From: Gammaproteobacteria bacterium
GTDB taxonomy: Bacteria; Pseudomonadota; Gammaproteobacteria; Natronospirales; REEB76
DNA: 64,000 bases
Direction of reading: 5' to 3'
NCBI GenBank assembly: GCA_036271575.1
Contig: DATBAJ010000060.1
Coordinates: 5,579 to 69,578 of the forward strand
In this document: one piece after another, positions 1 through 64,000 of the stretch
How positions within the stretch are numbered: the stretch's first letter is position 1
Layout: each line of letters begins with the position of its first letter
Translations under genes and position numbers: made by a program
The notes under the pieces: generated by a model
What the model was told of the DNA's origin: nothing
The model's database searches: none
Seen by the model: the letters and a program-made list of their open reading frames with translations, nothing else

Positions 1-609
1 CTCGCGCTTCTGGGGCGGGCGCTCCAGCTTCAGGCGCCACATGAGCACGGCCGCGACGACGAAGAGCAACCCCGACACGCCATACACCACGCCGGCGCCT
101 GCTACATACAGGAAGCCGCCGAGCGCGGGGCCCACGATCATGGCGGTCATGCTGGCGGAGGAGCCGGCGGCCATGGCGCGGGACAGGAGCGGGGGCGGCA
201 CCATGCTGGGCAGGAGCGCCTGCATGGTGGGGAACTCGAAGGCCCGGGCACAGCCGATGGCGAACACGATGCCGAGGATGGCGGGCTCGTCGAACCAGTT
301 GAGCCAGCTGCCGACCGCCAGCAGCAGCGTGGCGATGCCTTCGATGGCCTGGCAGATGAACACGATGCGGCGCCGTTCGAAGATGTCCGCCACGTGTCCG
401 GCCGGCAAGGCCAGCACGAAGGAGGGGATGAACTGCACCAGGCCGATGATGCCGAGATCCAGTGCCCGATGGGTGATGTCGTAGATCTGCCACCCTACCG
501 CCACCGAGAGCATCTGGAAGGCGAACATGGAGTTCAGGCGCGAGCACCAGTACTCCAGGAAACCCGGATGACGGAACAGGGCGGGCTCGGCGCGGTCGTC
601 GGCGTTCAT
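1..609 (-). CDS. MFS transporter (5' part; runs off window start)
   Basis: Manual translation from ATG 609: MNADDRAEPALFRHPGF...LPAGHVADIFERRRIV (MFS motif A), multiple TM segments, 'IVGPALGGFL'. Confidence 0.85.
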   Translation of the reverse strand, partial: MNADDRAEPALFRHPGFLEYWCSRLNSMFAFQMLSVAVGWQIYDITHRALDLGIIGLVQFIPSFVLALPAGHVADIFERRRIVFICQAIEGIATLLLAVGSWLNWFDEPAILGIVFAIGCARAFEFPTMQALLPSMVPPPLLSRAMAAGSSASMTAMIVGPALGGFLYVAGAGVVYGVSGLLFVVAAVLMWRLKLERPPQKRE

Positions 610-622
610 TGGTGTCCTGGGA

Positions 623-1441
623 TCAGTGTTGCATGACGGCGATCTGCGGGATCACTTGCGCTGCGCCCGCGTCCCACATGGGCCAGTCGTGGCCGCCTTT
701 CACTTCGATGAAATGCTCAGGTGGCAAGAGCGGCGCCATGAGCTTGGCGGCTTCCAGCAGGCGATCGGTGTCGCCGCACACCAGCCACACACGCTGCGCT
801 TCAGTGGGGTCTTGCCAGCTCTTCACCACGCGCCACATCTCCAATTGATAATTATCAGCGGTCAGGGCCGCGGGCTTGGGGCCGGGATCCCAATGCGCCG
901 GGCCGCCGGCAGCGGTGATCTGTGCGAGGGTGGCAGGGTCGCCCATGTAAGGCGCGTACAACACGATGCCGGTGACATCGCGGGGATAGGCGCGTTCGTA
1001 GAGCAGGGTGCCCATGCCACCCATGGAGGCGCCGGTGAGCCAGATCTGCCGATAGCCACGTGTTCGCGCTGGGAGGATGACCTCATCGTGCAGTCGCTGT
1101 TGTACGTGACCCTCGGCGTAGTAGGGGAGGGTCGCGCCGGCCAGCAGCACATCGGCCTCGGGCCAGGCTTTCTGGATGGTCTCGGCCATGCCGGTCTTGG
1201 CGAGGTCATCCAGGTCGTCACCGCGGCCGGGTAACACCACCACCAGCACGGGCGAGGCACCCGGCCGGGGAGCGGGGATCAGCTTCTGGGGGATCGGCCC
1301 GTCGGGCCTACGCAGGGAGGCGCAGCCCAACAACACGAGCCCCATGGCCACGACGCTCGCAAACGCGCGCAGCCGGACGATGTGAAGCCGGTTCGGAGGT
1401 TTAGGCACGGAATCCCTTGGGGGGCGGGCGTTGCCGGCCAA
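623..1441 (-). CDS. Alpha/beta-hydrolase (esterase-like), probable lipoprotein; true start probably downstream of 1441
   Basis: GASMGG nucleophile elbow, 'GGHDW' His motif, lipobox-like 'VLLGC'. Confidence 0.75.
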   Translation of the reverse strand: MAGNARPPRDSVPKPPNRLHIVRLRAFASVVAMGLVLLGCASLRRPDGPIPQKLIPAPRPGASPVLVVVLPGRGDDLDDLAKTGMAETIQKAWPEADVLLAGATLPYYAEGHVQQRLHDEVILPARTRGYRQIWLTGASMGGMGTLLYERAYPRDVTGIVLYAPYMGDPATLAQITAAGGPAHWDPGPKPAALTADNYQLEMWRVVKSWQDPTEAQRVWLVCGDTDRLLEAAKLMAPLLPPEHFIEVKGGHDWPMWDAGAAQVIPQIAVMQH

Positions 1442-1618
1442 TTATAAGCGTGGCGGGGACTTAGCCTGGGAAAGGTCGCAGACTGTACTAAGTAGCTAGT
1501 AAGACGAGGTTCCAACCTTATGTCAGGTCTGCTAAATTCTTACTACTGCCCGGGCCTGCCTAGTCTGCCCGGAACCCATTGAATCCCTTAATTAAATAAT
1601 CGAGCCAGGGGTCCTGCC

Positions 1619-2395
1619 ATGAAAAAGACACGCTTCTCCGTCGTGCTGGCGCTTGCGCTCGCGGCGGTCACGCTCGGCTTAGGGGCTGCGCCCGCACCCA
1701 GCAAGGTGCAGACTGCGGTGACCGCCCAGGAACAGCTCGACAAGAACGCGGCGGCTTCGCAGAAGAAGATCGACGCCACCTCGGGCAACACCCAGGACAT
1801 GCTCAACAGCTACCTGAGCGTGACCCAGCAGACCGACGAACTGCGTGCTTACGACGACCAATTGCAGCAGATCGTGCAGGCTCAGCAGGACCAGATCACC
1901 TCCCTCGGCCAGCAGATATCGCTGGTGGGCGGCACCCGCGACAGCGTGCTGCCGCTCTTGCTGCAGATGACCGACAGCCTCACCCAGTTCATCAAGCTCG
2001 ACCTGCCCTACCGCCAGGACGAGCGCCTGGCGCGCGTGCAGCAGGTGCGTGCCGCCATCAGCAGCGCCACCGTGCCGGTGACGGACAAGTTCCAGCGCCT
2101 GGTGCAGGCCTACAACGACGAGATCGCGGCAGGCCGCAGCGTGGAGGCCTTCCGCGGCGAAGTGTCCGAGAACGGCAAGGCACTGACCGTGAACTTCCTG
2201 CGCGTGGGTCATCTGCTGCTGGCCTATCAGACCCTGGATCGCAGCGAGACCGGCTACTGGGACAAGCAGGGCCGCAAATGGCAGGTGGCGAACGACTACA
2301 AGAACGCGGTGGCCAACGCCATCGCGGTCGCCAACAAGGAGGCGGCGCCGAACCTCATGGAACTGCCGGTGCAGGCCCCGGAGGTGTCGAAATGA
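1619..2395 (+). CDS. DUF3450-like periplasmic coiled-coil protein (TtpB-like)
   Basis: Signal peptide, Q-rich coiled coil, 'DLPY..ERLAR', 'FLRVGHLLLAYQT'; first gene of a ttpC-exbB-tonB-TPR type operon. Confidence 0.8.
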   Translation: MKKTRFSVVLALALAAVTLGLGAAPAPSKVQTAVTAQEQLDKNAAASQKKIDATSGNTQDMLNSYLSVTQQTDELRAYDDQLQQIVQAQQDQITSLGQQISLVGGTRDSVLPLLLQMTDSLTQFIKLDLPYRQDERLARVQQVRAAISSATVPVTDKFQRLVQAYNDEIAAGRSVEAFRGEVSENGKALTVNFLRVGHLLLAYQTLDRSETGYWDKQGRKWQVANDYKNAVANAIAVANKEAAPNLMELPVQAPEVSK

Positions 2396-3756
2396 GCATC
2401 TCCCACATGAAGATCGCAGCGCTCCTCGCGGCCCTGACCCTCAGCGGTTCAGTCTATGCCGCGCCCCAGGCCACCAGCCTCGACCAACTGTTAGATCAGG
2501 TGAAGAGCGCCTCGCAGCAGAACACGGGTCAGAACCAGCAACGTGAAGCGCAGTTCCGCAATGCGGCGGACCAGCAGGCGCAGATCCTGGCCTCCGCCAA
2601 GCAGGCGCTGGCGCAGGAAGCGGCCAACGAACAACAGCTGGAAGCCAAGTTCGAGTCGAACAAGAAGGCACTGGACGACCTCAACACCCAGATCCGCAGC
2701 CGCGAAGGCGACTACAGCCAGGTGTTCGACCAGGTGCGTCAGGCCGCCGGCAGCTTCAAGACCGTCCTGGATGCCTCGCTGGTCTCGACCCAGTATCCGG
2801 GCCGCGGCGTGTTCCTGGCGAAGCTCGCCGAGAGCTCCGACCTGCCGACCCCGGACGACCTGCACAAGCTCTGGTTCCTGATGCAGCAGGAGCTGACCGC
2901 GGAAGGCCAGGTAGCCAAGTTCGGCGCCACCGTGAGCCATGAGGACGGTTCCTCGGAGCAGGCCGGCGTGGTGCGTGTCGGCGTGTTCACCGCCGTGAAC
3001 GGCAACAACTTCCTGCGTTACGTGCCTGAGACCGGTGCCTTGGTGCAGCCGGAACGCCAGCCAGACAGCCATTGGCGCGATCTGGCCGGCAGCTTGTCCG
3101 GTGCGTCGAGCGGCGTGCAGGCCATGGCGGTGGATACCTCCGGCGGCGACCTCTTGCGCAGCCTTGCCAACCAGCCGTCCTTCATGGAGCGGGTGGCCCA
3201 GGGTCACACCACCGGTTGGATCATCATCGTGCTCGGCTTCGTCGGCCTGCTCATCATCCTGGAGCGCGGCGCTTATCTGGTGCTGGTGGGTGGCAAGATC
3301 AAGACCCAGATGGGTTCCAGCAAGGCCGACCTCGGCAATCCCCTGGGGCGCATCCTGTCGGTGTTCAACGAGAGCAAGGCGGATGACGCCGACACCCTCG
3401 GTCTGCGCCTGGACGAGACCTTGCTCCGGGAACGCCCGGTGATCGAAGCGCGCCTCGGCCTCTTGCGCATCCTGGCGCTGGTCGCGGTGCTGCTCGGCAT
3501 CCTCGGCACCGTGGCGGGTGTGATGAATACCTTCCAGACCATGAACCTGTTCGGCAGCGGCGGCACGCAGGTGGCCACCGGCATCGGCTCGGCCCTGGTG
3601 CCGACCTGGCTTGGCCTGCTGGTGGCGGTGATCCTGCTGTTCTTCCACGGCATGCTGACCGCGCGCAGTGGGCAGCTGATGCACATGCTGGAAGAGCAGA
3701 GCGCCTCCATCCTGGCGGCCCGCGCCGAGAAACTGGCGGCGGCCAAGGCGCGCTGA
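2392..3756 (+). CDS. Long MotA/TolQ/ExbB-family protein (TtpC-like)
   Basis: ATG 2392 overlaps upstream stop; signal peptide, large periplasmic domain, C-terminal 3-TM module 'LLGILGTVAGVMNTF...SALVPT'. Confidence 0.8.
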   Translation: MSISHMKIAALLAALTLSGSVYAAPQATSLDQLLDQVKSASQQNTGQNQQREAQFRNAADQQAQILASAKQALAQEAANEQQLEAKFESNKKALDDLNTQIRSREGDYSQVFDQVRQAAGSFKTVLDASLVSTQYPGRGVFLAKLAESSDLPTPDDLHKLWFLMQQELTAEGQVAKFGATVSHEDGSSEQAGVVRVGVFTAVNGNNFLRYVPETGALVQPERQPDSHWRDLAGSLSGASSGVQAMAVDTSGGDLLRSLANQPSFMERVAQGHTTGWIIIVLGFVGLLIILERGAYLVLVGGKIKTQMGSSKADLGNPLGRILSVFNESKADDADTLGLRLDETLLRERPVIEARLGLLRILALVAVLLGILGTVAGVMNTFQTMNLFGSGGTQVATGIGSALVPTWLGLLVAVILLFFHGMLTARSGQLMHMLEEQSASILAARAEKLAAAKAR

Positions 3757-4280
3757 TGCAGGCGCTGCAGGACCTCTTCAGCGGCCTCGGCAACCTGTTC
3801 GCCGCGGGCGGCGTGGTGTGGCTATTGCTGCTGCTGGCGGTGGCGTTGTGGACGCTGATCGCCGAGCGTTTCTGGTATTTCCTGTTCGTATATCCGGCCG
3901 CGCAGGAGATCGCGCTGCGCCGTTGGAAGCGTTACGAGAAAGCGGACCTGCGTTCTGCGCGGCGTGCCCGCAAGCAGATCGTGGCCAGCGTGTTCGCCGA
4001 GACCCACCGCTCCGTGGGCTTCATCCAGTCGCTGGTGGTGGTGATGTTCCTGCTGGGCGTATTCGGCGCAGTGGGTGGCGTGATGCGGGTACTGGAGTCG
4101 CAATCCTTGGGAGGTGCTGCGGGCCAGCTGCGCGTGGCCGGCGGCATCCTGGCTGCCGCAGTCCCGCTGCTGGCGGCCGGCGCGCTGGTGCTGGTGGCAT
4201 TGTTCTTCACTCGTGCCCTCAGCGACCGCGCCGACCAGGAGACCCGTCTCCTGGCCGACAAACTGCGGCGGGGTGGATAG
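3756..4280 (+). CDS. Short, divergent ExbB/TolQ-family protein
   Basis: 'LWTLIAERFW' TM1 motif, three hydrophobic segments, operon position. Confidence 0.7.
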   Translation: MQALQDLFSGLGNLFAAGGVVWLLLLLAVALWTLIAERFWYFLFVYPAAQEIALRRWKRYEKADLRSARRARKQIVASVFAETHRSVGFIQSLVVVMFLLGVFGAVGGVMRVLESQSLGGAAGQLRVAGGILAAAVPLLAAGALVLVALFFTRALSDRADQETRLLADKLRRGG

Positions 4281-4283
4281 GCC

Positions 4284-4952
4284 ATGCTGCGTTACGCCGG
4301 ATCCCTCGCCTTTGGCCTGCTCATGGTGCTGACCGTGCTGGTCGCCATGCAGAGCCTGGTGGTGGGCCGCCAGTTCCAGCTGAACGCCGGCGGCAGCGCC
4401 GATACCAGCAGCATCGTGAACCTGAACAACGTGGCGCCCGTGGCGCTGCAGATCGGCGCCTTGCCGCCCAAGCCCGGTGCCAACCGTGCACCGGCGCTGC
4501 CCGAAGATCCGGTGCTGGCGCGTGTCGCGCCGGCGGACCTGCCGCTGCCGGCCTTAGGCCTGCCGGCGTACAAGCCGCAGTTCGCGACCGGCGCCACCCA
4601 GAGCGTGGCGGAGAGCGAGACCGAAAATACCCAGACCGCGCCGGCGAGCGGCACGGCGCCCAGCGCGCAACCGGTGCTGGCGGTGGGCAACATCGTGCTG
4701 GTGGAACGCGTGGATCCCAAGTTCCCGCCCCAGGCGATCCGCGATGACATCAGCTCGGGTTCCGTGACCGTGAAGTTCACGGTGCAGACCGACGGCAGCG
4801 TGACGAATCCCACCGTGACCGATGCCAAGCCGCGCCGCGGCGTCTTCGACGACGCGGCCCTGCGCGCCGTGGCGCGGTGGAAGTTCCAGCCCATCCCCGC
4901 GCCGCGTGACACCTCGGTGGTGGTGGAGTTCAACCGCGGAGGTGGCGGATGA
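4284..4952 (+). CDS. tonB: TonB-family energy transducer
   Basis: N-terminal TM, Pro-rich linker, TonB_C 'PKFP..A...GSVTVKFTV..DGSV...FDDAALRAVARWKF'. Confidence 0.85.
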   Translation: MLRYAGSLAFGLLMVLTVLVAMQSLVVGRQFQLNAGGSADTSSIVNLNNVAPVALQIGALPPKPGANRAPALPEDPVLARVAPADLPLPALGLPAYKPQFATGATQSVAESETENTQTAPASGTAPSAQPVLAVGNIVLVERVDPKFPPQAIRDDISSGSVTVKFTVQTDGSVTNPTVTDAKPRRGVFDDAALRAVARWKFQPIPAPRDTSVVVEFNRGGGG

Positions 4953-6169
4953 CCCGTTCGCGCTTGCTGCTGGCGACAGTGGTCGCGGCGCTCGGCTTAG
5001 GGCTGACGACGCTCGCCGCCGCCGACACCATCCTCAACCAGGGCTCCATCTCCAGTGCCCTGTTCCGCAAGATGCGTTCCGTGCAGAACCAGATACGCGC
5101 CGGCCAATACCCGGACGCGGCCCAGCAGTTGAACTACCTGCAGGGCGTGACCACCAATGCCTACGAGGCGGCGGTGGTGCGCGAACTCACCGCGGACCTG
5201 TACGTGGCGCGCGGCGATTTCGCCAACGCGCTCTCGACGCTGCAGCCGGCGGTACAGCAGAACATCCTGCCGGGTTCGGAACAGCGCGAGGCGCAACTGA
5301 CGCTCGGCAAGCTGCTGGTGGCGAACGGCCAATATCAGCCGGGTCTCGACATGCTGCGTAACTCCCTGCAAGGGCAGGAGAACCCGCCGCCCGACGTGCT
5401 GATGGCCCTGGCCCAGGGCTACGCCCAGTCCGGTCAATGCCGGCAGGCGGCACCCGAGGCCAAACGCGCCATCGACAGCGCCGCGGATTCGCCGTCCGAG
5501 TGGTATCAGCTGCTGATCTCCTGCCTGTATCAGGAGCACGACTACGCGGGCGCCGCGGAGCAGCTGGAAGCGGTGTTGTCCCGTTATCCCGATCAGACCC
5601 AGTACTGGGCGCAACTCGGCAATGCCTATGCCCAGGCGGGCGATGCCTCCAGGGCGCTGGCCGTGTACGCGTTGATGTACCGCCAGGGGCTGATCCGCCA
5701 GTCCCAGGATTATCTGAACCTGGCCTCGCTGTACGCCCAGAACAGCGTGCCCTACCAGTCGGCGCTGGTGCTGCAGGAAGGCCTGCAATCCGGCGCGGTG
5801 GCGGCGAGCGAGGCGAACTTCACGCTGCTGGCGAACGCTTGGCAGGACGCGGGCGACCTCGACCGTGCAGTCGCAGCGCTCGGTGAAGCCGAGAAGCAGT
5901 CCAAGAGCGGCGACCCGCTGGTGGCGCAGGCGCAGATCTACACCGAACGGCATGAGTGGTTCTCGGCCATCGACAGCGCGAAGAAGGCCATCAGCAAGGG
6001 CGGCTTGAAGCGGCCCGGCCGCGCCTGGCTGCTGCAGGGTATCGCCGAGGTGCAGAACCGCCAGTACGACGAAGGTACCGCGGCGCTGCGTGAGGCGGCG
6101 AAATACGACGAGTCCCGCGCCCAGGCGGAAGCCTGGCTGCACTACCTCAGCGTACGCAACTCAGGCTGA
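4949..6169 (+). CDS. Periplasmic TPR-repeat protein (TtpD-like)
   Basis: Signal peptide, repeated TPR-like helices, follows tonB. Confidence 0.8.
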   Translation: MTRSRLLLATVVAALGLGLTTLAAADTILNQGSISSALFRKMRSVQNQIRAGQYPDAAQQLNYLQGVTTNAYEAAVVRELTADLYVARGDFANALSTLQPAVQQNILPGSEQREAQLTLGKLLVANGQYQPGLDMLRNSLQGQENPPPDVLMALAQGYAQSGQCRQAAPEAKRAIDSAADSPSEWYQLLISCLYQEHDYAGAAEQLEAVLSRYPDQTQYWAQLGNAYAQAGDASRALAVYALMYRQGLIRQSQDYLNLASLYAQNSVPYQSALVLQEGLQSGAVAASEANFTLLANAWQDAGDLDRAVAALGEAEKQSKSGDPLVAQAQIYTERHEWFSAIDSAKKAISKGGLKRPGRAWLLQGIAEVQNRQYDEGTAALREAAKYDESRAQAEAWLHYLSVRNSG

Positions 6170-6925
6170 AGCGGACTCGTCGTCCATGCCGGCGCCGGCG
6201 TGGTCAGGTTCGCCGCAGTGGATGAGCACCTGGGCACGCACATCGTCCCGCAGCTTGCGTGCCGCGTCGCCGTTGCGCGCCACGGGCTGGATCGCGGGCA
6301 ACACCTGCACTTCGAGATCGCCGCGGCGCGGCGCCCAGACATGGGCCGGCAGGATCCGGCGCGCACCGCGGATGGCGATGGGCACCACCGGCAGGCCGCC
6401 GCGGGTTGCGGCCATGAAGCCTCCCAGGTGGAAGCTGCGCAGTCCGGGTTCCGCGACGAAGGTGCCTTCCGGGAACACGCCGAGACACGTGCCTTCGTTG
6501 GCGCGTTTGATGATGCGGGATGCGTCGCTGCGGGCCGCATCTTTGTCGAAGCGGTCCACGAACTCCGAACCCAGCCGGTGCAGCATCCAACCCACCACCG
6601 GCACCTTGGTGATCTCGCGCTTGATGACGAAGCCGAAACGCGGCGGCAGGGCGGCGGTGAGGATGATGCCGTCCAGGTAACTGGCGTGATTGGCGGCCAC
6701 GATGCAGGCTGCGGGCAGGTTCTCCAGGCCCTCGACCTTCAGGCCGATCCCCGCCATATGGAACACGGCCCGGGCGGCCAGGCGAGCCAGCTGCCGGCGC
6801 CGGTTTCGGCCGGGCAGAGGGATCAACAGGAACATACAGGGCACGGCGATGAGCAGCATCGCCAACCAGCCCCGAAGGGAAGCCAATAGATTCAATGACT
6901 TAGGGGAGGGCGCGAGGAGGAGCAT
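6161..6925 (-). CDS. plsC: 1-acyl-sn-glycerol-3-phosphate acyltransferase family
   Basis: NHASYLD (HxxxxD) and FPEGT motifs. Confidence 0.85.
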   Translation of the reverse strand: MLLLAPSPKSLNLLASLRGWLAMLLIAVPCMFLLIPLPGRNRRRQLARLAARAVFHMAGIGLKVEGLENLPAACIVAANHASYLDGIILTAALPPRFGFVIKREITKVPVVGWMLHRLGSEFVDRFDKDAARSDASRIIKRANEGTCLGVFPEGTFVAEPGLRSFHLGGFMAATRGGLPVVPIAIRGARRILPAHVWAPRRGDLEVQVLPAIQPVARNGDAARKLRDDVRAQVLIHCGEPDHAGAGMDDESASA

Positions 6926-7020
6926 TGCTTAAGTGAGTATCGGGTCTTGCAGGCCCCAGGACAAGCGGGGCACTCAGGTGATTTCCCGGTTATTGTCAAA
7001 ATGGTGTATATTTGACATAT

Positions 7021-7042
7021 AAATGTGAACCGTATCACGGTG
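7021..7042. promoter_or_regulatory. CRP/Clp-family-like binding site in plsC/xerD divergent intergenic region
   Basis: AAATGTGA-ACCGTA-TCACG, one mismatch to TGTGA-N6-TCACA, in an AT-rich spacer. Confidence 0.5.
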
Positions 7043-7130
7043 TTAAGTGGCAAAAGCACCGAGACTTGGCCAACCCGAAATGGAAGACGGGCGTTTAGTT
7101 GGCACACGAAATTATAGAAAGGGAATTGCC

Positions 7131-8102
7131 ATGAGTGAAAAACAGCTTATCAATTCGACGCCGGTCCCGGGCAGTGCCCCGGTCCCGATGCCCATGCCCG
7201 TCTCCGATACCGGCCATAATCAGCCGGACGTCGAGCGTTTCCTGGATTCCATGTGGAGCGAGCGCGGACTCTCCGAGAACACGCTGGCTGCCTATCGCGC
7301 CGATCTGTCGGGTCTTGGCCGCTGGCTTGAAGGCCAGGGCGTGGAACTGATGGACGCGCAGCGCGAACATCTGCTGGCCTTCCTGGCCTGGCGTGTGCAG
7401 CAGGGTGCGCGTCCGCGCTCCACGGCGCGCCAACTGTCCAGCATCCGCCGCTTCTATCGTCACATGCTGCGCGAAGGCCGCCTCTCCGAGGATCCGACCA
7501 CGCGCATCGACATGCCCAAGCTCGGCCGGCCGCTGCCGAAGTCCCTGAGCGAAGGCGAAGTGGAGTCGCTGCTGCGCGCTCCGGACGTGGCCGAGCCGCT
7601 CGGCATCCGCGACCGTGCCATGCTCGAGCTCCTGTACGCCACCGGCCTGCGCGTGTCCGAACTGGTCAGCGTGCGCATGTCCCAGGTCAACCTGAAGCAG
7701 GGCGTGGTGCGCGTGGTCGGCAAGGGCAACCGCGAGCGCCTGGTGCCGGTGGGCGAGGAAGCCACCAAGTGGATCGAGAAATTCCTGACCGACGCGCGCC
7801 TGGACATCTTGGGTGGCCGTCAGTCGGATTACCTGTTCCCGACCCGTCGCAGCGACTACATGACGCGCCAGGCCTTCTGGCACATCATCAAGCGTTACGC
7901 CGAGATCGCCAACATCCCCGCCTCGCTGTCGCCGCACACCCTGCGGCACGCTTTCGCGACCCATCTCCTGAACCATGGCGCCGACCTGCGCGTGGTGCAG
8001 ATGCTCCTGGGCCACAGCGACGTGTCCACCACGCAGATCTATACGCACGTGGCGCGTGAGCGTCTCAAGGATGTGCACTCGAAGCATCATCCGAGAGGTT
8101 AA
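7131..8102 (+). CDS. xerD: Tyrosine recombinase XerD
   Basis: 'ERGLSENTLAAYR', 'LYATGLRVSEL', 'SPHTLRHAFATHLLNHGADLRVVQMLLGH', 'TTQIYTHV'; upstream of dsbC. Confidence 0.95.
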   Translation: MSEKQLINSTPVPGSAPVPMPMPVSDTGHNQPDVERFLDSMWSERGLSENTLAAYRADLSGLGRWLEGQGVELMDAQREHLLAFLAWRVQQGARPRSTARQLSSIRRFYRHMLREGRLSEDPTTRIDMPKLGRPLPKSLSEGEVESLLRAPDVAEPLGIRDRAMLELLYATGLRVSELVSVRMSQVNLKQGVVRVVGKGNRERLVPVGEEATKWIEKFLTDARLDILGGRQSDYLFPTRRSDYMTRQAFWHIIKRYAEIANIPASLSPHTLRHAFATHLLNHGADLRVVQMLLGHSDVSTTQIYTHVARERLKDVHSKHHPRG

Positions 8103-8122
8103 AAGCCTCCGGGTGTAAGATC

Positions 8123-8150
8123 AAAGGGCCGCAGCGATGCGGCCCTTTTT
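8123..8150 (+). terminator. Intrinsic terminator after xerD
   Basis: AAAGGGCCGCA-GCGA-TGCGGCCCTTTTT hairpin plus U-tract. Confidence 0.8.
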
Positions 8151-8295
8151 CTTGATCTTTGAAAAAGCCCGTCCTTGGGCTTCTTCACTCGGCGAGCCCG
8201 ATACATGCTCGGGCTCGCCTCCGCCGAATCCGTCGCTGTCGGGGCGCCGGATTCGCGGGCGGCGCTCCCGGCGCCGCTTCCACATCGGGGATGTA

Positions 8296-9018
8296 ATGGG
8301 GCGCTTGGTATTGCTATCGCTGCTGCTTGCCTTATCGGTGCCGGCCTTCGGTGACGATGCCTCTCTGCGTCTCGCCAAGCAGTTGCGGGTGGATCCCAAG
8401 GACGTGACTGCCACCGGCATCGCCGGCCTGTATCGCGTGACCCTGGGACCGCAGATCCTCTATCTCACCGCCGACGGCAGATATGCCCTGCGGGGCGACT
8501 TGATAGAACTCAGCAGCGGACGCGATTTGAGCGCCGAGGACCGGGCCGCGGCACGCGTGGCCTACCTCGCCGGCATCGGTGAGAAGGACATGATCGTGTT
8601 CCCGGTGCCGCATCCACGCCACGTGCTGACGGTGCTCACCGACATCGACTGCGCCTATTGCCGGCAACTGGCCGGCGATATGCCGCGGCTCCTGGCCTCG
8701 GGCGTGGAGCTGCGCTACCTCGCCTATCCGCGCAGCGGCCTGGATTCGCCGTCCTGGGCCAAGGCGGTGGCGGTGTGGTGCGCCAAGGACCGGCGAGCTG
8801 CTTACCGCTCCGCCATGCAGGGCAACGCCGTCGCGGCGGCAGCGGACTGTGACCCGTCGGCGGTGCTGACGGGGTATGACTTCGCCACCAAACTCGGCTT
8901 GCAGGGTACGCCGATCATCATCACCGAAGACGGCCGGCTCATCGCTGGCTATCTGCCGCCGGAGGATCTGGTGAAACTGTTGGACGATCCGGCGGCGCTG
9001 GCTGCGCGGGGCGGTTAG
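8296..9018 (+). CDS. dsbC: DsbC-family thiol:disulfide isomerase
   Basis: Signal peptide, dimerisation domain, 'TDIDCAYC', 'GTP' cis-Pro loop; xerD-dsbC synteny. Confidence 0.88.
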
Positions 9019-9338
9019 CGTTCGAGCAGGTCTTTCTTGCCGGGCTTGCCTTCCCATTCCTTGGCGTCGGCAGGGGCGGGTTTCTGCCGGGTGATCACCG
9101 GCCAACCTAAAGCCAGCTCGGCGTTCAGTTTCTTGAAGCCCTTCTGGTCGTCAGGCAGGTCGTCTTCCGAATAGATGGCGTTGATGGGGCATTCCGGTTC
9201 GCACAGGGTGCAGTCGATGCACTCCTCGGGGTCGATGACCAGGAAGTTCGGGCCTTCATGGAAGCAGTCTACCGGGCAGACTTCCACGCAGTCCGTGTAC
9301 TTGCACTTGATGCAGTTCTCGGTGACGACGAAGGCCAT
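9015..9338 (-). CDS. fdxA: 7Fe ferredoxin (FdxA type)
   Basis: [26 protein letters not shown]...[12 protein letters not shown]; real start ATG 9338 inside the longer called ORF. Confidence 0.95.
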
Positions 9339-9391
9339 GGCGTGCTCCTGCTTATCCCAGGCGATTTTGCCACAAGCGCGGGCGCGCCGCT

Positions 9392-9934
9392 TCAGCGCAG
9401 AGCGCCCTTGTGCCAAGTGGTGATATGGAAACCGAAGCGGCCGAGGCGCCGGTCTTCGAAGTAGCGCTCCAGCGTGAAACGGATACTGGGGAAGGCGATC
9501 TCCTCCCAGGGTATATCCGTTTCCTGCACCAGCCTGGTGTCCAGGCTCTCGGCGCCCGGGGCGTGGCGGCCGTCTTTCAGCATGCCGCGGAACAGAAGGT
9601 GTACCTGGTCCACATGGGGCACGTTCACCAGGGCGAAGGGCTTGAGGTCCACCGCTTCGGCCATGGCTTCTTCGGCGGTCTCGCGGGCCGCGGCCGCCTC
9701 GGTGGTCTCGCCGTTCTCCATGAAACCCGCCGGCAGGGTCCAGAAACCGGCACGCGGTTCGATGGCGCGCTTGCAGATGAGGATCTCGCGCTGCCATTCG
9801 GCGACGCAGCCGGCCACGATCTTCGGGTTTTGGTAGTGGATGATGCCGCAGGCGCCGCAGACATATCGCGGCAGGTGATCGCCGGGGGGGATGCTTAGAC
9901 TGACTTCGCGACCGCAGTTGCTGCAGAATTTCAT
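9392..9934 (-). CDS. NUDIX hydrolase with N-terminal Zn ribbon
   Basis: CSNC...CGAC plus Nudix box '[21 protein letters not shown]'. Confidence 0.92.
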
Positions 9935-9943
9935 GAGCAGTAT

Positions 9944-9959
9944 TGGTACCCGGAGAGGG
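9944..9959 (-). repeat. Direct repeat of the tRNA-Leu 3' end (15/16 identical)
   Basis: TGGTACCCGGAGAGGG vs TGGTGCCCGGAGAGGG at 10075-10090. Confidence 0.7.
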
Positions 9960-10074
9960 TGAGGACGGTGTCTTTACGCGGGCACTGCCCGCGTCCGTCC
10001 GAACGACGCCACAGGGATGTGGCGGCTGGGCAATACACCAGGGATGGGTCCGTGGACTTCTGCATCAAAATCTA

Positions 10075-10162
10075 TGGTGCCCGGAGAGGGAATCGAACCC
10101 ACACTCCTTTAGAGGGAACGGGATTTTGAGTCCCGCGCGTCTACCAGTTCCGCCATCCGGGC
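10075..10162 (-). tRNA. tRNA-Leu (CAA)
   Basis: Reverse complement GCCCGGATGGCGGAACTGGTAGACGCGCGGGACTCAAAATCCCG...GGTTCGATTCCCTCTCCGGGCACCA; CAA anticodon, long variable arm, encoded CCA. Confidence 0.97.
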
Positions 10163-10217
10163 AATCTTGGGAGCGGGGTATTCTGCCACAGGCCTGCCAG
10201 CCTGTGGATAGGCAGGC

Positions 10218-10481
10218 TCAATACTCGGCGAAGGCATCGTCCGGGAAGCAGTAGAGCCAGCGTTCGCCGGGCTCGCCGGAGGCGATGACCGGATGGCCGG
10301 TGGTATCGGCGTGCTTGTGGGCGTGGCGGTTGGGCGAATCGTCGCAGCACAGGGTCACGCCGCACTGCTGGCAGACCCGCAGGTGCACCCAGCGGGCGCC
10401 GATCTTGACGCATTCCTCGCATTCGCGGCGCCGGGGTTGTTTGACTTCGGTGACGGCGCGGATGTGATCGCAGACGGGCAT
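10218..10481 (-). CDS. UBP-type zinc finger protein
   Basis: 'CDH...CEEC...WVHLRVCQQCG..LCCDDSPNRHAHKH...HPV...W.YC'. Confidence 0.9.
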   Translation of the reverse strand: MPVCDHIRAVTEVKQPRRRECEECVKIGARWVHLRVCQQCGVTLCCDDSPNRHAHKHADTTGHPVIASGEPGERWLYCFPDDAFAEY

Positions 10482-10489
10482 GGGAGCTC

Positions 10490-12169
10490 CTATTCCTGGA
10501 GGGACTTGTGCACGAAGGAGATGGCGACGGAGCCTTCGCCCACGGCGGAGGCGACGCGCTTGATGCTGCCGCTACGCACGTCGCCCACGGCGAATACCCC
10601 GGGAAGGCTAGTCTCGAAGGCCTGCGGTGGCTGGGAGCGGGCCCAGTGCGCGGCGGCGAGTTCCTCGGGGCTGAGATCGATGCCGGTCTTGATGAAGCCG
10701 TGAGGGTCCAGGGTCAGGCAGCCTTGCAGCCAGCCGGTGGCAGGATCGGCGCCGGCCATGATGAAGACATGGCGGATGGGATTCTCCTGCTCCTGACCGA
10801 CGGCATGGTCCAACCAGCGCACCTTCTCCAGATGGGCGGCGCCTTCCAAGGCGGCGATCTCGGTGCGCACGTGCAGGGTGATGCGCGGGTGCTCCTCGAT
10901 GCGCCGGATGAGATAGCGGGACATGCTGGCGGCGAGGCCTTCCGCCCGCACCAGCATGTGCACGTGTCGGGCGTTCTCGGCGAGGAACACCGCCGCCTGG
11001 CCCGCCGAGTTGCCGCCGCCCACCATGATCACTTCCTCGCCGGTGCAGAGCTGGGCTTCCATGAAAGTGGCCGCATAGTAGATGCCGGCGCCCTCGAAGC
11101 GGGCCAGGTTCGGCAGCGGCGGTTTGCGGTAGGCCGCTCCCGAGGCGATGAGCACACAGCGCGCCGCATAGCTCTTGCCGTCCTCGGTCTCGATGCGGTA
11201 CGGACGCTGGCCGCACAGCAGCTTGCGGGCGCCCCGGGCGATGCTGAGCTGGGCGCCGAACTTCTGGGCCTGGGCGTAAGCGCGGGCGCCGAGTTCCTGT
11301 CCGGTGATGCCGGTGGGGAAACCGAGGTAGTTCTCGATGCGCGAGCTCGAACCCGCCTGGCCGCCGGGGGAGTCGGTCTCGATCACGAGCACGTCCAGCC
11401 CTTCCGAGGCTCCGTACACGGCAGCGGCGAGGCCGGAGGGACCGGCTCCGATCACGATGAGATCCCGCAGCTGTCCGGAGTCGATGTTCTCGTTGAAACC
11501 CAGGCACTCGGCGATGTCGTGGTTGCTGGGGTCGCGCAGCAAGAGCTCGCCACGGCAGATGAGCACGGGGATATCCGCGGCGGTGAACTTGAAATGGTCG
11601 AAGAGTTCCTGCACGTCCGGGTCGTGATCCAAGTCCACGTAGCTATAGGGATGGCTGTTGCGCGCCAGGAACTCCTTGATGCGCAGCGTGCCGGCACTGT
11701 GCTGCGAACCCACCAGGACCACGTCGCCGAAGCCGTGGGCGACGAGTTCCAGGCGGCGCAGGATGAAGGCACGCATCAGGATCTCGCTGAGCTCGCTGTC
11801 CACCTGCACAAGAGTCAGTATCCCGGCGTGATCCAGTTCCAGGACCTCGCCGGGCTCACGCACGCGAGCGCGCATCAGGGTGCGCCGTCCTGAGAGGGTC
11901 TGTACCTCGCCGCTGAACTGGCCGGGCTGGTGGATGACCACCAGGTCTTCGCCGTGGCGGGAGGGCCTGAGGATGTCGACCTTGCCGGACGTCACCACGA
12001 AGAACGGCGGGCGCTCCTGGCCGGCTTCGAACAGGATCTCGCCGCGCTGTACTGCGCGGCGCCGGCCATGGGCGGCCACCCGTTCGACCTGCGCGGGCGT
12101 GAGAGTCGGGAACATCTGCTCGACGGAGGTCGGCAGTGTGGGTTTGGCGGGACTGGGGTCGGCGGCCAT
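10490..12169 (-). CDS. cNMP-binding domain + thioredoxin-reductase-like FAD oxidoreductase
   Basis: N-terminal cNMP fold ('PGQFSGE'), GAGPSG FAD motif, GGGNSAGQAA NADPH motif, 'GVFAVGDVR'. Confidence 0.9.
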   Translation of the reverse strand: MAADPSPAKPTLPTSVEQMFPTLTPAQVERVAAHGRRRAVQRGEILFEAGQERPPFFVVTSGKVDILRPSRHGEDLVVIHQPGQFSGEVQTLSGRRTLMRARVREPGEVLELDHAGILTLVQVDSELSEILMRAFILRRLELVAHGFGDVVLVGSQHSAGTLRIKEFLARNSHPYSYVDLDHDPDVQELFDHFKFTAADIPVLICRGELLLRDPSNHDIAECLGFNENIDSGQLRDLIVIGAGPSGLAAAVYGASEGLDVLVIETDSPGGQAGSSSRIENYLGFPTGITGQELGARAYAQAQKFGAQLSIARGARKLLCGQRPYRIETEDGKSYAARCVLIASGAAYRKPPLPNLARFEGAGIYYAATFMEAQLCTGEEVIMVGGGNSAGQAAVFLAENARHVHMLVRAEGLAASMSRYLIRRIEEHPRITLHVRTEIAALEGAAHLEKVRWLDHAVGQEQENPIRHVFIMAGADPATGWLQGCLTLDPHGFIKTGIDLSPEELAAAHWARSQPPQAFETSLPGVFAVGDVRSGSIKRVASAVGEGSVAISFVHKSLQE

Positions 12170-12325
12170 GGACGGAGTCTATACTCCGGCCATCGCCCCT
12201 GGCATCCGGTCAAATCAGCACGCGTCCGGTACTACCGGACCCTCAGCCACCAAGCGATCACGAGTGGCGGCGGGGATCAGGCGCGTCATGCGCGCCCACT
12301 TCTCGCGGCTGCCCGGGATCCTGGG

Positions 12326-13201
12326 CTATTCCACGCAGATGAAGCGCACCGCGTCCTCGGACACCGCATCCTTCGCATCGCCGAGGCCGATGTCGCCGGC
12401 GCCGCGGATCGGCACGCCGTTGTTGTGCACCTTCACCTTGTCGCCGTCGGAGAAGCGCACGAAGGTGCCGTTGCCGCTCTGGTCCACCAGCACGAAGTTG
12501 CCATCCTTGTATTCGATGCGGGCATGCAGGCGCGAAGCGCTCTGGTGGTTGACGATGAGGTCGCACTGGCTGGAACGGCCCATGATGATCGCCGGCTGCG
12601 ACTCGCTCACCTGGATCTGCTGGTCGCGGTAGCTGATCACCAGGTGCACGTGGGCAGTGACGTCCTGTTTCTCGAACATCATGGTGACCATGCGGGTACG
12701 GTCGGCCTCGCTGGGTTCGGTCCAGGGCATCTCGTAGAGCGCGGCACCGGCGCCCTGCGGCACCGGCTTCAGGGAACTCACCGCAGAGCCCTGCAGCGCA
12801 GGCGTGAGCGCTTTCCAGGCCGGCTCACTCAGCACCAGGGCCATCTGATCCGCGAGCCCGGCCACGCTTTGTACCACCAGACCCAGCGCGCCCTTGGCAG
12901 CAGTCTTGCCGGGGCCCTCGCCGCCGGCGTGCAGGGCCATGTGTACGGGCGAGGTGGGCGGGTCGGTGGAGATGAGAGCCAAGTGCAGTTCGCGGGCCGC
13001 TTCGACGGCGGTGTCTGTGCTTTCGAACGCGGCCAGCACGTGGCGGTTGTCGAATTCCTCGAGCTGCGCGCCGCGGTTCTTGAGCAGGGCCTGCAGCGGC
13101 ACCAGACGCGGGTCTTCGGCGGTCAGACCGCCCGGGCCCTCGGCGCCGCCGAACTCGGCGAGCAGCACGGCGACGGTCTTGGCTTTGTTGAATATGAACA
13201 T
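12326..13201 (-). CDS. FHA-domain protein with degenerate class III cyclase-like N-terminal domain
   Basis: FHA 'MGR...CDL...ASRLHARIE...LVDQSGNGTFV'; N-terminus follows cyclase fold pattern but lacks the catalytic Asp motifs. Confidence 0.7.
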   Translation of the reverse strand: MFIFNKAKTVAVLLAEFGGAEGPGGLTAEDPRLVPLQALLKNRGAQLEEFDNRHVLAAFESTDTAVEAARELHLALISTDPPTSPVHMALHAGGEGPGKTAAKGALGLVVQSVAGLADQMALVLSEPAWKALTPALQGSAVSSLKPVPQGAGAALYEMPWTEPSEADRTRMVTMMFEKQDVTAHVHLVISYRDQQIQVSESQPAIIMGRSSQCDLIVNHQSASRLHARIEYKDGNFVLVDQSGNGTFVRFSDGDKVKVHNNGVPIRGAGDIGLGDAKDAVSEDAVRFICVE

Positions 13202-13689
13202 CGGGCCTTACTGAGGTGATGCCGGCCGCAGGTGTATTGCCAACCTTATCAGCAGGATAAGGCGGTTACATGCGGCAAAGCCGGAGGAAATCCCTTGCGT
13301 TGAAGTGTAACAACCGTCTGCTAGGCTTGCACGGTGCCGATTTATGTCACGCGCCGGAGACAATAGTTTCACCACACCTGAACTAGTGTACGGTCTGCTT
13401 TGAATTTGCTGATAATTTCATTGGTCAAAGTGCCATGTTAACCTAATGACCGCATGCTAGACTGCGACGGAACCTGAATTAGGGACACGAAACAATCCAA
13501 GTGGTTGTTTCGAGTGATCTTTAAGAAGGACTCGGCGCCAGGACGGTTTCATTCCGCTGTCGCGACAGCGGTAAGCAGGGGCTCAATTCCAGCTGCGTAA
13601 TGCGGGCATCGCCTGGAGGTGCCGCTTCGACGACCGTCGCATTGGCGCGTCGTACGCAGGTCGGGGCCAAACAAACGAAGGTGCGGGTA

Positions 13690-15261
13690 GTGGATGAAGC
13701 TGCCGTAAACCAGCAGTTTGCCGGATTGGGGTCGCTCCCGATCGATGCCGCGCAGCCGTGCGGGCAATCCGCGCGCTACGAACCTGAATTCGAACAACTC
13801 GAAGCCGAACTCGCCAAGCAGGAATCCCTGACACCCACCGCCGTGGATTGGGGCAGGGTGGTCGAGCTCTCCTCCGCCATCCTGCAATCCAAGTCCAAGG
13901 ACCTGTTGGTGGCGGCGTATCTGTGCCGCGGCCTGATGGAGACCCAGCGCTATGCGGGGCTCGCCACCGGCCTCAAGGTGCTGCGCGATATGGCGCTCAC
14001 CCACTGGGACGGCCTGTTCCCGGAACTGAAGCGCATGCGCGCCCGCGCCACCGCCATCTCCTGGCTCGCGGAGAAGACCGGCAAGCAGGTACGCGACACT
14101 AGACCTAAGGCCGCCGAGAAAGCTGCGCTGGAGCAAGCGGCGGCGTTCCTCAAGGAACTGGACAGCTGTCTCGTGGACAAGATGGGGCAGGACGCACCGG
14201 GCCTGACCGACCTCAGCCGCCCCCTCAAGGATCACCTGCAATCCCTGGATACCCCGGCACCCGCGGCCAAGCCTGCTGCTGCCGCGGCGCCGCGTCCCGC
14301 TGCCGCGCCAGCGGCGGAGATCGCCGAGGTGGCCAACGACGCCGACGCCAAGAAGGCCCTGCGCCAGATGCAGGAGCTGGCGCGCAAGGTCAGCAAATAT
14401 TGGTTAGCCAAGGACGTGGCGGACCCACGCGCCTACCGGCTCAACCGCCTCACCGGCTGGATGACGGTGGAGGCAGCGCCCACCCATGCCAGCGGACTCA
14501 CCCAGATCCCGGCACCGGCTCCGGAACGCCTCAAGCAGTTCGAGACCCAACGCCAGGCGGGCCAGATCGAAGCGCTGCTGCCGGAGCTGGAGGCGCAGCT
14601 CGCCAAGGCGCCGTACTGGCTGGACGGCCAGCGGCTCGCGGCCGATGCGCTGGGTACGCTGGGCGAGCGCGGCGCCGCGGCGCGCAAGACGGTGCTGCGG
14701 GAACTGGCGCATTTCCTGGCCACGGTGCCGGGGCTCACGGAACTCAAGTTCGTGGGCGACAAGCCCTTCGCCGACGAGGCGACCCAGGATTTCATCGAAG
14801 AACATGCGACCGTCGGCGAAGCGCCGGCGGGTGGATCCAAGCGCACCAAGAAGGGCAAAGACGCCGCGCCCTGGGACGAGGCCTACAACAACGCCCGTGC
14901 CGCGGCCACCTCCGGCAACCTGGATGCGGCCATCAAGCAGCTGGACGAGGGCCACGCCGCCACCGCCAACGCCCACGACCAGTTCATGTGGCGCCTGGCC
15001 CTGGCGCAACTCCTGGTGCAGAGCGGTCATGCCAACGTCGCCGCACCCATCCTCGAGGCGCTGGTGGCGCGCATCGAGGAGTTCCGGCTGCGCGAATGGG
15101 AACCGGACACCGCGGTGCGCGTCTATAAGTTATTGCTCTCGGCTTACGAGAAGACCACCGGAAAATCCAAGAATGCCCAGGACACCGCGGCGCGCAGCGC
15201 CCAGGCGTTCTCGGCGCTCAGCAGCTTAGATCCGATACTCGCCCTAAACGTGAAGCTATAA
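13690..15261 (+). CDS. tssA: T6SS TssA (ImpA_N + VasJ-type C-terminal domain); probable GTG start at 13690
   Basis: 'RYEPEFEQLEAEL','DWGRV','KSKDLLVAAYL','WDGLFP','PYWLDGQRL','PFADEAT','WEP'. Confidence 0.9.
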   Translation: MDEAAVNQQFAGLGSLPIDAAQPCGQSARYEPEFEQLEAELAKQESLTPTAVDWGRVVELSSAILQSKSKDLLVAAYLCRGLMETQRYAGLATGLKVLRDMALTHWDGLFPELKRMRARATAISWLAEKTGKQVRDTRPKAAEKAALEQAAAFLKELDSCLVDKMGQDAPGLTDLSRPLKDHLQSLDTPAPAAKPAAAAAPRPAAAPAAEIAEVANDADAKKALRQMQELARKVSKYWLAKDVADPRAYRLNRLTGWMTVEAAPTHASGLTQIPAPAPERLKQFETQRQAGQIEALLPELEAQLAKAPYWLDGQRLAADALGTLGERGAAARKTVLRELAHFLATVPGLTELKFVGDKPFADEATQDFIEEHATVGEAPAGGSKRTKKGKDAAPWDEAYNNARAAATSGNLDAAIKQLDEGHAATANAHDQFMWRLALAQLLVQSGHANVAAPILEALVARIEEFRLREWEPDTAVRVYKLLLSAYEKTTGKSKNAQDTAARSAQAFSALSSLDPILALNVKL

Positions 15262-15277
15262 GACGGAGGAAGCAGTC

Positions 15278-15781
15278 ATGGCGGATAACAAGGGTTCAGT
15301 GGCGCCGAAAGAGCGCGTCAACATCGTCTACCAGTCCGAGACCGGCGACAACACCGATGAGGTCGAATTGCCATTGAAGATGCTGGTGCTCGGCGACTTC
15401 ACCGGCAAGCCCAACGACAAGGCGGTTGAGGAGCGCGCGCCGGTCAACATCAACAAGGACAACTTCGACGCGGTGGTCAAGGGCCACAACCTCGGCGTGA
15501 ACATGACCATCAAGAACACGCTGGACCCGAAGCAGCAGGGCAACATGGACGTGAGCCTGAAGATCAACAGCTACAAGGACTTCTCGCCGGACCGCGTCGC
15601 CGAACAGGTGCCGGAGCTGAAGCAGATGCTGGAGCTGCGCAAGAACCTGATGGCGCTCAAGGGTCCGCTGGGCAACGTGCCGGCCTTCCGCCGCGCGATC
15701 CAGGACCTGCTGAAGGATGAGACCACGCGCGCCGCGGTCATGAAGGAACTGGGCGTCGACGACAAGGGCAACAAGAAGTGA
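15278..15781 (+). CDS. tssB: T6SS sheath small subunit TssB (VipA)
   Basis: 'SVAPKERVNIVY','VELPLKMLVLGDFTG','DFSPD.VAEQVPEL','LKGPLGNVPAFR'. Confidence 0.96.
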   Translation: MADNKGSVAPKERVNIVYQSETGDNTDEVELPLKMLVLGDFTGKPNDKAVEERAPVNINKDNFDAVVKGHNLGVNMTIKNTLDPKQQGNMDVSLKINSYKDFSPDRVAEQVPELKQMLELRKNLMALKGPLGNVPAFRRAIQDLLKDETTRAAVMKELGVDDKGNKK

Positions 15782-15832
15782 CCTTGCCGGTCCGCGCCAT
15801 ACGAACCACACAGTCTTAGAGAGGCGACCATC

Positions 15833-17398
15833 ATGAGCGAGATGAAAAAAGAAGGGCAGACCGCCGAGGCGGCTGAGGGATCCCTGCTCGACCAGATCAT
15901 GCAGGAGACGCGGCTCAAACCCAGCGAAGAAGGCTACGAGATCGCGAAGAAGGGCGTCGAAGCCTTCATCTCCGAACTCCTGCAGCCGCAGCGCAAGACT
16001 GAGAAGGTCGAGCAGAAGCTGGTGGACGAGATGATCGCCGAGATCGACCGCAAGCTCAGCAAGCAGGTCGACGAGATCCTGCACAACGCGGACTTCCAGA
16101 AACTGGAATCCTCCTGGCGCGGCCTGAAGTCGCTGGTGGACCGCACTGACTTCCGCGAGAACACCAAGCTCGAGATGCTGAGCGTGGCCAAGGAAGAGCT
16201 GCTGCAGGACTTCGAGGATGCGCCGGAAGTGGCTAAATCGGGCCTCTACAAGCACGTCTATACCGCGGAGTTCGGCCAGTTCGGCGGCGCCCCCTACGGC
16301 GCCATGATCGGTGCCTACGACTTCGGCCCCGGTGCCCAGGACATCCAGCTGTTGCGCAACATCGCCAGCGTCAGCGCCATGTCGCACGCGCCGTTCGTGG
16401 CGGCTGCCGCGCCGCAGTTCTTCGGCGTGGACTCTTATGAGGAATTGGCCGCCATCAAGGACATGCAGGCCACCTTCGAGGGCCCGCAGTATGCCAAGTG
16501 GCGCGCCTTCCGTGAGTCGGACGATTCCCGCAACGTGGGCCTGACCGCGCCGCGCTTCATGCTGCGCGCACCCTATGGCGAGAACAACAAGGCCCGTGAG
16601 TTCAATTACGTGGAGAGCGTGAAGGGCCACAACGACTATCTGTGGGGCAATACCGCGTTCTCCTTCGCCTCGCGCCTGTCCGACAGCTTCAAGCAATACC
16701 GCTGGTGCCCGAACGTGATCGGCCCGCAGAGCGGCGGCATGGTGGATAACCTGCCGGTGCACACCTACCAGGACAAGGGCGAGACCAAGACCAAGCCGCC
16801 CGTGGAGGCCTTGATCTCGGACCGCCGCGAGTTCGAGCTGGCTGAGCAGGGCTTCATCCCGCTGGTGGCGAAGAAGGACAGCGACCACGCCGTGTTCTTC
16901 TCCGCCAACTCGGTGCAGAAAGCCAAGTCCTTCGGCAACAGCGCCGAAGGCAAGGAAGCGGAGATGAACTTCCGCCTCGGCACGCAGCTGCCTTATCTCC
17001 TGATCGTGAACCGCCTGGCCCACTACCTGAAGGTGCTGCAGCGCGAGCACATCGGCAGCTGGAAGACGCGCAACGACCTGGACCGTGAGTTGAATGCCTG
17101 GATCCGCCAGTACGTGGCCGACCAGGACAATCCGCCGGCGTCGGTGCGCAGCCGCCGTCCCTTGCGTGAAGCCAAGGTCACGGTTTCGGACATCGAGGGC
17201 CAGGCCGGCTGGTACAAGGTGGAACTGTCGGTGCGTCCGCACTTCAAGTACATGGGCGCGGCCTTCACCTTGTCGCTGGTCGGCAAGCTGGAGAAGGAAG
17301 GCGGCGGCGGTGGGGATGAAGGTGGCGGCGATGCCGGCGGGGATGATGCCGGTGGCGACGCAGGTGGCGGCGATGCGGGCGGTGACGCGCCGGCCTGA
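15833..17398 (+). CDS. tssC: T6SS sheath large subunit TssC (VipB) with Gly/Asp C-terminal tail
   Basis: 'LLDQIM','FQKLESSWRGL','EFGQFGG.PYG','LWGN','RLAHYLKVLQRE','VRPHFKYMGA.FTLSLVGKL'. Confidence 0.97.
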   Translation: MSEMKKEGQTAEAAEGSLLDQIMQETRLKPSEEGYEIAKKGVEAFISELLQPQRKTEKVEQKLVDEMIAEIDRKLSKQVDEILHNADFQKLESSWRGLKSLVDRTDFRENTKLEMLSVAKEELLQDFEDAPEVAKSGLYKHVYTAEFGQFGGAPYGAMIGAYDFGPGAQDIQLLRNIASVSAMSHAPFVAAAAPQFFGVDSYEELAAIKDMQATFEGPQYAKWRAFRESDDSRNVGLTAPRFMLRAPYGENNKAREFNYVESVKGHNDYLWGNTAFSFASRLSDSFKQYRWCPNVIGPQSGGMVDNLPVHTYQDKGETKTKPPVEALISDRREFELAEQGFIPLVAKKDSDHAVFFSANSVQKAKSFGNSAEGKEAEMNFRLGTQLPYLLIVNRLAHYLKVLQREHIGSWKTRNDLDRELNAWIRQYVADQDNPPASVRSRRPLREAKVTVSDIEGQAGWYKVELSVRPHFKYMGAAFTLSLVGKLEKEGGGGGDEGGGDAGGDDAGGDAGGGDAGGDAPA

Positions 17399-17453
17399 TC
17401 CGGGAGCTTAGTACCCGTACCTGATCCTTATATTAAGGAAGCGATCCGCCGTC

Positions 17454-20102
17454 ATGAAAGCCGACCTGAAGAGTCTGGTCCGTCGTCTCAACCACCAGTG
17501 CACCAAGGCACTGGAGGCGGCTTCGGGCCTGTGCGTGAACCGCAGCCACTACGAAGTGGCGCCCGAGCACCTGTTGCTGCAACTGCTGGAGGACCCCAAG
17601 TCCGATGCGCAGCTGGTGTTGAAGCACTTCGAGATCGATGCAGGCCGCTGGAGCAAGCAGCTGCAGCACGACATCGAGGCGCTGAAGAGCGGCAACCCGG
17701 GACGGCCGGTGTTCTCCACGTCATTGCTGGCGTGGCTGGAGGAAGGCTGGCTGATCTCATCCCTCGACTACGGCCAGTCGCGGGTACGTTCGCTGGCGCT
17801 GATCGCGGCGCTGGCGGACAACCCCGCACGTTACGGCTTCGAGCGGCTCCTGGACCTGGACAAGTTGTCCCGCGAGAAACTCGCGGCGGTGCAGCAGGAC
17901 GTGCTGGCGGTGTCGGACGAGGCCAATGAGCCCCTCGGCACCGCGAGCTTCTCCGGCGCGCCGAGCGCCGCGGGACGCGCCGCGCCGGAGGCGGGCACCG
18001 CGCTTGCCAAGTTCACCACCAACTTCACCAAGCGTGCCCGTGAGGGCAAGATCGATCCGGTGTTCGGCCGTGATCCGGAGATCCGCCAGATCATCGACAT
18101 CCTGGGGCGGCGCCGCAAGAACAATCCGATCGCGGTAGGCGAAGCGGGCGTGGGCAAGACTTCCGTGGTGGAGGGCCTGGCTCTCAAAGTGGTGTCCGGC
18201 GACGTGCCGCCCAGCCTCAAGGACGTGGATATCGTCGGTCTCGATCTCGGCCTCTTGCAGGCCGGCGCCAGCGTCAAGGGCGAGTTCGAGAACCGCCTGA
18301 ACGCCGTGATCAGCGAGATCAAGAGTTCCCAGAAGCCCATCATCCTGTTCATCGATGAAGCGCACACGCTCATCGGCGCCGGCGGTGCCGCGGGCACCGG
18401 CGATGCGGCGAACCTGTTGAAGCCGGCCCTGGCGCGCGGCGAGCTGCGCACCATCGCCGCCACCACCTGGAGCGAGTACCGCAAGTATTTCGAGAAGGAT
18501 CCGGCCCTGGCGCGGCGTTTCCAGCTGGTGAAACTGGATGAGCCCTCGCCGGAGCAGGCGGCGGTGATCCTGCGCGGTATCCGTGATACCTATGAGCAGG
18601 CCCATGGCATCTATATAACCGACGCTGCCATCCTGGCGGCGGCCAACATGTCGGCCCGCTACATCTCCGGAAGGCAGCTGCCGGACAAGGCCGTGGACCT
18701 CCTGGATACCGCCTGCGCGCGGGTCAAGGTGAGCCTGGTCAGCAAGCCGGACAAGCTCGAGGATCAGGAGCGGCGCATCGCGGTGCTGGAGCGCGAACGC
18801 AGCGCCATCGCCCGCGACGTGGACAGCGGCCGCGTCGCCGCACCGGCGCGCCTGAAGGAGATCGAGGCCGAGACCGCGACCCTGCGCACCGAGGTGGCGG
18901 CGCTGGAGAAAGCCTGGGGTCTGGAACGCAAGGCTGTGGACGAAGTGGTGGCCCTGCGCACCAAATTGGGCGCTGCCGCCGAGAAGGAACGGGGCGCTGT
19001 AAATAAAGAATTAGAAGCCGCGCTGAAGAGCCTGCAGACCCTGCAGAAGACGGGTGCCTTGATCAACCACGAGGTGACCGCCGACGTGGTGTCCAAGGTG
19101 ATCTCGGACTGGACCGGCATCCCCATCGGCAACATGGTGAGCGATGAGGCGGCCTCGTTGCTGGCGCTCAACGGCCAACTCAAGGGCTGGGTGCGCGGCC
19201 AGGACCACGCCATGGACGCCATCGACGCGACCATCCGCGCCGCCAAGGCCGGGGTGCAGAACCCCGAGCAGCCCATCGGCATCTTCCTGCTGGTGGGTCC
19301 GAGCGGCGTGGGCAAGACCGAGACCGCTCTCGGCCTCGCCAACTTCCTGTTCGGTGGTGACCGCTTCATGGTCACCATCAACATGTCCGAGTTCCAGGAG
19401 AAGCACGCGGTCTCGCGGCTGATCGGCTCGCCCCCCGGTTACGTGGGTTACGGCGAGGGCGGCATGCTCACGGAAGCGGTGCGCCAGCGCCCCTATTCGG
19501 TGGTGCTGCTGGACGAAGTGGAGAAGGCCCATCCTGAGATCATGAATCTGTTCTATCAGGTGTTCGACAGGGGCATGCTGAGCGACAGCGACGGCCAGCT
19601 CATCGACTTCAAGAACACCGTGATCCTGATGACCTCGAACCTGGCTTCCGACACCATCATGCGGCTCGGGGCTGCGGAGAAACCCGCTTCACCCGAAGCC
19701 ATCGCCGAGGCGATCCGCCCCGACCTGCAGCGCTACTTCAAGCCGGCGCTCCTGGCGCGCATGAAGGTGGTGCCCTACCTGCCACTGCTGGGCGATAACC
19801 TGAAGGGCATCATCCGCATGAAGCTCGACAAGGTGGGCAAGCGCCTCAAGGCCAACCAGGACATGGCCTTCAAGTACAGCGACAAGGTGGTGGACCAGAT
19901 CGCGGCGCGCTGCACCGACCCCGAGTCCGGTGCGCGCAACATCGACCACATAATAAACGGTGCGCTCCTGCCGCTGCTGGCGACGCGCATCCTGGAGCAG
20001 ATAGGTTCGGAGGCGGCTTTCACCGCACTCGAACTGGACATGGATGCCAAGGGGGAATTCCAGCCGAAGTTCACCGCCGGAGGCGCGGCCTCGCCGGCTT
20101 AA
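17454..20102 (+). CDS. tssH: T6SS AAA+ ATPase TssH (ClpV)
   Basis: Two Walker A motifs (GEAGVGKT, GPSGVGKT), 'RRRKNNPI', 'LQAGASVKGEFENRL', T6SS context. Confidence 0.97.
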   Translation: MKADLKSLVRRLNHQCTKALEAASGLCVNRSHYEVAPEHLLLQLLEDPKSDAQLVLKHFEIDAGRWSKQLQHDIEALKSGNPGRPVFSTSLLAWLEEGWLISSLDYGQSRVRSLALIAALADNPARYGFERLLDLDKLSREKLAAVQQDVLAVSDEANEPLGTASFSGAPSAAGRAAPEAGTALAKFTTNFTKRAREGKIDPVFGRDPEIRQIIDILGRRRKNNPIAVGEAGVGKTSVVEGLALKVVSGDVPPSLKDVDIVGLDLGLLQAGASVKGEFENRLNAVISEIKSSQKPIILFIDEAHTLIGAGGAAGTGDAANLLKPALARGELRTIAATTWSEYRKYFEKDPALARRFQLVKLDEPSPEQAAVILRGIRDTYEQAHGIYITDAAILAAANMSARYISGRQLPDKAVDLLDTACARVKVSLVSKPDKLEDQERRIAVLERERSAIARDVDSGRVAAPARLKEIEAETATLRTEVAALEKAWGLERKAVDEVVALRTKLGAAAEKERGAVNKELEAALKSLQTLQKTGALINHEVTADVVSKVISDWTGIPIGNMVSDEAASLLALNGQLKGWVRGQDHAMDAIDATIRAAKAGVQNPEQPIGIFLLVGPSGVGKTETALGLANFLFGGDRFMVTINMSEFQEKHAVSRLIGSPPGYVGYGEGGMLTEAVRQRPYSVVLLDEVEKAHPEIMNLFYQVFDRGMLSDSDGQLIDFKNTVILMTSNLASDTIMRLGAAEKPASPEAIAEAIRPDLQRYFKPALLARMKVVPYLPLLGDNLKGIIRMKLDKVGKRLKANQDMAFKYSDKVVDQIAARCTDPESGARNIDHIINGALLPLLATRILEQIGSEAAFTALELDMDAKGEFQPKFTAGGAASPA

Positions 20103-20196
20103 AGGGATCGTCCCTGGGGTCTGCAGCTCCTAAGGAGCTCCAGCCGCTTGGGATGTCGTCACATCACGTTTCAGGAAAAACACGAAGGAGTAGCTC

Positions 20197-20715
20197 ATGC
20201 CAGTTCCTGCATATATGAAGATCGAGGGCGTCACCCAGGGCAACATCACCGAGGGTGCGAACTCCGAGGAGAGCGTCGGCAACATCTACCAGGAAGAGCA
20301 TGCCGACGAGATCCTGGTCCAGGCCTTCAAGCACGACATCAGCATCCCGCGCGACCCGCAGAGCGGCCAGCCCACCGGTACCCGCGTGCACCATCCCATG
20401 GTCATCACCAAGATCTTCGACAAGTCCTCGCCGCTCCTGTACCAGGCGCTGGTGACGGGCGAGCGTCTGACGGTGACCGTGGAGTGGTACCGCACCTCTC
20501 CGGAAGGCACCGACGAGCAGTACTTCACCATGGCCCTCGAGGACGCGGTGATCGTGGACATGAACGCCTACATGCCCAACTGCCAGGACCCCGCCAATGC
20601 GCACTTCACGCATCTGGAGGACGTGTCCTTCACGTACCGCAAGATCACCTGGACGCACAACGTCGCGGGCACCGAGGGTAGCGACGACTGGCGCACCCGC
20701 GGCAGCAAGGGTTGA
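20197..20715 (+). CDS. hcp: T6SS tube protein Hcp (Vibrio/Pseudomonas H2-like type)
   Basis: 'MPVPAYM.IEG.TQGNIT.GA...ESVGNIYQE.H.DE','PRDPQSGQPTG.RVH','DKSSPLL','FTYRKITW.H'. Confidence 0.97.
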   Translation: MPVPAYMKIEGVTQGNITEGANSEESVGNIYQEEHADEILVQAFKHDISIPRDPQSGQPTGTRVHHPMVITKIFDKSSPLLYQALVTGERLTVTVEWYRTSPEGTDEQYFTMALEDAVIVDMNAYMPNCQDPANAHFTHLEDVSFTYRKITWTHNVAGTEGSDDWRTRGSKG

Positions 20716-20762
20716 GATGGCGGGCCCCGGCGCGGCGACGCGCCTGGGCCGAGTACAGCGCG

Positions 20763-20796
20763 CGGCGGTCATGGGCTTCACGGCCCATGACCGCCG
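20763..20796 (+). other. Perfect 14-bp stem-loop downstream of hcp
   Basis: CGGCGGTCATGGGC-TTCACG-GCCCATGACCGCCG, no U-tract. Confidence 0.7.
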
Positions 20797-20852
20797 GTCG
20801 TGCGCGTATCTATATATGAGGAGCTTGGATGAGGATGGCTGGGTCAAGACAT

Positions 20853-21620
20853 ATGCGGCGCTTGAATGCGGCTCTGGGCGCCTTGGGCCTGGGCTTGCTG
20901 CTTGGGTCCTGCACCTCGGCGCCGCCGCAGCTCACGGTGCAGCCGGACGGCTGGACCTACGGTCCGCGGCTGGTGACGCTGCAACTGGAGGCGGCCGAGG
21001 CGCTCAACCTGGACAGCGGCCAGGCGCATGCGCTGTCGATCGGCATCTTCCAGCTCTCGGACCCGGCGGTGTTCGGCACGGCGACCGCGAGTCCCGCCGG
21101 CGCATCGAAGTTCCTGGACCAGGGCGCGGATGCGGATGCCAGCGTCGTGGATTTCGACCGGGTGGTGCTACAGCCCGGCGAGAAACGCACCGTGTACCTG
21201 AACCGCGCCGCCAACTCCCAGTACGTCGGCATCGTGGCGGGCTATTACCAGCTCGTCGTGCTGCAGGACGTGGCGCTGTTCAACATCCCGGTGATCCCCA
21301 AGCCCGTGGGCTGGGTGACCAAGGGCATGATGGCGGTGGGCTTGCAGGGCGCCGACACCGACGGTATCCCGGGCCCGCTGGCCTTGAGCGTCGGCTTCGG
21401 CCCGGATCAGGTGGCGCGCTTCGCCTCGGATACCGCAGGTAGCGCGCGGATCTTCGCCGCCAAAGGCGGCAAGGGTGGCGGCGGTGCGGCCGCCGGTGGC
21501 AAGGGCGGTGGCGGCGGCGGTGCCAAGTCGGGCGGGAAGATGCCCAGCCTGCCCACCAGCCTGCCGAGCATGCCCAAGGCGCCGTCCAGTTCGGGCGGCG
21601 GGAGCAGCAGTGGTGGTTGA
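20853..21620 (+). CDS. tssJ: T6SS lipoprotein TssJ with Gly/Lys/Ser-rich tail
   Basis: Lipobox 'LLLGSC','LNLDSGQAHAL.I.IFQLSD','LQPGEKR','YVGIVAGYY'; precedes tssK. Confidence 0.85.
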   Translation: MRRLNAALGALGLGLLLGSCTSAPPQLTVQPDGWTYGPRLVTLQLEAAEALNLDSGQAHALSIGIFQLSDPAVFGTATASPAGASKFLDQGADADASVVDFDRVVLQPGEKRTVYLNRAANSQYVGIVAGYYQLVVLQDVALFNIPVIPKPVGWVTKGMMAVGLQGADTDGIPGPLALSVGFGPDQVARFASDTAGSARIFAAKGGKGGGGAAAGGKGGGGGGAKSGGKMPSLPTSLPSMPKAPSSSGGGSSSGG

Positions 21621-21659
21621 GATGAGATTCACAGTGTCGAACGATGGAGAGGTAGCGTC

Positions 21660-23045
21660 GTGACCCAGTACCGACCGTTATTCTGGCATCAGGGCTTGTT
21701 CCTGCAGCCACAGCATTTCCAGCTCAACGACCTGTACCAGCAGGAACGGCTGATGCCCTTCCAGCGCTACCTGCACCCGCACTTCTGGGGTGTGGCACGC
21801 ATGGCGCTGCAGACCTCGGCGCTGGCCAACGGCGTGTGCGAAGTGCAGGACGCCGAGTTCCTGTTCCCGGACGGCAGCTTCGTCAGCGTGCCCGGCAACG
21901 GCGTGATGCTGGCGCGCAGCTTCGATCCGGCGGCCATCACCCTCGACAAGCCCTTCACCATCTATGCAGGCCTGCGCAAATGGCGCTCCCATGAGAGCAA
22001 CGTGACCGTGGTGCCGGACCTGACCCAGGTCGCGGGCGTGACCACCCGTTACGTGAGCCCGGCCCAGCCCGAGGATGTGCCGGACGTGTACCAGGAAGGC
22101 CCCGAGGCCAAGGTCCGCTCGCTGTATCACGTGGTGCGGCTCCTGTGGGACGGCGAGCAGGATGAGCTGGTGGACCATGAACTGATCCCCATCGCGCGCC
22201 TGGTGCGCGACGGCGATAGCCTCAAACCAGCGCCGGATTTCATACCGCCGGTGCTTAGCCTGGAGAGTTCGGCGGAACTGTATCGCCTGGTGCGCGACAT
22301 GCGCGACGAGTTCACCAGCCGCGCGCTGCAGATCGAGGTGTACAAGACCCCGGTGCACGGCGAGTCGGACTTCGATCCGGCGCTGCTGCGCTACAAGCTG
22401 GCCTTGCGCACCCTGGCGCGCTACGTGCCGCTCTTGATGCACTACAGCGAGACGCCCTCGGCCCATCCCTGGGACCTGTACGGGTTATTGCGTTCCTTCG
22501 CCGGCGAACTCAGCACCTTCGGCATGCGCCTCAACCTCCTGGGCGAGGACGCGCAGGGCAACCGGCAGATACCGGCCTACGACCACCAGAAGCTGGGCGC
22601 CTGCTTCGAGCGGCTGCGCCGGCTGATCGTCGAACTCCTGAACGAGATCACCATCGCACCGCAGTTCAAGGTGGACATGCAGTTCGACGGCACCGCCCAT
22701 ACGGCGATGATCCCGCCGCGCTTCCTGGAGGAGCCGAACGACTATTACCTGGTGTTCAACCTGCGCACGCCCATCGAGCAGCACCTGGATACCATCGCCA
22801 CCGCCGCCAAGCTCGGCGCGCGCAACACCGTGGAGTCCCTGGTGGAACGCTCGCTACCAGGCATCGCGTTCCGCTACACCCAGGTGCCGCCGCCCGGCCT
22901 GCCGCGCCGCTCCAACACCCACTACATGCGCATCGACACCCGCGACAGCCAGTGGCCGGACGTGGAGCGCAGCCGTGAGCTGGGCTTCGTCTGGAAGGAT
23001 GCGCCGGAAGACCTGCGCATGGAGCTGGTGGTGCTGAGGAGATGA
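21660..23045 (+). CDS. tssK: T6SS baseplate TssK
   Basis: 'LFWHQGLFLQPQHFQ','FWGV','FPDGS','DFIPP','YDH','LPGI'. Confidence 0.95.
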   Translation: MTQYRPLFWHQGLFLQPQHFQLNDLYQQERLMPFQRYLHPHFWGVARMALQTSALANGVCEVQDAEFLFPDGSFVSVPGNGVMLARSFDPAAITLDKPFTIYAGLRKWRSHESNVTVVPDLTQVAGVTTRYVSPAQPEDVPDVYQEGPEAKVRSLYHVVRLLWDGEQDELVDHELIPIARLVRDGDSLKPAPDFIPPVLSLESSAELYRLVRDMRDEFTSRALQIEVYKTPVHGESDFDPALLRYKLALRTLARYVPLLMHYSETPSAHPWDLYGLLRSFAGELSTFGMRLNLLGEDAQGNRQIPAYDHQKLGACFERLRRLIVELLNEITIAPQFKVDMQFDGTAHTAMIPPRFLEEPNDYYLVFNLRTPIEQHLDTIATAAKLGARNTVESLVERSLPGIAFRYTQVPPPGLPRRSNTHYMRIDTRDSQWPDVERSRELGFVWKDAPEDLRMELVVLRR

Positions 23046-23049
23046 GCGG

Positions 23050-23724
23050 GTGCGACTGATCGACTGCTACGCGGAGTTCCTCATCAAGTTGCACGGCCGG
23101 TTCGCACCCGGCGGCGACGTGGCCGGGCTCGCCTATGAGACCCAGCGCGCCGAGATCGCCGCCAAGCTCAAGGCCTGCGACCGCCGCGCCCAGGAAGCCG
23201 ACATCGCGGCGACCGCGCGCGATGCGGCCAGCTTCGCCGCCATGGCCTACGTGGACGAGCTGGTGCTGTGCTCGGACTGGGCGGAGAAACCGCGCTGGCA
23301 GGCGATGCCCCTGCAACGCGAGTACTACCGCACCACCAACGCCGGCGCGGAGTTCTATACCCGCCTGGAGAAGCTGGGCGAGGACGCACCGGGCCGTGCC
23401 GCGCGCGAACTCTATTACCTGTGCATGGCCTTGGGCTTCAGGGGCAGGTATTTCAGCGACCAGCGTTTCGCCGAGTTCACCGCGGTCAAGCGCGCCAACC
23501 TGCGCCTGCTCTTGCCGGACAGCGATGGCCTGGACCTGCAGGCGGTGACCTTGTTCCCGGAGGCCTATTCCAACGCCCGTGCCGGCGGCAGCGGCCTCTC
23601 CGGCCGCTGGAACGTGTTGCCCTGGGTGTTTGCAGGCCCGGTGCTGCTGCTCCTGGTGGTGGTGCTGCTCTATCACCACTACATCGCCGACACCCTGACG
23701 GGCATCCAGGCGCTCCTGAGATGA
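23050..23724 (+). CDS. tssL: T6SS TssL (DotU), single C-terminal TM, no OmpA domain
   Basis: 'AYVDELVL','PLQ..YY.TTNAGAEFY.RL','YYLCMALGFRGRY'. Confidence 0.95.
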   Translation: MRLIDCYAEFLIKLHGRFAPGGDVAGLAYETQRAEIAAKLKACDRRAQEADIAATARDAASFAAMAYVDELVLCSDWAEKPRWQAMPLQREYYRTTNAGAEFYTRLEKLGEDAPGRAARELYYLCMALGFRGRYFSDQRFAEFTAVKRANLRLLLPDSDGLDLQAVTLFPEAYSNARAGGSGLSGRWNVLPWVFAGPVLLLLVVVLLYHHYIADTLTGIQALLR

Positions 23725-23734
23725 CGGGCCCGCG

Positions 23735-26700
23735 ATGCTGAAATCCATCCTCAAGTTCCTGCTGTGGCTGCTGGTGGTGGTGCTGGTCTGCGCCGCCGTC
23801 ATCGGCTTCTATATATATAAGGACTGGCCGGTGAGCCATGCCCTGCTGTGGCTGGCGGGCCTGGCGCTGGCCTGCGTGGTGTTCCTGGTCATCCGTCGCA
23901 TCGTGATACGGCGTCGCGCCAAGAAGCAGGTGCAGAAGCTCATCAGCGAGGAGCAGGTGCGGCGCGAAGGCGGCCTCACCTGGTCGCCGCGGGCGCTGCG
24001 CCGCGACCTGAAGCTGCGCTGGCAGGGCGGCATCAAGGCCCTCAAGCGCTCGCGCCTGCGGCTCTTGGGCGATCCCTTGTACGTGCTGCCCTGGTTCGTG
24101 GTCATGGGCCGCTCCAGCTCCGGCAAGAGCACCGCGGTCAAGAACGCCTATCTGCTGTCGCCGATCCTGGACATGCCGGAGCGGCAGGCGGGTTCGACCC
24201 GCAACCTGGATTGGTGGATGTATGAGGAAGCGGTGGTCATCGACACCGCCGGACGCTATGCGGTGCCCGAGGACGTGTCCCGTGACCGCAGCGAGTGGGA
24301 TCAGCTGTTGGCGCTCTTGTCGCGCCGCAAGCAGAAGGAACCGCTCAACGGCATCCTGGTGGTGGTGGGTGCCGACCGGCTGCTGAGCGCCAGCGCCGAT
24401 GACCTGCTGGAGGAAGGGCGCCAGGTGCGCACCAGCCTGGGGCATCTGATGAACACCCTGGCGGCGCAGGTGCCGGTGTACCTGCTTGTGACCAAGTGCG
24501 ACCTGATCGAGGGGTTCACGCCGTTCTGCGAGTCCTTGCCGCAGGAGAGCTGGCGCCAGGTGATGGGCGCGCTCAACGGCAAACCGGGCGCCGACGTGAT
24601 GCTGGCTCTCGACGAATGCCTGGACAAGCTCAACACGCGCCTGAAAGACCTGCGCCTCCTGCTGGTGGAGCGCACCCAGAATCCCTCCATCGAGATGATG
24701 TTCTTCCCGGACGCCTTGTATAAATTGCGCGACGGCCTGCGTCACTTCACCGACGGCGCGCTGCGCGGCAGCCCTTATCTCGAGACCCCGCATTTCCGCG
24801 GCCTGTTCCTGTCCTCCAGCCAACAGGTGGAGACCGATGAACACGGCAGGGAACTGCATGACCGCGGCCTGTTCCTGCACGATCTGTTCACCAAGGTGAT
24901 GCCGGCGGACCGGGGCCTGCTGGTGACGCTGCCGGCCGCGGAACGGGTGCGCCGGGCGCTGCATCACTATTGGCTGGGGATAGCCGGCGGCCTGCTGTTC
25001 GCCGCGGCGCTGGTCACGAGCTTCCTGTTCCTGCACGACTACCATGCGCTGCACGTGATCGACGGCGGCCTGACGAAGGTCAACTTCGCGCCCGGCGACG
25101 TGAACCAGGACGTGCTGGCCCTGGCGCAGGTGGACGCCACGCTCAACGACCTGGAAGCGGCGCACGACGGCTGGCTGTTCCCCTGGTACGCGGGTCTCGA
25201 GCCGCCGCAGCTGGATGCCATCAGCGGCGGCTTCGTGCAGCGTTTCGACCAGGGCGTGATCGAGGACATGGACCGCCGCCTGAAGAACCGCCTGGCGCTC
25301 ATCAGCCCGGGGGATCCCGCGGTGCAAGTGCTGGCAGAGGGCCTGGCGCGCCGCAGCCTGATCCTGCAGGCGCGTCTCGACGACGCGGATGCCGATGACC
25401 TGCACCAGCTCGCGCCGGTGCCGACGGCTTACTGGCAGGAACTGCAGCCTGAGCTCACGGCCCAATCCGGCGATGCGCTGCAGGCCCTGTATCCGGAATA
25501 CGTCTCCTATGACGGGGACGATGCCGCCATCCAGCGCGAGCAGGCGGTGGTGCGCGATGCGCTGGTGGAACTGCTGCAGAAGACCACCGGCGACTACGCC
25601 TGGTTGCTGAACCTCGCCAACCATGCGCCGGGCCTGAACCCGGTCGCGCTGGATGACTTCTGGAGCGGCACCCATCCCCTGGCGGACCCGCCCTCGGTGC
25701 AGCCGGCCTACACCGCCGCAGGTTTCAAGATCATCAAGGACTTCACCGACGAGATGCAGAAGGCCTCGGGCGGCAGCCAGAGCGGCCCGGTGCAGGACTA
25801 CATGGACAAGTTCTACGACTATTACCAGGGCGCCTACGTGGATGCCTGGACCCAGTTCGCCTCGCGTTTCGATGAGGGCAAGGACACGCTGGCGGACCGC
25901 TCCCAGTGGCTGGCCGTGGTGGGCAACCTGGCCCAGTCAGATCCGTACACCAAGCTCCTCGGCAGGATGCACGACGAGCTCGCGGTGCTGGATGAGGACG
26001 CGGCGGAACTGAAGACCTCGGTGGACTACTACCAGGAGGCGGCGACCTTCGCGCCGGCTTCCAGCACCAAACTCCCCGCGGCCAGCGGCGGTTTCGGCAA
26101 GGCGCTGGCGGGCTACGGCACCGGCATCCTGACGGGCTTGAGCAAGGAGGCCAAGGAGATCAACGGCCAGGTGAAGGCGATCCAGAAGCTCAACAAGAAA
26201 CCCAAGGTGAAGCGCGGCAAACCGAAGAAGGACCTGGAGACCGCGCTCGGGGATGCGGCCAAGGCCAACCAGGACTATGAGAAGGCGCTGACCCTGCTCG
26301 CGTTCAACTCCGACAACGCCAGCGAGTCCTATGCCAACATCTCGGCGCTCTATACCAACCCGGACAAGGTAGCGGGCAGCGGTACCGCCGGCGGCAATGG
26401 CTGGGCCGCGGTGCAGGCGCTGCAGCTCGTCATGGGCAAGCCCGCGCCCGAGACCCAGGCCTTCTGGACCGTGTACACAGGTCCCTTGCGCATGCTCTAC
26501 CAGTTCATGGCGCAGGACACCGCCTGCTATCTGAACCAGCAATGGAGCGGCCAGGTGCTGACCCAGACCGAGGGCGTGGACGAATCCAAGCTCCCGGAGC
26601 TGTTGATCGGCAAGAGCGGCCTGGTGTGGGGTTTCGTCGGCAAGACCGCCGCGCCGTTCCTGAGCAACAAGTATCAGGCGGGTTACACCCCGGTACGGGT

Positions 26701-27229
26701 GGACGACCAGGCGATCCCGTTCGATTCGGGCTTCATCAGCTATCTGAACCATGCGCTGGAGGGCACGCAGCTCGTGTCCACGCCGCAGGCAGTGACGGTC
26801 TCGGCCTTGCCCACCAACGTGAACACCGGCGCGAAGCTCCTGCCCTCCGACATCATGCTCACCCTGCAGTGCTCGAACGGCATGCAGGAACTGGACAACT
26901 ACAACGCCAAGGCCACCCAGACATTCAATTGGTCGGTGGGCAGCTGCGGCGACGCGGTGGTGCGGATCTTCATCGGTCCCTTGGTGCTGACGCGGGTGTA
27001 TTCCGGCTTGAAGGGTTTCCCGCAGTTCCTGGAGGACTTCAAGGACGGCGAGCACCTGTACAGCGCCGACGACTTCCCGGATTCGCGCGAGGAGCTCGCC
27101 CATGAGGGCGTCACCGCCATCCGCGTGCGCTATGCCTTCAGCGGTCAGAAGCCGGTGATATCGGCGCTGAAGGCGATCCCCCTGCAGACGCCGCTGGAAC
27201 TGGCGCGCTGCTGGACGGACGGGGGTTGA
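23735..27229 (+). CDS. tssM: T6SS TssM (IcmF)
   Basis: N-terminal TMs,'LYVLPWF','GRSSSGKST' Walker A,'IDTAGRY','PLNGI','PVYLLVTKCDL','FRGLFLSS'. Confidence 0.93.
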   Translation: MLKSILKFLLWLLVVVLVCAAVIGFYIYKDWPVSHALLWLAGLALACVVFLVIRRIVIRRRAKKQVQKLISEEQVRREGGLTWSPRALRRDLKLRWQGGIKALKRSRLRLLGDPLYVLPWFVVMGRSSSGKSTAVKNAYLLSPILDMPERQAGSTRNLDWWMYEEAVVIDTAGRYAVPEDVSRDRSEWDQLLALLSRRKQKEPLNGILVVVGADRLLSASADDLLEEGRQVRTSLGHLMNTLAAQVPVYLLVTKCDLIEGFTPFCESLPQESWRQVMGALNGKPGADVMLALDECLDKLNTRLKDLRLLLVERTQNPSIEMMFFPDALYKLRDGLRHFTDGALRGSPYLETPHFRGLFLSSSQQVETDEHGRELHDRGLFLHDLFTKVMPADRGLLVTLPAAERVRRALHHYWLGIAGGLLFAAALVTSFLFLHDYHALHVIDGGLTKVNFAPGDVNQDVLALAQVDATLNDLEAAHDGWLFPWYAGLEPPQLDAISGGFVQRFDQGVIEDMDRRLKNRLALISPGDPAVQVLAEGLARRSLILQARLDDADADDLHQLAPVPTAYWQELQPELTAQSGDALQALYPEYVSYDGDDAAIQREQAVVRDALVELLQKTTGDYAWLLNLANHAPGLNPVALDDFWSGTHPLADPPSVQPAYTAAGFKIIKDFTDEMQKASGGSQSGPVQDYMDKFYDYYQGAYVDAWTQFASRFDEGKDTLADRSQWLAVVGNLAQSDPYTKLLGRMHDELAVLDEDAAELKTSVDYYQEAATFAPASSTKLPAASGGFGKALAGYGTGILTGLSKEAKEINGQVKAIQKLNKKPKVKRGKPKKDLETALGDAAKANQDYEKALTLLAFNSDNASESYANISALYTNPDKVAGSGTAGGNGWAAVQALQLVMGKPAPETQAFWTVYTGPLRMLYQFMAQDTACYLNQQWSGQVLTQTEGVDESKLPELLIGKSGLVWGFVGKTAAPFLSNKYQAGYTPVRVDDQAIPFDSGFISYLNHALEGTQLVSTPQAVTVSALPTNVNTGAKLLPSDIMLTLQCSNGMQELDNYNAKATQTFNWSVGSCGDAVVRIFIGPLVLTRVYSGLKGFPQFLEDFKDGEHLYSADDFPDSREELAHEGVTAIRVRYAFSGQKPVISALKAIPLQTPLELARCWTDGG

Positions 27230-27250
27230 TCGTCATGGAGGACCGCCACC

Positions 27251-29026
27251 GTGGCTGACGAAGCCCAGGAGAAAGCCGAACGCCTGCGGCTGGTCTACCG
27301 GACCGAGACCGCGGGCCGCCCCAGCGACGTGGAGCTGCCGTTCCGCATCCTGGTGCTGGGCGATTTCACGCGCGATGCGCGCGCGGGCTTCGAGGCCGGC
27401 AACAAGGCCTTGCCGGTGCCGCGCGGCGCGCTCGACCCGATCCTGGCCAAGCTCTCGCCCAAGCTCAAGCTGCAGGTGCCGAACCGCCTGAGCGACGCCG
27501 CGGATGCGCCGCTGGAAGTGGAACTCGAATTCAGGAGTCTCGACGACTTCACGCCGGACAAGCTGATCCGCCAGGTGCCGGAGCTGCGCGCCCTGCTGGA
27601 CCTGCGCGCGCTCCTGTGGCGCTACCGGGAACGGGGCGCCGACCTGCGGCAGATCGCCGCGGATATCCAGGTGCTGCTCAAGGAATGGGAGATGGATACC
27701 CGCTCCGGGCGCTTCTGGCACGACGCGCTGAAGTCGCGGGTCGCCGCGCTCGGCGCCCACAACGTGGGCCAGATGCTGGCCGAGATCGACGCGCGCCTGG
27801 GGCCGCAGCTCGACCAGATATTGCATCACCCGGAGTTCCGCAGCCTCGAAGCCTCATGGCGAGGCCTGCAGTTTCTGGCGGAACGGGTGGACCAGACGGA
27901 GAACTGCCTGGTGGAGGTGCTGAACCTCTCGAAGCAGCACCTGCAGGAGGATTTCGAGGACGTGCCGGAGGTGGTGCAGTCGCAGCTCTACCAGCTCGTC
28001 TATACCGGCGAGTTCGGCCAGTACGGCGGGCGCCCCTACAGCCTGCTGGTGGGGGACTTCAGTTTCGGTCCCGGCGCAGCCGACGTGCGCCTGCTGCAGA
28101 ACCTGGCGAGCGTCGCCGCGGTGGCGCATGCGCCGTTCATCGCCGCCGCCGGCCCCGGGTTCTTCGGCCTCAACAGTTTCACGGGCTTGCCGCGGCTGCG
28201 CGACCTGCGCTCGCTCATGGCGGAACCGCAGTTCACCAAGTGGCGAAGCCTGCGCGAGAGCGAGGACGCCCGTTACCTGGCGTTGACCTTGCCGCGCTTC
28301 CTGCTGCGCCGCGGTTACGGCACGCCGGGACTCAAGGCGGCGGCCTTCGATTACACCGAGAGCTTCACCGGCGACGAAGACCGCTGCCTGTGGGGCAACG
28401 CCGCCTATGCCTTCACCACCCGTCTCGCGGCGAGTTTCGCCCGCTTCCGCTGGTGCCTGAACGTGACCGGCAAGGAATACGGCCGGGTCGAGGGACTGAC
28501 GGTGCAGGGCGAGGGACCTGGCATGGTGCCCACCGAGGTGGTGGTGGACGACACCCTGGAAGTGGACCTGTCGCGCTTCGGCTTCATCACCCTGACTGCC
28601 CACCGCGGCGAGAACGAAGTGGCGTTCTACACCGCGACTTCGGTGCAGAGCGTGCCGGAGGAGGAGGGCGCGACCCCGAGCGCCGGCATCGGCCGCAAGC
28701 TCGCCGCGCAACTCCCGTATCTATTGCTGGTGAGCCGCCTCGCCCATTACCTCAAGGTGATGCAGCGCGAGCACCTGGGCGCCTGGCGCAACCGCGCCGA
28801 GGTGGAGAAGGAACTGGGCCAGTGGATCCAGCAGTACGTGACCGACATGGCCAACCCGGCGCCGAGCGTGCGCGCCCGCCGGCCGCTGCGCCAGGCCAAG
28901 ATCGAGGTGGTGGAGGTACCCGGCAAGACCGACTGGTACCTGGTGAGGCTCAACATCACGCCGCACCTGAAATACCTGGGCTCGCCGTTCTCGCTGGCGG
29001 TGAGCGGCAAACTGGAAAAAGCATGA
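27251..29026 (+). CDS. Fused TssB-TssC sheath protein
   Basis: aa ~10-122 align by eye to TssB ('VELPFRILVLGDFT','DDFTPD..IRQVPEL'); from aa ~172 align to TssC ('MLAEID.RL..QLDQILH','SWRGL','RLAHYLKVMQRE','TPHLKYLG'). Confidence 0.9.
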   Translation: MADEAQEKAERLRLVYRTETAGRPSDVELPFRILVLGDFTRDARAGFEAGNKALPVPRGALDPILAKLSPKLKLQVPNRLSDAADAPLEVELEFRSLDDFTPDKLIRQVPELRALLDLRALLWRYRERGADLRQIAADIQVLLKEWEMDTRSGRFWHDALKSRVAALGAHNVGQMLAEIDARLGPQLDQILHHPEFRSLEASWRGLQFLAERVDQTENCLVEVLNLSKQHLQEDFEDVPEVVQSQLYQLVYTGEFGQYGGRPYSLLVGDFSFGPGAADVRLLQNLASVAAVAHAPFIAAAGPGFFGLNSFTGLPRLRDLRSLMAEPQFTKWRSLRESEDARYLALTLPRFLLRRGYGTPGLKAAAFDYTESFTGDEDRCLWGNAAYAFTTRLAASFARFRWCLNVTGKEYGRVEGLTVQGEGPGMVPTEVVVDDTLEVDLSRFGFITLTAHRGENEVAFYTATSVQSVPEEEGATPSAGIGRKLAAQLPYLLLVSRLAHYLKVMQREHLGAWRNRAEVEKELGQWIQQYVTDMANPAPSVRARRPLRQAKIEVVEVPGKTDWYLVRLNITPHLKYLGSPFSLAVSGKLEKA

Positions 29027-29068
29027 CGGCCGGGTCCGCCCGCTGCCGCCTTTGAGGAGTGACGCATC

Positions 29069-29557
29069 ATGCCGATACCGGGAAATCTGACGTTGGTGGG
29101 CAAGGAGCAGGGGCCGATCGAGGGTTCCTGCGACATCGAGGGCCGTGAAGATACCGTGCTGGTGCAGGCCTTCAAACACCTGGTGGAGGTGCCGACCAAC
29201 GAGAACGGCGTGCCTTCAGGCAGGCGCGTGCACCGGCCCTTGATGATCACCAAGGAGGTGGACAAGAGCACCCCTAAGCTCTATCAGGCCCTGTGCAGTG
29301 GTGAGGTGATGAGCGAGGCCACGCTGCGCTGGTACCGGCTGGACGGTGCCGGCGACGAGACTCAATACTTCACGGTGATGCTGCAGAACGCGCTGATCGT
29401 GAAGGTGGATTCCTGGGTGCCGGACGTGCTGGACAAGCAGTTCGCCAGCTACACGAACATGGAGAACGTATGGTTCAGCTACGAGGTGATCCGCTGGACC
29501 TGGGAAGAGGACGGCATCGAGTACGAGGAACACTGGAACCAGGATCCCAACAAATAA
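29069..29557 (+). CDS. hcp: Second, divergent Hcp-family tube protein
   Basis: 'QGPIEGSC...GRED.VLVQAFKH','GRRVHRP..ITKEVDKSTPKLYQAL','E.V.FSY..I.W'. Confidence 0.92.
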   Translation: MPIPGNLTLVGKEQGPIEGSCDIEGREDTVLVQAFKHLVEVPTNENGVPSGRRVHRPLMITKEVDKSTPKLYQALCSGEVMSEATLRWYRLDGAGDETQYFTVMLQNALIVKVDSWVPDVLDKQFASYTNMENVWFSYEVIRWTWEEDGIEYEEHWNQDPNK

Positions 29558-29565
29558 GGTGATGG

Positions 29566-29973
29566 ATGTCCGAGGAGAGGCTATTCAAGCGCCTGCGCCG
29601 GTGGTCGGCGGGCGGTGCGACCGGGATCGACGTGGGCGGCTACGTCGAGTCGGTGCTGCAGGACTTGGGCAGGCTGTACAACACGCGCCGCGGCTCCACG
29701 CCCTTGAGCAGCCTGTATGGCCTCCCGGACATCTCCAACATGCTCGCCAACCTCACGCCGCCGGACGTGGAGCACATCCGTGAGGCCATCGAGACCACCA
29801 CCCGGGAGTTCGAGCCGCGCATGCAGGGGACCAAGGTGAGCCTGCCGGGCGAGGAGAGCTTGGGTGTGCTGCGTTTCGCCGTGCAGGCGGACTTGCTGTA
29901 CGAGAAGACCAGGATCGCACTGCGTTATCAGGTGAACATCGAAGGTGACGGGCGCGTCAGCGTGAGGCAATAA
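29566..29973 (+). CDS. tssE: T6SS baseplate TssE (gp25-like)
   Basis: 'L..LYNTRRGS','YGLPD','FEPRM'. Confidence 0.92.
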   Translation: MSEERLFKRLRRWSAGGATGIDVGGYVESVLQDLGRLYNTRRGSTPLSSLYGLPDISNMLANLTPPDVEHIREAIETTTREFEPRMQGTKVSLPGEESLGVLRFAVQADLLYEKTRIALRYQVNIEGDGRVSVRQ

Positions 29974-29978
29974 CCGAC

Positions 29979-31706
29979 ATGAACCGCGACTACTACCAAG
30001 GCGAATTGAACGCGCTGCGCGAGCTGGCCAAGGAGTTCGCGGCGGCGCATCCGGCGCTGGCCTCGCGCCTCACCGGCCCGAGCCCGGACCCGGACGTGGA
30101 GCGCATCCTCGAGGGCGTGGCGTTCCTGACCGGCAGCGTGCGTGAGAAGCTCGACGACGACTTCCCGGAGCTGGCCCAGACCCTCACCCAGCTCATCTAT
30201 CCGCATTACCTGAAGCCGCTGCCGGCCACCACCATCGTGGAGTTCCGCCCCAAGGACACCCTGCGCCGCAACGCGGTGATCCCCACCGGCACCTACGTGG
30301 ATTCCAGCGAAGTGCAGGGCACCCACTGCCGCTTCCGCACCTGCTTCGACGTGCGCATCTCGCCCTTGAGCCTGGTGCAGGCGCAGCTCCTGGAACGTCC
30401 GGGCGGCCGGCGCGCCATCGACCTGACCCTGCAGCTGAACGGCCTGGCGCTCAGCCAGTGGGACGAGGAGAAGTTGCCGCTGTTCATCGGCGGCGACTTC
30501 GCCGGAGCCGCGGACCTGTACATGCTGTTGCTGCGCGGGTTGGAGCGCATCGTGATCTCCACCGGCGCCGGCGAGCACGAGTTGCCCGCCTCGGCGCTGA
30601 AGCCGCTCGGCCTGGATGACGCCCAGGCCATGCTGCCGCGGCCGTCGGCTACGCTGCCGGCTTTCGGCCTGCTGCAGGAGTATTTCCTGCTGAAGGAGAA
30701 GTTCCTGTTCGTGGAGCTGAGCGGCCTGCAGTCCTGGCGGCAGCGCGGCAACGGCAACCAGTTCCACGTGCGTTTCGACTTCGCGCCCACCGAGACGCGT
30801 TTCCCGGTGGTGGACCGCGAACGCTTCGTGCTGCACAGCACGCCGGCGGTGAACCTGTTCCGCCATGACGCGGACCCGATCCTGCTCACCCACCGCCGCG
30901 CCGCGGTGCGGGTGCGCCCGGCGGGCGTAAGCGACGGCAACATCCAGGTGTATTCCGTGGACGAAGTGGTGGGCCACACCCGCGGTTCGGCGCTGCGCCA
31001 GGAATACCGGCCGGTGAACCTGTACGGCGCCGGCAACGCGCAGGTGCCTTATTACGACATGCATTTCGTGCGCGCCGCCGAAGGCGGCGGCGTGGAGCCG
31101 CAGTTGACGGTGGCCTATCCGCCGGGCGTGGAACTGCCGGCGCAGCAGACCCTGATCCTGGGCCTGACCTGCAGCAACGGCCGGCTGCCCTCGCAGCTCA
31201 GGCCCGGCGACATCTCGCGTTCCACCAGCGGCACCTCGGACCTGATCTCGTTCCGCAACATCCTGCCCCCGGCCGACGGCGCCGAGCCGCCGCTGGGCGA
31301 GGCGGTGCTGTGGCGGCTGCTCTCGCACCTGGCCCTGAACTTCCTGCCCATCGCCGACGCGGAGACCCTGCAGGCACTACTGCGCCTCTACGTGGTGCAG
31401 GGCGGCGGCCAGTCGCCGCGCGAGGTGGCGAACCACCGGCGCATCGCCTCCATCTCCAAGGTGGCCGTGCGCGCCGGCGACCGGCTGTTCGGCGCGGGCA
31501 TGATGCGCGGGCAGGAGATCCGCGCCAGCCTGCGCCAGGACCACTTCGCCTCGGCGGGGGACATGTTCCTGTTCGGCAGCCTCCTGGACCGGGTGCTGGC
31601 GACATTCTCCACCCTCAACAGTTTCAGCCTATTCACGCTCATGGATGAGCAAACCGGAAGCAGCTATACATGGCCAGCGAGACTGGGCAAGCGCGCGCTG
31701 ATCTGA
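29979..31706 (+). CDS. tssF: T6SS baseplate TssF
   Basis: 'YYQGEL..LRELAKEFA..HP','DPDVERILEGVAFL','LDDDFPEL','PAVNLF','LWRLLSHL.LN','WP.R.G'. Confidence 0.96.
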   Translation: MNRDYYQGELNALRELAKEFAAAHPALASRLTGPSPDPDVERILEGVAFLTGSVREKLDDDFPELAQTLTQLIYPHYLKPLPATTIVEFRPKDTLRRNAVIPTGTYVDSSEVQGTHCRFRTCFDVRISPLSLVQAQLLERPGGRRAIDLTLQLNGLALSQWDEEKLPLFIGGDFAGAADLYMLLLRGLERIVISTGAGEHELPASALKPLGLDDAQAMLPRPSATLPAFGLLQEYFLLKEKFLFVELSGLQSWRQRGNGNQFHVRFDFAPTETRFPVVDRERFVLHSTPAVNLFRHDADPILLTHRRAAVRVRPAGVSDGNIQVYSVDEVVGHTRGSALRQEYRPVNLYGAGNAQVPYYDMHFVRAAEGGGVEPQLTVAYPPGVELPAQQTLILGLTCSNGRLPSQLRPGDISRSTSGTSDLISFRNILPPADGAEPPLGEAVLWRLLSHLALNFLPIADAETLQALLRLYVVQGGGQSPREVANHRRIASISKVAVRAGDRLFGAGMMRGQEIRASLRQDHFASAGDMFLFGSLLDRVLATFSTLNSFSLFTLMDEQTGSSYTWPARLGKRALI

Positions 31707-32674
31707 AGCGCGAGCTGATCGCGAACAGCAGGGAGTACGACTTCTACCAGGTCGTGCGCCTGTTGCAGCGCCTGCGTGGCGAAGAGGAGGGCGGCGGCGT
31801 GCGCTTCCGGCCCCTGCTCGGCCTGGAACGCAGCGAGTCCGGCATCGCCGGCATGCGCGAGACCGAGGCCGGCTACGAGATCGAACCGACCTTCATGGCG
31901 CTGTACGGCGCGTCCTCACCCCTGCCGGTGTGGTACACCAGCGAGTTGCTGGAAGACGAGTGGCATGAGCAATCCGCCGCCCGCGACCTCCTGGACATGC
32001 TGCATCAGCAGATCTATCCGCTGCTGTATGCCGCCTGGCGCAAGTACCGGTTCGCGCTCAATGCCATCGAGGCGGAAGGCGGGGGCGAGCGCTACTGGGG
32101 GATGCTGTACGCCTTCATGGGTCTGTACGACCCGCAGATGCGGGCGCGGGTGCCGGATGCCGCCGGCTTCCTGGGCCAGACCGGTCTCTTCTGCCGCCAG
32201 GCGCGCAGCGCCGCGGCGCTGGAGGCGATGCTACGCGCGAGCCTGGGGCGCCGTGACGTGGAGATCGTCGAGTGCGTGCCGCGCCAGGCGGCGATCCCCG
32301 CCGACCAGCGCCTCAACATCGGCAAGGCCGGCTGCACGCTGGGCAGCGACGCGGTGGTGGGCGAGCGGGTGCTGGACTGTTGCGGGCGTTTCCAGATCCG
32401 CATCGGGCCCATCGATGCCGAGACCTTCAGCCTGGCGACACAAGAGGGCGGCCTGATCGAACGCATCCGGCGCATCTGCACCGAGTTCCTGGTGCAGCCG
32501 CTGGAATGCGAGGTGGTGCTGGTGCTGGACGAGGGCGTCGTGCAGCCCGCGGCACTGGGCGGCAACGATCTCAATCAGATGATGGGATTGAACGGATTCG
32601 CGAGCCTGGGCACCGATGCCTGGGTGGTGGGCGGCACCAATGCCGCCGGCCTGGAAGTGGGATTCATGCTCTAG
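31670..32674 (+). CDS. tssG: T6SS baseplate TssG
   Basis: 'YDFYQVVRLL','FMALYGASSPLP.WYT','AWRKYR','F.IRIGP'. Confidence 0.93.
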   Translation: MASETGQARADLKRELIANSREYDFYQVVRLLQRLRGEEEGGGVRFRPLLGLERSESGIAGMRETEAGYEIEPTFMALYGASSPLPVWYTSELLEDEWHEQSAARDLLDMLHQQIYPLLYAAWRKYRFALNAIEAEGGGERYWGMLYAFMGLYDPQMRARVPDAAGFLGQTGLFCRQARSAAALEAMLRASLGRRDVEIVECVPRQAAIPADQRLNIGKAGCTLGSDAVVGERVLDCCGRFQIRIGPIDAETFSLATQEGGLIERIRRICTEFLVQPLECEVVLVLDEGVVQPAALGGNDLNQMMGLNGFASLGTDAWVVGGTNAAGLEVGFML

Positions 32675-32721
32675 GTTCAAGACGGCGGCCCGAGGCCGTA
32701 CCGTCCTAGGAGGTTAGCTGC

Positions 32722-34245
32722 GTGGCGACGCCGGTATTCACATTCAAGAGCACCGCTTATGCGGCGGACGTGTTCAGCGTGGTGGACTTCCAGGGCACGG
32801 AAGCCATCTCCAGCCTCTATCAGTTCGACATCGGCCTGAAGTGCGACGTCTCCAAGACCGTCGATCTGAACACCCTGCATGCGAGTGCGGCGACGCTCTC
32901 GATCGCCAGCGACGGGACGACCAACGCCTACAGCGGCGTCTTGGCCTGGGTGGAGCAACGGCAGGTGGCGGGCGGCTACCGCCATTACCGCGTGCGCCTG
33001 GTGCCGCCGCTGTGGCAGCTGTCCCTCAATACCGGAACCAGCGGTTTCGTCTCCCAGACCCATCTGCAGGTGCTGCAGCAGTTGTTGAAGAACGCCGGTT
33101 TCACCTCGGGCGTGGACTTCGACACCAGCGCCGCCATCGCGAAATATCCGCCGTACGACTTCACCTGCCAGTACCGCGAGAGCAACCTGGCCTTCGCCAG
33201 CCGCTTGATGGAATACGAGGGCATCTATTTCTATTTCGAGGAAGTGAACGGCCAGTGCAAGCTGATGCTGGCGGACGGACTCGCCTATCCGGCCTTGCCG
33301 GCCCACGCCACCATCCCCTTCACCGATCCCGGCAGCACCAAGGATTACGATTCCATCGTCGGCCTCACCCAGCAGCTGGCGACGGTGCCGGCCGAGGTGG
33401 TGGTCACCGGATACACCTACCAGCAGCCGACGCTGGCGGTGACCGGCACCGGCGCGGTGAAGGTGAACGGTAGCGCCGTGACCGGGAGCCACAAGGCCTG
33501 GCTCTACGACCACCTGGTGCAGGACACCGATGCGGTGAAGCAACTCGCCCAGGTGCGCGCCCAGGAACAGGGTTGCTGGGCCTGCGTGTATTCAGGCAGC
33601 GGCGCGGTGCCCGGCCTGCGCGCCGGCTACACTTTCACCCTGGAGAGCCATCCGGTCGCCGCTTTCAACCGCGGCTATCTGGTGGTCTCGGTACAGCATT
33701 CCGCGCGCAACCTCGACCAGAGCTGGGGCACCGGCAGCTCCGCTTCCCAGGATGGCGGCAGCAACGATGCCTATTACAGCAACCAGTTCACCCTGGTGCC
33801 CTCGGGTGTGCAGTTCCGTCCGCGCCAAGTCACGCCGAGACCGCGCGTGGCCGGCTTGTTGTCGGCGACGGTGTACCAGTCGGCAGCGGCCAATGCCCTG
33901 GACTATGTCACGGGTGCCGATTCCGTCACCGGCATCAACGCCTTCACCCTGCCCATACCGCCCATGGATGACCAGGGCCGCTATCAGGTGAGCCTGCCCT
34001 TCGCCGACGGTTCGGTGCCGGGCTCGAGCGCGGTGTCGGCGTCGATACGCATGGCACAACCCTCCGCCGGCATCGGCGACATCGACGGCTTCGGCAACGG
34101 CGCGCAGTTCATGCTGGAGCCCGGCGCCGAGGTGCTGCTGGCCTTCGTGGATGGCAACCCGGACCTGCCGCTCATCTGCGGCGCGGTATACAACGGCCGC
34201 ATGATCTCCTGGCTGACTTCCGCGGTCTCCGCGCTGGCCTTCTGA
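32722..34245 (+). CDS. vgrG: VgrG (TssI), gp27-like hub + gp5 OB-fold only; no C-terminal beta-helix
   Basis: 'F.GTEAISSLYQFDI','QYRESNLAF.SRLME.EGIYFYF','YSNQF...P....FRP','DDQGRY.V','RMAQP.AG','GAEVLLAFVDGNPDLP.I.GAVYN' then stop 16 aa later. Confidence 0.88.
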   Translation: MATPVFTFKSTAYAADVFSVVDFQGTEAISSLYQFDIGLKCDVSKTVDLNTLHASAATLSIASDGTTNAYSGVLAWVEQRQVAGGYRHYRVRLVPPLWQLSLNTGTSGFVSQTHLQVLQQLLKNAGFTSGVDFDTSAAIAKYPPYDFTCQYRESNLAFASRLMEYEGIYFYFEEVNGQCKLMLADGLAYPALPAHATIPFTDPGSTKDYDSIVGLTQQLATVPAEVVVTGYTYQQPTLAVTGTGAVKVNGSAVTGSHKAWLYDHLVQDTDAVKQLAQVRAQEQGCWACVYSGSGAVPGLRAGYTFTLESHPVAAFNRGYLVVSVQHSARNLDQSWGTGSSASQDGGSNDAYYSNQFTLVPSGVQFRPRQVTPRPRVAGLLSATVYQSAAANALDYVTGADSVTGINAFTLPIPPMDDQGRYQVSLPFADGSVPGSSAVSASIRMAQPSAGIGDIDGFGNGAQFMLEPGAEVLLAFVDGNPDLPLICGAVYNGRMISWLTSAVSALAF

Positions 34246-34255
34246 GGAACGAGGC

Positions 34256-36889
34256 GTGCCCGGCATCCGCATCACCAAGCCTTTCAAGCTCAGCCTGCTG
34301 CACCGTACCTACCAGTACCGGGGCGAGAACAAGCTGGCGGTGAGCGTGCTCGGCATGTTCTCCCTGACGGAACCGGGCAAGGTGTTGCCGGAGAACGAGC
34401 TGTGGCGCAAGACGGTGGGCGCGCTCGGCCGTGACGGCATGTTGGATGCGGCCATGCCCAAGTCCCGGGCGGAGTTCCTGGTGAACGGCAGCTTCCATGC
34501 GCCGGGCGGCACGCCGGTGCCAGCGGGCTACGCGCGGGTGAAGCTCGGCAAGCTGGACAAGCGCATCAACGTATACGGCGATCGCCATTGGAAACGGGCT
34601 GCCGGCGTCAGCGTCGGGGTCTCGGATCCCCTGCCCATGCAGGACATGCCGCTGGATTTCGCCCACGCTCTCGGCGGCAAGGAGCACAAGCCTAACCCGG
34701 TGGGCAAGGGCATCGACGCGCTCGAGGTGGATGGCGAGTCGCGCATCCTGCTGCCGAACCTGGAGCTGCCCGGCGCGCTCATCGGTTCGCCCTCAGACCG
34801 CCCGGCACCCGCCAGCTACGGCATGCTGGATCCCATGTGGCCGCAGCGCTACGCCAAGGTCGGCACCTACGACCAGAAATGGATGAAGGAGCGCGCCCCG
34901 GGCCTGGCGGATGACCTCAAGTGGGAATACTTCAACGTGGCCGCCGAGGACCAGTGGAGCGATGACTATTGGCGCGGCGACGAGGAGTTCGAACTCCACA
35001 ACCTGCATCCTGCGCGGCCCCTGATCCAGGGGCGCCTGCCGGGCCTGGCGGCGCGCGCCTTCGTGGTGCATGGCCACGGCAAGGACGGACGCCTGGAGGA
35101 ACTGGCGACGCGGCTCGACACCGTGCATTTCTTTCCCGGCGAGGAGGGCGGCATCTGCATCTGGCGCGGCGACACCCGCATCACGACCGACGACGCCAGC
35201 GACGTGGCGCAGATCATGATCGCCTACGAACGCAGCGCCGATCCACGCCGCAGCCTGGAACACTATCAGGACGCATTGCGCCGCCGCCTGGACCGGACCA
35301 GCCGGGCCATGCTGCTACTGGATGAGCGCGACCTCATCCCCGACGGCGACAAATCCGGCCTGGCGGAAGTCATCGAGCGCTCTACCGACCACGACAGCAA
35401 AGAAGGCCTGTTGGCCAAGAACCAGAAGCAGAGGATGAAGGAGGAGTCCGCCAAGACGCGGGCGCGGCTGGCGGAATTGGGGATAGACACCGCGGTGCCC
35501 GAACCGCAGGCGGAAGCATCCGTCCCCAACCGTGAGCTGCCCGACATCGCCAAGCTGTTAGCAGACGCCCACAAGCAGCGCGCAGCGGCAGAGGCACAGG
35601 CCAAGGAGAAGATGGAAGCCATGTGCAAGCAGCTGGGCATCGATCCCAGCAAGGTCATGGGTCCCAAAGCGGCCGCCAACTTGCCGCGCTTCTCCGCCGC
35701 GGAGCGCCTCGCCAAGGTACGGGCGATGCTGGATGGCAGTCCGGGCTCCGAGGAACTGCTGAAGAAGATGACCGGCATCTCCGATCTGCAGGTGCTGGAA
35801 GCCAAGTTCCAGGCGGCCGAGGATGCATTCCGCAGCAGCTATGCCCTGGCAGCCCATACCCTGAGCAGCGGGCTGCCGGCGGAGCGCCAGGCCGGGCTCG
35901 TGGCCTTGCGGGCGGAAGTGCTGCAACGCCTGAAGCACGGTGAGTCCCTGGCGCGCATGGACCTGGCGGGCGTGGACCTGTCCGGTGCGGACATGAAGGG
36001 CGCGGACCTCTCCGGGTGCTATCTCGAATACGCGAATCTATCCGGTGCCGACCTCACGGGCGCCAGGCTCAAGGGCGCCATCGCCACCCACGTCAACTTC
36101 AGCGGCGCCAAACTCACCCAGGCGGACTTTGCCGGCGCCAACCTCGGCAAGTCCAGTTTCGTGGATGCCAAGGGGGCGGGCGTCGACTTCAGCGGCGCGG
36201 TGGTGAGCGAGACCAGCTTCGAGGCGAGCGCCTTCCCGGGGGCGAAGTTCCTCGGCGGGCAGATGATGAAGACCGATTTCAGCGGCGCCGATTTCAGCCG
36301 CACCGACTTCCAGAAGCCGCTGTTCATGGATTGCCGGCTGGACGGCGCCAAGCTGACCGGTGCGACACTGCAGCGGGCCATCGTCATGGGCGGCAGCGCC
36401 AAGGGCCTGGACCTGAGCGAGGCCCGGGGCGAGGCCCTGCTGTTCGTGAACGTGGACCTGGATCATCTCAAGGCGGCGCGGGCCGAGATCAACAAGCTGC
36501 GCCTGGTGGGCGCAGAGACCCGCGCGCGCGGCGCCGACTTCAGCGGCGCCAAGCTGCCGGGCTCCAACCTGCGCGGCATCGACCTGGAGGAAGCCAACTT
36601 CGAGCGCTCCATCCTGGATGGGGCGGATCTGAGCGAAGCCAGCTTGCGCAAGGCGCGCTTCCAGGGAGCCAGTGCCCAGCGCGCCCATTTCATGCAGAGC
36701 GACCTGGAGGGAGCGAAGCTCTCCAACTGCAACCTCAAGGAGGCCATGCTCAACAAGGCGCGCCTGGTGCAGGCAGACCTGACCGGCTCCAACTGCTTCG
36801 GCGCCGAGTTCCTGGGAGTGACGGTGGGTGAGACCCGTTTCCACGGTGCCAACCTCAAGCGCACCAAGCTCAAGGACTGGCACCCGTGA
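34256..36889 (+). CDS. DUF2169 domain + pentapeptide repeats (TagAB-like spike chaperone)
   Basis: 'LD..MPK..AEFLV.G','VYGDR.W','NPVGKG','LPNLE','WPQR...GTYD..W','FN.A..DQW','LDTV' and C-terminal A[D/N]LxG repeats. Confidence 0.88.
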   Translation: MPGIRITKPFKLSLLHRTYQYRGENKLAVSVLGMFSLTEPGKVLPENELWRKTVGALGRDGMLDAAMPKSRAEFLVNGSFHAPGGTPVPAGYARVKLGKLDKRINVYGDRHWKRAAGVSVGVSDPLPMQDMPLDFAHALGGKEHKPNPVGKGIDALEVDGESRILLPNLELPGALIGSPSDRPAPASYGMLDPMWPQRYAKVGTYDQKWMKERAPGLADDLKWEYFNVAAEDQWSDDYWRGDEEFELHNLHPARPLIQGRLPGLAARAFVVHGHGKDGRLEELATRLDTVHFFPGEEGGICIWRGDTRITTDDASDVAQIMIAYERSADPRRSLEHYQDALRRRLDRTSRAMLLLDERDLIPDGDKSGLAEVIERSTDHDSKEGLLAKNQKQRMKEESAKTRARLAELGIDTAVPEPQAEASVPNRELPDIAKLLADAHKQRAAAEAQAKEKMEAMCKQLGIDPSKVMGPKAAANLPRFSAAERLAKVRAMLDGSPGSEELLKKMTGISDLQVLEAKFQAAEDAFRSSYALAAHTLSSGLPAERQAGLVALRAEVLQRLKHGESLARMDLAGVDLSGADMKGADLSGCYLEYANLSGADLTGARLKGAIATHVNFSGAKLTQADFAGANLGKSSFVDAKGAGVDFSGAVVSETSFEASAFPGAKFLGGQMMKTDFSGADFSRTDFQKPLFMDCRLDGAKLTGATLQRAIVMGGSAKGLDLSEARGEALLFVNVDLDHLKAARAEINKLRLVGAETRARGADFSGAKLPGSNLRGIDLEEANFERSILDGADLSEASLRKARFQGASAQRAHFMQSDLEGAKLSNCNLKEAMLNKARLVQADLTGSNCFGAEFLGVTVGETRFHGANLKRTKLKDWHP

Positions 36890-37935
36890 CCCGCGAGGAA
36901 CTGGAATCCGCCATCGCCCGCGGCCAGCCGATCCGCGACCAGGACTTCTCGGGCGCCAAGCTGGCGGGGGCGAAGCTCGGCGGCGGCATCTTCGAGCGCG
37001 TGAAGTTCGACGCGGCCGACCTTGCCGGCGCCAGCCTGCGCGAGAGCCTGCTCACTTCAGTGGACTTCAAGGCCGCGGCGCTCGCCGGTGCGGACCTGCA
37101 ACACAGTGTGTTTTCCAAGTGCAGCTTCGAGAAAGCGCGGCTGGACGGCGCCAACCTCAGCCGCAGCCAGTTCATGGAGGCCGAACTCTCGGACGCGGCC
37201 ATGGCAGGGGTGGGGCTGGAACGCACGGTGCTGCACCAGTGCCGCCTGCTCCGCGCGGGTCTGGCGAAGGTGCACTTCGACAAGACCCTGATCTTCGAGA
37301 CCCAGATGATGGGCGCGGACCTTTCCGGCGCACGCTTCACCCATGTGGTACTGATGAACGGCGACTTCAGCGGCTGCCGCTTCGACGGCTTCTCGGCGCA
37401 GCAGGCCTTCCTGCAGGGCGGCAAGTTCGCGGGCCTGGACCTCTCGGGGCTCAGCTTCGCCGCCTGCCAGCTGCGCAACTGCGACCTGACGGGCACCAAG
37501 TTCCGCAAGGCCATGCTGGAGCGGACCGGCTTCATGGAATCGAAGCTCCAGGGCGCGGACTTCTCCGGCGCGCGCCTCGCCAACACGGTGTTCTCCGGCG
37601 CGGACCTGGAAGGCGCAGACCTCTCGAGCAGCGACCTGACCCAGGCCCATTTCCAGGGTGCCAGGCTGCGGCGCGCGCGCTTCGACAAGTGCCGCCTCGA
37701 CATGGCGCAGCTCACCGATGCCGATTTCACCGCGGCCAGCTTCAAGGGCTGCGAGATGAGCTATACGGATCTCTCCCGTTCGATACTGGATGGCGCGGAT
37801 TTCTCCGACGCCAACATGTTCAAGGCCAGGCTGCACGCCATCCATGAAGATGCGACCCGCTGGCCCGCGAGCAAGAACCTGGCCTCCGGTACCGATCCCG
37901 ATCAACTCGAAGCCGAGACCTGGCGACCCGCCTAA
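36886..37935 (+). CDS. Pentapeptide repeat protein (TagB-like)
   Basis: Nearly continuous (A/x)(D/R)(L/F)xx repeats. Confidence 0.9.
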   Translation: MTREELESAIARGQPIRDQDFSGAKLAGAKLGGGIFERVKFDAADLAGASLRESLLTSVDFKAAALAGADLQHSVFSKCSFEKARLDGANLSRSQFMEAELSDAAMAGVGLERTVLHQCRLLRAGLAKVHFDKTLIFETQMMGADLSGARFTHVVLMNGDFSGCRFDGFSAQQAFLQGGKFAGLDLSGLSFAACQLRNCDLTGTKFRKAMLERTGFMESKLQGADFSGARLANTVFSGADLEGADLSSSDLTQAHFQGARLRRARFDKCRLDMAQLTDADFTAASFKGCEMSYTDLSRSILDGADFSDANMFKARLHAIHEDATRWPASKNLASGTDPDQLEAETWRPA

Positions 37936-37938
37936 ACG

Positions 37939-38598
37939 ATGGAGCACAACGCCATGCAGACCCAGATCAAATCCAATTACACGGCCGCGGCCGACCTGGT
38001 CCAGGCCAAGGTGGTGGACGCCGGCGAGGACATCTGCCGGCTCACGGGCCCCGCCGGCAGCTTCACCGCGCGGCGCGCCGTCTCCTGCCTGCTGCAGCCG
38101 GCCGCGGGTGACACGGTGCTGGCCGCCGAGGTGGCGGGCAGTACCTGGATACTCGCGATACTGGTGCGGGGCGAGAGCCCGGCCGTGCTGCAGTTGCCCG
38201 CGGACAGTACCGTGAAGGTGGCGCAGGGCGGGCTCAAATTCGCCGTGCAGGAAGACCTCACGCTGGCGGCGGGCCGCGAGCTCAGCGCCGTGGCGCCGCA
38301 GGTCACGGTGCAGGCGGTGCGGGCCGGCTTCACGCTGGGCGCGCTGCAACTGGCGGCGGGCCTGGTGGAGGCGACGGTGGAACAGGTGAAGACCGTCGCC
38401 GAGTTCCTGGACACGGTGGCAGAGCGGGTGCGCCTCAAGGCCGGCTCCTCGCACCGCGAAGTGGAGGACCTGGAGCACCTGCAGGCCGGGCAGCTGTATT
38501 ACTCGATCAAGAACGTGCTCAACCTGCGCGGCAAGCACGCCGTGATGTCCGCCGAGAGCGAAGTGCGCCTCGACGGCGAGCGCATTCACCTGGGCTGA
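37939..38598 (+). CDS. DUF3540-like protein (TagC-like)
   Basis: 'ARRAVSCLLQPAAGD.VL','WILAIL','S.R.V...E.L.AG','V.LDGERIHLG'. Confidence 0.82.
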   Translation: MEHNAMQTQIKSNYTAAADLVQAKVVDAGEDICRLTGPAGSFTARRAVSCLLQPAAGDTVLAAEVAGSTWILAILVRGESPAVLQLPADSTVKVAQGGLKFAVQEDLTLAAGRELSAVAPQVTVQAVRAGFTLGALQLAAGLVEATVEQVKTVAEFLDTVAERVRLKAGSSHREVEDLEHLQAGQLYYSIKNVLNLRGKHAVMSAESEVRLDGERIHLG

Positions 38599-38609
38599 GG
38601 AGACATTCC

Positions 38610-39014
38610 ATGTTCGTCAACACGCAGATGGGCGGGCTCGCCTTCGGTTTCCCGGACGTGTGCTTCACGCCGATCCTGGTGCCGGTGCCGATCCCCTACC
38701 CGAACTTCGCCACCGGGCTCCTGGCCATGCCCTTCACCGCGGCGCTGAACGTGCTGAACGAGTGCATGCCGACCCACACCATCTCCACCATGGGCACCAT
38801 CAGCTTCGGCGACCAGCCGGGCATCGAGCTGGGCATCCTCTCGGGCCTGTTCATGGGGCCATGCCACACGCTGATCCCGAGCTTCACGCTGCTGAGCGAC
38901 GGCATGCCCACCTCGCGGCTCACCAGCATGACCGCCCATAACGGCTTCGCCCTCAACGCGCCCGGCCTGTCCATCGTGCCGAGCCAGTTCACCACCCTTT
39001 GCCTGATGCCCTGA
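38610..39014 (+). CDS. DUF4150 / PAAR-like spike tip protein (PIPY motif), no fused toxin
   Basis: 'FPDVC.TP..VPVPIPYPN','S.GD.PG...GI.SG','S.T....G.P..RLT..T.HN','PSQ'. Confidence 0.88.
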   Translation: MFVNTQMGGLAFGFPDVCFTPILVPVPIPYPNFATGLLAMPFTAALNVLNECMPTHTISTMGTISFGDQPGIELGILSGLFMGPCHTLIPSFTLLSDGMPTSRLTSMTAHNGFALNAPGLSIVPSQFTTLCLMP

Positions 39015-39039
39015 ACGGGCGCATCGCAGGAGTCTCGCC

Positions 39040-40407
39040 ATGGCCATGAACCGCGTCCTCAACTCCATCTGGGCAGAGATATCCGCCTGGGGTTCGATCG
39101 TCAAGACCGCCACCAACCCCTACACACCGAGCCCCGGCTCGGCCGATGACACTTCCAACAACCAGGGCCTGGCGGCGCTCGCCAGCGGCTCGCCATTCAT
39201 CGTGGTGAACCGCTCCGGCGTCTCGCCGGACGTGGCGGTGGGCACCAACCTCGTGGACGGCGCCAACGCCTCGCCCAGCGCCATCGAGGAGAACAACGGC
39301 GCCTACCAGGTGGTGCGGCAGTACGGCGACATCTACCTGTTCAACGACGGCAACGTCATCGCCTGGGGCGGCAATGGCAAGAACTTCAGCTTCGGCAACG
39401 GTTATGAAGAGAACCACGCCTGGGCCAACCAGGCCTGTGTCTATAACAACGAGACCTTCCAGATCCCGCTGGGGGCCATGTCCTCGTTCAGCCCGAGCAC
39501 GCTGCCCAACGGCATGTTCCCGGATTCGAGCGCAGCGATCAGCGACTGGGAATGGCTCGGCGGCAACGTGTCCAAGAGCTGGGGCAACGACTACAGCTAC
39601 AGCTACGGACGCTCCTATGAATGGAGCGGGGGCCCGAACAACTACGTGGATGCCTTCGGCAACACCGGTGCCGCGCTCACCGACGTGATGCAGGGCAAGC
39701 ATTGCAGCTTCAGCTACGGCAACGGCTACGAGGAGGCGCTGATCGGATGGACCCCCACCAGCACCTGGTTCCATGCCGACGACGCGAGCTCGCCTTACAA
39801 GAGCCGCGTCAGCGACAGCTGGACCTCATCCAACCTGGGGTCCAGCTGGACCGCGGCCAACCTGCTGGTGTCCAAGGCCTTCGGCCCCACCTACGATTAC
39901 CACTACGGCCCGACGCTGTCGGTACAGGAGGGGCCGAGCGAGGAGCACGTCAACGGCTCCAGCTGGAGCACGGTGACCGGCGACAGCAACGAGACCGTGA
40001 ACGGCAACAGCAGCAGCACCGTCAACGGCAACGCCAACGACACCATCAACGGCGACCAGACCGCCATGATCAAGGGCACCGCCCTCGAGCAGCACTGGGG
40101 CCGCAAGTCGGAATTCTTCATGGGCGGCAAGAGCGAGATGTCACTGGCCGCCTGCGACGAGATCAACCTGGCCGCCAAGCTGGAGATCGTCGGCGGCGTC
40201 GCCACCGAGATATTCCTGGGCGCCAAGCTGGAGGTGGCCCTGGGCGCGCTCATGGAGATCAAGGTCGCCGGGGCCTTCGAGGTGAACAACGGCGCCAAGA
40301 TCGAGATCACCAATGGTGCCAAGCTTGAGATCGACAACGCCGTGGAGGTGGAGGTGACGGACCTGGCCTCGGTGTCCAGCGCGCTGGTGAAGATCTTCGC
40401 CCCCTGA
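39040..40407 (+). CDS. Hypothetical protein with C-terminal gp5-like octapeptide beta-helix repeats; candidate detached spike
   Basis: About 18 consecutive 8-aa repeats (NETVNGNS, SSTVNGNA, NDTINGDQ ... IEITNGAK); last gene of the T6SS run. Confidence 0.65.
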   Translation: MAMNRVLNSIWAEISAWGSIVKTATNPYTPSPGSADDTSNNQGLAALASGSPFIVVNRSGVSPDVAVGTNLVDGANASPSAIEENNGAYQVVRQYGDIYLFNDGNVIAWGGNGKNFSFGNGYEENHAWANQACVYNNETFQIPLGAMSSFSPSTLPNGMFPDSSAAISDWEWLGGNVSKSWGNDYSYSYGRSYEWSGGPNNYVDAFGNTGAALTDVMQGKHCSFSYGNGYEEALIGWTPTSTWFHADDASSPYKSRVSDSWTSSNLGSSWTAANLLVSKAFGPTYDYHYGPTLSVQEGPSEEHVNGSSWSTVTGDSNETVNGNSSSTVNGNANDTINGDQTAMIKGTALEQHWGRKSEFFMGGKSEMSLAACDEINLAAKLEIVGGVATEIFLGAKLEVALGALMEIKVAGAFEVNNGAKIEITNGAKLEIDNAVEVEVTDLASVSSALVKIFAP

Positions 40408-40413
40408 CGGGGA

Positions 40414-41082
40414 TCAGCTCACCGCAGCCAGCAGCGCGGCGCCCGCCTCGATCGGCGTCGCCTGGCTGAGGTCGGTCTGCTGGGGCAGGGCGAACTTCCT
40501 GCCGCCCTCGTCCTTGGGCATCAGCGCCAGCGGGCTCTGCATCACGCCCACGATGCGTCCGCGCCGCACGTCGATGAGCGGACCGCCGACGGTGCCGGAA
40601 TAAGCCGAACCTTCCACCAACAACTGCCGGTCGCCCGCGGGTCCCAGCACCTTGGCGGCGAGACAGCCGCTGCGGGTGATGAGCGCGAGGGAGCCGTGAC
40701 GGCCGAAGGCGAAGCCCAGATACATGACCTCGGTGCCGGGGATGAGCATGGCGCTGTCACCCAACAGATCAGGAGGCAGGCGCAGCTGGGCCGGATCGGC
40801 TAGTTTCAGGAGCGCCACGCCATTGGAGGCGTCCACCTTCACCACCACGGCCGGGAAGCAGTTCAACTTGTCGCGGCTCGTGGGCTGGAATCCCGTGGGA
40901 TCCTCGGCGGGTGAGACCAGGAGCTCGGTCTTGTCCTTGACCAACTCGGCGGCGGTGAGCAGGTAACCGTCTTCGCGCACGGCGAAGGCGCTGCCCAGGA
41001 AATCCACGGCATTGGTGGCCGGGTTCCTCTCCAGCAGCATCGCGCAGGAGGGTGCCAGGGTCTGGAAGAGTTGTTCCATCAC
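40414..41082 (-). CDS. Trypsin-like (HtrA-type S1) protease fold lacking the catalytic triad
   Basis: 'GSAFAV..DGYLLTAAELV','GVALLK','GTVGGPLID..RGRIVGV'. Confidence 0.75.
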   Translation of the reverse strand: MMEQLFQTLAPSCAMLLERNPATNAVDFLGSAFAVREDGYLLTAAELVKDKTELLVSPAEDPTGFQPTSRDKLNCFPAVVVKVDASNGVALLKLADPAQLRLPPDLLGDSAMLIPGTEVMYLGFAFGRHGSLALITRSGCLAAKVLGPAGDRQLLVEGSAYSGTVGGPLIDVRRGRIVGVMQSPLALMPKDEGGRKFALPQQTDLSQATPIEAGAALLAAVS

Positions 41083-41133
41083 GTGGGGGATACCGCTGTC
41101 GGGGCGCTCAGCATTCTGCCACAGGCGCGCGGC

Positions 41134-44100
41134 CTATCGCGGCGGCGGCGCATCCTGCGGCGGGCAGCTGGAGGCAGCGGGTGCGGCAGCGCTGGCCGCA
41201 GCAGGCGCCGCGGCGCTGGATGCGGCGGGCGGACACACGGGTTTCGCCGGCTTGGCAGGTTCCTCACAGACCCAGCCGGTCGAAGTCTCATAGGGCGTGC
41301 CGCCTTGAGCGGTGCACCAGGCCATGGGGTACTGCTCCAGGGGCGACGCGTCCGGCATGGTCGGTGGCACCGGCGGCGGCACGCTACCGCCGAAGGTGAA
41401 TTCGACGCCGAGCGAGAGCAGGAGGTCGTTGTAACCGCTGAACACGTGCTGCACCGCGAGGTCGGCGCGGAAGCGCAGCGGCAGCGAACGCCAGGGGGCG
41501 CTGTTGATGCCGGCACCGAACTTGAGATAGGCGCTTCTCACCTTGCTGTCGTCACCGCGGTACTGGTCGGCGAGGCCGAGACCCGCATCCAGGAACGGCG
41601 AGAACACATCCGACTTGTGCTCCTGGAAATACCACAGGCCGTCGGCACCGTAGGTCTTCCAGTTGGCGAGATCACCGAGTGCCTGCGGCGCATCGGCATG
41701 GTATTGGGCGTCGAACTCCAGGGCGAAATCGCCGAGGTCGCGGCCAACCAGGAGGCCCCAGCCCTTGAGACCGCCGCCGGAGGCGTCGCGCTTGGAGTCG
41801 GGCTTGATGAGGTTGGCGTCGCCGCCCACGTACCAGGCATCGGTGACGGGCGCCTCGACGACCGGAGCGGGTGCGTCGTCGGACAGCACGGTCGCGGGCA
41901 GGGCCGTAGCGGCGAAGACGGCCAGCATCGCCCAGCACCGGCGTGCTGTATATAAGCGCCGCCCCAGTGACAGCAAGGCCAGCAGCATGAGGATGAAGCT
42001 CCCGTAAGAACCTTTGCCCACGAGGGAGGGTCCGCCGTGGTGCACCGGTGCCGGCGGCGCCGGCACCACCGTGATCTCGACCGCGGCCGCGGTGGAGACG
42101 AGTTTGGAGACTGTGTCGGTGGCGGTATAGGCGAAGCTGTCGCTGCCGGTGAAACCGGCGGCAGGCGTGTAGCTGAAGCCGCCGTCGCCGGCCTGGAGCG
42201 TGAGGCTGCCGTTCTTGGGTTTGGTGGTCACGGCGTAGGTCACCGGGTTGCCATTCACATCCACCGCCGATACCGCGCTGTCGATGGGCTGGCCGGAATA
42301 TACGCTGAGCGCGAGCCCGTTGGCGAGGGGCGCCACCGCCTGCAGCGGCGGGCTGACCACGGTGACGGCGAGGGTGGCGGCGCTGGACATGAGATGGGTC
42401 ACCTTGTCGGTGGCGACGAAGCTGAAACTGTCCTTGCCGGTGTAGCCCGCCGTCGGCGAATAGCTGTAGACGCCGCTCGCCGCCGTGACCTTGACGCTGC
42501 CGTGGGCCGGCTTGCTCTTGAGGGCATAGCTTAAGGTATCGCCGCCCACGGTCACCGCGGCGAGCAGGCCCTTGAGCACCTGACCCTGGTACACCGAGAC
42601 ACTGGCGCCGGATGCCAAGGGTGCGACCCCGGTGATGGGCGTGGCGCTGACGTCGAGCGTCACGGTGGCGGCGCTGGAGGCGGCGTTGCTGCTGGTATCG
42701 ATGGCCGTGAACGTGAAACTGTCGCTGCCGGTGAACCCGGCGGGCGGAGTGTAGGTGAACGCGCCGGTGGCGGCGGTGAGGCTGACAGTGCCATGGTCCG
42801 GCTGCACCACCGAGAACTCGACCGGGTTGCCGGCAGCATCCGCCGCCGCCAGCGTGCCGCTCAGGGGCTGATCCTGATAGAGCGTGAACGCGGCATCGCT
42901 CACCTGCGGCGGCGTCGCGGGCGGCGGAGCGGTGGCCACCGTGATCGATACCGTGGCGTTGGCGGAGACCACGCCGGTGCCGTTGTCAGTGGCGGTGAAG
43001 CTGAAGCTGTCGGCGCCGGTGTAGGTCGGAGTGGGCGTGTAGGTGTAGAGGCCGCTGTTGGTGGTGAGGTTCAGGATGCCATGGGTCGGCTGGCTCACCG
43101 CCGTGTAGGTGAGGGCGTTGCCGCCGGCGCTGGCCGCCGAGACCCGGGCGCTCAGCACCTGGCTCTCGTAGACCGTCACCGATGCATTGCCGGCGAGCGG
43201 CGCCGCGGTGCTGGGATCGGAACCGGGCACCGGATCCACCGACAGGGTCACCGTGGCCGGCGCGGATATGGCTAGGGTGGTGTTGTCGGTGACGGTGAAA
43301 GTGAAGCTGTCGGCGCCGATGTAGGATGCGGTGGGCGCATAGGTGAAGGCGCCGGTGGCCGCGTTCAAGCTCAGGATGCCATGGGCGGGGCCGACCGCGA
43401 CCGCATAAGTGAAAGCGTGGCCGCCGCCGTCGCTGGCGGGCAGGGCGCCCGCCACCGTGACATTCTCGTAGGTCGCCACCGACAGGTTGGAAGCCACGGG
43501 ACCCGGCGGCGGCAGGGCGCTGACGCTCAGGGTCACGGTGGCGGGATCCGAGGTCTGGGTGATGCTGGTGTCGGTGGCGGAGAAACTGAAGCTGTCGGGA
43601 CCGATGTAGCCCGCCGCGGGCGTATAGGTGAAGGCACCGGTGCCGCCGGTCAGGTTCAGGACGCCGTGGCTGGGGAGGGTGACCGGCGCATAAGTGAGGG
43701 GATCACCGGCGGCTTCACTGGCAGTGACTGCAGCGCTCACCACCACGTTCTCGTAGGCCGGGAACGCCGCGCCATTGGCCACAGGCTTGGCCGGCGCCGC
43801 GGGCGGCAGTGCCACCATGGTGAGCGTGATGGTGGCGCTGGTGGAACTCACCGTGGTGATGGCGTCGCTGGCGCTGAAGGTGAAGCTGTCCCTGCCCACG
43901 TAGCCCGTGGCCGGCGTGTAGCTGAAGGCACCGCTGGCCGGGGTCACGGTCACGGTGCCGTGAGCGGGGGCGGTGACCCGCAGATAGTTGAGCGCGTTGC
44001 CGGCGGCATCGCTGGCGCTCAATTGGCCGGTCACCGTCACGTTCTCATAGGTGGTGAAGGAGGCGCTGCCCACCACCGGCGCGGCCTTGTCGGACACCGG

Positions 44101-47010
44101 TACGGCCGTCACCGTCACGCTCACCTGGGCGGAGGAGGAGACGAGCTTGCTGACACCGTCGGTGGCGGTGAAACTGAAACTGTCGGCACCGGTATAACCC
44201 GCCGCCGGACTGTAGGTGAAGACGCCACTCGCCGCCGTCACGGCGACGCTGCCATGGGCGGGTTTGCTCGCGGTGAAGGTCAGCGCATTGCCGGCGGCGT
44301 CGCTGGCGCTGAGCGTGCCCTTCACCGGTGTGCCGGAATAGGTGGCAAGCGTCATGGCACTGGCGATGGGCGCCACGCTGTTGGCGCCTCCGCCACCGCT
44401 GCTCCCGCCGCTTCCGCTCCCACCACTCCCGCTTCCACCGCCGCTGCCTCCGCCGCTACTACCACCGCCGCTGCTGCCGCCTCCGGTACCAGTGGTGCTG
44501 ACTGAGAGGCTGACGGTGGCCGGGTTGGACTTGGCCTTGAGCACGGTGTCGGTGGCGGTGTAGGTGAAGCTGTCGCTGCCGGTGAAGCCCGTGGCCGGCG
44601 TGTAGCTGAAGGCGCCGGTGCTGGCGTCGGTGATCTTGACGCTGCCGTGGCTGGGTGCAGTGCCGACGGCGAAACTGGGCGAGGCGCTGCCGGTGGCGGT
44701 GAGGGTGCCGCTGAACGCGGTGTTCTCGGTGATGTTGAAACTCAGGTTGGAGACCGTGGGTGCGCCCGGCGGCGGAGGCGGCAAGGTCACGGTGATGCTG
44801 TCGGTGGCAAGGTTGGAATCCAGGCTGCCGTCGTTGGCCTTCCAGGTGAACTTGTCGGAACCGATGAAGCCATCGTTCGGCGTGTAGGTGAAGGCGCTGC
44901 TGCCGGCGCTGCTGAGCTTGAGCTTGCCGTGGGCTGGCTGGGTCACGATGATGAAGCTCAGCGTGGCATCGAGCGCTTCGGTGGCGGACAAGGCGGCATT
45001 CAAGGTCTGGCCCGACGCCACTGTGAGAGTATCGTCGTCCTTCGCCACCGGTGCCGGCGGGATGATGGTCTGGGTGAAGCTGCCGTAGCCGGTCTGGCCG
45101 TAACCGTTGGTGACGGAGAGGGTCACCAGGACCGTGCCGGTACCCTTGGCGGTGGGCTTGACGCTCAGGGAACAGGCATCCAGCGCCAGGCTCGCGCCGC
45201 AATTGGAGGAGAGCGTGAGGCTGGCGGCAGGCAGGATCGAGCTGTCCGAGGAGGTAACGGCGACACCGAGGTGCGGTTGGCTGCCGGTGTTGCCGCTGAG
45301 GTTGAAGGCCTGCTGCGAGGCGCTGCCGCCGGCGATGGCCGTGGCGTCCTGCAGCCCGCTGACGGCGGGAGCCTTGATCTGGGTGAAGCTGAATTCATAG
45401 GCGCCGATGTCCGGCGCCACGTCCCGCACGTAGCCGCGCTGGTCGAGCAGCGGCGCACCGCTGGTGTTCCCGCCGTTGAACGCCGCGCCGATGATGATGG
45501 CCATGGTCTGGGTCGGGCCGCCGTTGTTGGCGAGCGGCAGCAGCGCGGGGCTGGTGAACTGGTCGCTGCCCACGAGGCAGGAGGCGGAAGTCGGGCCGAC
45601 CACATCGTGGCCGCCGCTCAAGCTGCCGCCGGCGTTCTCGCAGTCGATCGCGGCGCTGCTGGTGGTGTTGCCGGAGGTATCGGTGGTGAGCTGCAGGGAG
45701 CCGTACATGATCGATGAGTCCACATCCAGGCTGGCGGCTGCGGAAGCGTCGGCCGCCGGCGAACCGGGTGTGGCGAGCCGCAGGCTGTAGACCGCGCCGC
45801 CGGACACGGCGGATCCGGACAAGGTATTGCCCGCCAGCGTGGAGTAACTGATGGTGATGCTGCCGTTGAGGTTGAAGATCGCGGCGCCGAGTCCTTCGGC
45901 CTGACCGAATCCGGCCGCGCCGCCGGCACCGCCTTGTGAGCTGTTGGCAGTGAGGGTGCAGTTCTGCAGCGTCACGCTGCCGCCTTCGTTGAAGATGGCG
46001 CCGCCCATGCCTGCGCCGCCGCCGTCGAAGACGAGGCCGAAGCCGCCGCCGAAGCCGCCGGGACTGATCCCGCCGCCACCACCGCCGAAACCGCCGAACC
46101 CGTTGATGCCGCCGCCACCACCACCGAAACCACCGTTCTTGCCGTTGCCGCCGCCGCCGCCCACGCCGCCGGCCTGGCCGGGGCCGCCGCCGTTGCCGAA
46201 CTCGCCGGGCGGGGTGTTGCTGTCGGGCCAGGGCGGGTTACTGCTGAAACCGCCGCCTTCGCCGAAGCTGTCGCCGCTGCCGCCCATGCCGCCGCCGCCG
46301 CCCGGATCGCCGTTGTTGGTGGTGTTGGTGCTGCCGCCGGCGCCGCCGCTGGCCTGGTTGCCCACCAGGGTCACGCCTTGGAGCGTGAGCGTGCCCTGGT
46401 TGTAGATGGCGCCGCCGGCACCGAGTCCACCGCCGCCGCCGCCCAGCGCGCTGCTGCCGCCGGCGCCGCCTTGCGCCAAGCCGTTCTCCAGCGTGAGGTT
46501 GATGAGCGTGAGGTTGCCGTGGGACGGCAAGCTGGTGAACACGACCTTGCCGTTGCCGTCCTGGGGCGGGTTGTAAGCGCTCAAGGATTCGCCGCCGCCG
46601 ATATAGAAGATGCGGAACGGCGACACGCCCTGGTTGGGGCTGCGCATGATGACGGTGCCCTTGGGGTCGCCGACGATGGTGATCCTGGAGGTGATGGGCG
46701 GCAGACCGTTGGGGCCGTACCAGTCGTTGTCGGCGGTGCCGATCTTGTAGGTGCCGGCGGCGAGCACGATCACATCGCCGCCGTTGGTCTTGTCGTCGCC
46801 CGCGGGACAGGCGCCGGTCTGGCTGTTGCTGTTGGCGGCGTTGATGGCGTCCACCAGGGAACAGGAATTGTTGCCCGCACCCACCGCCGCGGCCGCGACC
46901 CTGATGACGTTGGCCTGGGCTCCGGCCGCGGACGCCGCCAGCGCCGCCGCCAGCAGCAGGCTGGCACACCAGCGGGGCCGGACGAGGCGGACAGGGCCGG
47001 ATTGGGACAT
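41134..47010 (-). CDS. Large surface/adhesin protein: CSLREA-like start, Gly-rich beta-helix, choice-of-anchor-Q-like motif, 10 Ig-like ~95-aa repeats, internal TM pair, 8-stranded OM barrel
   Basis: Signal peptide; 'CSLVDAINAAN'; GGAI(Y/F)N repeats; 'LANNGGPTQT...DQRG..R...DIGAYE'; ten 'P.HG...G.F.Y.P..G..G.DSF.F' repeats; barrel 'WYVGG...LSLGVEFTF'. Confidence 0.85.
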   Translation of the reverse strand: MSQSGPVRLVRPRWCASLLLAAALAASAAGAQANVIRVAAAAVGAGNNSCSLVDAINAANSNSQTGACPAGDDKTNGGDVIVLAAGTYKIGTADNDWYGPNGLPPITSRITIVGDPKGTVIMRSPNQGVSPFRIFYIGGGESLSAYNPPQDGNGKVVFTSLPSHGNLTLINLTLENGLAQGGAGGSSALGGGGGGLGAGGAIYNQGTLTLQGVTLVGNQASGGAGGSTNTTNNGDPGGGGGMGGSGDSFGEGGGFSSNPPWPDSNTPPGEFGNGGGPGQAGGVGGGGGNGKNGGFGGGGGGINGFGGFGGGGGGISPGGFGGGFGLVFDGGGAGMGGAIFNEGGSVTLQNCTLTANSSQGGAGGAAGFGQAEGLGAAIFNLNGSITISYSTLAGNTLSGSAVSGGAVYSLRLATPGSPAADASAAASLDVDSSIMYGSLQLTTDTSGNTTSSAAIDCENAGGSLSGGHDVVGPTSASCLVGSDQFTSPALLPLANNGGPTQTMAIIIGAAFNGGNTSGAPLLDQRGYVRDVAPDIGAYEFSFTQIKAPAVSGLQDATAIAGGSASQQAFNLSGNTGSQPHLGVAVTSSDSSILPAASLTLSSNCGASLALDACSLSVKPTAKGTGTVLVTLSVTNGYGQTGYGSFTQTIIPPAPVAKDDDTLTVASGQTLNAALSATEALDATLSFIIVTQPAHGKLKLSSAGSSAFTYTPNDGFIGSDKFTWKANDGSLDSNLATDSITVTLPPPPPGAPTVSNLSFNITENTAFSGTLTATGSASPSFAVGTAPSHGSVKITDASTGAFSYTPATGFTGSDSFTYTATDTVLKAKSNPATVSLSVSTTGTGGGSSGGGSSGGGSGGGSGSGGSGSGGSSGGGGANSVAPIASAMTLATYSGTPVKGTLSASDAAGNALTFTASKPAHGSVAVTAASGVFTYSPAAGYTGADSFSFTATDGVSKLVSSSAQVSVTVTAVPVSDKAAPVVGSASFTTYENVTVTGQLSASDAAGNALNYLRVTAPAHGTVTVTPASGAFSYTPATGYVGRDSFTFSASDAITTVSSTSATITLTMVALPPAAPAKPVANGAAFPAYENVVVSAAVTASEAAGDPLTYAPVTLPSHGVLNLTGGTGAFTYTPAAGYIGPDSFSFSATDTSITQTSDPATVTLSVSALPPPGPVASNLSVATYENVTVAGALPASDGGGHAFTYAVAVGPAHGILSLNAATGAFTYAPTASYIGADSFTFTVTDNTTLAISAPATVTLSVDPVPGSDPSTAAPLAGNASVTVYESQVLSARVSAASAGGNALTYTAVSQPTHGILNLTTNSGLYTYTPTPTYTGADSFSFTATDNGTGVVSANATVSITVATAPPPATPPQVSDAAFTLYQDQPLSGTLAAADAAGNPVEFSVVQPDHGTVSLTAATGAFTYTPPAGFTGSDSFTFTAIDTSSNAASSAATVTLDVSATPITGVAPLASGASVSVYQGQVLKGLLAAVTVGGDTLSYALKSKPAHGSVKVTAASGVYSYSPTAGYTGKDSFSFVATDKVTHLMSSAATLAVTVVSPPLQAVAPLANGLALSVYSGQPIDSAVSAVDVNGNPVTYAVTTKPKNGSLTLQAGDGGFSYTPAAGFTGSDSFAYTATDTVSKLVSTAAAVEITVVPAPPAPVHHGGPSLVGKGSYGSFILMLLALLSLGRRLYTARRCWAMLAVFAATALPATVLSDDAPAPVVEAPVTDAWYVGGDANLIKPDSKRDASGGGLKGWGLLVGRDLGDFALEFDAQYHADAPQALGDLANWKTYGADGLWYFQEHKSDVFSPFLDAGLGLADQYRGDDSKVRSAYLKFGAGINSAPWRSLPLRFRADLAVQHVFSGYNDLLLSLGVEFTFGGSVPPPVPPTMPDASPLEQYPMAWCTAQGGTPYETSTGWVCEEPAKPAKPVCPPAASSAAAPAAASAAAPAASSCPPQDAPPPR

Positions 47011-47155
47011 GCGGGATTTTCCCGGAGGCGACGACTAGGGGTTCTACCTGATTATAAGGTAGCGCCGCCCGCTGGGCCGGCTTCTATAGCTGTCATACGA
47101 CGTATCTGTCGGGCACTCGTCGCGGCGACTCCGGGGGTCCCTGCCGGGACAGCGT

Positions 47156-47272
47156 TCAGGCGCGCGTGAAAAGATGCAGAGCGCCCGTGACGATGGCGAA
47201 CACGGCGACCGACGCGAGATAGATCCCGAGGAACCACAGCCAGGCCCTGAGCCGCGGACCCGGCGCCCTCAA
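47156..47272 (-). CDS. 38-aa single-TM protein (DUF2474-like), probable cytochrome bd small subunit; not in ORF track
   Basis: TTG start overlapping cydB stop (TTGA); MRAPGPRLRAWLWFLGIYLASVAVFAIVTGALHLFTRA*. Confidence 0.7.
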   Translation of the reverse strand: MRAPGPRLRAWLWFLGIYLASVAVFAIVTGALHLFTRA

Positions 47273-48270
47273 TGGTAGTGCTCGCCGGCTTTCACCTTGC
47301 CGCTGAAGATGTAGTAACCGGCGATGGTGTAGGTGAGGATGACGGGGATGACGATGAGGAAGCCCACCAGTGTGAACACCTGGCTGGACTCCGGTGCCGC
47401 CGCCTGCTCGAACGTGAGGGCCCGCGGCACGATGTAGGGCCAGATGCTGATGATGAGCCCGAGGTAGGCCAGCATGAAGAGTCCCACGCTGCAGTAGAAC
47501 GGTACGTAGTCATGACGGCGTTTGAGCGCGTACCCGAGACCGGCGGCCAGGAGCAGCGTGGCGAGCGGCACTTGGGAGAGATAGTAGAAGTTCGGCAATG
47601 AGAACCAGCGCTCGCGGATGGCCGCAGACATGAGCGGCGTCCAGATGCTGACGATGGCGACGGCGACGAGCATGAGCAGCAGACTGCGGCGCGCCATGCG
47701 ATAGCACCAGTCCAGGAGATCCCCCTCGGTCTTCATGATGAGCCAGCTGGATCCCAGCAAGGCATAGCCGGCCACCACGCTCAGGCCCGTGAACAGGCTG
47801 AAGGGCGTGAGCCAGTCGAAGCTGCCGCCGGTGTAACGGCCGTCCACCACCGAGATGCCCTGCACCACGGCGCCGAGGGTGATGCCCTGGCAGAGCGCCG
47901 TGAGCACGGAGCCGGCGCAGAAAGCCGCATCCCAGAGGTAGCGGCTGCTGTGGGCCTTGAAACGGAACTCGAAGGAGATGCCGCGGAAGATCAGCGCCAC
48001 CAGCATCAGGATCAAGGGGATGTAGAGGGCGTGCAGCAGGATAGCGTAGGCGCGGGGGAAGGCCGCGAACAGGCCCACACCGCCCATCACCAGCCAGGTC
48101 TCATTGCCGTCCCAGACCGGCGCGACGGTGTTCATCATGATGTCGCGGTGTTCGTGGCTGCGGGCGAAGGGGAACAGGATGCCGATGCCGAGATCGAAGC
48201 CGTCCATCACCACGTAGATGGCGACGCCGAGCGCGATGATGCCGGCCCAGACCAGAGGTAGCAGGTGCAT
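47269..48270 (-). CDS. cydB: Cytochrome bd oxidase subunit II
   Basis: 'YVVMDGFDLGIG','APVWDGNETWLV','FRG..FEFR'. Confidence 0.95.
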   Translation of the reverse strand: MHLLPLVWAGIIALGVAIYVVMDGFDLGIGILFPFARSHEHRDIMMNTVAPVWDGNETWLVMGGVGLFAAFPRAYAILLHALYIPLILMLVALIFRGISFEFRFKAHSSRYLWDAAFCAGSVLTALCQGITLGAVVQGISVVDGRYTGGSFDWLTPFSLFTGLSVVAGYALLGSSWLIMKTEGDLLDWCYRMARRSLLLMLVAVAIVSIWTPLMSAAIRERWFSLPNFYYLSQVPLATLLLAAGLGYALKRRHDYVPFYCSVGLFMLAYLGLIISIWPYIVPRALTFEQAAAPESSQVFTLVGFLIVIPVILTYTIAGYYIFSGKVKAGEHYH

Positions 48271-49655
48271 CACTTGTCCTCCACGCCGCCGAAGGCGGGT
48301 CGGGCCGGCGATGACTTGCCGCCAGCGGGCTCCGGCGGCTTCGCCGCGGCCGGACCGCCGCGGATGACCTTGATCATGTAATAGAGGTAGGCCGCCATCA
48401 CCACCGTATAGGCGACGATGAAGGTGAGCAGGGACCAGAGCACTTGGCCCCCCGGTACTTCGGTGGCGACATCCGCGGTGCGCAGCAAGCCATACACCAC
48501 CCAGGGTTGGCGGCCCGTCTCAGCGACCCACCAGCCGGCCACGGTGGCGACGAAACCCGCCGGCACCATCCATACAGCCGCGGTCAAGAACCATCGCGGT
48601 GACCGATCTTCACGCCGTCTGAGATACCACAGGCCGAGCCAGGCGTAGGCGAGCATCAGGAAGCCGAGCCCCACCATGATGCGGAAGGCGAAGAACACCA
48701 CCGGCACCACGGGCCAATCTTCGGGAGACACCGAGTCGAGACCGGTGACCACGCCGTCCGCGTGATGCTTGATGATGAGGCTGCCGGCCTCCGGGATCTC
48801 GATGGAGTACAGGTTGCGACGCGTAGCGGTGTCGGGCCAGCCGAACAGTACCAGCGGCGCATGGGCTTCGGTCTCCCAACGGCCCTCGATGGCAGCGACC
48901 TTGATGGGCTGATACTTCTCGGCCACCAGTCCCTGCTGGTCGCCGGCCAGGATCTGCAGCGGCGCGAGGATCGCCGCCGCGACGATCGCGAAGCGGAAGC
49001 TGAAGCGGCCGAAGCGCGGCTCGGACCCCTTCCTCCAAAGCCAGGCGGAGACGCCCGCCACGAACACGCTGGAACTCAGGAGCGCCGCCAGCAGCATGTG
49101 CACCAGGCGGTATGGGAAAGAGGGGTTGAAGACGATCTGCCACCAGTCCAGCGGATAGAAGACGCCGTCCCTTAGCATCGCGCCCACGGGCGTCTGCATC
49201 CAGGAGTTGGCCGACAGGATCCAGAACGCGGAGGTCACGGTGCCGGCGGCCACCAGCAGCGTGGCCGTGTAGTGCAGGCCCTTGCCGACTCGGTTCCAGC
49301 CGAACAGCATGATGCCGAGGAAACCCGCCTCCATGAAGAAGGCGGTGAGCACTTCGTAGCTCATGAGCGGGCCCACCACGCTGCCGGCGATGGCCGAGAA
49401 CCGGCCGAAGTTGGTGCCGAACTCGTAGGACAGCACCACGCCGGAGACGACCCCCACGCCGAAGGTGAGGGCGAACAGCTTCACCCAGAAGTGATAATGG
49501 CGCCTGTAGAACTCATCACCGGTCTTGAGCCAGAGGCTCTCGAGGATGGCGAGGAAGACGGCGAGACCGATGGTGAGCGTCGGGAACAGGATGTGGAAGC
49601 TGAGCGTGAAGGCCATCTGCATCCGCGAGAGCAGGACCGGATCCAGTGACTCCAT
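48270..49655 (-). CDS. cydA: Cytochrome bd oxidase subunit I (short Q-loop, CIO-like)
   Basis: 'FHILFP','EFGTN','FFMEAGF','ANSWMQTP','QPIKVAAIEG','AETGRQPW'. Confidence 0.95.
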   Translation of the reverse strand: MESLDPVLLSRMQMAFTLSFHILFPTLTIGLAVFLAILESLWLKTGDEFYRRHYHFWVKLFALTFGVGVVSGVVLSYEFGTNFGRFSAIAGSVVGPLMSYEVLTAFFMEAGFLGIMLFGWNRVGKGLHYTATLLVAAGTVTSAFWILSANSWMQTPVGAMLRDGVFYPLDWWQIVFNPSFPYRLVHMLLAALLSSSVFVAGVSAWLWRKGSEPRFGRFSFRFAIVAAAILAPLQILAGDQQGLVAEKYQPIKVAAIEGRWETEAHAPLVLFGWPDTATRRNLYSIEIPEAGSLIIKHHADGVVTGLDSVSPEDWPVVPVVFFAFRIMVGLGFLMLAYAWLGLWYLRRREDRSPRWFLTAAVWMVPAGFVATVAGWWVAETGRQPWVVYGLLRTADVATEVPGGQVLWSLLTFIVAYTVVMAAYLYYMIKVIRGGPAAAKPPEPAGGKSSPARPAFGGVEDK

Positions 49656-49895
49656 GCGTCGACTCCAGGCAGGGATGCGGGTATGTCGGCCGGCGCTATT
49701 GTACCGCCGCTTCAGCCCCCGCTTCAGTCAGGCACTGAGCCGGAATCAGGGTTTCCCCGATGGGTGAGGCCAGGGCCTTTGGCTATCATTTGCGCCAGAC
49801 GTTGCTCAAGGGGAGCATCAGCGGGATCCCAAGGGTCCCCGTGGACAACTGCAGCGGCATGGAAGCATGCCGCTGCAGTCCTGCTTTTCCCGCCC

Positions 49896-51560
49896 TCAGC
49901 CGCTTTTCCCTACCTGCCGCTGCTGCCGATACCGCCGGATGAGGTTGTTGGTGGAGCTGTCATGCCGCAGTTCCGGCTCTCCCATATCTTCCAGCTCATG
50001 TAGCGTATTCCTCGCCAGGCTCTTGCCCAGCTCCACGCCCCATTGGTCGAAGGAATCGATGTTCCAGATCACGCCCTGGGTGAACACGCTGTGTTCGTAG
50101 AGCGCTATCAGCGCGCCGAAGCTCTGGGGTGTGAGGCGCTCGGCCAGCAGGGTGTTGCTGGGCCGGTCGCCCTCCAGCACCCGGTGCGGTATCTGCCAGT
50201 CCGGCACGTCCTCGGCCTTGAGCTGCGCCGCGGTCTTGCCGAACGCCAGGGCTTCAGTCTGCGCAAACAGCGCGGCCATCAGCTTGTCGTGATGACCGTC
50301 CAGGGGATTCAGGCTCTGGCAGAAGCCGATGAAATCGCAGGGCACCAAGCGCGTGCCCTGGTGCAGCAACTGATAGAAGGAATGCTGGCCGTTAACGCCG
50401 CGCTGCCCCCAGTAGACCGGCGAGGTGGCATAGTCCAGCGGCGTGCCGTCCTGGTCCACGTGCTTGCCGTTGCTCTCCATGGTGAGTTGTTGCAGGTAGG
50501 CGGGCAGGTGCCGCAGGTACTGATCGTAGGGGAGCACGGCCACGGATTGCGCGTCGAAGAAGTTGCCGTACCAGACGGCGAGCAGGCCCATGAGCACGGG
50601 CAGGTTCGAGGCGAATGGCGCGGTGCGGAAGTGCCGGTCCATGGCATGGAAGCCGGCGAGCATGGCGCGGAAGTTCTCCTCGCCCACGGCGATCATGGTG
50701 GAGAGGCCGATGGCCGAATCCATGGAGTAGCGGCCGCCCACCCAGTCCCAGATGCGGAACAGGTTGTCACGGGGGATGCCGAAGCGGGCGACCTCGGTCG
50801 GGCTGCTGGATACCGCCACGAAGTGCCTGGGGATGGCCCGTTCGCCGCCGAGCTTGCTCAGGCACCAGCGGCGCGCGCTGTGGGCGTTGGCGAGGGTCTC
50901 CGGCGTGGTGAAGCTCTTGGAACTCACGATGAACATGGTCTCGGCGGGCTGCAGGCCGCGGGTGACTTCCTCGAAGTCGGTGCCGTCGATGTTAGATAAG
51001 AAACGGAAGCCGAGGTCGCGGCGGCTGTACTGGCGCAGCGCGGCGTCGGCCATCACCGGTCCCAGGTCCGAACCGCCCAGGCCTATGTTGACGATGTTGC
51101 GGATACGCTTGCCCGTATAGCCCAAGCGCTGGCCGTTGCGGATCTCGCCGGCGAAGGCTGCCATCTTGTCCAGCACTCCGTGGACCTGGGGCACCAGGTC
51201 CACCCCGTCCAACAGGATGGACTCGTCCTTGGGAGCGCGCAGCGCCACGTGCAGGGCCGCGCGCTTCTCCGTGACGTTGATCTTCTCGCCATCGAACATG
51301 GCCGCGATGCGGCGCTTGAGGCCGCACTGCTCCGCGAGGTCCAACAGCAGCCGCAGGCTCTCGTCGGTGATGAGGTTCTTGGAATAGTCCAGGAACAAGC
51401 CGGCGCCTTCCGCCGTGAAACGCTCGCCGCGGCCCGGGTCATCGGCGAACAGCTTCCTGAGATGCTGGCGGCGGATCTCGCGGGAGTGCAGGTGCAGCGC
51501 GCGCCAAGCGGCGGAAGCGGTGAGTCCGGTGCCGTCGACCCGGGAGGAACTGCCCCTCAT
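49896..51560 (-). CDS. pgi: Glucose-6-phosphate isomerase
   Basis: 'DYSKN','GGSDLG','WVGGRYS','MESNGK','QHSFYQL','[10 protein letters not shown]'; ATG 51560 overlaps tal stop. Confidence 0.95.
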
Positions 51561-52663
51561 GCCGCGCTCGCCTTGAGGTGCTTGGACTTTTCTGCAACCT
51601 GATGCATCAACTGGTGCCAGGATTTGGTGAAAGCCGCGGTGCCTTCCTGCTGGAGTCGCCCTGCGAGCGCGGGGATGTCGATCCCCGTCGCGGTGAAGGC
51701 ATCCAGCACTTTCCGGCTGTCGCCCCCGTCCGGTGCCATGACGCCACGCAGCCTGCCGTGTTCGGCGAAGGCCTGCAGGGTCTTCTCCGGCATGGTATTG
51801 ATGGTGTCCGGCGCCGCCAGCGCCTCCACGTACAGCGTGTCGGAGGCCTGGGGATCCTTGGTGCCGGTGCTGGCCCACAGGAGTTTCTGCTTCAGGGCAC
51901 CGCCGGAGGCCAGCGTGCGCCAGCGGGAGGAGCCATGCAGTTCGCAATAAGCGCGGTACACCTGTTGTGATACGGCTATCCCAAGCCGGTTCACGAGTTC
52001 CGCGGGCACTTGCTTGGCCACGGCCACATCCCAGCGGCTGACGAACAGCGAGGCCACCGAATGCACCCGCGGGTCCAGGCCCGCATCCATCCGACGCTGG
52101 ATGCCGCGCTGGTAGGCCTCGGCGGCCGCCAGGTATTGCTCGCGGGAGAACAGCAGGGTCACGTTGACGGGCACGCCCTTGAAGATGGCTTCCTCGATGG
52201 CGGGCACGCCGGCCGCGGTGCCGGGGATCTTCATGAATAAATTGGGGCTCTTCACCCGCGCATGCAGTTCCACGGCGGCTTGCACCGAGCCCGCGGTGTC
52301 ATCCGCCAGGAGCGGTGAGATTTCCAGGGATACCCAGCCGTCCATGGCCTTGCTGGCATCGAAGACAGGTTCAAAGAGCTTCGCCGCTTCCGTGAGATCC
52401 TGCAGCGCGAGGTCGAAGAACAGGGCTTCGGTGGATAGGGCCTGCGGTGCAGCCTTGCGGATGGCGGCATCGTAGGCGTCCGAATCGCCGATGGCCTTGT
52501 CGAAGATGGTGGGGTTGGAGGTGAGGCCGGTCACCGACATCGCATCGATGTAACGCCGCAACGCGCCGCTTCGCAGCAGCTTGCGGTCGATATTGTCCAG
52601 CCACAGGCTCTGGCCGAGATCCTGCAGGCGCTGGGTGGGCTTCTTGGCCGCGCTTAGGTCCAT
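51557..52663 (-). CDS. tal: Transaldolase
   Basis: 'GQSLWLDNI','GLTSNPTIF','KIPGT','NVTLLFS','LWASTG.K','NTMP'; AGGAG before ATG 52663. Confidence 0.95.
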
Positions 52664-52885
52664 GATGCGATGCACTCCTGGGGTGGTGCTTCCCATTCTC
52701 GACACCGGTCTCAGGATTTCCGTGCGCGGCTGCACATAAGGCGGAATCCATCCGCCGTTCCGTATCATAATCGACACAATCGCGGTGGCTCAGGATGGGC
52801 GGGGGCGTCAAATCTGCGTCGGTGGGAGCGTGGTAGTAATGTGAGTACAAGCGCGCGGAGTTGACTCCGCGCAGAGAGGTCGCCA

Positions 52886-53902
52886 GTGCAAATCGGATTG
52901 ATCGGGTTGGGCCGCATGGGCGGCAACATCGTGCAGCGGCTGATGCGTGCCGGTCATGAATGCGTCGTGTACGACATCCATCCACCGGCGGTCGCCGCGC
53001 TGGCGGAGAAGGGCGCCATCGGCGCGGCGTCCATCGAAGATCTCGTGCACAAGCTCCGGGCGCCGCGGGCGGTATGGATGATGCTGCCGGCAGCCGTGGT
53101 GGAGCAGACCTACCAGACACTGGGCAGCTCGCTGAAGGCTGAAGATATCCTGATCGACGGCGGCAACTCTCACTATCGTGATGACATCCGCCGCGCCGGC
53201 GTCCTCAAGGGCCGCGGCATCCACTATGTGGACATCGGCACCAGCGGCGGTGTCTGGGGCCTCGATGCGGGCTACTGTCTGATGGTGGGTGGCGAAGCGG
53301 GGCCGGTACAGCGGTTGGAGCCGATATTGAAGACCCTGGCGCCGGGCAGCGATGCAGCGCCACGCACGCCTGGGCGCGAGGGCGCGCCGGCTCCCGCCGA
53401 GCAGGGGTATCTGCACTGCGGCGGCAACGGTGCCGGGCATTTCGTGAAGATGATCCACAACGGCATCGAATACGGGATGATGCAGGCTTACGCGGAGGGC
53501 CTGAACATCCTGGCTCACGCCAATGCCGGCAAGGTGGCGCAGCATGGCGACGCGGAGACCGCGCCGCTCGATGATCCCACTGCCTACCAGTACGACTTCG
53601 ACCTCGCGGCAGTGACCGAGGTGTGGCGGCGCGGCAGCGTGATCCGCTCCTGGTTGCTGGATATGAGCGCCCACGCCCTGTTGGCGGATGGCGCACTGAA
53701 GGGTTTCCGCGAACAGGTCGCGGATTCCGGCGAGGGCCGCTGGACCCTGCGGGCCGCCATCGACACCTCGGTACCGGCGCCGGTGCTGAGCGCCGCGCTC
53801 TACGCGCGCTTCGATTCACGCAGCGAATCCGACTTCGCCAACCGCCTGCTCTCGGCCATGCGCAGCGAGTTCGGCGGCCACCCCGGCGGGAAGGGCTCGT
53901 GA
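52886..53902 (+). CDS. gnd: 6-phosphogluconate dehydrogenase, decarboxylating (short form)
   Basis: 'GLGRMG','IDGGNS','GTSGG','GHFVKMIHNGIEY','DSGEGRW','MRSEFGGH'. Confidence 0.95.
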   Translation: MQIGLIGLGRMGGNIVQRLMRAGHECVVYDIHPPAVAALAEKGAIGAASIEDLVHKLRAPRAVWMMLPAAVVEQTYQTLGSSLKAEDILIDGGNSHYRDDIRRAGVLKGRGIHYVDIGTSGGVWGLDAGYCLMVGGEAGPVQRLEPILKTLAPGSDAAPRTPGREGAPAPAEQGYLHCGGNGAGHFVKMIHNGIEYGMMQAYAEGLNILAHANAGKVAQHGDAETAPLDDPTAYQYDFDLAAVTEVWRRGSVIRSWLLDMSAHALLADGALKGFREQVADSGEGRWTLRAAIDTSVPAPVLSAALYARFDSRSESDFANRLLSAMRSEFGGHPGGKGS

Positions 53903-55284
53903 TGAAGCGACCTGCCTCCGATGCCCTGGTGCTGTTCGGCGCCACCGGCGATCTCGCCAACAAGATGCTGTACCCCGCGCTGCAGGCGCTGGTGAAGCAC
54001 GAGCACTTCGACATGCCGGTGATCGGCGTGTCCCGCTCGGAATGGAGCGACCAACAACTGCGCGAACGCGCCAGTGAGAGCGTGCAGCGGCAACACGCCT
54101 TGGATCCGCATGCTTTCAGCAAGCTCGCGGGCATGCTGCACTATGTGCCGGGCGATTACCGGGATCCTGCCACCTTCGACAAGCTGAAGAAGGCGCTGGA
54201 TGGCGCGCAGCACCCGCTGTATTACCTGGCCATCCCGCCGGAGACCTATGGCGACGTGGTGAAAGGCTTGGGCAGGATCGAGGCCACCCGCGGTGCGCGG
54301 GTGGTGGCGGAGAAGCCCTTCGGCCGCGATCTGGCCTCGGCCCGCGCGCTGAACCGCACCCTGCATGGCCTGTTCGATGAGGACGCCATCCTGCGCATCG
54401 ACCATTATCTCGGCAAGGAGACGGTGCTGAACCTGCCGTACTTCCGCTTCGCCAACAGCTTCATCGAACCCATCTGGAACCGCAACCAGATACGCAGCGT
54501 GCAGATCACCATGGCCGAAGAGTTCGGCATCGGCAGCCGCGGCAAGTTGTACGAGTCCCTGGGCGCGATACGCGACGTGGTGCAGAACCACATGCTGCAG
54601 GTGGTGGCCATGCTGGCCATGGAACCGCCGCAGGGCGAGGGCGGCGAGGCCTTCCGCGACGAGAAAGTGAAGGTGTTCAAGAGCATCCGCCCGCTCACGG
54701 CGGAGGACGTGGTGCGCGGCCAGTACCGGGGCTACCGGCAAGAGGCGGAGGTGGCGCCGGACTCGGACACCGAGACCTTCGCCGCCCTGCGCCTGCACCT
54801 CGACTCCTGGCGCTGGGCCGGCGTGCCGTTCTTCATCCGCGCCGGCAAATGCCTGCCGGTGACCGCCACGGAAGTGATGGTGGAACTCAAACGCCCTCCG
54901 CAGAAGGTGTTCGCCGAGCGGCGGCCGCGGCATGCCAACCACGTGCGCTTCCAGTTGGGCCCGGACCGGATGGCCATCGGCATCGGCATGCGCGCCAAAC
55001 GCCCCGGTCCGGAGATGGTGGGCGAGGACATGGAGCTCTTCGTCTGCGACCGCGAGCACGAGGGCATGAGCGCCTACCAGCGCCTGATCGGCGACGCCAT
55101 CCGTGGCGACGTGTCGCAGTTCGACCGTGAAGACGGCGTGGAGCAGGCCTGGCGCATCATGGAACCGGTGCTGCAGCAGCCCACGCTTTTGCACGAGTAC
55201 GCCCGGGGTAGCTGGGGACCGCCGCAAGCGGATGCGCTCACCGCCCGCTATGGTGGTTGGCACGTGCCGCGGACCAAGGCGTGA
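53902..55284 (+). CDS. zwf: Glucose-6-phosphate 1-dehydrogenase
   Basis: 'GATGDLA','EKPFG','RIDHYLGKE','RDVVQNH'. Confidence 0.96.
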   Translation: MKRPASDALVLFGATGDLANKMLYPALQALVKHEHFDMPVIGVSRSEWSDQQLRERASESVQRQHALDPHAFSKLAGMLHYVPGDYRDPATFDKLKKALDGAQHPLYYLAIPPETYGDVVKGLGRIEATRGARVVAEKPFGRDLASARALNRTLHGLFDEDAILRIDHYLGKETVLNLPYFRFANSFIEPIWNRNQIRSVQITMAEEFGIGSRGKLYESLGAIRDVVQNHMLQVVAMLAMEPPQGEGGEAFRDEKVKVFKSIRPLTAEDVVRGQYRGYRQEAEVAPDSDTETFAALRLHLDSWRWAGVPFFIRAGKCLPVTATEVMVELKRPPQKVFAERRPRHANHVRFQLGPDRMAIGIGMRAKRPGPEMVGEDMELFVCDREHEGMSAYQRLIGDAIRGDVSQFDREDGVEQAWRIMEPVLQQPTLLHEYARGSWGPPQADALTARYGGWHVPRTKA

Positions 55285-56024
55285 ACCCGGCTACGCCGCA
55301 GGCACGCATGGCGCAGGCCGAGCGCGGCATGCAGATCTACGTGGCTGAGGACCCCGCCGCCGCCGCCGGGCAAGCGGCGCAATGGATCGCCCGCCATATC
55401 CGGCAGACGGTGCAGCGTGACAACCGCTGCGTGCTGGCGTTGAGCGGAGGGCGCACGCCCCAGGCCATGTTCGCCGCCTTGGCAGAAGCCGATGTCCCCT
55501 GGAAGTCCGTGCATCTGGTGCAGGTGGACGAACGCCTTGCGCCGCTGGGCGATGCGGCACGCAACCTGACCCATCTGCAGCACGATCTCCTGGATCGGGT
55601 GCCCCTGCCTCGCAAGCAGGTGTATCGCATGCCCGCGGAAGCGGACGATCCGGTGGCCGCGGCGCGGCGCTACGCCAAGACCCTGGAGGCGCTGGCCGGT
55701 TCACCGCCGGTGTTCGACATCGTGCATCTGGGCCTGGGCGACGACGGCCACACCGCTTCCCTGGTGCCGGAGGATCCGGTGCTGGAGGTGCGCGACGAAG
55801 AGGTAGCGGTGACCGCCATCTACCAGGGTCGGCGCCGCATGACCTTGACCTATCCCGCCTTGGATCGCGCGCGTCACCGGCTATGGCTGGTGACCGGTGC
55901 CGACAAGTCATCCATGTTGGACCGGCTGTTGAACGGCGATCCCTCCATCCCGGCGGGCCGGGTGGAGTCGCGGTACTCGGTGGTGTTCGCCGATCGCGCC
56001 GCCACGGGCGGGACCGCTGCATGA
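55281..56024 (+). CDS. pgl: 6-phosphogluconolactonase (start uncertain: 55281 GTG or 55329 ATG)
   Basis: 'LSGGRTP','VDER','LGLG.DGHTASL','RMTLT'. Confidence 0.93.
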   Translation: MNPATPQARMAQAERGMQIYVAEDPAAAAGQAAQWIARHIRQTVQRDNRCVLALSGGRTPQAMFAALAEADVPWKSVHLVQVDERLAPLGDAARNLTHLQHDLLDRVPLPRKQVYRMPAEADDPVAAARRYAKTLEALAGSPPVFDIVHLGLGDDGHTASLVPEDPVLEVRDEEVAVTAIYQGRRRMTLTYPALDRARHRLWLVTGADKSSMLDRLLNGDPSIPAGRVESRYSVVFADRAATGGTAA

Positions 56025-56081
56025 ATACCGGCAGTGGGCCGGATGTCATACTTTAGCCGTCCTACGTAGAGGGCGACCTCG

Positions 56082-57029
56082 ATGCAAGCACGCAAGATCC
56101 TGGCGGCCGATCTCGGCGGGACCCACGCACGGTTCCTGCTGACGGGAGACTCCGAGCGTTTCACGCCGGATGCGCTGCTCGAGTTACCGAGCGCTGATTT
56201 CAAGGATATGGATTCGCTGGTGGCGGAGGCGTTGAAGCGCCTCAAGCTCCACGACGGCGCGGGTGTGCGCGCGATGCTGGCGGTGGCAGGACCGGTGCAC
56301 GGGGGCCGCGCCAAGCTCACCAACCTCTCCTGGAGCATCGACGCCGAGGCGCTGCAACGTACTTTCAGTTTCCACAGCGTAGGCGTGCTCAACGACCTGG
56401 CGGCGGCGGCCTGGGCCTTGTCGGACGGCCCGCCGCAGGGACTTAGGGAGTTACGACACGGCTCGGACCAAGGCCGCCAGGTGGTGATCAGCGTGAGCAC
56501 CGGCGTCGGCACCGCGTATTGGTCCAAAGCGGGCGATCAGGTGCAGGTGGATGCGGCCGAGAGTGGCCACGCCGGGTTCGCCGCCATGGATGAGTGGGCG
56601 CTCGGGTTCCTGAAGGAGTTGCAGCGCAAGCATGGGGCGCGCATCAGTTGGGAGCGGGTGCTGTCGGGTTCGGGCCTCGCGGCCATGGACGCCTATCTGC
56701 GCCATGGCGAGATCCTGGCGGCAGCCGAGGTGGCGCGGCGCGCCAAGGCTGAGGAGGCCGTGGCGACCCAGGCAGTGCGCCATTTCTCGCAGCTGCTGGG
56801 CGCCTTCGCCGGCGACCTGGTGTTGGCGGGGCCGGCGACGGGCGGGGTCTGGCTCATGGGCGGCGTGCTGGCGGGCCTGGGGTCCTGCTTCGATGGCGAA
56901 GCATTCCTGAAGGGTTTCGACGACAAGGGACGGCTCTCAGGCCAGTTGGCAGGGGTATCCGTGCAGTTGACCAGCGATGACCGCCTGGGCCTGCGCGGGG
57001 CCTGGGTGTTGGCGCGGCACCCGGCCTGA
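56082..57029 (+). CDS. glk: Glucokinase (divergent)
   Basis: 'ADLGGTHARF','VAGPV','LTN..W','LND','ESGH','ER.LSG.GL','F..KGR'. Confidence 0.85.
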   Translation: MQARKILAADLGGTHARFLLTGDSERFTPDALLELPSADFKDMDSLVAEALKRLKLHDGAGVRAMLAVAGPVHGGRAKLTNLSWSIDAEALQRTFSFHSVGVLNDLAAAAWALSDGPPQGLRELRHGSDQGRQVVISVSTGVGTAYWSKAGDQVQVDAAESGHAGFAAMDEWALGFLKELQRKHGARISWERVLSGSGLAAMDAYLRHGEILAAAEVARRAKAEEAVATQAVRHFSQLLGAFAGDLVLAGPATGGVWLMGGVLAGLGSCFDGEAFLKGFDDKGRLSGQLAGVSVQLTSDDRLGLRGAWVLARHPA

Positions 57030-57126
57030 ATACATATATAGAGGTGGTGGTCTCACCACCGCCCGACGCTTAAGGGATCCCCTGCCTGTTTTGCGACCTT
57101 TTGGCTTTCCGGAGCATCTTAAGGAT

Positions 57127-57717
57127 ATGAGCAGCCGCTTCGACCAGAGCATCCCGGATGGGGTGCTGGAACGGGCCAGGGCGGGCGACCGTGGCGCCCA
57201 GGCGGAGCTTTATGCGGCTTTCGGCCAGCCGGTGTTCGGCCTGGCGCGACGCATGCTCGGACGCGCGGATCTGGCGGACGACGTGCTGCAGGAGACCTTC
57301 ATCGAGGTGTTGAAGGGTCTGTCGAAGTTCCGCGGCGAGGCGCCGCTCGGCATGTGGATACGGCGCATCGCGGTGAACGAATGCCTGATGCAGCTGCGTT
57401 CCCATTGGCACCGCTTCCGCCTGCCGATGAGCTCAGGGAACGACGGCACGCCGGTGGAGGAATGGCTCACGGCGGACGAGCCGCCGCCGGACAAGGGTCT
57501 GGACGTGGAGCGGGCCCTGGATGCCCTCTCACCGGAGGCGCGTGCGGTGGTGTGGCTGCACGACGTGGAAGGTTATACACATGTGGAGATCGCGCGGCTC
57601 ATGCACGCGACCCCGAGTTTCTCGAAGTCGCAGCTGGCACGGGCTTACGTGCGGATGCGGCAATGGGCCGGAAGGCCGGATGAGGTGGAACCATGCATGC
57701 CAGTCTTGAACAGCTGA
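57127..57717 (+). CDS. ECF RNA polymerase sigma factor
   Basis: 'ADDVLQETF' region 2, 'WIRRIAVN', region 4 'LHDVEGYTHVEIA..M..TPSFSKSQLARA'. Confidence 0.92.
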   Translation: MSSRFDQSIPDGVLERARAGDRGAQAELYAAFGQPVFGLARRMLGRADLADDVLQETFIEVLKGLSKFRGEAPLGMWIRRIAVNECLMQLRSHWHRFRLPMSSGNDGTPVEEWLTADEPPPDKGLDVERALDALSPEARAVVWLHDVEGYTHVEIARLMHATPSFSKSQLARAYVRMRQWAGRPDEVEPCMPVLNS

Positions 57718-58319
57718 TCGGGCTCCGCGACGAGGAGCCGGTCTCGGTGGAAGTGCAGCAGCACGTACGCGGTTGTGGGCAGTGTGCCGCGGCGCTGAAC
57801 GGCCTGTTGGCAGCATGCGAGCGGCTCACGGCGCTGGCCGATCCTCTACCGCCGCCCGACGCCTGGCAGCGCATCGCGGTCGCATCGGACCGGTCGCGGT
57901 ACCGCCGCCGCTGGTTGCCGGCCGCCGGTCTTGGGCTCGCGGCGACCGCCGCGGCGGCGGCGCTGTTGGTGGTGAACCTGCATGTGAAGCCGGTGCCGGC
58001 GCGCAACGACACGGCGGTGGTGACCCCCAGCGGCGGCCAGCCGGCGGACGTGAACCAGCTCATGGCCCAGTCCCGCTACCTGGAACGCGCGGTGCTGAAG
58101 CTGGACGGTCCGGCGGACAGCATGGCGGTGAGCGCGGATACCGCCAGCACCGTGGCGGCGCTGGAAGACCGCATCGCTGTCGTGGACTACGAGATCAACA
58201 GCGCGGCGGGCGTGGACAACGACGACCCGCATATGGTGCAACTCTGGAAGCAGCGGGTGAACCTGCTGCAATCCCTGGCCGCTGTGCGTTACGCCCAGGT
58301 GGCGGACGCCGGCATCTGA
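57693..58319 (+). CDS. Membrane anti-sigma factor with ZAS motif
   Basis: HxxxCxxC ('HVRGCGQC'), one TM, helical C-terminal domain; overlaps sigma gene. Confidence 0.8.
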   Translation: MHASLEQLIGLRDEEPVSVEVQQHVRGCGQCAAALNGLLAACERLTALADPLPPPDAWQRIAVASDRSRYRRRWLPAAGLGLAATAAAAALLVVNLHVKPVPARNDTAVVTPSGGQPADVNQLMAQSRYLERAVLKLDGPADSMAVSADTASTVAALEDRIAVVDYEINSAAGVDNDDPHMVQLWKQRVNLLQSLAAVRYAQVADAGI

Positions 58320-58344
58320 TGGATACAGCAACGAGGTGGATGTC

Positions 58345-59400
58345 ATGAACAGCCTGAAGTTCACGGTGATGATGCTGGGAGGCCTGGCGACGCTACCGCC
58401 GGCTTTCGCTGACAGCTCCGCGCCGCCGGCGCCGTCGAAGGGCACGCCCGCGCCGAGCGGCACCGTGCAGGACCAGCAGCAGATGGAACAACAACTGGAA
58501 CAGGCGCGCCAGCAGCTGCAGCAAGACGCGCGCCGGGTGGCAGAGCTCTCCATGCAGCTGAACGGCGATGCCATGACCCGGATGGCGGAGGCTCGGGCAC
58601 GGATGGAGAACCTCAACCATCGCGGCTTCCTCGGTATCGACCTTGGCGACGACGATGATGCCAAGAACGCCGGCGTGACCGTCTCGGCCGTGACGCCCGG
58701 CGGTCCGGCGGAGAAAGCCGGACTGCGCGAGGGCGATGTGATCACCGGCATCAACGGCACGAGCTTCAAGGCTTCCGGCGACGACGGTGCCTCCGATAAG
58801 CTGGTGGAGTTCATGCGCGACACCAAGCCAGGCGACACCCTGAAGGTGGCCTATACCCGCGGTGGCAAGAGCGCCACGGCGAACGTCACTGCCGGTAACC
58901 TCTCCGGGATGGGCCGCTTCGCCTTCTCTATGCCGCCGATGCCCCCCATCCCGCCCATGGCTCCGATCCCGCCCATGCCACCGACGCCTCCCACCACACC
59001 GGTGGGCCCGTGGCGGGGCTTCAACATGTTCTTCGGTCCCGGCAGCCACTGGGGTGAGATGCAACTCGTGGCCATGACGCCGGGCCTGGGCCAGTACTTC
59101 GGTACCGATAAGGGTCTCCTGGTGCTGCACATGCCCAAGGACTCGGTGCTGCAACTGCAGGAAGGCGACGTGATCGTGCAGGTGGGCGGCCGTGATCCGG
59201 GCAACGCGCCCCATGCCATGCGCATCCTGAGTTCCTATGGCCCGGGCGAGAGCGTGAAGCTCGACATCATGCGCAAGGGCAAGCCGGTCAGCCTGAACGT
59301 GACCATGCCCAAGGCCGGCGACGAGGACAGCTCCAGTGCGTTCAACTGGTCGGGGCTGATATTCGACGGCGGTGATGATGGGAGTGACCAGGGACGCTAG
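58345..59400 (+). CDS. Exported tandem-PDZ protein without protease domain
   Basis: Signal peptide, Q-rich coil,'FLGI...V.PGGPAEKAGL.EGDVI..ING', Pro-rich linker, second 'LQEGDVI..VGG'. Confidence 0.85.
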   Translation: MNSLKFTVMMLGGLATLPPAFADSSAPPAPSKGTPAPSGTVQDQQQMEQQLEQARQQLQQDARRVAELSMQLNGDAMTRMAEARARMENLNHRGFLGIDLGDDDDAKNAGVTVSAVTPGGPAEKAGLREGDVITGINGTSFKASGDDGASDKLVEFMRDTKPGDTLKVAYTRGGKSATANVTAGNLSGMGRFAFSMPPMPPIPPMAPIPPMPPTPPTTPVGPWRGFNMFFGPGSHWGEMQLVAMTPGLGQYFGTDKGLLVLHMPKDSVLQLQEGDVIVQVGGRDPGNAPHAMRILSSYGPGESVKLDIMRKGKPVSLNVTMPKAGDEDSSSAFNWSGLIFDGGDDGSDQGR

Positions 59401-59429
59401 TTTCTTGTTGGACGTTGGACCCCCGTTTG

Positions 59430-59456
59430 GGCGGCCGCAAAGGCCGCCTTTTTTTT
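59430..59456 (+). terminator. Intrinsic terminator after ECF-PDZ operon
   Basis: GGCGGCC-GCAAA-GGCCGCC-TTTTTTTT. Confidence 0.85.
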
Positions 59457-59475
59457 GCTGTAACATTCGCTGCCT

Positions 59476-61625
<2,150 letters not shown>

Positions 61626-61728
61626 GGTTTTCCGGGGGGTTCCGCTGCCCTCGAACCGCCGGACGTTGTAGAATCCGCCCTCTCGCCGGGCCCAAGCGCC
61701 CGGCTTCGTTTGCAGCAGGACACGCCCC

Positions 61729-62055
61729 ATGAGCTTCTTCATCTCCGATGCCTACGCCGCCGGCGGCGGCCCCCAGGACAACGGCCTGGGCTCGATCCTC
61801 CTGATCGTGCTCATGATCGTGGCCTTCTACTTCCTGCTGTGGCGCCCCCAGCAGAAGCGCACCAAGGAACACCAGCAGCTCCTGTCCAACCTGGGCAAGG
61901 GCGACGAGGTGGCCACCACCAGCGGCATACTCGGCAAGGTCAAGGACATCGGCGAGCAGTTCGTCACCCTCGAGATCGCCAGCGGCGTCGAGGTCAAGAT
62001 CCAGAAGCAGGCCGTCGGCGCAGTGATGCCGAAGGGCACCCTCAAGAACATCTGA
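61729..62055 (+). CDS. yajC: Preprotein translocase subunit YajC
   Basis: 'FYFLLWRPQQKR.KEH','KGDEV.T..GI.G','PKGTLK'. Confidence 0.96.
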   Translation: MSFFISDAYAAGGGPQDNGLGSILLIVLMIVAFYFLLWRPQQKRTKEHQQLLSNLGKGDEVATTSGILGKVKDIGEQFVTLEIASGVEVKIQKQAVGAVMPKGTLKNI

Positions 62056-62070
62056 TCCAGGGACGTCTCC

Positions 62071-63915
62071 ATGAATCGCTATCCATTGTGGAAGAACCTG
62101 CTGGTGATCGTGATCACCGCGCTGGGCCTGTTCTACGCGCTGCCCAACCTGTACGGCGAGGATCCCTCGGTGCAGGTCTCATCCAAGGTCGCCGCGCTGA
62201 GCACGGATAACCAGCAGCAGGTGGAACAGGCACTCAAGGCCGCCAAGGTGGACTACACCGTCGCCGCCATCGAGGACAAGATCCTGGTGGTGCGTTTCCC
62301 CGATACCGACGCCCAACTGCATGGGCTGGATGTGATCCGCCAGTCGTTGGGTGCGACCTTCACCGCAGCCATGAACCTTGCGCCGCGCACCCCGGCCTGG
62401 ATGCAGGCCATGGGTATGAAGCCCATGGCCAAGGGCCTGGACCTGCAGGGCGGCGTGCACTTCCAGTTGCTGGTTGACTTGAACGCCGCGGCCCAGAGCA
62501 AGCTGCAGCGCATCTCCAACGACATCCGCGGCGCCATGCGCGCCAAGCTGATCCGCTATGAAGACGTGTCCCTGACCGGCGATACCATCACCCTCGCCCT
62601 GCAATCGCCCACCGACCTCGCCAATGCGCGGGACCTGTTGAAGAACCAGTATCCCGACCTGACGGTGGTGCCGGGCAGCGCGCCCAACAGCTTGCTGGCC
62701 TCCATGGCGCCGCAGAATATCCAGGACCTGCGCCAGCAGGCGGTGGAACAGAACATCACCACCCTGCGCAACCGCGTGAACGAGCTTGGCGTCGCTGAGC
62801 CCATCGTGCAGCAACAGGGAGCGAGCAGCATCGTGGTGGAGCTGCCCGGCGTGCAGGACGCGGCCCATGCCAAGGACATCCTGGGCGGCACCGCGACCCT
62901 GGAGTTCCGCCTGGTGGACTACACCGGCAATGCCCAGGAAGCGCAACAGACCAGCCACGTGCCGCTGGATGACCAGCTGTTCACCAACAAGGCAGGCGGC
63001 CCGGTGCTGCTGAAGCGCGACGTGATCGCCAGCGGCGACCAGCTGATCAACGCCCAATCCGGCGTGAGCCAGGATCAGGGCACGCCGGACGTGAACGTGA
63101 CGCTCGATTCCGCCGCAGCCAGCAAGATGGGTGACACCACCCGCCAGAACCTGGGCAAGCCCATGGCGGTGCTGTTCATCGAGACCAAGAGCGACACCAA
63201 GATGGTGGACGGCCAGCCGGTCATCACCCACAACAAGGTGTACACGGTCATCAACGTGGCCACCATCCAGGGCATCTTCAGCAAGAATTTCCAGATCACG
63301 GGCCTGCAACAGGACGAGGCCAAGGACCTGGCGATCATGTTGCGCGCGGGCTCACTTGCGGCGCCCATGGACTTCATCGAGGAACGCACCGTGGGCCCGA
63401 GCCTGGGTGCGGAGAACATCAAGCAGGGTTTCTATGCCGCGCTGCTGGGCTTCGTCCTGGTGGTGGTGTTCATGGCGCTCTACTACAAGGTGTTCGGCGT
63501 GATCGCCGACCTGGCCGTGTTCATGAACCTGGTGCTGACCGTGGCATTGCTGTCGCTGATCCAGGCCACCCTGACCCTGCCCGGCATCGCCGGCATCGTG
63601 CTGACCTTGGGCATGGGCGTGGATGCCAACGTGCTCATCAACGAGCGCGTCCGCGAGGAAGTGCGCAACGGCAACACGCCGCAGGCGGCCATCCACGCCG
63701 GCTATGAGCGCGCCTTCGCCACCATCGTCGATGCCCACGTGACCACCCTGATCGCGGCGTTCATGCTGTTCCTGTTCGGCAGCGGCCCGGTGAAGGGCTT
63801 CGCCGTGACCTTGACGCTCGGCATCATCACCTCGCTGTTCACCGCCATCATGGGCACCCGTTCCATCGTGAACGGCGTGTTCGGCGGTCGGAAGCTCGAC
63901 AAGCTGCCGGTATAG
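62071..63915 (+). CDS. secD: Protein translocase subunit SecD
   Basis: 'MNRYPLWK','GLDLQGG','RVNELGVAEP','VGPSLG','TLPGIAG','VDANVLI.ER'. Confidence 0.97.
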   Translation: MNRYPLWKNLLVIVITALGLFYALPNLYGEDPSVQVSSKVAALSTDNQQQVEQALKAAKVDYTVAAIEDKILVVRFPDTDAQLHGLDVIRQSLGATFTAAMNLAPRTPAWMQAMGMKPMAKGLDLQGGVHFQLLVDLNAAAQSKLQRISNDIRGAMRAKLIRYEDVSLTGDTITLALQSPTDLANARDLLKNQYPDLTVVPGSAPNSLLASMAPQNIQDLRQQAVEQNITTLRNRVNELGVAEPIVQQQGASSIVVELPGVQDAAHAKDILGGTATLEFRLVDYTGNAQEAQQTSHVPLDDQLFTNKAGGPVLLKRDVIASGDQLINAQSGVSQDQGTPDVNVTLDSAAASKMGDTTRQNLGKPMAVLFIETKSDTKMVDGQPVITHNKVYTVINVATIQGIFSKNFQITGLQQDEAKDLAIMLRAGSLAAPMDFIEERTVGPSLGAENIKQGFYAALLGFVLVVVFMALYYKVFGVIADLAVFMNLVLTVALLSLIQATLTLPGIAGIVLTLGMGVDANVLINERVREEVRNGNTPQAAIHAGYERAFATIVDAHVTTLIAAFMLFLFGSGPVKGFAVTLTLGIITSLFTAIMGTRSIVNGVFGGRKLDKLPV

Positions 63916-63933
63916 GCCTCGGAGTAAACGACC

Positions 63934-64000
63934 ATGGAATTCTTCCACAAAGTCCCGCACATCAACTTCCTCGGCGTCCGCAAGCTCGCCATGGGCATGT
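63934..64000 (+). CDS. secF: Protein translocase subunit SecF (5' fragment)
   Basis: MEFFHKVPHINFLGVRKLAMGM... immediately after secD. Confidence 0.8.
   Translation, partial: MEFFHKVPHINFLGVRKLAMGM

Follow-up and report, generated by a model that had tools for sequence, protein, structure and literature searches.

A compact TssB-TssC fusion in the baseplate block of a gammaproteobacterial type VI secretion cluster, a candidate adaptor for the first sheath ring

Introduction

[quoted passage not shown] In PVC, the dedicated initiator Pvc4 handshakes with a gp25-like adaptor and contacts the first-layer tube protein Pvc5 (PMC12546770). In the T6SS sheath, residues 15-28 of VipB are bound by ClpV (PMC4632598; PMC5048182), and the so-called Domain 3 is made up of five helices, three from VipB and two from VipA (PMC4632598). 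In roseobacters, a TssB-TssC fusion termed TssCL, whose function is given as unknown, occurs beside separate tssB and tssC genes (PMC9515649), and in Agrobacterium a second TssC, TssC40/ImpD, is non-redundant for Hcp secretion (PMC3702570).

The present work concerns a T6SS cluster within a 64,000-nt stretch of gammaproteobacterial DNA, hereafter the window, in which a compact TssB-TssC fusion stands in the baseplate block in addition to separate tssB and tssC genes. Since TssCL has already been published (PMC9515649), such a coexistence is less surprising in itself; both TssCL and the apparently hybrid make-up of the cluster were missed by a preliminary description of this DNA, which was made from the sequence alone.

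The fusion gene and its predicted fold

The fusion gene occupies positions 27251-29026 of the window (+) and constitutes, as the preliminary description had stated, a single uninterrupted ORF of 591 aa with zero internal stops in its translation. It begins with a GTG codon that is preceded by a GGAGG motif 9 nt upstream and by the stop codon of tssM 21 nt before. The proposed search for VipA and VipB domains on one chain was successful: Pfam assigns T6SS_VipA (PF05591) to residues 7-145 (E 1.3e-29), VipB (PF05943) to residues 174-466 (E 7.8e-101) and VipB_2 (PF18945), the gp25-like handshake domain, to residues 482-588 (E 1.6e-36), and both NCBIfam sheath models exceed their cut-off on this single chain. 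The TssB/VipA part (residues 7-145; 27269..27685, +) includes an N-terminal handshake strand that is kept family-wide, and shares 31% identity with the TssB of the cluster. It is followed by the joint (residues 146-171; 27686..27763, +), which contains one predicted helix (residues 151-164 in the model), and by the TssC/VipB part (residues 172-591; 27764..29023, +), which comprises the VipB core, the tube-contact helix, the handshake domain and the C-terminal strand and is 48% identical to the TssC of the cluster (TssC residues 64-488). The TssC-like match hence begins at residue 172, nt 27764, precisely where it had been placed before, while the TssB-like N-terminus is present but does not end at ~27616 as had been described, extending instead to about nt 27685.

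An AlphaFold2 model of the fusion reached a pLDDT of 91.7 and a pTM of 0.92 from an input of 116 rows, although the alignment had wrongly placed the final 17 residues of its TssB rows within the region of TssC; an earlier model from 23 rows had been poor (pLDDT 52.7). The model predicts that the fusion adopts the fold of an entire sheath protomer. It matches VipB/TssC chains with TM 0.77-0.87 by target and Z 34-42, and, as one chain, the PVC, AFP and pyocin sheaths with Z 21-23 and rmsd 3.7-4.5 over ~300 residues, the aligning span being model residues ~27-578; sequence identity amounts to 7-10% for eCIS sheaths versus 46-48% for VipB. An engineered VipA-VipB fusion is reported to be functional. 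The compact family ranges from 562 to 598 aa with one VipA domain each, and the joint varies widely between its members in length and sequence. The alignment shows the handshake strands and the tube-contact helix to be retained throughout the family, and HMMs recover the C-terminal strand segment in 37/37 and the N-terminal strand segment in 30/37 fusions at more than 10 bits.

A complete protomer with a predicted fold like that of the single-chain pyocin and PVC sheaths would also suit another use, in which the fusion and Hcp2 form a second, separate and unrecycled homopolymer tail on the same baseplate, deployed under other conditions or with other cargo; the adjoining position of fusion and hcp2, as expected of a sheath-tube pair, fits this reading, which we nevertheless regard as unlikely for reasons of distribution and rates given below. 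Moreover, since donor arms and acceptor strands are both kept, the fusion could occupy any position of the lattice, and might be a minor subunit, either scattered over the length of the sheath or placed at its distal tip, whose invisibility to ClpV would serve to tune length, stability or disassembly. Precedents exist in PVC, which alternates paralogues along its trunk (PMC12546770), and in Bacteroidales, where minor Hcps are built into mixed rings that serve to load effectors (PMC13213661); gene position and covariation make a minor subunit of this kind quite unlikely here.

The strength of ribosome-binding sites was considered as a proxy for expression and dropped, as the signal was weak and mixed (medians of -5.8 for the fusion versus -7.9 for hcp2, with -8.7 for tssB, -6.8 for tssC and -8.5 for hcp1).

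Deletion at the joint and absence of the ClpV helix

Counting from anchor to anchor puts the shortfall at the joint at 57 residues relative to TssB plus TssC of the same cluster and at 57-79 (median 67) across 25 genomes, which agrees with the earlier estimate of ~60 aa. Because of this deletion the fusion cannot be put down to plain stop-codon loss, as the preliminary description had already argued. HMMs of the first two TssC helices and of the last TssB helices matched 0 of 37 fusions, whereas in held-out TssCs (>10 bits) the second TssC helix was recovered in 29/33 and the ClpV helix, for which this control is weak, in 1/33. A sequence pattern for the ClpV helix is present in 25/26 co-resident TssC N-termini and in 0/37 fusions, of which only the latter count serves as a test, since the pattern was derived from those same TssCs. 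The one predicted joint helix stands in place of the TssB tail and of TssC residues 1-63, ClpV helix included. In the structural comparison, the fusion model aligns to extended VipB from VipB residue 34 onward, so that fusion helix 151-164 may replace the second VipB helix, and VipB residues 15-28 have no aligned counterpart in the model. Domain 3 is the rebuilt part of the fusion. The earlier observation that the N-terminal helix of canonical TssC lacks a counterpart thus holds by pattern as well as by fold.

Devoid of both the ClpV helix and a free TssC N-terminus, the fusion would escape direct threading by ClpV. The unfoldase itself is kept in the cluster or genome, exceeding the cut-off in 4/5 genomes tested. 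One fusion cluster (L054, genome G061) carries no clpV between tssC and hcp1, and the G061 assembly, for which completeness is not given, contains no ClpV over the cut-off.

Organization of the cluster

The cluster is arranged in the order tssA-tssB-tssC-clpV-hcp1-tssJ-K-L-M-fusion-hcp2-tssE-F-G-vgrG-DUF2169/pentapeptide-pentapeptide-DUF3540-PAAR-like-gp5C, with all genes on the + strand. Its upstream tail module comprises tssA (13600..15261; TIGR03362, tree), the canonical tssB (15278..15781; Pfam, NCBIfam) and tssC (15833..17398; Pfam, NCBIfam, with the ClpV helix by pattern) of the main sheath, whose presence had been noted before, clpV/tssH (17454..20102; TIGR03345 over cut-off) and hcp1 (20197..20715; Pfam, NCBIfam, tree), the product of which would form the main tube. 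The genes tssJ-tssK-tssL-tssM (20829..27229; Pfam, NCBIfam) lie directly 5' of the fusion. Downstream follow hcp2 (29069..29557; PF05638), whose product is 39% identical to Hcp1 and would form the first tube ring, and tssE (29566..29973; TIGR03357), encoding the gp25-like putative docking partner that is also suggested by rate covariation. The baseplate wedge is encoded by tssF (29979..31706; Pfam, NCBIfam, covariation, tree) and tssG (31670..32674; Pfam, NCBIfam, covariation), and the vgrG hub, DUF2169/pentapeptide, pentapeptide, DUF3540, PAAR-like and gp5-C spike genes complete the cluster (32722..40407; Pfam, NCBIfam). In the 72%-complete assembly, no sheath, hcp, tssE or vgrG locus was found beyond this one.

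Several further features of the cluster deserve mention. VgrG is apparently split into a 507-aa hub/OB gene (32722-34245) and a 455-aa gp5-C gene (39040-40407) that stands after the PAAR-like gene; the single VgrGs of 868-931 aa in genomes G048, G052, G467 and G481 match both, and the split is common to close relatives of the window's genome. The canonical TssC bears a 33-residue C-terminal tail rich in Gly, Asp and Ala (17297-17398), TssC length being 513-527 aa in relatives of the same family and 482-503 aa elsewhere. Converging on the end of the cluster are genes for a trypsin-like protease (40414-41082, -) and a 1,958-aa surface protein with Ig/cadherin repeats (41134-47010, -).

Synteny and distribution of the fusion family

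After removal of overlaps, intact orthologues of the fusion were detected in ~47 other genomes, almost all of them Gammaproteobacteria, with Saccharospirillum, Oleispira and Litorivivens among the named carriers. Two records titled outside this class (L048, L051) are possibly mis-binned, given that their loci match gammaproteobacterial loci. The best 80 of 123 confirmed stretches from the genome scan yielded 69 loci with 34 whole fusions, 2 fusions cut by a contig start and 33 unfused tssB+tssC pairs; the matches in Geobacter, Bordetella and Nitrospirota, which resembled long fusions, prove to be such unfused pairs. Among the 34 whole fusions of these best 80 stretches, tssM precedes and hcp follows in 34/34, and tssE comes next after hcp in 33, the contig ending in the remaining case. 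The same tssM-fusion-hcp-tssE order was encountered in the fusion genomes added by later samples. Hence the preliminary suggestion to look for the same fusion in conserved synteny elsewhere has been answered by a fixed tssM-fusion-hcp2-tssE-F-G order. In the loci examined, the fusion gene always lies within the baseplate block and never beside tssA or tssB/C, which argues against a minor sheath subunit. Separate tssB and tssC genes are present in all 25 genomes with enough flanking DNA, and no cluster with intact flanks was seen whose genome has the fusion without them, a distribution that speaks against a self-sufficient second tail.

Full-length open matches to the fusion occur in 14/60 relatives, at 50-92%, and in every full-length match, down to 23% identity, the reading frame is open. 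When the class was sampled evenly with 400 genomes, sheath matches appeared in 85 others and the compact fusion in at least 3, a count that is a lower bound, as 77 weak matches stand outside it. The family of G064 carries the compact fusion in 11/61 genomes, and in the order of G371 no further fusion was found in 7 other genomes. On plasmids, 584 records match; each of the 25 that were listed matches in two pieces, which the annotation, if there is any, gives as tssB and tssC genes of their own. In a tree of TssC parts, the 16 fusions that were sampled fall into a single clade (support 100), to which 20 of the best 150 representatives of 50% clusters also belong (FastTree, support 91-95).

The window's genome is represented by a 72%-complete assembly of 76 contigs, and one might therefore suspect that the fusion stems from faulty assembly or sequencing, or that a stop codon was lost in this genome alone. 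Such an origin is refuted by the recurrence of the fusion in independent genomes, that is, in the relatives, loci and other-family genomes counted above, and is opposed by the residues deleted at the joint; furthermore, a contig from a separate study reads across the joint (27539-27928), and one contig of a possible source run spans the gene with zero differences, so its probability is negligible.

As judged by sequence, TssB-TssC fusion has arisen repeatedly and in several clades, although some singletons may be read-through or errors. The fusions among the 150 best representatives include 52 compact and 44 full-length ones with the handshake domain. A second type of 647-654 aa with an undeleted joint, belonging to a different clade, is found in 6/61 genomes of one family (L144-L150 in G486, G479, G472, G483 and G481, plus a match in G480); it is the only sheath match of its genome in 4 genomes, and ClpV over the cut-off was found in none of 3 such genomes tested. 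This longer fusion is a candidate for a single-chain, single-use T6SS sheath, and the apparent existence of single-chain main sheaths lends some plausibility to a second tail made of the compact fusion. A very divergent fusion with 23% identity (L133:10031-15141, G137) is followed by two hcp genes; the canonical tssB-tssC-hcp of this genome lies ~0.7 Mb away, and its TssC is without the usual ClpV-helix pattern. Proteins of 482-512 aa with VipA and VipB domains and no handshake domain are represented by P0025-P0029 and L132:1394-2923, and in the 14-kb stretch that holds the latter no other T6SS structural genes were recognised. In P0047, P0064, P0065, P0067, P0071, P0075 and P0109, sheath proteins of 970-2,151 aa, the TssB-TssC unit stands at the end, and some of them carry two VipA domains.

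Selection, evolutionary rates and covariation

The fusion is under purifying selection, with a dN/dS of 0.087 (range 0.018-0.148; 14 of 15 pairs measurable, the pairs not being independent), which amounts to 0.146 for the TssB half and 0.060 for the TssC half. Relaxed selection had been named in the preliminary description as grounds for refutation, as had the lack of a VipA domain and uniqueness of the fusion to this assembly; all three turned out otherwise. The low value for the whole gene, the open frame down to 23% identity and the retention of all polymer-facing elements also weigh against the assumption that the fusion has no structural role, being a decoy, a chaperone, a TssE- or Hcp-binding regulator or a slowly decaying relic of a sheath gene. 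The more relaxed TssB half, the variable joint and the existence of numerous truncated proteins that combine VipA with VipB but have no handshake domain would agree with such a non-structural fate, which is unlikely overall.

Relative to TssC, dN over 13 pairs is 2.4 for the fusion, 2.7 for TssE, 1.9 for TssF and 2.9 for TssG, compared with 1.2 for TssB, 0.6 for Hcp1 and 2.1 for Hcp2. The fusion hence resembles the baseplate and membrane genes, not TssB or Hcp1, in its rate, contrary to what a polymer-forming second tail would suggest. In addition, the fusion varies at 68 positions whose conservation in the co-resident TssB/TssC reaches 90% or more, and its TssB half is weakly conserved, which likewise disfavours a second tail.

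Residual branch rates, compared over 39 branches of 21 genomes with p-values that treat branches as independent, covary between the fusion and TssG (rho 0.66), TssE (0.59) and TssF (0.51), in contrast to TssB (0.18), TssC (-0.07), Hcp2 (0.19) and TssM (-0.56). TssC itself covaries neither with TssE (0.00) nor with TssG (-0.06). Known partners were recovered as controls (TssJ-TssM 0.70, TssF-TssG 0.59, TssB-TssC 0.42), TssK, which has no sheath contact, still scores 0.28-0.41, and the pattern persists in subsets of 18 and 14 genomes. As the neighbours TssM and Hcp2 do not covary with the fusion, adjacency alone cannot explain the signal with TssE/F/G, to which shared ancestry or expression level could contribute. 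Covariation with the wedge rather than with TssB, TssC and Hcp1 is at odds with a minor subunit along the sheath, while it would be expected under a second tail as well.

Apparently hybrid ancestry of the cluster

From its gene trees, all of which are quick LG+G4 or FastTree reconstructions on subsets chosen for spread, the cluster looks like a hybrid of two T6SS types. A branch of support 100 separates Hcp2, which falls with the Hcp of the Geobacter, Bordetella and Nitrospirota loci, from Hcp1, whose nearest company is the Hcp of G262, G396 and G436. A single clade uniting Hcp1 and Hcp2 is rejected (AU p 3e-5), though not when only a distant outgroup is used (p 0.33). TssF (support 98) and TssK (92) side with the Geobacter/Bordetella-type loci, the TssK clade including one row of the other type, whereas TssA (support 99) and 6/8 ClpV rows (94) group with the second type, on the side of Hcp1. 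The TssE tree resolves to neither type. The second type presumably resembles Vibrio cholerae-like clusters. The Geobacter/Bordetella-type loci were found by fusion-derived patterns, so a loop motif shared with them does not count as independent support; their detection made no use of Hcp, TssF or TssK.

In these loci, an unfused tssB-tssC pair stands before hcp-tssE at the very place of the fusion, which fits the reading of the fusion as a former resident pair. For the TssC part, tree tests are compatible with both origins of the fusion (p 0.20 and 0.33), and the best tree of TssB+TssC, contrary to this reading, places the fusion beside the co-resident pair (support 84), with a resident origin not rejected (p 0.27). 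The fusion may be the former tssB-tssC pair of the resident T6SS, retained as an interface, and a second tail module, tssA-tssB-tssC-clpV-hcp1, would then have arrived from another system.

Proposed role in the first sheath ring

With a probability of roughly 55%, the fusion constitutes a low-copy, baseplate-proximal first sheath ring and Hcp2 the first tube ring. The fixed place before hcp2-tssE-F-G, the baseplate-like rate and the covariation with TssE/F/G lend indirect support to this first-ring reading. In V. cholerae, TssE is proposed as the acceptor of the ring-1 strands, and Domain 3 of that ring contacts TssF/G (PMC5813253; see also PMC5924787). By extension, the fusion ring would sit on the TssE/F/G wedge, with its N- and C-terminal strands docked on TssE and its rebuilt outer domain touching TssF/G. 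The arms of TssB/TssC would in turn be received by the handshake domain of the fusion, and on the fusion and Hcp2 rings the main TssB/TssC and Hcp1 polymer would then grow. Hcp2 would bridge VgrG and Hcp1, a weaker step, since Hcp2 covaries neither with the fusion (0.19) nor with TssE (0.10). Not being threaded by ClpV, the fusion may remain on the baseplate between shots.

Other points count against a dedicated first ring. V. cholerae needs no special first ring (PMC5813253), and a first ring might show an asymmetry between donor and acceptor elements, of which none is seen in conservation across the fusion family (acceptor strands 0.45 versus donor arms 0.52 and 0.36).

A more tentative extension, possible rather than probable, is that initiator rings of the eCIS style evolved here for sheath and tube alike from displaced tail genes of the system itself; these rings, of the ClpV-blind fusion and of Hcp2, would serve as a plug adaptor through which a foreign contractile tail could use the resident baseplate, and would be left in place after firing as a seed that can be used again.

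If true, a dedicated first ring would change the picture of T6SSs as systems that lack initiators, and it would provide a natural handle on how contraction is transferred from baseplate to sheath and on whether the baseplate end survives ClpV. It would also offer a testable idea for the role of second TssC genes and exemplify how T6SS modules of different ancestry are joined despite specific interfaces. Even if it is no initiator, the fusion is a real, conserved and hitherto undescribed T6SS component under selection, with cultured, non-pathogenic carriers such as Saccharospirillum alexandrii LZ-5 (locus L058).

Comparison with known systems

The fusion shares all three Pfam domains with canonical TssB/TssC (VipA/VipB; PDB 3J9G, 5MXN, 5URW), to which its VipB part is closest in identity (46-48%) and fold (Z 34-42), handshake strands and tube helix included. 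Canonical TssB/TssC is a heterodimer of two gene products, whereas the fusion is one ORF and one chain; canonical TssC has the ClpV helix (VipB 15-28, PMC4632598), whereas the fusion is devoid of it and of 57-79 residues of Domain 3. In contrast to the canonical pair, the fusion is a second, faster-evolving copy located in the baseplate block.

TssCL is likewise a natural TssB-TssC fusion co-occurring with separate tssB and tssC, but measures 1,684 aa with two VipA domains, compared with 591 aa and one VipA domain here, and was found only in Alphaproteobacteria (PMC9515649), whereas the compact family is almost wholly gammaproteobacterial. The TssCL-sized proteins P0075 and P0109, whose identity as TssCL is not established, fall into a clade other than that of the compact fusions. 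TssC40 resembles the fusion as a second tssC-like gene in its cluster, displaced from the main pair towards tssE; it is described as a TssC homologue with neither a TssB part nor an adjoining second Hcp (PMC3702570), both of which accompany the fusion. A TssB-TssC fusion as such has thus been published (TssCL, PMC9515649), while neither the compact family nor any initiator ring of a T6SS was described in the literature searched, which covered few subscription journals.

Like Pvc4, the fusion is a single-chain sheath paralogue that is encoded close to the genes of the main sheath and accompanied by a second gene for a tube protein (PMC12546770). The position as initiator has been shown for Pvc4, whereas for the fusion gene order and rate covariation may hint at it; unlike eCIS sheath proteins, moreover, the fusion derives from T6SS TssB/TssC, and its locus encodes a membrane-anchored T6SS with tssJKLM and clpV. 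Taken together, the compact fusion belongs neither to the canonical heterodimer class nor to TssCL and, by analogy, probably works like the eCIS sheath initiator Pvc4.

Follow-up and report, generated by a model that had tools for sequence, protein, structure and literature searches.

The window, by which the whole 64,000-nucleotide stretch of DNA analysed is meant, carries a T6SS gene cluster that continues into a short vgrG, a Tvp/PAAR cassette, a stand-alone gene encoding a spike needle and, on the opposite strand, a trypsin-like gene:

13600..32674, + strand: complete T6SS core, comprising tssA, tssB, tssC, clpV, hcp, tssJ, tssK, tssL, tssM, a TssB-TssC fusion gene, a second hcp, tssE, tssF and tssG (Pfam, NCBIfam)
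32722..34245, + strand: needle-less VgrG of 507 aa, consisting of a gp27-like hub, an OB-fold and a 16-residue tail (Pfam, TIGR03361)
34195..34242, + strand: 16-codon VgrG tail beyond the OB signature (putative role)
34256..36889, + strand: TvpAB (DUF2169 and pentapeptide repeats), PAAR chaperone (Pfam; naming after PMC13373197)
36886..37935, + strand: TvpB, pentapeptide repeat protein (Pfam)
37939..38598, + strand: TvpC, DUF3540 (Pfam, E 1.7e-50)
38610..39014, + strand: stand-alone DUF4150/PAAR-like (PIPY) tip, no effector domain (Pfam Tox-PAAR-like, E 1.1e-26; PIPY motif)
39040..40407, + strand: separately encoded VgrG needle, 455 aa (hhalign to fused P0066; junction alignment)
39040..39123, + strand: N-terminal 28 residues of the needle (MAFFT junction alignment)
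39916..40347, + strand: 18 in-register octapeptides, needle residues 293-436 (repeat-phase count, profile matches)
40414..41082, - strand: trypsin/HtrA-like protein with altered catalytic positions (Pfam Trypsin_2)

The genes tssA-M, clpV, hcp and vgrG lie in one cluster, as in canonical T6SSs (T6SSi); TssM falls below the TIGR03348 cut-off yet contains an IcmF-related_N domain. The T6SSii gene set (Igl/Pdp proteins, no ClpV, no TssE) does not fit, since the cluster has both ClpV and TssE and its hub is recognised as a VgrG by TIGR03361. Downstream of vgrG, TvpAB, TvpB, TvpC and the DUF4150 PAAR protein constitute a Class III Tvp cassette, whose vgrG-tvpAB-tvpB-tvpC-paar order is shared with that of Serratia marcescens VgrG1 (Monlezun, Earl, Coulthurst 2026, PMC13373197) and with synteny type C (Sachar et al., 2025, PMC11883445). 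The Serratia system also has a small effector-less DUF4150 PAAR and a long needle, but differs in the Vai1-like (DUF3192) gene, which does not follow vgrG here. No effector/immunity pair was found beside the cluster, and promoter and terminator scans remained at chance level.

VgrG contains, by Pfam, a Phage_GPD domain (residues 26-330) and a Phage_base_V domain (418-490) and nothing else, scores above the TIGR03361 cut-off, and is the sole VgrG of its 72%-complete assembly. It thus possesses the gp27-like hub and OB-fold of a canonical VgrG (TssI), and lacks the gp5-like beta-helix on the same chain, which ends 16 residues past the OB signature. The original prediction had described such a 507-aa protein, with correct coordinates and lengths, and had named an assembly error at its stop as a way in which the reading could fail. 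The stop is no error, because the same end point occurs in 27/27 near-full-length close homologues (50-100% identity, the window's own protein included). Both available C-terminal fragments (2/2) also stop 16 residues past the signature, sister-genus VgrGs end 13-14 residues past it, and a second soil strain has TAA in place of the TGA stop codon seen here (one contig, depth 4.4). In a control sample of 400 genomes from the phylum, with at most three VgrG candidates scored per genome, 37/37 other VgrG matches lay in frames of 625-1047 aa. The gene 3' of vgrG begins 10 bp on, at 34256, behind an AGGA-type ribosome-binding site, and the three frames past the vgrG stop yield, respectively, a stop, the frame of tvpAB and a stop soon after, which agrees with the earlier claim that there is no frameshifted remainder. 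By alignment, the VgrG tail is the counterpart of the linker and first needle strand of fused VgrGs, and it is likely to be a docking element.

The needle gene is preceded by AGGAG, and its product gives a Gp5_trimer_C match (PF22178, Pfam) at residues 302-348 with an E-value of 6.6e-5, which is below the curated cut-off. Each of its 18 octads has G (14 units) or A (4 units) at the same phase, a full count that 0/10,000 shuffles attained (shuffle mean 6.8). About 18 strict octapeptides had been predicted; the strictness holds for the period, and the repeats themselves fall into two kinds, of which only the six units at 301-348 are V/I-x-G, with N/D next in 4/6. These six fit the gp5C/VgrG beta-helix pattern of T4 (G at a, V at g, N/D at b), and the later eleven octads are of an E-rich type. 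The needle profile matches T4 gp5C chains (E 1.3e-4), an outcome for which the prediction had proposed a profile comparison of the C-terminus, and PHROG 430 (E 1.9e-6); a tblastn search against plasmids gave no match. A conserved hydrophobic, toxic needle tip finds no support, C-terminal hydropathy varying from -0.12 to 0.83 across seven loci.

Structure models are of low confidence over most of the needle. For the needle monomer, AlphaFold2 gives a mean pLDDT of 40, and the model of the fused VgrG P0066 is confident up to about residue 570 only, with most of 580-830 under 60; in fold searches with this fused model the hub dominates and the needle is barely tested. A complex of three VgrG chains (369-507) and three needle chains (1-192) scored 0.00, a value obtained with an uncertain partner fold, unfolded controls and 26 fused alignment rows misplaced over approximately the first 30 columns. 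ESM Atlas feature matches of 0.90-0.93 lead to phage gp5-like clusters and serve as leads only, with structure matches under TM 0.35.

The origin of the two genes is indicated by VgrGs in which both parts occur on one chain. Natural VgrGs of 870-920 aa carry a colinear copy of the needle after their OB-fold, and the needle aligns with fused P0066 at an hhalign probability of 100 (E 1.2e-39). In three genomes of a sister family (G453, G454, and G455), the same gene order contains one fused vgrG of 877-879 aa, whose C-terminal half matches the needle at 29-31% (E about 1e-33), and no needle gene follows paar. Among 149 new matches to the needle profile in a full HMMER search, 65 of the 73 that are at least 700 aa long bear a VgrG hub; a word-indexed search for longer needle forms had come back empty, and it was the full search that recovered many fusions. 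In the MAFFT junction alignment the needle begins at the point at which the short VgrG leaves off, with an overlap of approximately three columns, and its first 28 residues are likely docking strands, although the N-terminal ~28-35 residues alone gave no significant hhalign match to the fused junction (prob 1.5, E 0.034). Judged by these alignments, the 455-aa protein as a whole, and not its 18 octapeptides alone, makes up everything that a long VgrG has beyond the OB-fold. The proposal of a separate needle gene split off after the OB-fold, for which the prediction had suggested looking for homologues among the C-terminal halves of full-length VgrGs, is supported by the fused homologues, synteny and trees.

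Within the family, the needle is present in 11/12 VgrG-positive genomes, the locus of the exception (G015) running into a contig end, and neither VgrG nor needle occurs in 8/20 genomes; a class-level sample of 400 genomes yielded four weak matches beyond the family. The layout of short vgrG and separate needle, whose conservation the prediction had wanted checked, recurs in other genomes. Five genomes (G000, G009, G012, G016, and G001) have one VgrG locus each, and PF22178 is confined to the needle gene in 4/5 of them. A full-length VgrG elsewhere in the genome, another of the three escapes the prediction had foreseen, was not found in three relatives of 92-95% completeness or in G001, in a family represented throughout by incomplete assemblies of uncultured soil bacteria, some of which could have left such a gene unassembled. 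An exchangeable or detachable spike, as envisaged in the prediction, stays conjectural: 11/12 VgrG-positive family genomes show no second hub-needle pair, G005 has two pairs, and in G011 a further hub match is cut by the contig end. The second cluster of G005 (contig C32) shows an intermediate state, in which the needle gene follows the short vgrG after 59 bp that include a ribosome-binding site, and tvpAB-B-C-paar comes next. In quick trees without bootstrap, one branch (SH-aLRT 100) sets the 16 short hubs apart within a 40-row group that includes 24 fused VgrGs, and 14/15 stand-alone needles cluster (99). These trees point to a single fission of VgrG, a single origin not being proven for P0130, the needle of the second G005 cluster, because its long branch does not fall within the needle clade. 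Hub, needle and TvpAB show no correlation in their pairwise identities (rho -0.02 to 0.22); with five genus-level loci, 10 non-independent pairs and a narrow range, these identities are uninformative on needle exchange.

Both halves align colinearly with fused VgrGs, without a gap at the break; both are intact and co-occur, and in the main cluster the needle gene sits behind the Tvp/PAAR cassette. It is quite probable that an ancestral long-needled vgrG of ~880 codons was split into a hub-OB gene and a needle gene, and that the two trimers re-join non-covalently as a spike. The needle would self-trimerise into a triple-stranded beta-helix with inserted loops, of ~35 strands and perhaps 160-170 Å at T4 geometry, and would then resemble T4 gp5C after cleavage. 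Its first strands would complete an antiparallel sheet begun below the OB trimer by the fixed-length 16-residue VgrG tail, its C-terminal end may take over the TvpAB-TvpB-PAAR cap from TvpC, by analogy with VgrG1 in Serratia, and the hub would seed Hcp polymerisation. Because the PAAR protein has no effector domain and the cluster no adjacent effector/immunity pair, the needle-PAAR tip is itself the element likely delivered.

TvpC, retained intact at 72-82% identity, has been described as a trimeric OB and beta-prism mimic of VgrG, a template that VgrG later replaces, with a predicted 81-Å beta-prism that binds PAAR, and PAAR caps the beta-prism end (PMC13373197). A free-standing, PAAR-binding mimic outside the final spike thus exists in the same cassette type, and the needle gene has been relocated away from vgrG in the main cluster, so that the freed needle might no longer dock and might act as a second TvpC-like template or loose cargo, the short VgrG being used needle-less. 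This is improbable, given that the VgrG tail length is fixed in 27/27 and the needle begins where that tail stops, that its proximal strands, whose sole known use is under an OB-fold, are retained, that TvpC is itself still there, and that the beta-prism end which PAAR caps is missing from the short VgrG. The predicted TvpC trimer also invites the slightly less credible view that TvpC is the permanent needle and the 455-aa protein a dispensable or alternative tip; TvpC, however, brings its own OB-fold for a slot that the short VgrG already fills, occurs in the same order beside full VgrGs in the fused relatives and has no significant similarity to the needle, whose gene is moreover retained in 11/12 VgrG-positive genomes.

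Faulty assembly, or gene decay in a degenerating T6SS, could be suspected as the source of the split from the fact that every source is a metagenome assembly and that the T6SS is patchy in the family (13/41 genomes, judged by the TssB-TssC fusion gene). Such an origin is very improbable and already largely refuted: the same break recurs in assemblies made independently, with hub identities as low as 44-48%, no match contains an internal stop, the T6SS core genes are all intact, each half has its own start and ribosome-binding site, and the stop is spanned by an independent contig.

The trypsin-like gene adjoins the needle gene in every split-type genome and was not found in fused-vgrG genomes. 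Its product has Glu aligned with the His of a DegP-like chain and, where the Ser motif would put the catalytic Ser, Val or Ala in 9/10 homologues read (the tenth was not parsed), and so lacks the His-Asp-Ser triad of an active trypsin/HtrA protease. Cleavage of VgrG by this neighbour was rejected on account of the altered catalytic positions and because no copy was found in the fused genomes; a role as an accessory factor is possible. A bolder scheme, speculative and rather doubtful, makes the needle-PAAR unit a dart that assembles by itself, is fitted into the hub by a dedicated dead-protease adaptor and stays in the target after firing like T4 gp5C; post-OB VgrG fission would then be recurrent in canonical T6SSs, and Polyangia-like and other lineages would have independent break points of their own.

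The principle of a post-OB split is already known, because in the Francisella T6SSii spike the hub and OB-fold reside in PdpA and the beta-helix needle is VgrG (PDB 6U9E/F/G; PMC5924787, PMC10653695). Hub-OB and needle occupy separate chains in both, the present case being known from genes, and residues 1-477 of the fused-VgrG model, which correspond to the short VgrG, superpose on 6U9G chain A 177-772 with Z 16.9 and rmsd 4.3 over 399 aligned positions. PdpA, however, has a mass of 95 kDa, an identity of 5% and a lid, and it belongs to a divergent T6SSii in which its partner is a 164-aa VgrG, whereas here a canonical T6SS with all core genes combines an ordinary VgrG hub, a needle of 430-520 aa with inserted loops and a Tvp cassette, and close relatives still show the fused and intermediate states. 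The split is an event independent of Francisella. The octapeptide VxG needle is shared with phage T4 gp27-gp5*-gp5C, whose needle becomes, on maturation, a chain of its own that self-trimerises and is able to dissociate (PMC3004832), so that T4 gp5C and Francisella VgrG are both precedents for a non-covalently held needle. In T4 the genetic split lies before the OB-fold and a proteolytic one follows the lysozyme domain, whereas the present split is genetic, 16 residues past the OB-fold, without a lysozyme domain. 'Split vgrG' loci with separate N- and C-terminal VgrG domains have been described in some Acinetobacter strains, in a passage that gives no break point, conservation or function (PMC6838775), and these splits may be sporadic or phage-type.

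No published account was found of a recent, seamless VgrG fission in a canonical T6SS whose fused and intermediate states are still extant. Textbooks set T6SSs apart from phage tails by the single-chain VgrG, to which the remote Francisella system is the one well-known exception. A canonical T6SS would here have re-evolved a two-chain spike in the recent past, with fused, split-in-place and relocated states readable in neighbouring genomes, which would show where VgrG can be cut and still be retained by selection and would imply a non-covalent hub-needle joint able to survive firing. How TvpC is replaced, the open question of the 2026 Tvp paper, would become testable because hub and needle could be added separately. 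For environmental genomes the locus also carries a caution, in that a short, 'truncated' vgrG with an unannotated neighbour can amount to a complete spike.

The window carries a complete T6SS between 13600 and 40407 (Pfam/NCBIfam), in a host assembly of 1.98 Mb that is 72% complete, and soil metagenomes contain sequence close to the window's. The cluster opens with tssA, tssB, tssC, clpV, hcp and tssJ, K, L and M, and ends with a TssB-TssC fusion, a second hcp, tssE, F and G, vgrG and five more genes. The fusion (27251-29026, 591 aa) is a natural one constituting a second sheath gene, and of 66 genomes in the order 16 keep it, whether their VgrG is split or fused; together with the second Hcp (29069-29557), which lies between it and tssE, it may form a baseplate-proximal sheath/tube initiator. 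Divergent from tssA, a 291-aa ORF (12326-13201, minus strand) with a C-terminal part that is FHA-like by eye is a possible T6SS regulator. A 1958-aa protein (41134-47010, minus strand) with ten Ig/cadherin-like repeats and, by eye, a beta-barrel-like C-terminal end is likely a surface adhesin; similar genes lie 3' of the cluster at loci L001, L002, L004 and L009. The spike end of the cluster comprises:

32722..34245, plus strand: short VgrG of 507 aa, with Phage_GPD at 26-330, an OB domain at 418-490 and nothing C-terminal of the OB domain
34256..39014, plus strand: cassette of tvpAB, tvpB, tvpC and paar
39040..40407, plus strand: gene for a 455-aa protein, the needle
40414-41082, minus strand: trypsin/HtrA-like gene, convergent with the needle gene, 7 bases from the needle stop

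The gene 3' of the short vgrG starts 10 bases past the vgrG stop, and inspection of the frames after this stop found no VgrG remainder in any of them, in keeping with the original prediction that no space is left for a frameshifted remainder. The roughly 18 octapeptides noted in the last gene are also present: needle residues 293 to 436 form 18 octads, every one of which has G or A at the same phase, a regularity reached by none of 10,000 shuffled sequences. Six units (301-348) match the T4 gp5C repeat pattern as set out in the available part of PMC3004832, PF22178 (Pfam) covers the same units with a score below the Pfam cut-off, and the proposed profile comparison matched the needle family to T4 gp5C chains (E 1.3e-4).

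The short VgrG stop is real. In a homologue set of 61 proteins, found with a profile built from five short VgrGs, all 27 near-full-length matches (50-100% identity, the window's own protein included) terminate 16 residues past the OB signature, as do two C-terminal fragments; two partial proteins are without the OB-end region. VgrGs of the sister genus end 13-14 residues past the signature, and 37 other VgrG matches, taken as a control from a 400-genome phylum sample (no more than three candidates scored per genome), are frames of 625-1047 aa. An assembly error is not supported by this shared end, nor by a contig from another soil study that covers the stop codon and leaves its middle base as it is in the window; a third soil contig has TAA as the stop (single contig, depth 4.4, possibly an error). 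The layout recurs in other genomes: among ten loci fetched with the needle (several from genomes G008, G009, G011 and G012, counted once), the four that reach back to vgrG all have a short vgrG and the same gene order. A full-length VgrG elsewhere in the genome was likewise sought and none was found, TIGR03361 matching one locus each in G000, G009 (95% complete), G012 (92%, 20 contigs), G016 and G001, with PF22178 confined to the needle gene in four of these five. VgrG matches occur in 12 of 41 family genomes, every one short or cut off at a contig end. Among 20 genomes of the two genera that carry these genes, 11 have the needle and 8 have neither gene; in the sole VgrG-positive genome without a needle, a contig end cuts the cluster. 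Short VgrG and needle are thus the only spike found in the genomes searched. Within the genus, hub and needle (52-67% and 57-66% identity) change faster than TvpAB (68-74%), TssG (75-88%) or PAAR (89-95%).

Sequence comparison identifies the 455-aa protein as the half that the short VgrG lacks, encoded separately and split off after the OB-fold as had been proposed, since fused VgrGs are colinear with both halves. The closest long VgrG, P0066 (878 aa), matches 290 needle-profile columns with an identity of 37% (hhalign probability 100, E 1.2e-39). G453, G454 and G455, genomes from a different family of the window's order, share the cluster down to the TssB-TssC fusion and have a single uninterrupted vgrG of 877-879 aa, of which residues 1-474 resemble the window's VgrG (37-38%) and residues ~530-850 the needle (29-31%, E ~1e-33); in these three, paar is not followed by a needle gene. 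Searched in full with HMMER, the needle profile has 388 matches at E 0.001. Of the 149 new matches listed, 73 are at least 700 aa long and 65 of these have a VgrG hub, so that homologues do occur as C-terminal halves of full-length VgrGs; many weaker matches align through repeats only, and about twenty start at profile position 45-95. When post-OB slices of 23 fused proteins are aligned with 12 stand-alone needles, the needle starts ~14 columns past the OB signature, which makes the two halves contiguous with an overlap of about three columns. The register of the N-terminal piece comes from colinearity, because this piece alone against the fused junction is below significance (hhalign E 0.034).

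The cassette between the two genes is already known. In the available text of Monlezun, Earl and Coulthurst (2026; PMC13373197), who define Class III Tvp systems, the pre-complex consists of TvpAB, TvpB, TvpC and a small DUF4150 PAAR. A long VgrG afterwards takes the place of TvpC (DUF3540), a predicted trimer of OB plus 81-A beta-prism, in a manner the authors leave open. The arrangement is synteny type C of Sachar et al. (2025; PMC11883445, in part), and Burkholderia counterparts are listed in the available part of a 2026 review (PMC13584744). VgrGs of Class III systems are described as single chains, usually of 700-800 aa (PMC13373197), whereas hub and needle are separate in the window.

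The two-chain architecture has a precedent in Francisella, where, in the portions available, a 164-aa VgrG lacks hub and OB-fold, both supplied by PdpA (PMC5924787; also covered in PMC10653695); this reading follows from alignment of the hub+OB part of a fused VgrG model with the large chain of 6U9G (Z 16.9). As in the window, hub+OB and needle lie in different chains, but the Francisella spike belongs to a remote subtype, and the identity is 5%. Split vgrG loci in Acinetobacter receive one sentence without detail in the available part of PMC6838775, and the full-text literature searched, outside which most subscription papers lie, gave no report that a VgrG break past the OB-fold is conserved in any canonical T6SS or Tvp system. 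The conserved VgrG fission here is real, and new as a variant.

The two halves, whose anatomy, colinearity, conservation and co-occurrence these data establish, quite probably re-assemble. The needle would trimerise alone, as T4 gp5C does, the sheet that starts with the VgrG tail, whose length is fixed, would be completed by the needle's first strands, the TvpAB-TvpB-PAAR cap would be taken up at the needle's far end, and the hub would seed the Hcp tube. Gly spacing peaks of 8, 16 and 24 across the needle family, together with short rung-like runs at 91-128, 173-198, 221-233 and 275-300 with loops between, suggest one long beta-helix with side loops, of ~35 strands and very roughly 160-170 A. 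In the AlphaFold2 model of fused P0066, confidence is good across the junction as far as ~residue 570, and strands lie at 488-493, 524-527 and 539-544; confidence from 580 to 830 is mostly under 60 and the needle alone is poorly modelled as a monomer, so for most of the needle the beta-helix is a fold that we infer.

Of 41 family genomes, 10 have a homologue of the trypsin/HtrA-like gene, in every case immediately next to the needle gene, with an eleventh copy behind paar, on the same strand, in the second cluster of genome G005; at locus L033 (G005:C32) the gene lies at 4250-4933. The query used found none in the fused-VgrG genomes G453, G454 and G455 (G454 gave only weak generic matches) and none in G015 or G016, both of which have a cut cluster. 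The proteins of the window's genus have Glu in place of the catalytic His, and Val or Ala stands at what we take to be the catalytic Ser position. The product may serve the split spike as an adaptor, but this is a lead only, since the pattern reflects a single evolutionary event.

A quick tree was built from 84 hub+OB sequences (15 near-copies left out, 4 rows skipped by the motif filter, midpoint root). A branch with SH-aLRT 100 sets the 16 short hubs apart within a 40-row group whose other 24 members are fused VgrGs, and the short hubs adjoin P0066 and P0101 (89, unstarred). In the needle tree, 14 of 15 stand-alone needles cluster (99), and that of the G005 second cluster sits unplaced on a long branch. 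The simplest reading, though not a proven one, is a single fission in the ancestor of the family. Two other groups of short VgrGs were noted. P0074, P0076, P0077 and P0078 (481-504 aa; P0078 represents a 17-member cluster with one member named Byssovorax, Polyangiaceae) end 30-33 residues past the OB signature, where, by eye against fused P0188, the stand-alone needle-like P0174, P0196, P0235, P0239 and P0240 begin, possibly an independent fission. P0070, P0071 (a 17-member cluster), P0073 and P0075 (530-548 aa) end 54-87 residues past it and are placed elsewhere in the hub tree.

The second cluster of G005 has a 477-aa vgrG, 59 bases, a 488-aa needle gene with its own ribosome-binding site, and then tvpAB, tvpB, tvpC and paar, the gene order expected from fission in place; in the main clusters the needle gene sits behind paar. 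At L033, short vgrG and Tvp cassette each occur twice within 2589-12770, in tandem, and the needles are divergent. These tandem clusters are a natural place for testing hub-needle specificity or exchange.

Follow-up and report, generated by a model that had tools for sequence, protein, structure and literature searches.

A large adhesin-like protein with an internal GlyGly-CTERM-like tag, a predicted second signal peptide and an OmpA-type β-barrel in one open reading frame

GlyGly-CTERM sorting tags normally stand at the end of a protein. Here, we present an analysis of a gene in which a GlyGly-CTERM-like tag stands in mid-protein, between a large adhesin-like region and a predicted second export signal followed by a small outer-membrane β-barrel. 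FbcH of Bradyrhizobium japonicum is a precedent for one gene giving two envelope proteins via an internal signal peptide; however, FbcH belongs to a respiratory complex and has neither a sorting tag nor a barrel.

The closest described layout is that of MXAN_5598 of Myxococcus xanthus, an adhesin with an internal MYXO-CTERM tag, a barrel and an OmpA domain, which was likened to TraA plus TraB and whose N-terminal part was proposed to be processed and anchored at the surface (PMC11980579). Like MXAN_5598, our protein combines a large adhesin region, an internal tripartite tag and an outer-membrane β-barrel in one ORF; however, its tag is of the GlyGly type that is associated with rhombosortase and has no Cys, and its tail carries a Cys pair rather than an OmpA domain. 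Moreover, the passage on MXAN_5598 calls the arrangement atypical and makes no mention of a second signal peptide, while in our case the arrangement recurs as a conserved cassette that follows many passengers. In myxobacteria, TraA and TraB are a tag-sorted surface adhesin and a protein with a signal peptide, a barrel, TSP3 and an OmpA domain, in a 1:1 ratio (PMC12045341, PMC3325183). They are encoded by two overlapping ORFs with a different tag and different passengers, while the gene described here is a single ORF; the resemblance that we draw is one of layout, not of kin recognition or membrane exchange.

According to work on the VesB pathway (PMC6219818, PMC3237569, PMC13393428), the T2SS transports a rhombosortase-processed, lipid-anchored protein, as shown for VesB (PMC6219818), and GlyGly-CTERM is transferable in Vibrio cholerae (PMC13393428). 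Like these proteins, ours has a Gly motif, a Leu-rich helix and a basic cluster, and rhombosortase and T2SS genes are present in its genome; unlike VesB-type tags, its tag stands some 290 residues ahead of the C-terminus, is followed by a second signal and a barrel, and misses the TIGR03501 profile. Cleavage at a central tripartite tag has been shown for HVO_0405 of Haloferax volcanii (PMC7157517), which differs in that it depends on an archaeosortase, is described as a strain-specific fusion and has no outer-membrane barrel. NCBIfam also includes a family named midcut-by-XrtH. The GlyGly version of the layout was not found in the literature searched, which was mostly open access with main texts in part; supplementary Table S1 of PMC11980579 and of PMC3237569, both outside this search, might list internal tags. 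The gene described here exemplifies a GlyGly/rhombosortase form of a layout that has a single mention in the literature searched; its barrels make up a clade of their own, and passengers and tags can be exchanged. An earlier note on this DNA had called the export strategy unusual; given the MYXO-CTERM version in PMC11980579, it is less unprecedented than that.

An adhesin-like region and an outer-membrane barrel share a reading frame

The gene lies in a window of 64,000 nucleotides, the whole stretch analyzed, from an uncultured Gammaproteobacteria bacterium (contig DATBAJ010000060.1; genome 72% complete). Our analysis confirmed that one frame, free of internal stops, encodes a large adhesin-like protein, a tag, a predicted second signal for export and a small barrel of the outer-membrane type (Table 1). 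This is the succession that the earlier note had read, and the positions it quoted for GKGSYG (42018-42001), for WYVGG (from 41835) and for LSLGVEFTF (ending at 41392) are exact. Because 10 of 16 alternative frames across the junction are likewise open in this GC-rich DNA, the open frame by itself is weak evidence. A sequencing artifact was ruled out by 26 homologues and by one public contig that covers 41000-43000, possibly DNA of the same source, with a sole difference at 41515. Records of such proteins are currently labeled simply "Ig-like domain-containing", and such proteins might also be mistaken for autotransporters.

Table 1. Features of the gene, given in window positions
Feature	Position	Strand	Size or basis
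Whole ORF: passenger, internal sorting tag, second signal, barrel and tail	41134..47010	-	1958 aa
Predicted N-terminal Sec signal peptide, residues 1-32, A-Q-A at its end	46915..47010	-	by sequence
Gly-rich head, probably β-helical, with a weak CSLREA-like start and choice-of-anchor Q at residues 488-540	45391..46914	-	
Stalk of ten Big_9 / tandem-95 Ig-like repeats, approximate limits	42064..45054	-	PF17963 in 10 stretches; NF012211 296 bits
Internal GlyGly-CTERM-like tag, HHGG...GKGSYG, Leu-rich helix and Arg-Arg, residues 1657-1685	41956..42042	-	
Basic linker and predicted second signal peptide, residues 1686-1710; likely signal peptidase I site V-L-S|D	41881..41955	-	
Short polar linker and 8-stranded OmpA/NspA-type β-barrel, strands from 41835	41392..41880	-	
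Pro-rich tail, presumably periplasmic, that includes a small, conserved domain with a Cys pair (C1899, C1915)	41137..41391	-	85 aa

Within the head, choice-of-anchor Q is matched by NF041518 at 49.8 bits, and the CSLREA-like start by TIGR04214 at E 0.034, below the cut-off. As a lead only, the head has Atlas look-alikes at 0.91, and Beta_helix is found in 42% of the members of the top cluster.

In an AlphaFold2 model built on a 27-row alignment (pLDDT 77.9), the region behind the tag forms eight strands, mostly at pLDDT 83-94, preceded by two junction helices of low confidence. Foldseek matched this model to OmpA (E 1.6e-7), NspA (2.8e-7) and OprF (2.5e-6) and also to Ail, with E-values of 1.6e-7 to 2.7e-6 overall, in agreement with the eight strands proposed from the letters. 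VIA-align of the first model, which was built on nine rows, gave Z 9.9 for OmpA, 9.6 for OprF and 6.0 for the best autotransporter row; that model had no Foldseek match at E≤0.001. A PDB sequence search with a junction-plus-barrel profile returned only six unrelated ligases at E about 0.6, and PF13505 (OMP_b-brl) matches six of nine aligned members and misses the window copy. Loops 1, 3 and 4 of the barrel are conserved like the strands (0.70-0.78 versus 0.62-0.74). The tail has no Pfam match and contains blocks at pLDDT 80-83. Its Cys-pair domain stands in place of the C-terminal peptidoglycan-binding domain (PF00691) of other OmpA-type proteins, which is present in P0024, L127, L146 and L147, giving these a barrel plus OmpA domain as in TraB; the Cys-pair domain is itself missing from L014, P0017 and P0019-P0022.

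The internal tag and the rhombosortase and T2SS genes

The tag comprises a Gly/Ser-rich motif, a Leu-rich transmembrane helix and a basic cluster, as the earlier note had proposed for a GlyGly-CTERM-like anchor; however, it has no match to TIGR03501 (cut-off 15.5 bits). The motif is atypical, with a Lys inside it and the GG 11 residues ahead of the helix, and the tag is not at the extreme C-terminus, since 292 residues follow the start of the motif. GKGSYG lies where the earlier note had placed it, while the conserved Gly-Gly, which is invariant among aligned homologues, is that of HHGG (42042-42031), just beyond the range that the note had given. Three profiles of GlyGly proteins (RbtA, SVAGG and rhom_dep_M36) match the window tag weakly with their C-terminal ends; the match to Rhombotarget A (TIGR04212; 13.4 bits) covers the last 90 profile positions only and does not reach the equivalog cut-off of 295 bits. 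The motif contains no Cys, and the tag has no match to TIGR03901 (MYXO-CTERM).

The orthologous tags of genomes G022, G020 and G016 score 20.3, 15.0 and 12.8 bits on TIGR03501, and those of G022 and of P0010 (15.1 bits) are of the textbook GGGA-F/L type. On a family-specific model, the window tag scores 8.2 bits versus 20.8-38.1 bits for the four clear terminal tags of the same genome, the best-scoring of which was within the training set of the model; among the 26 fused sequences, the model took the wrong helix in L007 and gave 3.9-23.8 bits in the other 25. The window copy is a weaker example than several of its orthologues. Degenerate tags stand at true C-termini in this genome too: an 899-aa frame (G000:C12:22177-24873, minus strand) ends in a tag-like tail that TIGR03501 misses and that scores 7.3 bits on the family model.

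The first helix of the fused sequences contains 46% Leu, 4% Val and 4% Ile, similar to the 41%, 4% and 2% in 21 terminal tags of the same family; a Leu-rich, Val/Ile-poor skew is described as typical of the GlyGly-CTERM helix (PMC3237569). Ordinary proteins with Ig-like repeats, a GlyGly tag and then a stop coexist in the family, in which 22 of the 30 TIGR03501 loci examined end no more than 14 residues past the tag. In the fused sequences, the residues ahead of the Gly-Gly form a short recurring peptide, while most terminal tags have Ser/Gly runs instead.

Genes for rhombosortase and the T2SS, to which the earlier note had pointed, were both found over cut-off in the genome of the window (rhombosortase TIGR03902 142.7 bits, GspD 534, GspE 711). 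The rhombosortase gene (L001, G000:C71:35617-39069) immediately precedes gspG- and gspH-like genes of the same orientation, which links the sortase physically to the T2SS. Rhombosortase over cut-off is found in seven of eight cassette genomes of the family and in five of five cassette genomes of other families; it was not found over cut-off in G022 (86% complete) and G060 (71% complete), and its co-occurrence with the cassette is non-discriminating because 33 of 41 genomes of the family have it.

Conservation of the junction and spread of the cassette

The junction is in frame, behind different passengers, in all 26 homologues examined, which are related to one another and include several near-copies. 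Each has a first helix, a basic linker (4-53 residues) and a second hydrophobic stretch, the hairpin that the earlier note had described, and the linkers hold 110 Lys/Arg versus 5 Asp/Glu, i.e., a positive-inside arrangement. With a pN of 0.17-0.56 versus 0.02-0.21 in the barrel, the junction drifts while its features are kept; the second segment diverges rapidly, as is usual for signal peptides, next to a conserved barrel and tail.

The second segment, a short stretch rich in Ala (23%), occupies the position of the signal peptide in stand-alone OmpA paralogues. We scored it with a home-made matrix; for its training, 50 of 67 candidate N-terminal signals from stand-alone barrels were retained, of which 49 had a site. 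The median was 9.4 for the 26 internal segments, 12.6 for these 49 presumably true signals, each scored while left out of the training, and 3.6 for 417 internal transmembrane helices; because the matrix is home-made and the sequences are related, we draw no p-value from these scores, nor do we rely on a first-helix control that in a few rows extended into the second segment. The window's own second signal scores 6.8, a value that 21% of control helices attain, and its four closest homologues score 0.3-8.9. A strict A-x-A cut site is present in 15 of the 26 fused sequences, and in all 26 a small-x-small site precedes a small or polar residue, which is a permissive pattern for proteins rich in Ala; V-L-S-D-D is present in five of the five closest sequences. 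The best-scoring cut lies 5-23 residues ahead of strand 1.

The whole junction plus barrel is present without a stop in 7 of 60 relatives (50-62% identity) and, at 40% identity, in G060 of another family, for which the single stop listed is the terminal one. Within the family, 8 of 41 genomes have a full-length match, none with a stop inside; within the order, the barrel type (E below 1e-80) occurs in 9 of 66 genomes and is fused in all nine, where misses do not equal absence because most genomes of the order surveyed are incomplete. Homologues with this barrel subfamily have no stop after the tag, so the fused architecture that the earlier note had read is conserved. Altogether, the feature is real and conserved.

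Among 1.84 billion representatives, 11 clusters were found at E≤1e-30, ten of which have tag, second signal and barrel. The eleventh (P0023, 152 aa) has a barrel only, begins at a Met inside strand 1 without a signal and is probably a fragment. A tree was built from 50 barrels, namely the 26 fused ones, P0023 and 23 stand-alone ones chosen from the same search, with P0007, P0008, P0009 and P0016 omitted as locus duplicates. In it, the fused sequences and P0023 are one side of a branch at 100/99, adjoining stand-alone OmpA-like proteins; the tree has a midpoint root only. The passengers ahead of the cassette include Big_9, choice-of-anchor D, FG-GAP, YVTN-propeller and Calx-beta, and in P0024, a whole OmpA-type protein, i.e., barrel plus OmpA domain, stands behind the tag. 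The relatives with named records are Gammaproteobacteria MAGs. A class-wide search of 400 genomes with the barrel profile, scoring up to six candidates per genome, gave no further copy of the clade, and a plasmid search gave 26 records with matches confined to the Ig repeats.

A junction-only profile had matches in 42 of 400 genomes of the class, and 35 of the 50 places outside the genome of the window were inspected (29 loci and six chosen for long matches). Among these were at least six further genes with a tag, a signal and a PF13505-type barrel (L120, L122, L127, L145, L146 and L147), spread over five genomes and four other families, three of them with an OmpA domain; the other 29 places comprised 24 terminal tags and five unrelated sequences. 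The barrel of L145 scores 27.1, just below the Pfam cut-off. On TIGR03501, the tags of L145 and L122 score 16.5 and 15.3 bits, while L120, L127 and L146 have no match; L147 (G108:C3:14241-14411) has an internal JDVT-CTERM tag (31.3 bits; cut-off 27), followed by a signal, a barrel and an OmpA domain, so that JDVT is the third type of tag in this layout. Because the profile of the window barrel missed these six barrels, the layout is wider than one clade.

One genome (G393) has two different tag-signal-barrel genes, L145 and L127, and L145 carries an unannotated C-terminal domain behind a Pro/Ala linker. At another locus (L090, G023:C4:259438-259506), a TIGR03501 match over cut-off is followed by 276 residues that include an apparent lipoprotein signal; this is possibly another internal tag or a stop loss.

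Proposed processing, alternatives and neighboring genes

We consider it probable that one precursor is cut twice at the inner membrane to give an adhesin for the cell surface and, separately, a barrel for the outer membrane. The direct results concern anatomy, conservation, fold and the presence of the enzyme genes; they support the earlier note's reading of the gene as a polyprotein, and the two-product processing and the 1:1 partnership are inferred. In this model, the N-terminal signal would direct export of the passenger via Sec, the Leu-rich helix of the tag would act as a stop-transfer sequence, and the Arg-rich linker would stay in the cytoplasm. Acting as an internal signal peptide, the second hydrophobic segment would start translocation anew, and cleavage by signal peptidase I at V-L-S|D would leave the barrel free for assembly by BAM. 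Rhombosortase cleavage behind a Gly of the tag would give an adhesin with a glycerophosphoethanolamine anchor, which would reach the surface via the T2SS, as in the VesB pathway.

The alternative that holds up best, though we regard it as unlikely, is that signal peptidase I alone cuts and frees the barrel, while the degenerate tag of the window's subgroup is no rhombosortase substrate; the Ig chain would, as a consequence, be anchored in the inner membrane or released by another protease, e.g., GlpG. The atypical motif of the window tag and its lack of a TIGR03501 match argue for this scenario, as do the two incomplete cassette genomes in which no over-cut-off rhombosortase was found; however, orthologous tags are of textbook types, and a β-helical head on a ten-repeat stalk would suit a role at the surface.

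Somewhat less probable is an accidental or neutral fusion via stop-codon loss that has no function, with the barrel made from its own internal start. A junction of this kind is found at L034 (G397:C24, protein P0067), where a textbook GlyGly tag after Big_9 repeats is followed, without a stop, by a Shine-Dalgarno-like AGAGGA, an ATG, a Tat-like signal and an unrelated delta-60-repeat passenger; L034, from a genome with rhombosortase, is an adhesin-adhesin tandem and possibly a stop-loss intermediate. In some homologues of the window gene, ATG, GTG or TTG likewise occur near the second segment. However, no internal start codon is conserved; in L008 and L014, the stretch from the Arg cluster to the second segment has none at all, and a Met stands in only 4 of 26 linkers. 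Moreover, the barrel clade is fused in every genome that has it and in all but one of the clusters.

The periplasm is about 15-20 nm wide. If the protein remained uncut, its hairpin would sit in the inner membrane and its Ig chain in the periplasm, with the barrel either tethered or folded in place; however, only 5-23 residues separate the predicted cut from strand 1, too few for a tethered barrel to arrive at the outer membrane. Although the weak signal-peptide scores in the window's subgroup would suit an uncut protein, the second segment is short, rich in Ala and placed like the signal peptide of stand-alone OmpA paralogues, and we judge this scenario improbable. It is highly improbable that the passenger is exported or covalently held by the barrel, as the type Va-like order of passenger and barrel might suggest, since the 12-stranded barrel of type Va autotransporters follows the passenger directly, whereas the barrel here has eight strands, resembles OmpA more than any autotransporter row and is set off from the passenger by a hydrophobic hairpin of two helices and a basic loop, in a genome with a T2SS.

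In the last step of the model, the barrel, made 1:1 with the adhesin, might serve as its outer-membrane partner, as TraB does for TraA. Taken by itself, we rate this role as about evenly balanced, based on the TraAB analogy, the conservation of loops 1, 3 and 4 and the recurring peptide ahead of the Gly-Gly. More tentatively, and doubtful in our own estimate, tag, second signal and barrel may form a general portable module of diderm envelopes, in which a dedicated barrel, translated together with its passenger, docks the sortase-made C-terminus and fixes T2SS-exported adhesins 1:1 to a base in the outer membrane. Such a module would accept any passenger and interchangeable tags (GlyGly, JDVT, MYXO), and the docked end in the clade of the window barrel would be a short conserved peptide with Gly-Gly at its end (PVHHGG, LAVRGG or LARRGG type), held by the conserved loops of the barrel. 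If the two-cut model is true, the halves of one chain would take two export paths, rhombosortase and the T2SS versus signal peptidase I and BAM, and "C-terminal" sorting tags would operate routinely in mid-protein. Because the gene itself names the partner, it would allow a direct test of the role of TraB-like barrels for tag-sorted adhesins.

Directly downstream of the adhesin gene lies a trypsin-like ORF (40414-41082, minus strand), which we do not count in the unit because such a gene is adjacent in three of eight relative loci, examined with short flanks; judged by eye, its catalytic His and Ser motifs seem to depart from the usual form, and it may be inactive. A T6SS-type cluster (29979-40407, plus strand) encodes TssF, TssG, a VgrG-like protein, DUF2169 with pentapeptide repeats, a pentapeptide protein, DUF3540, a PAAR-like protein and a 455-aa ORF with a weak gp5 trimer match.
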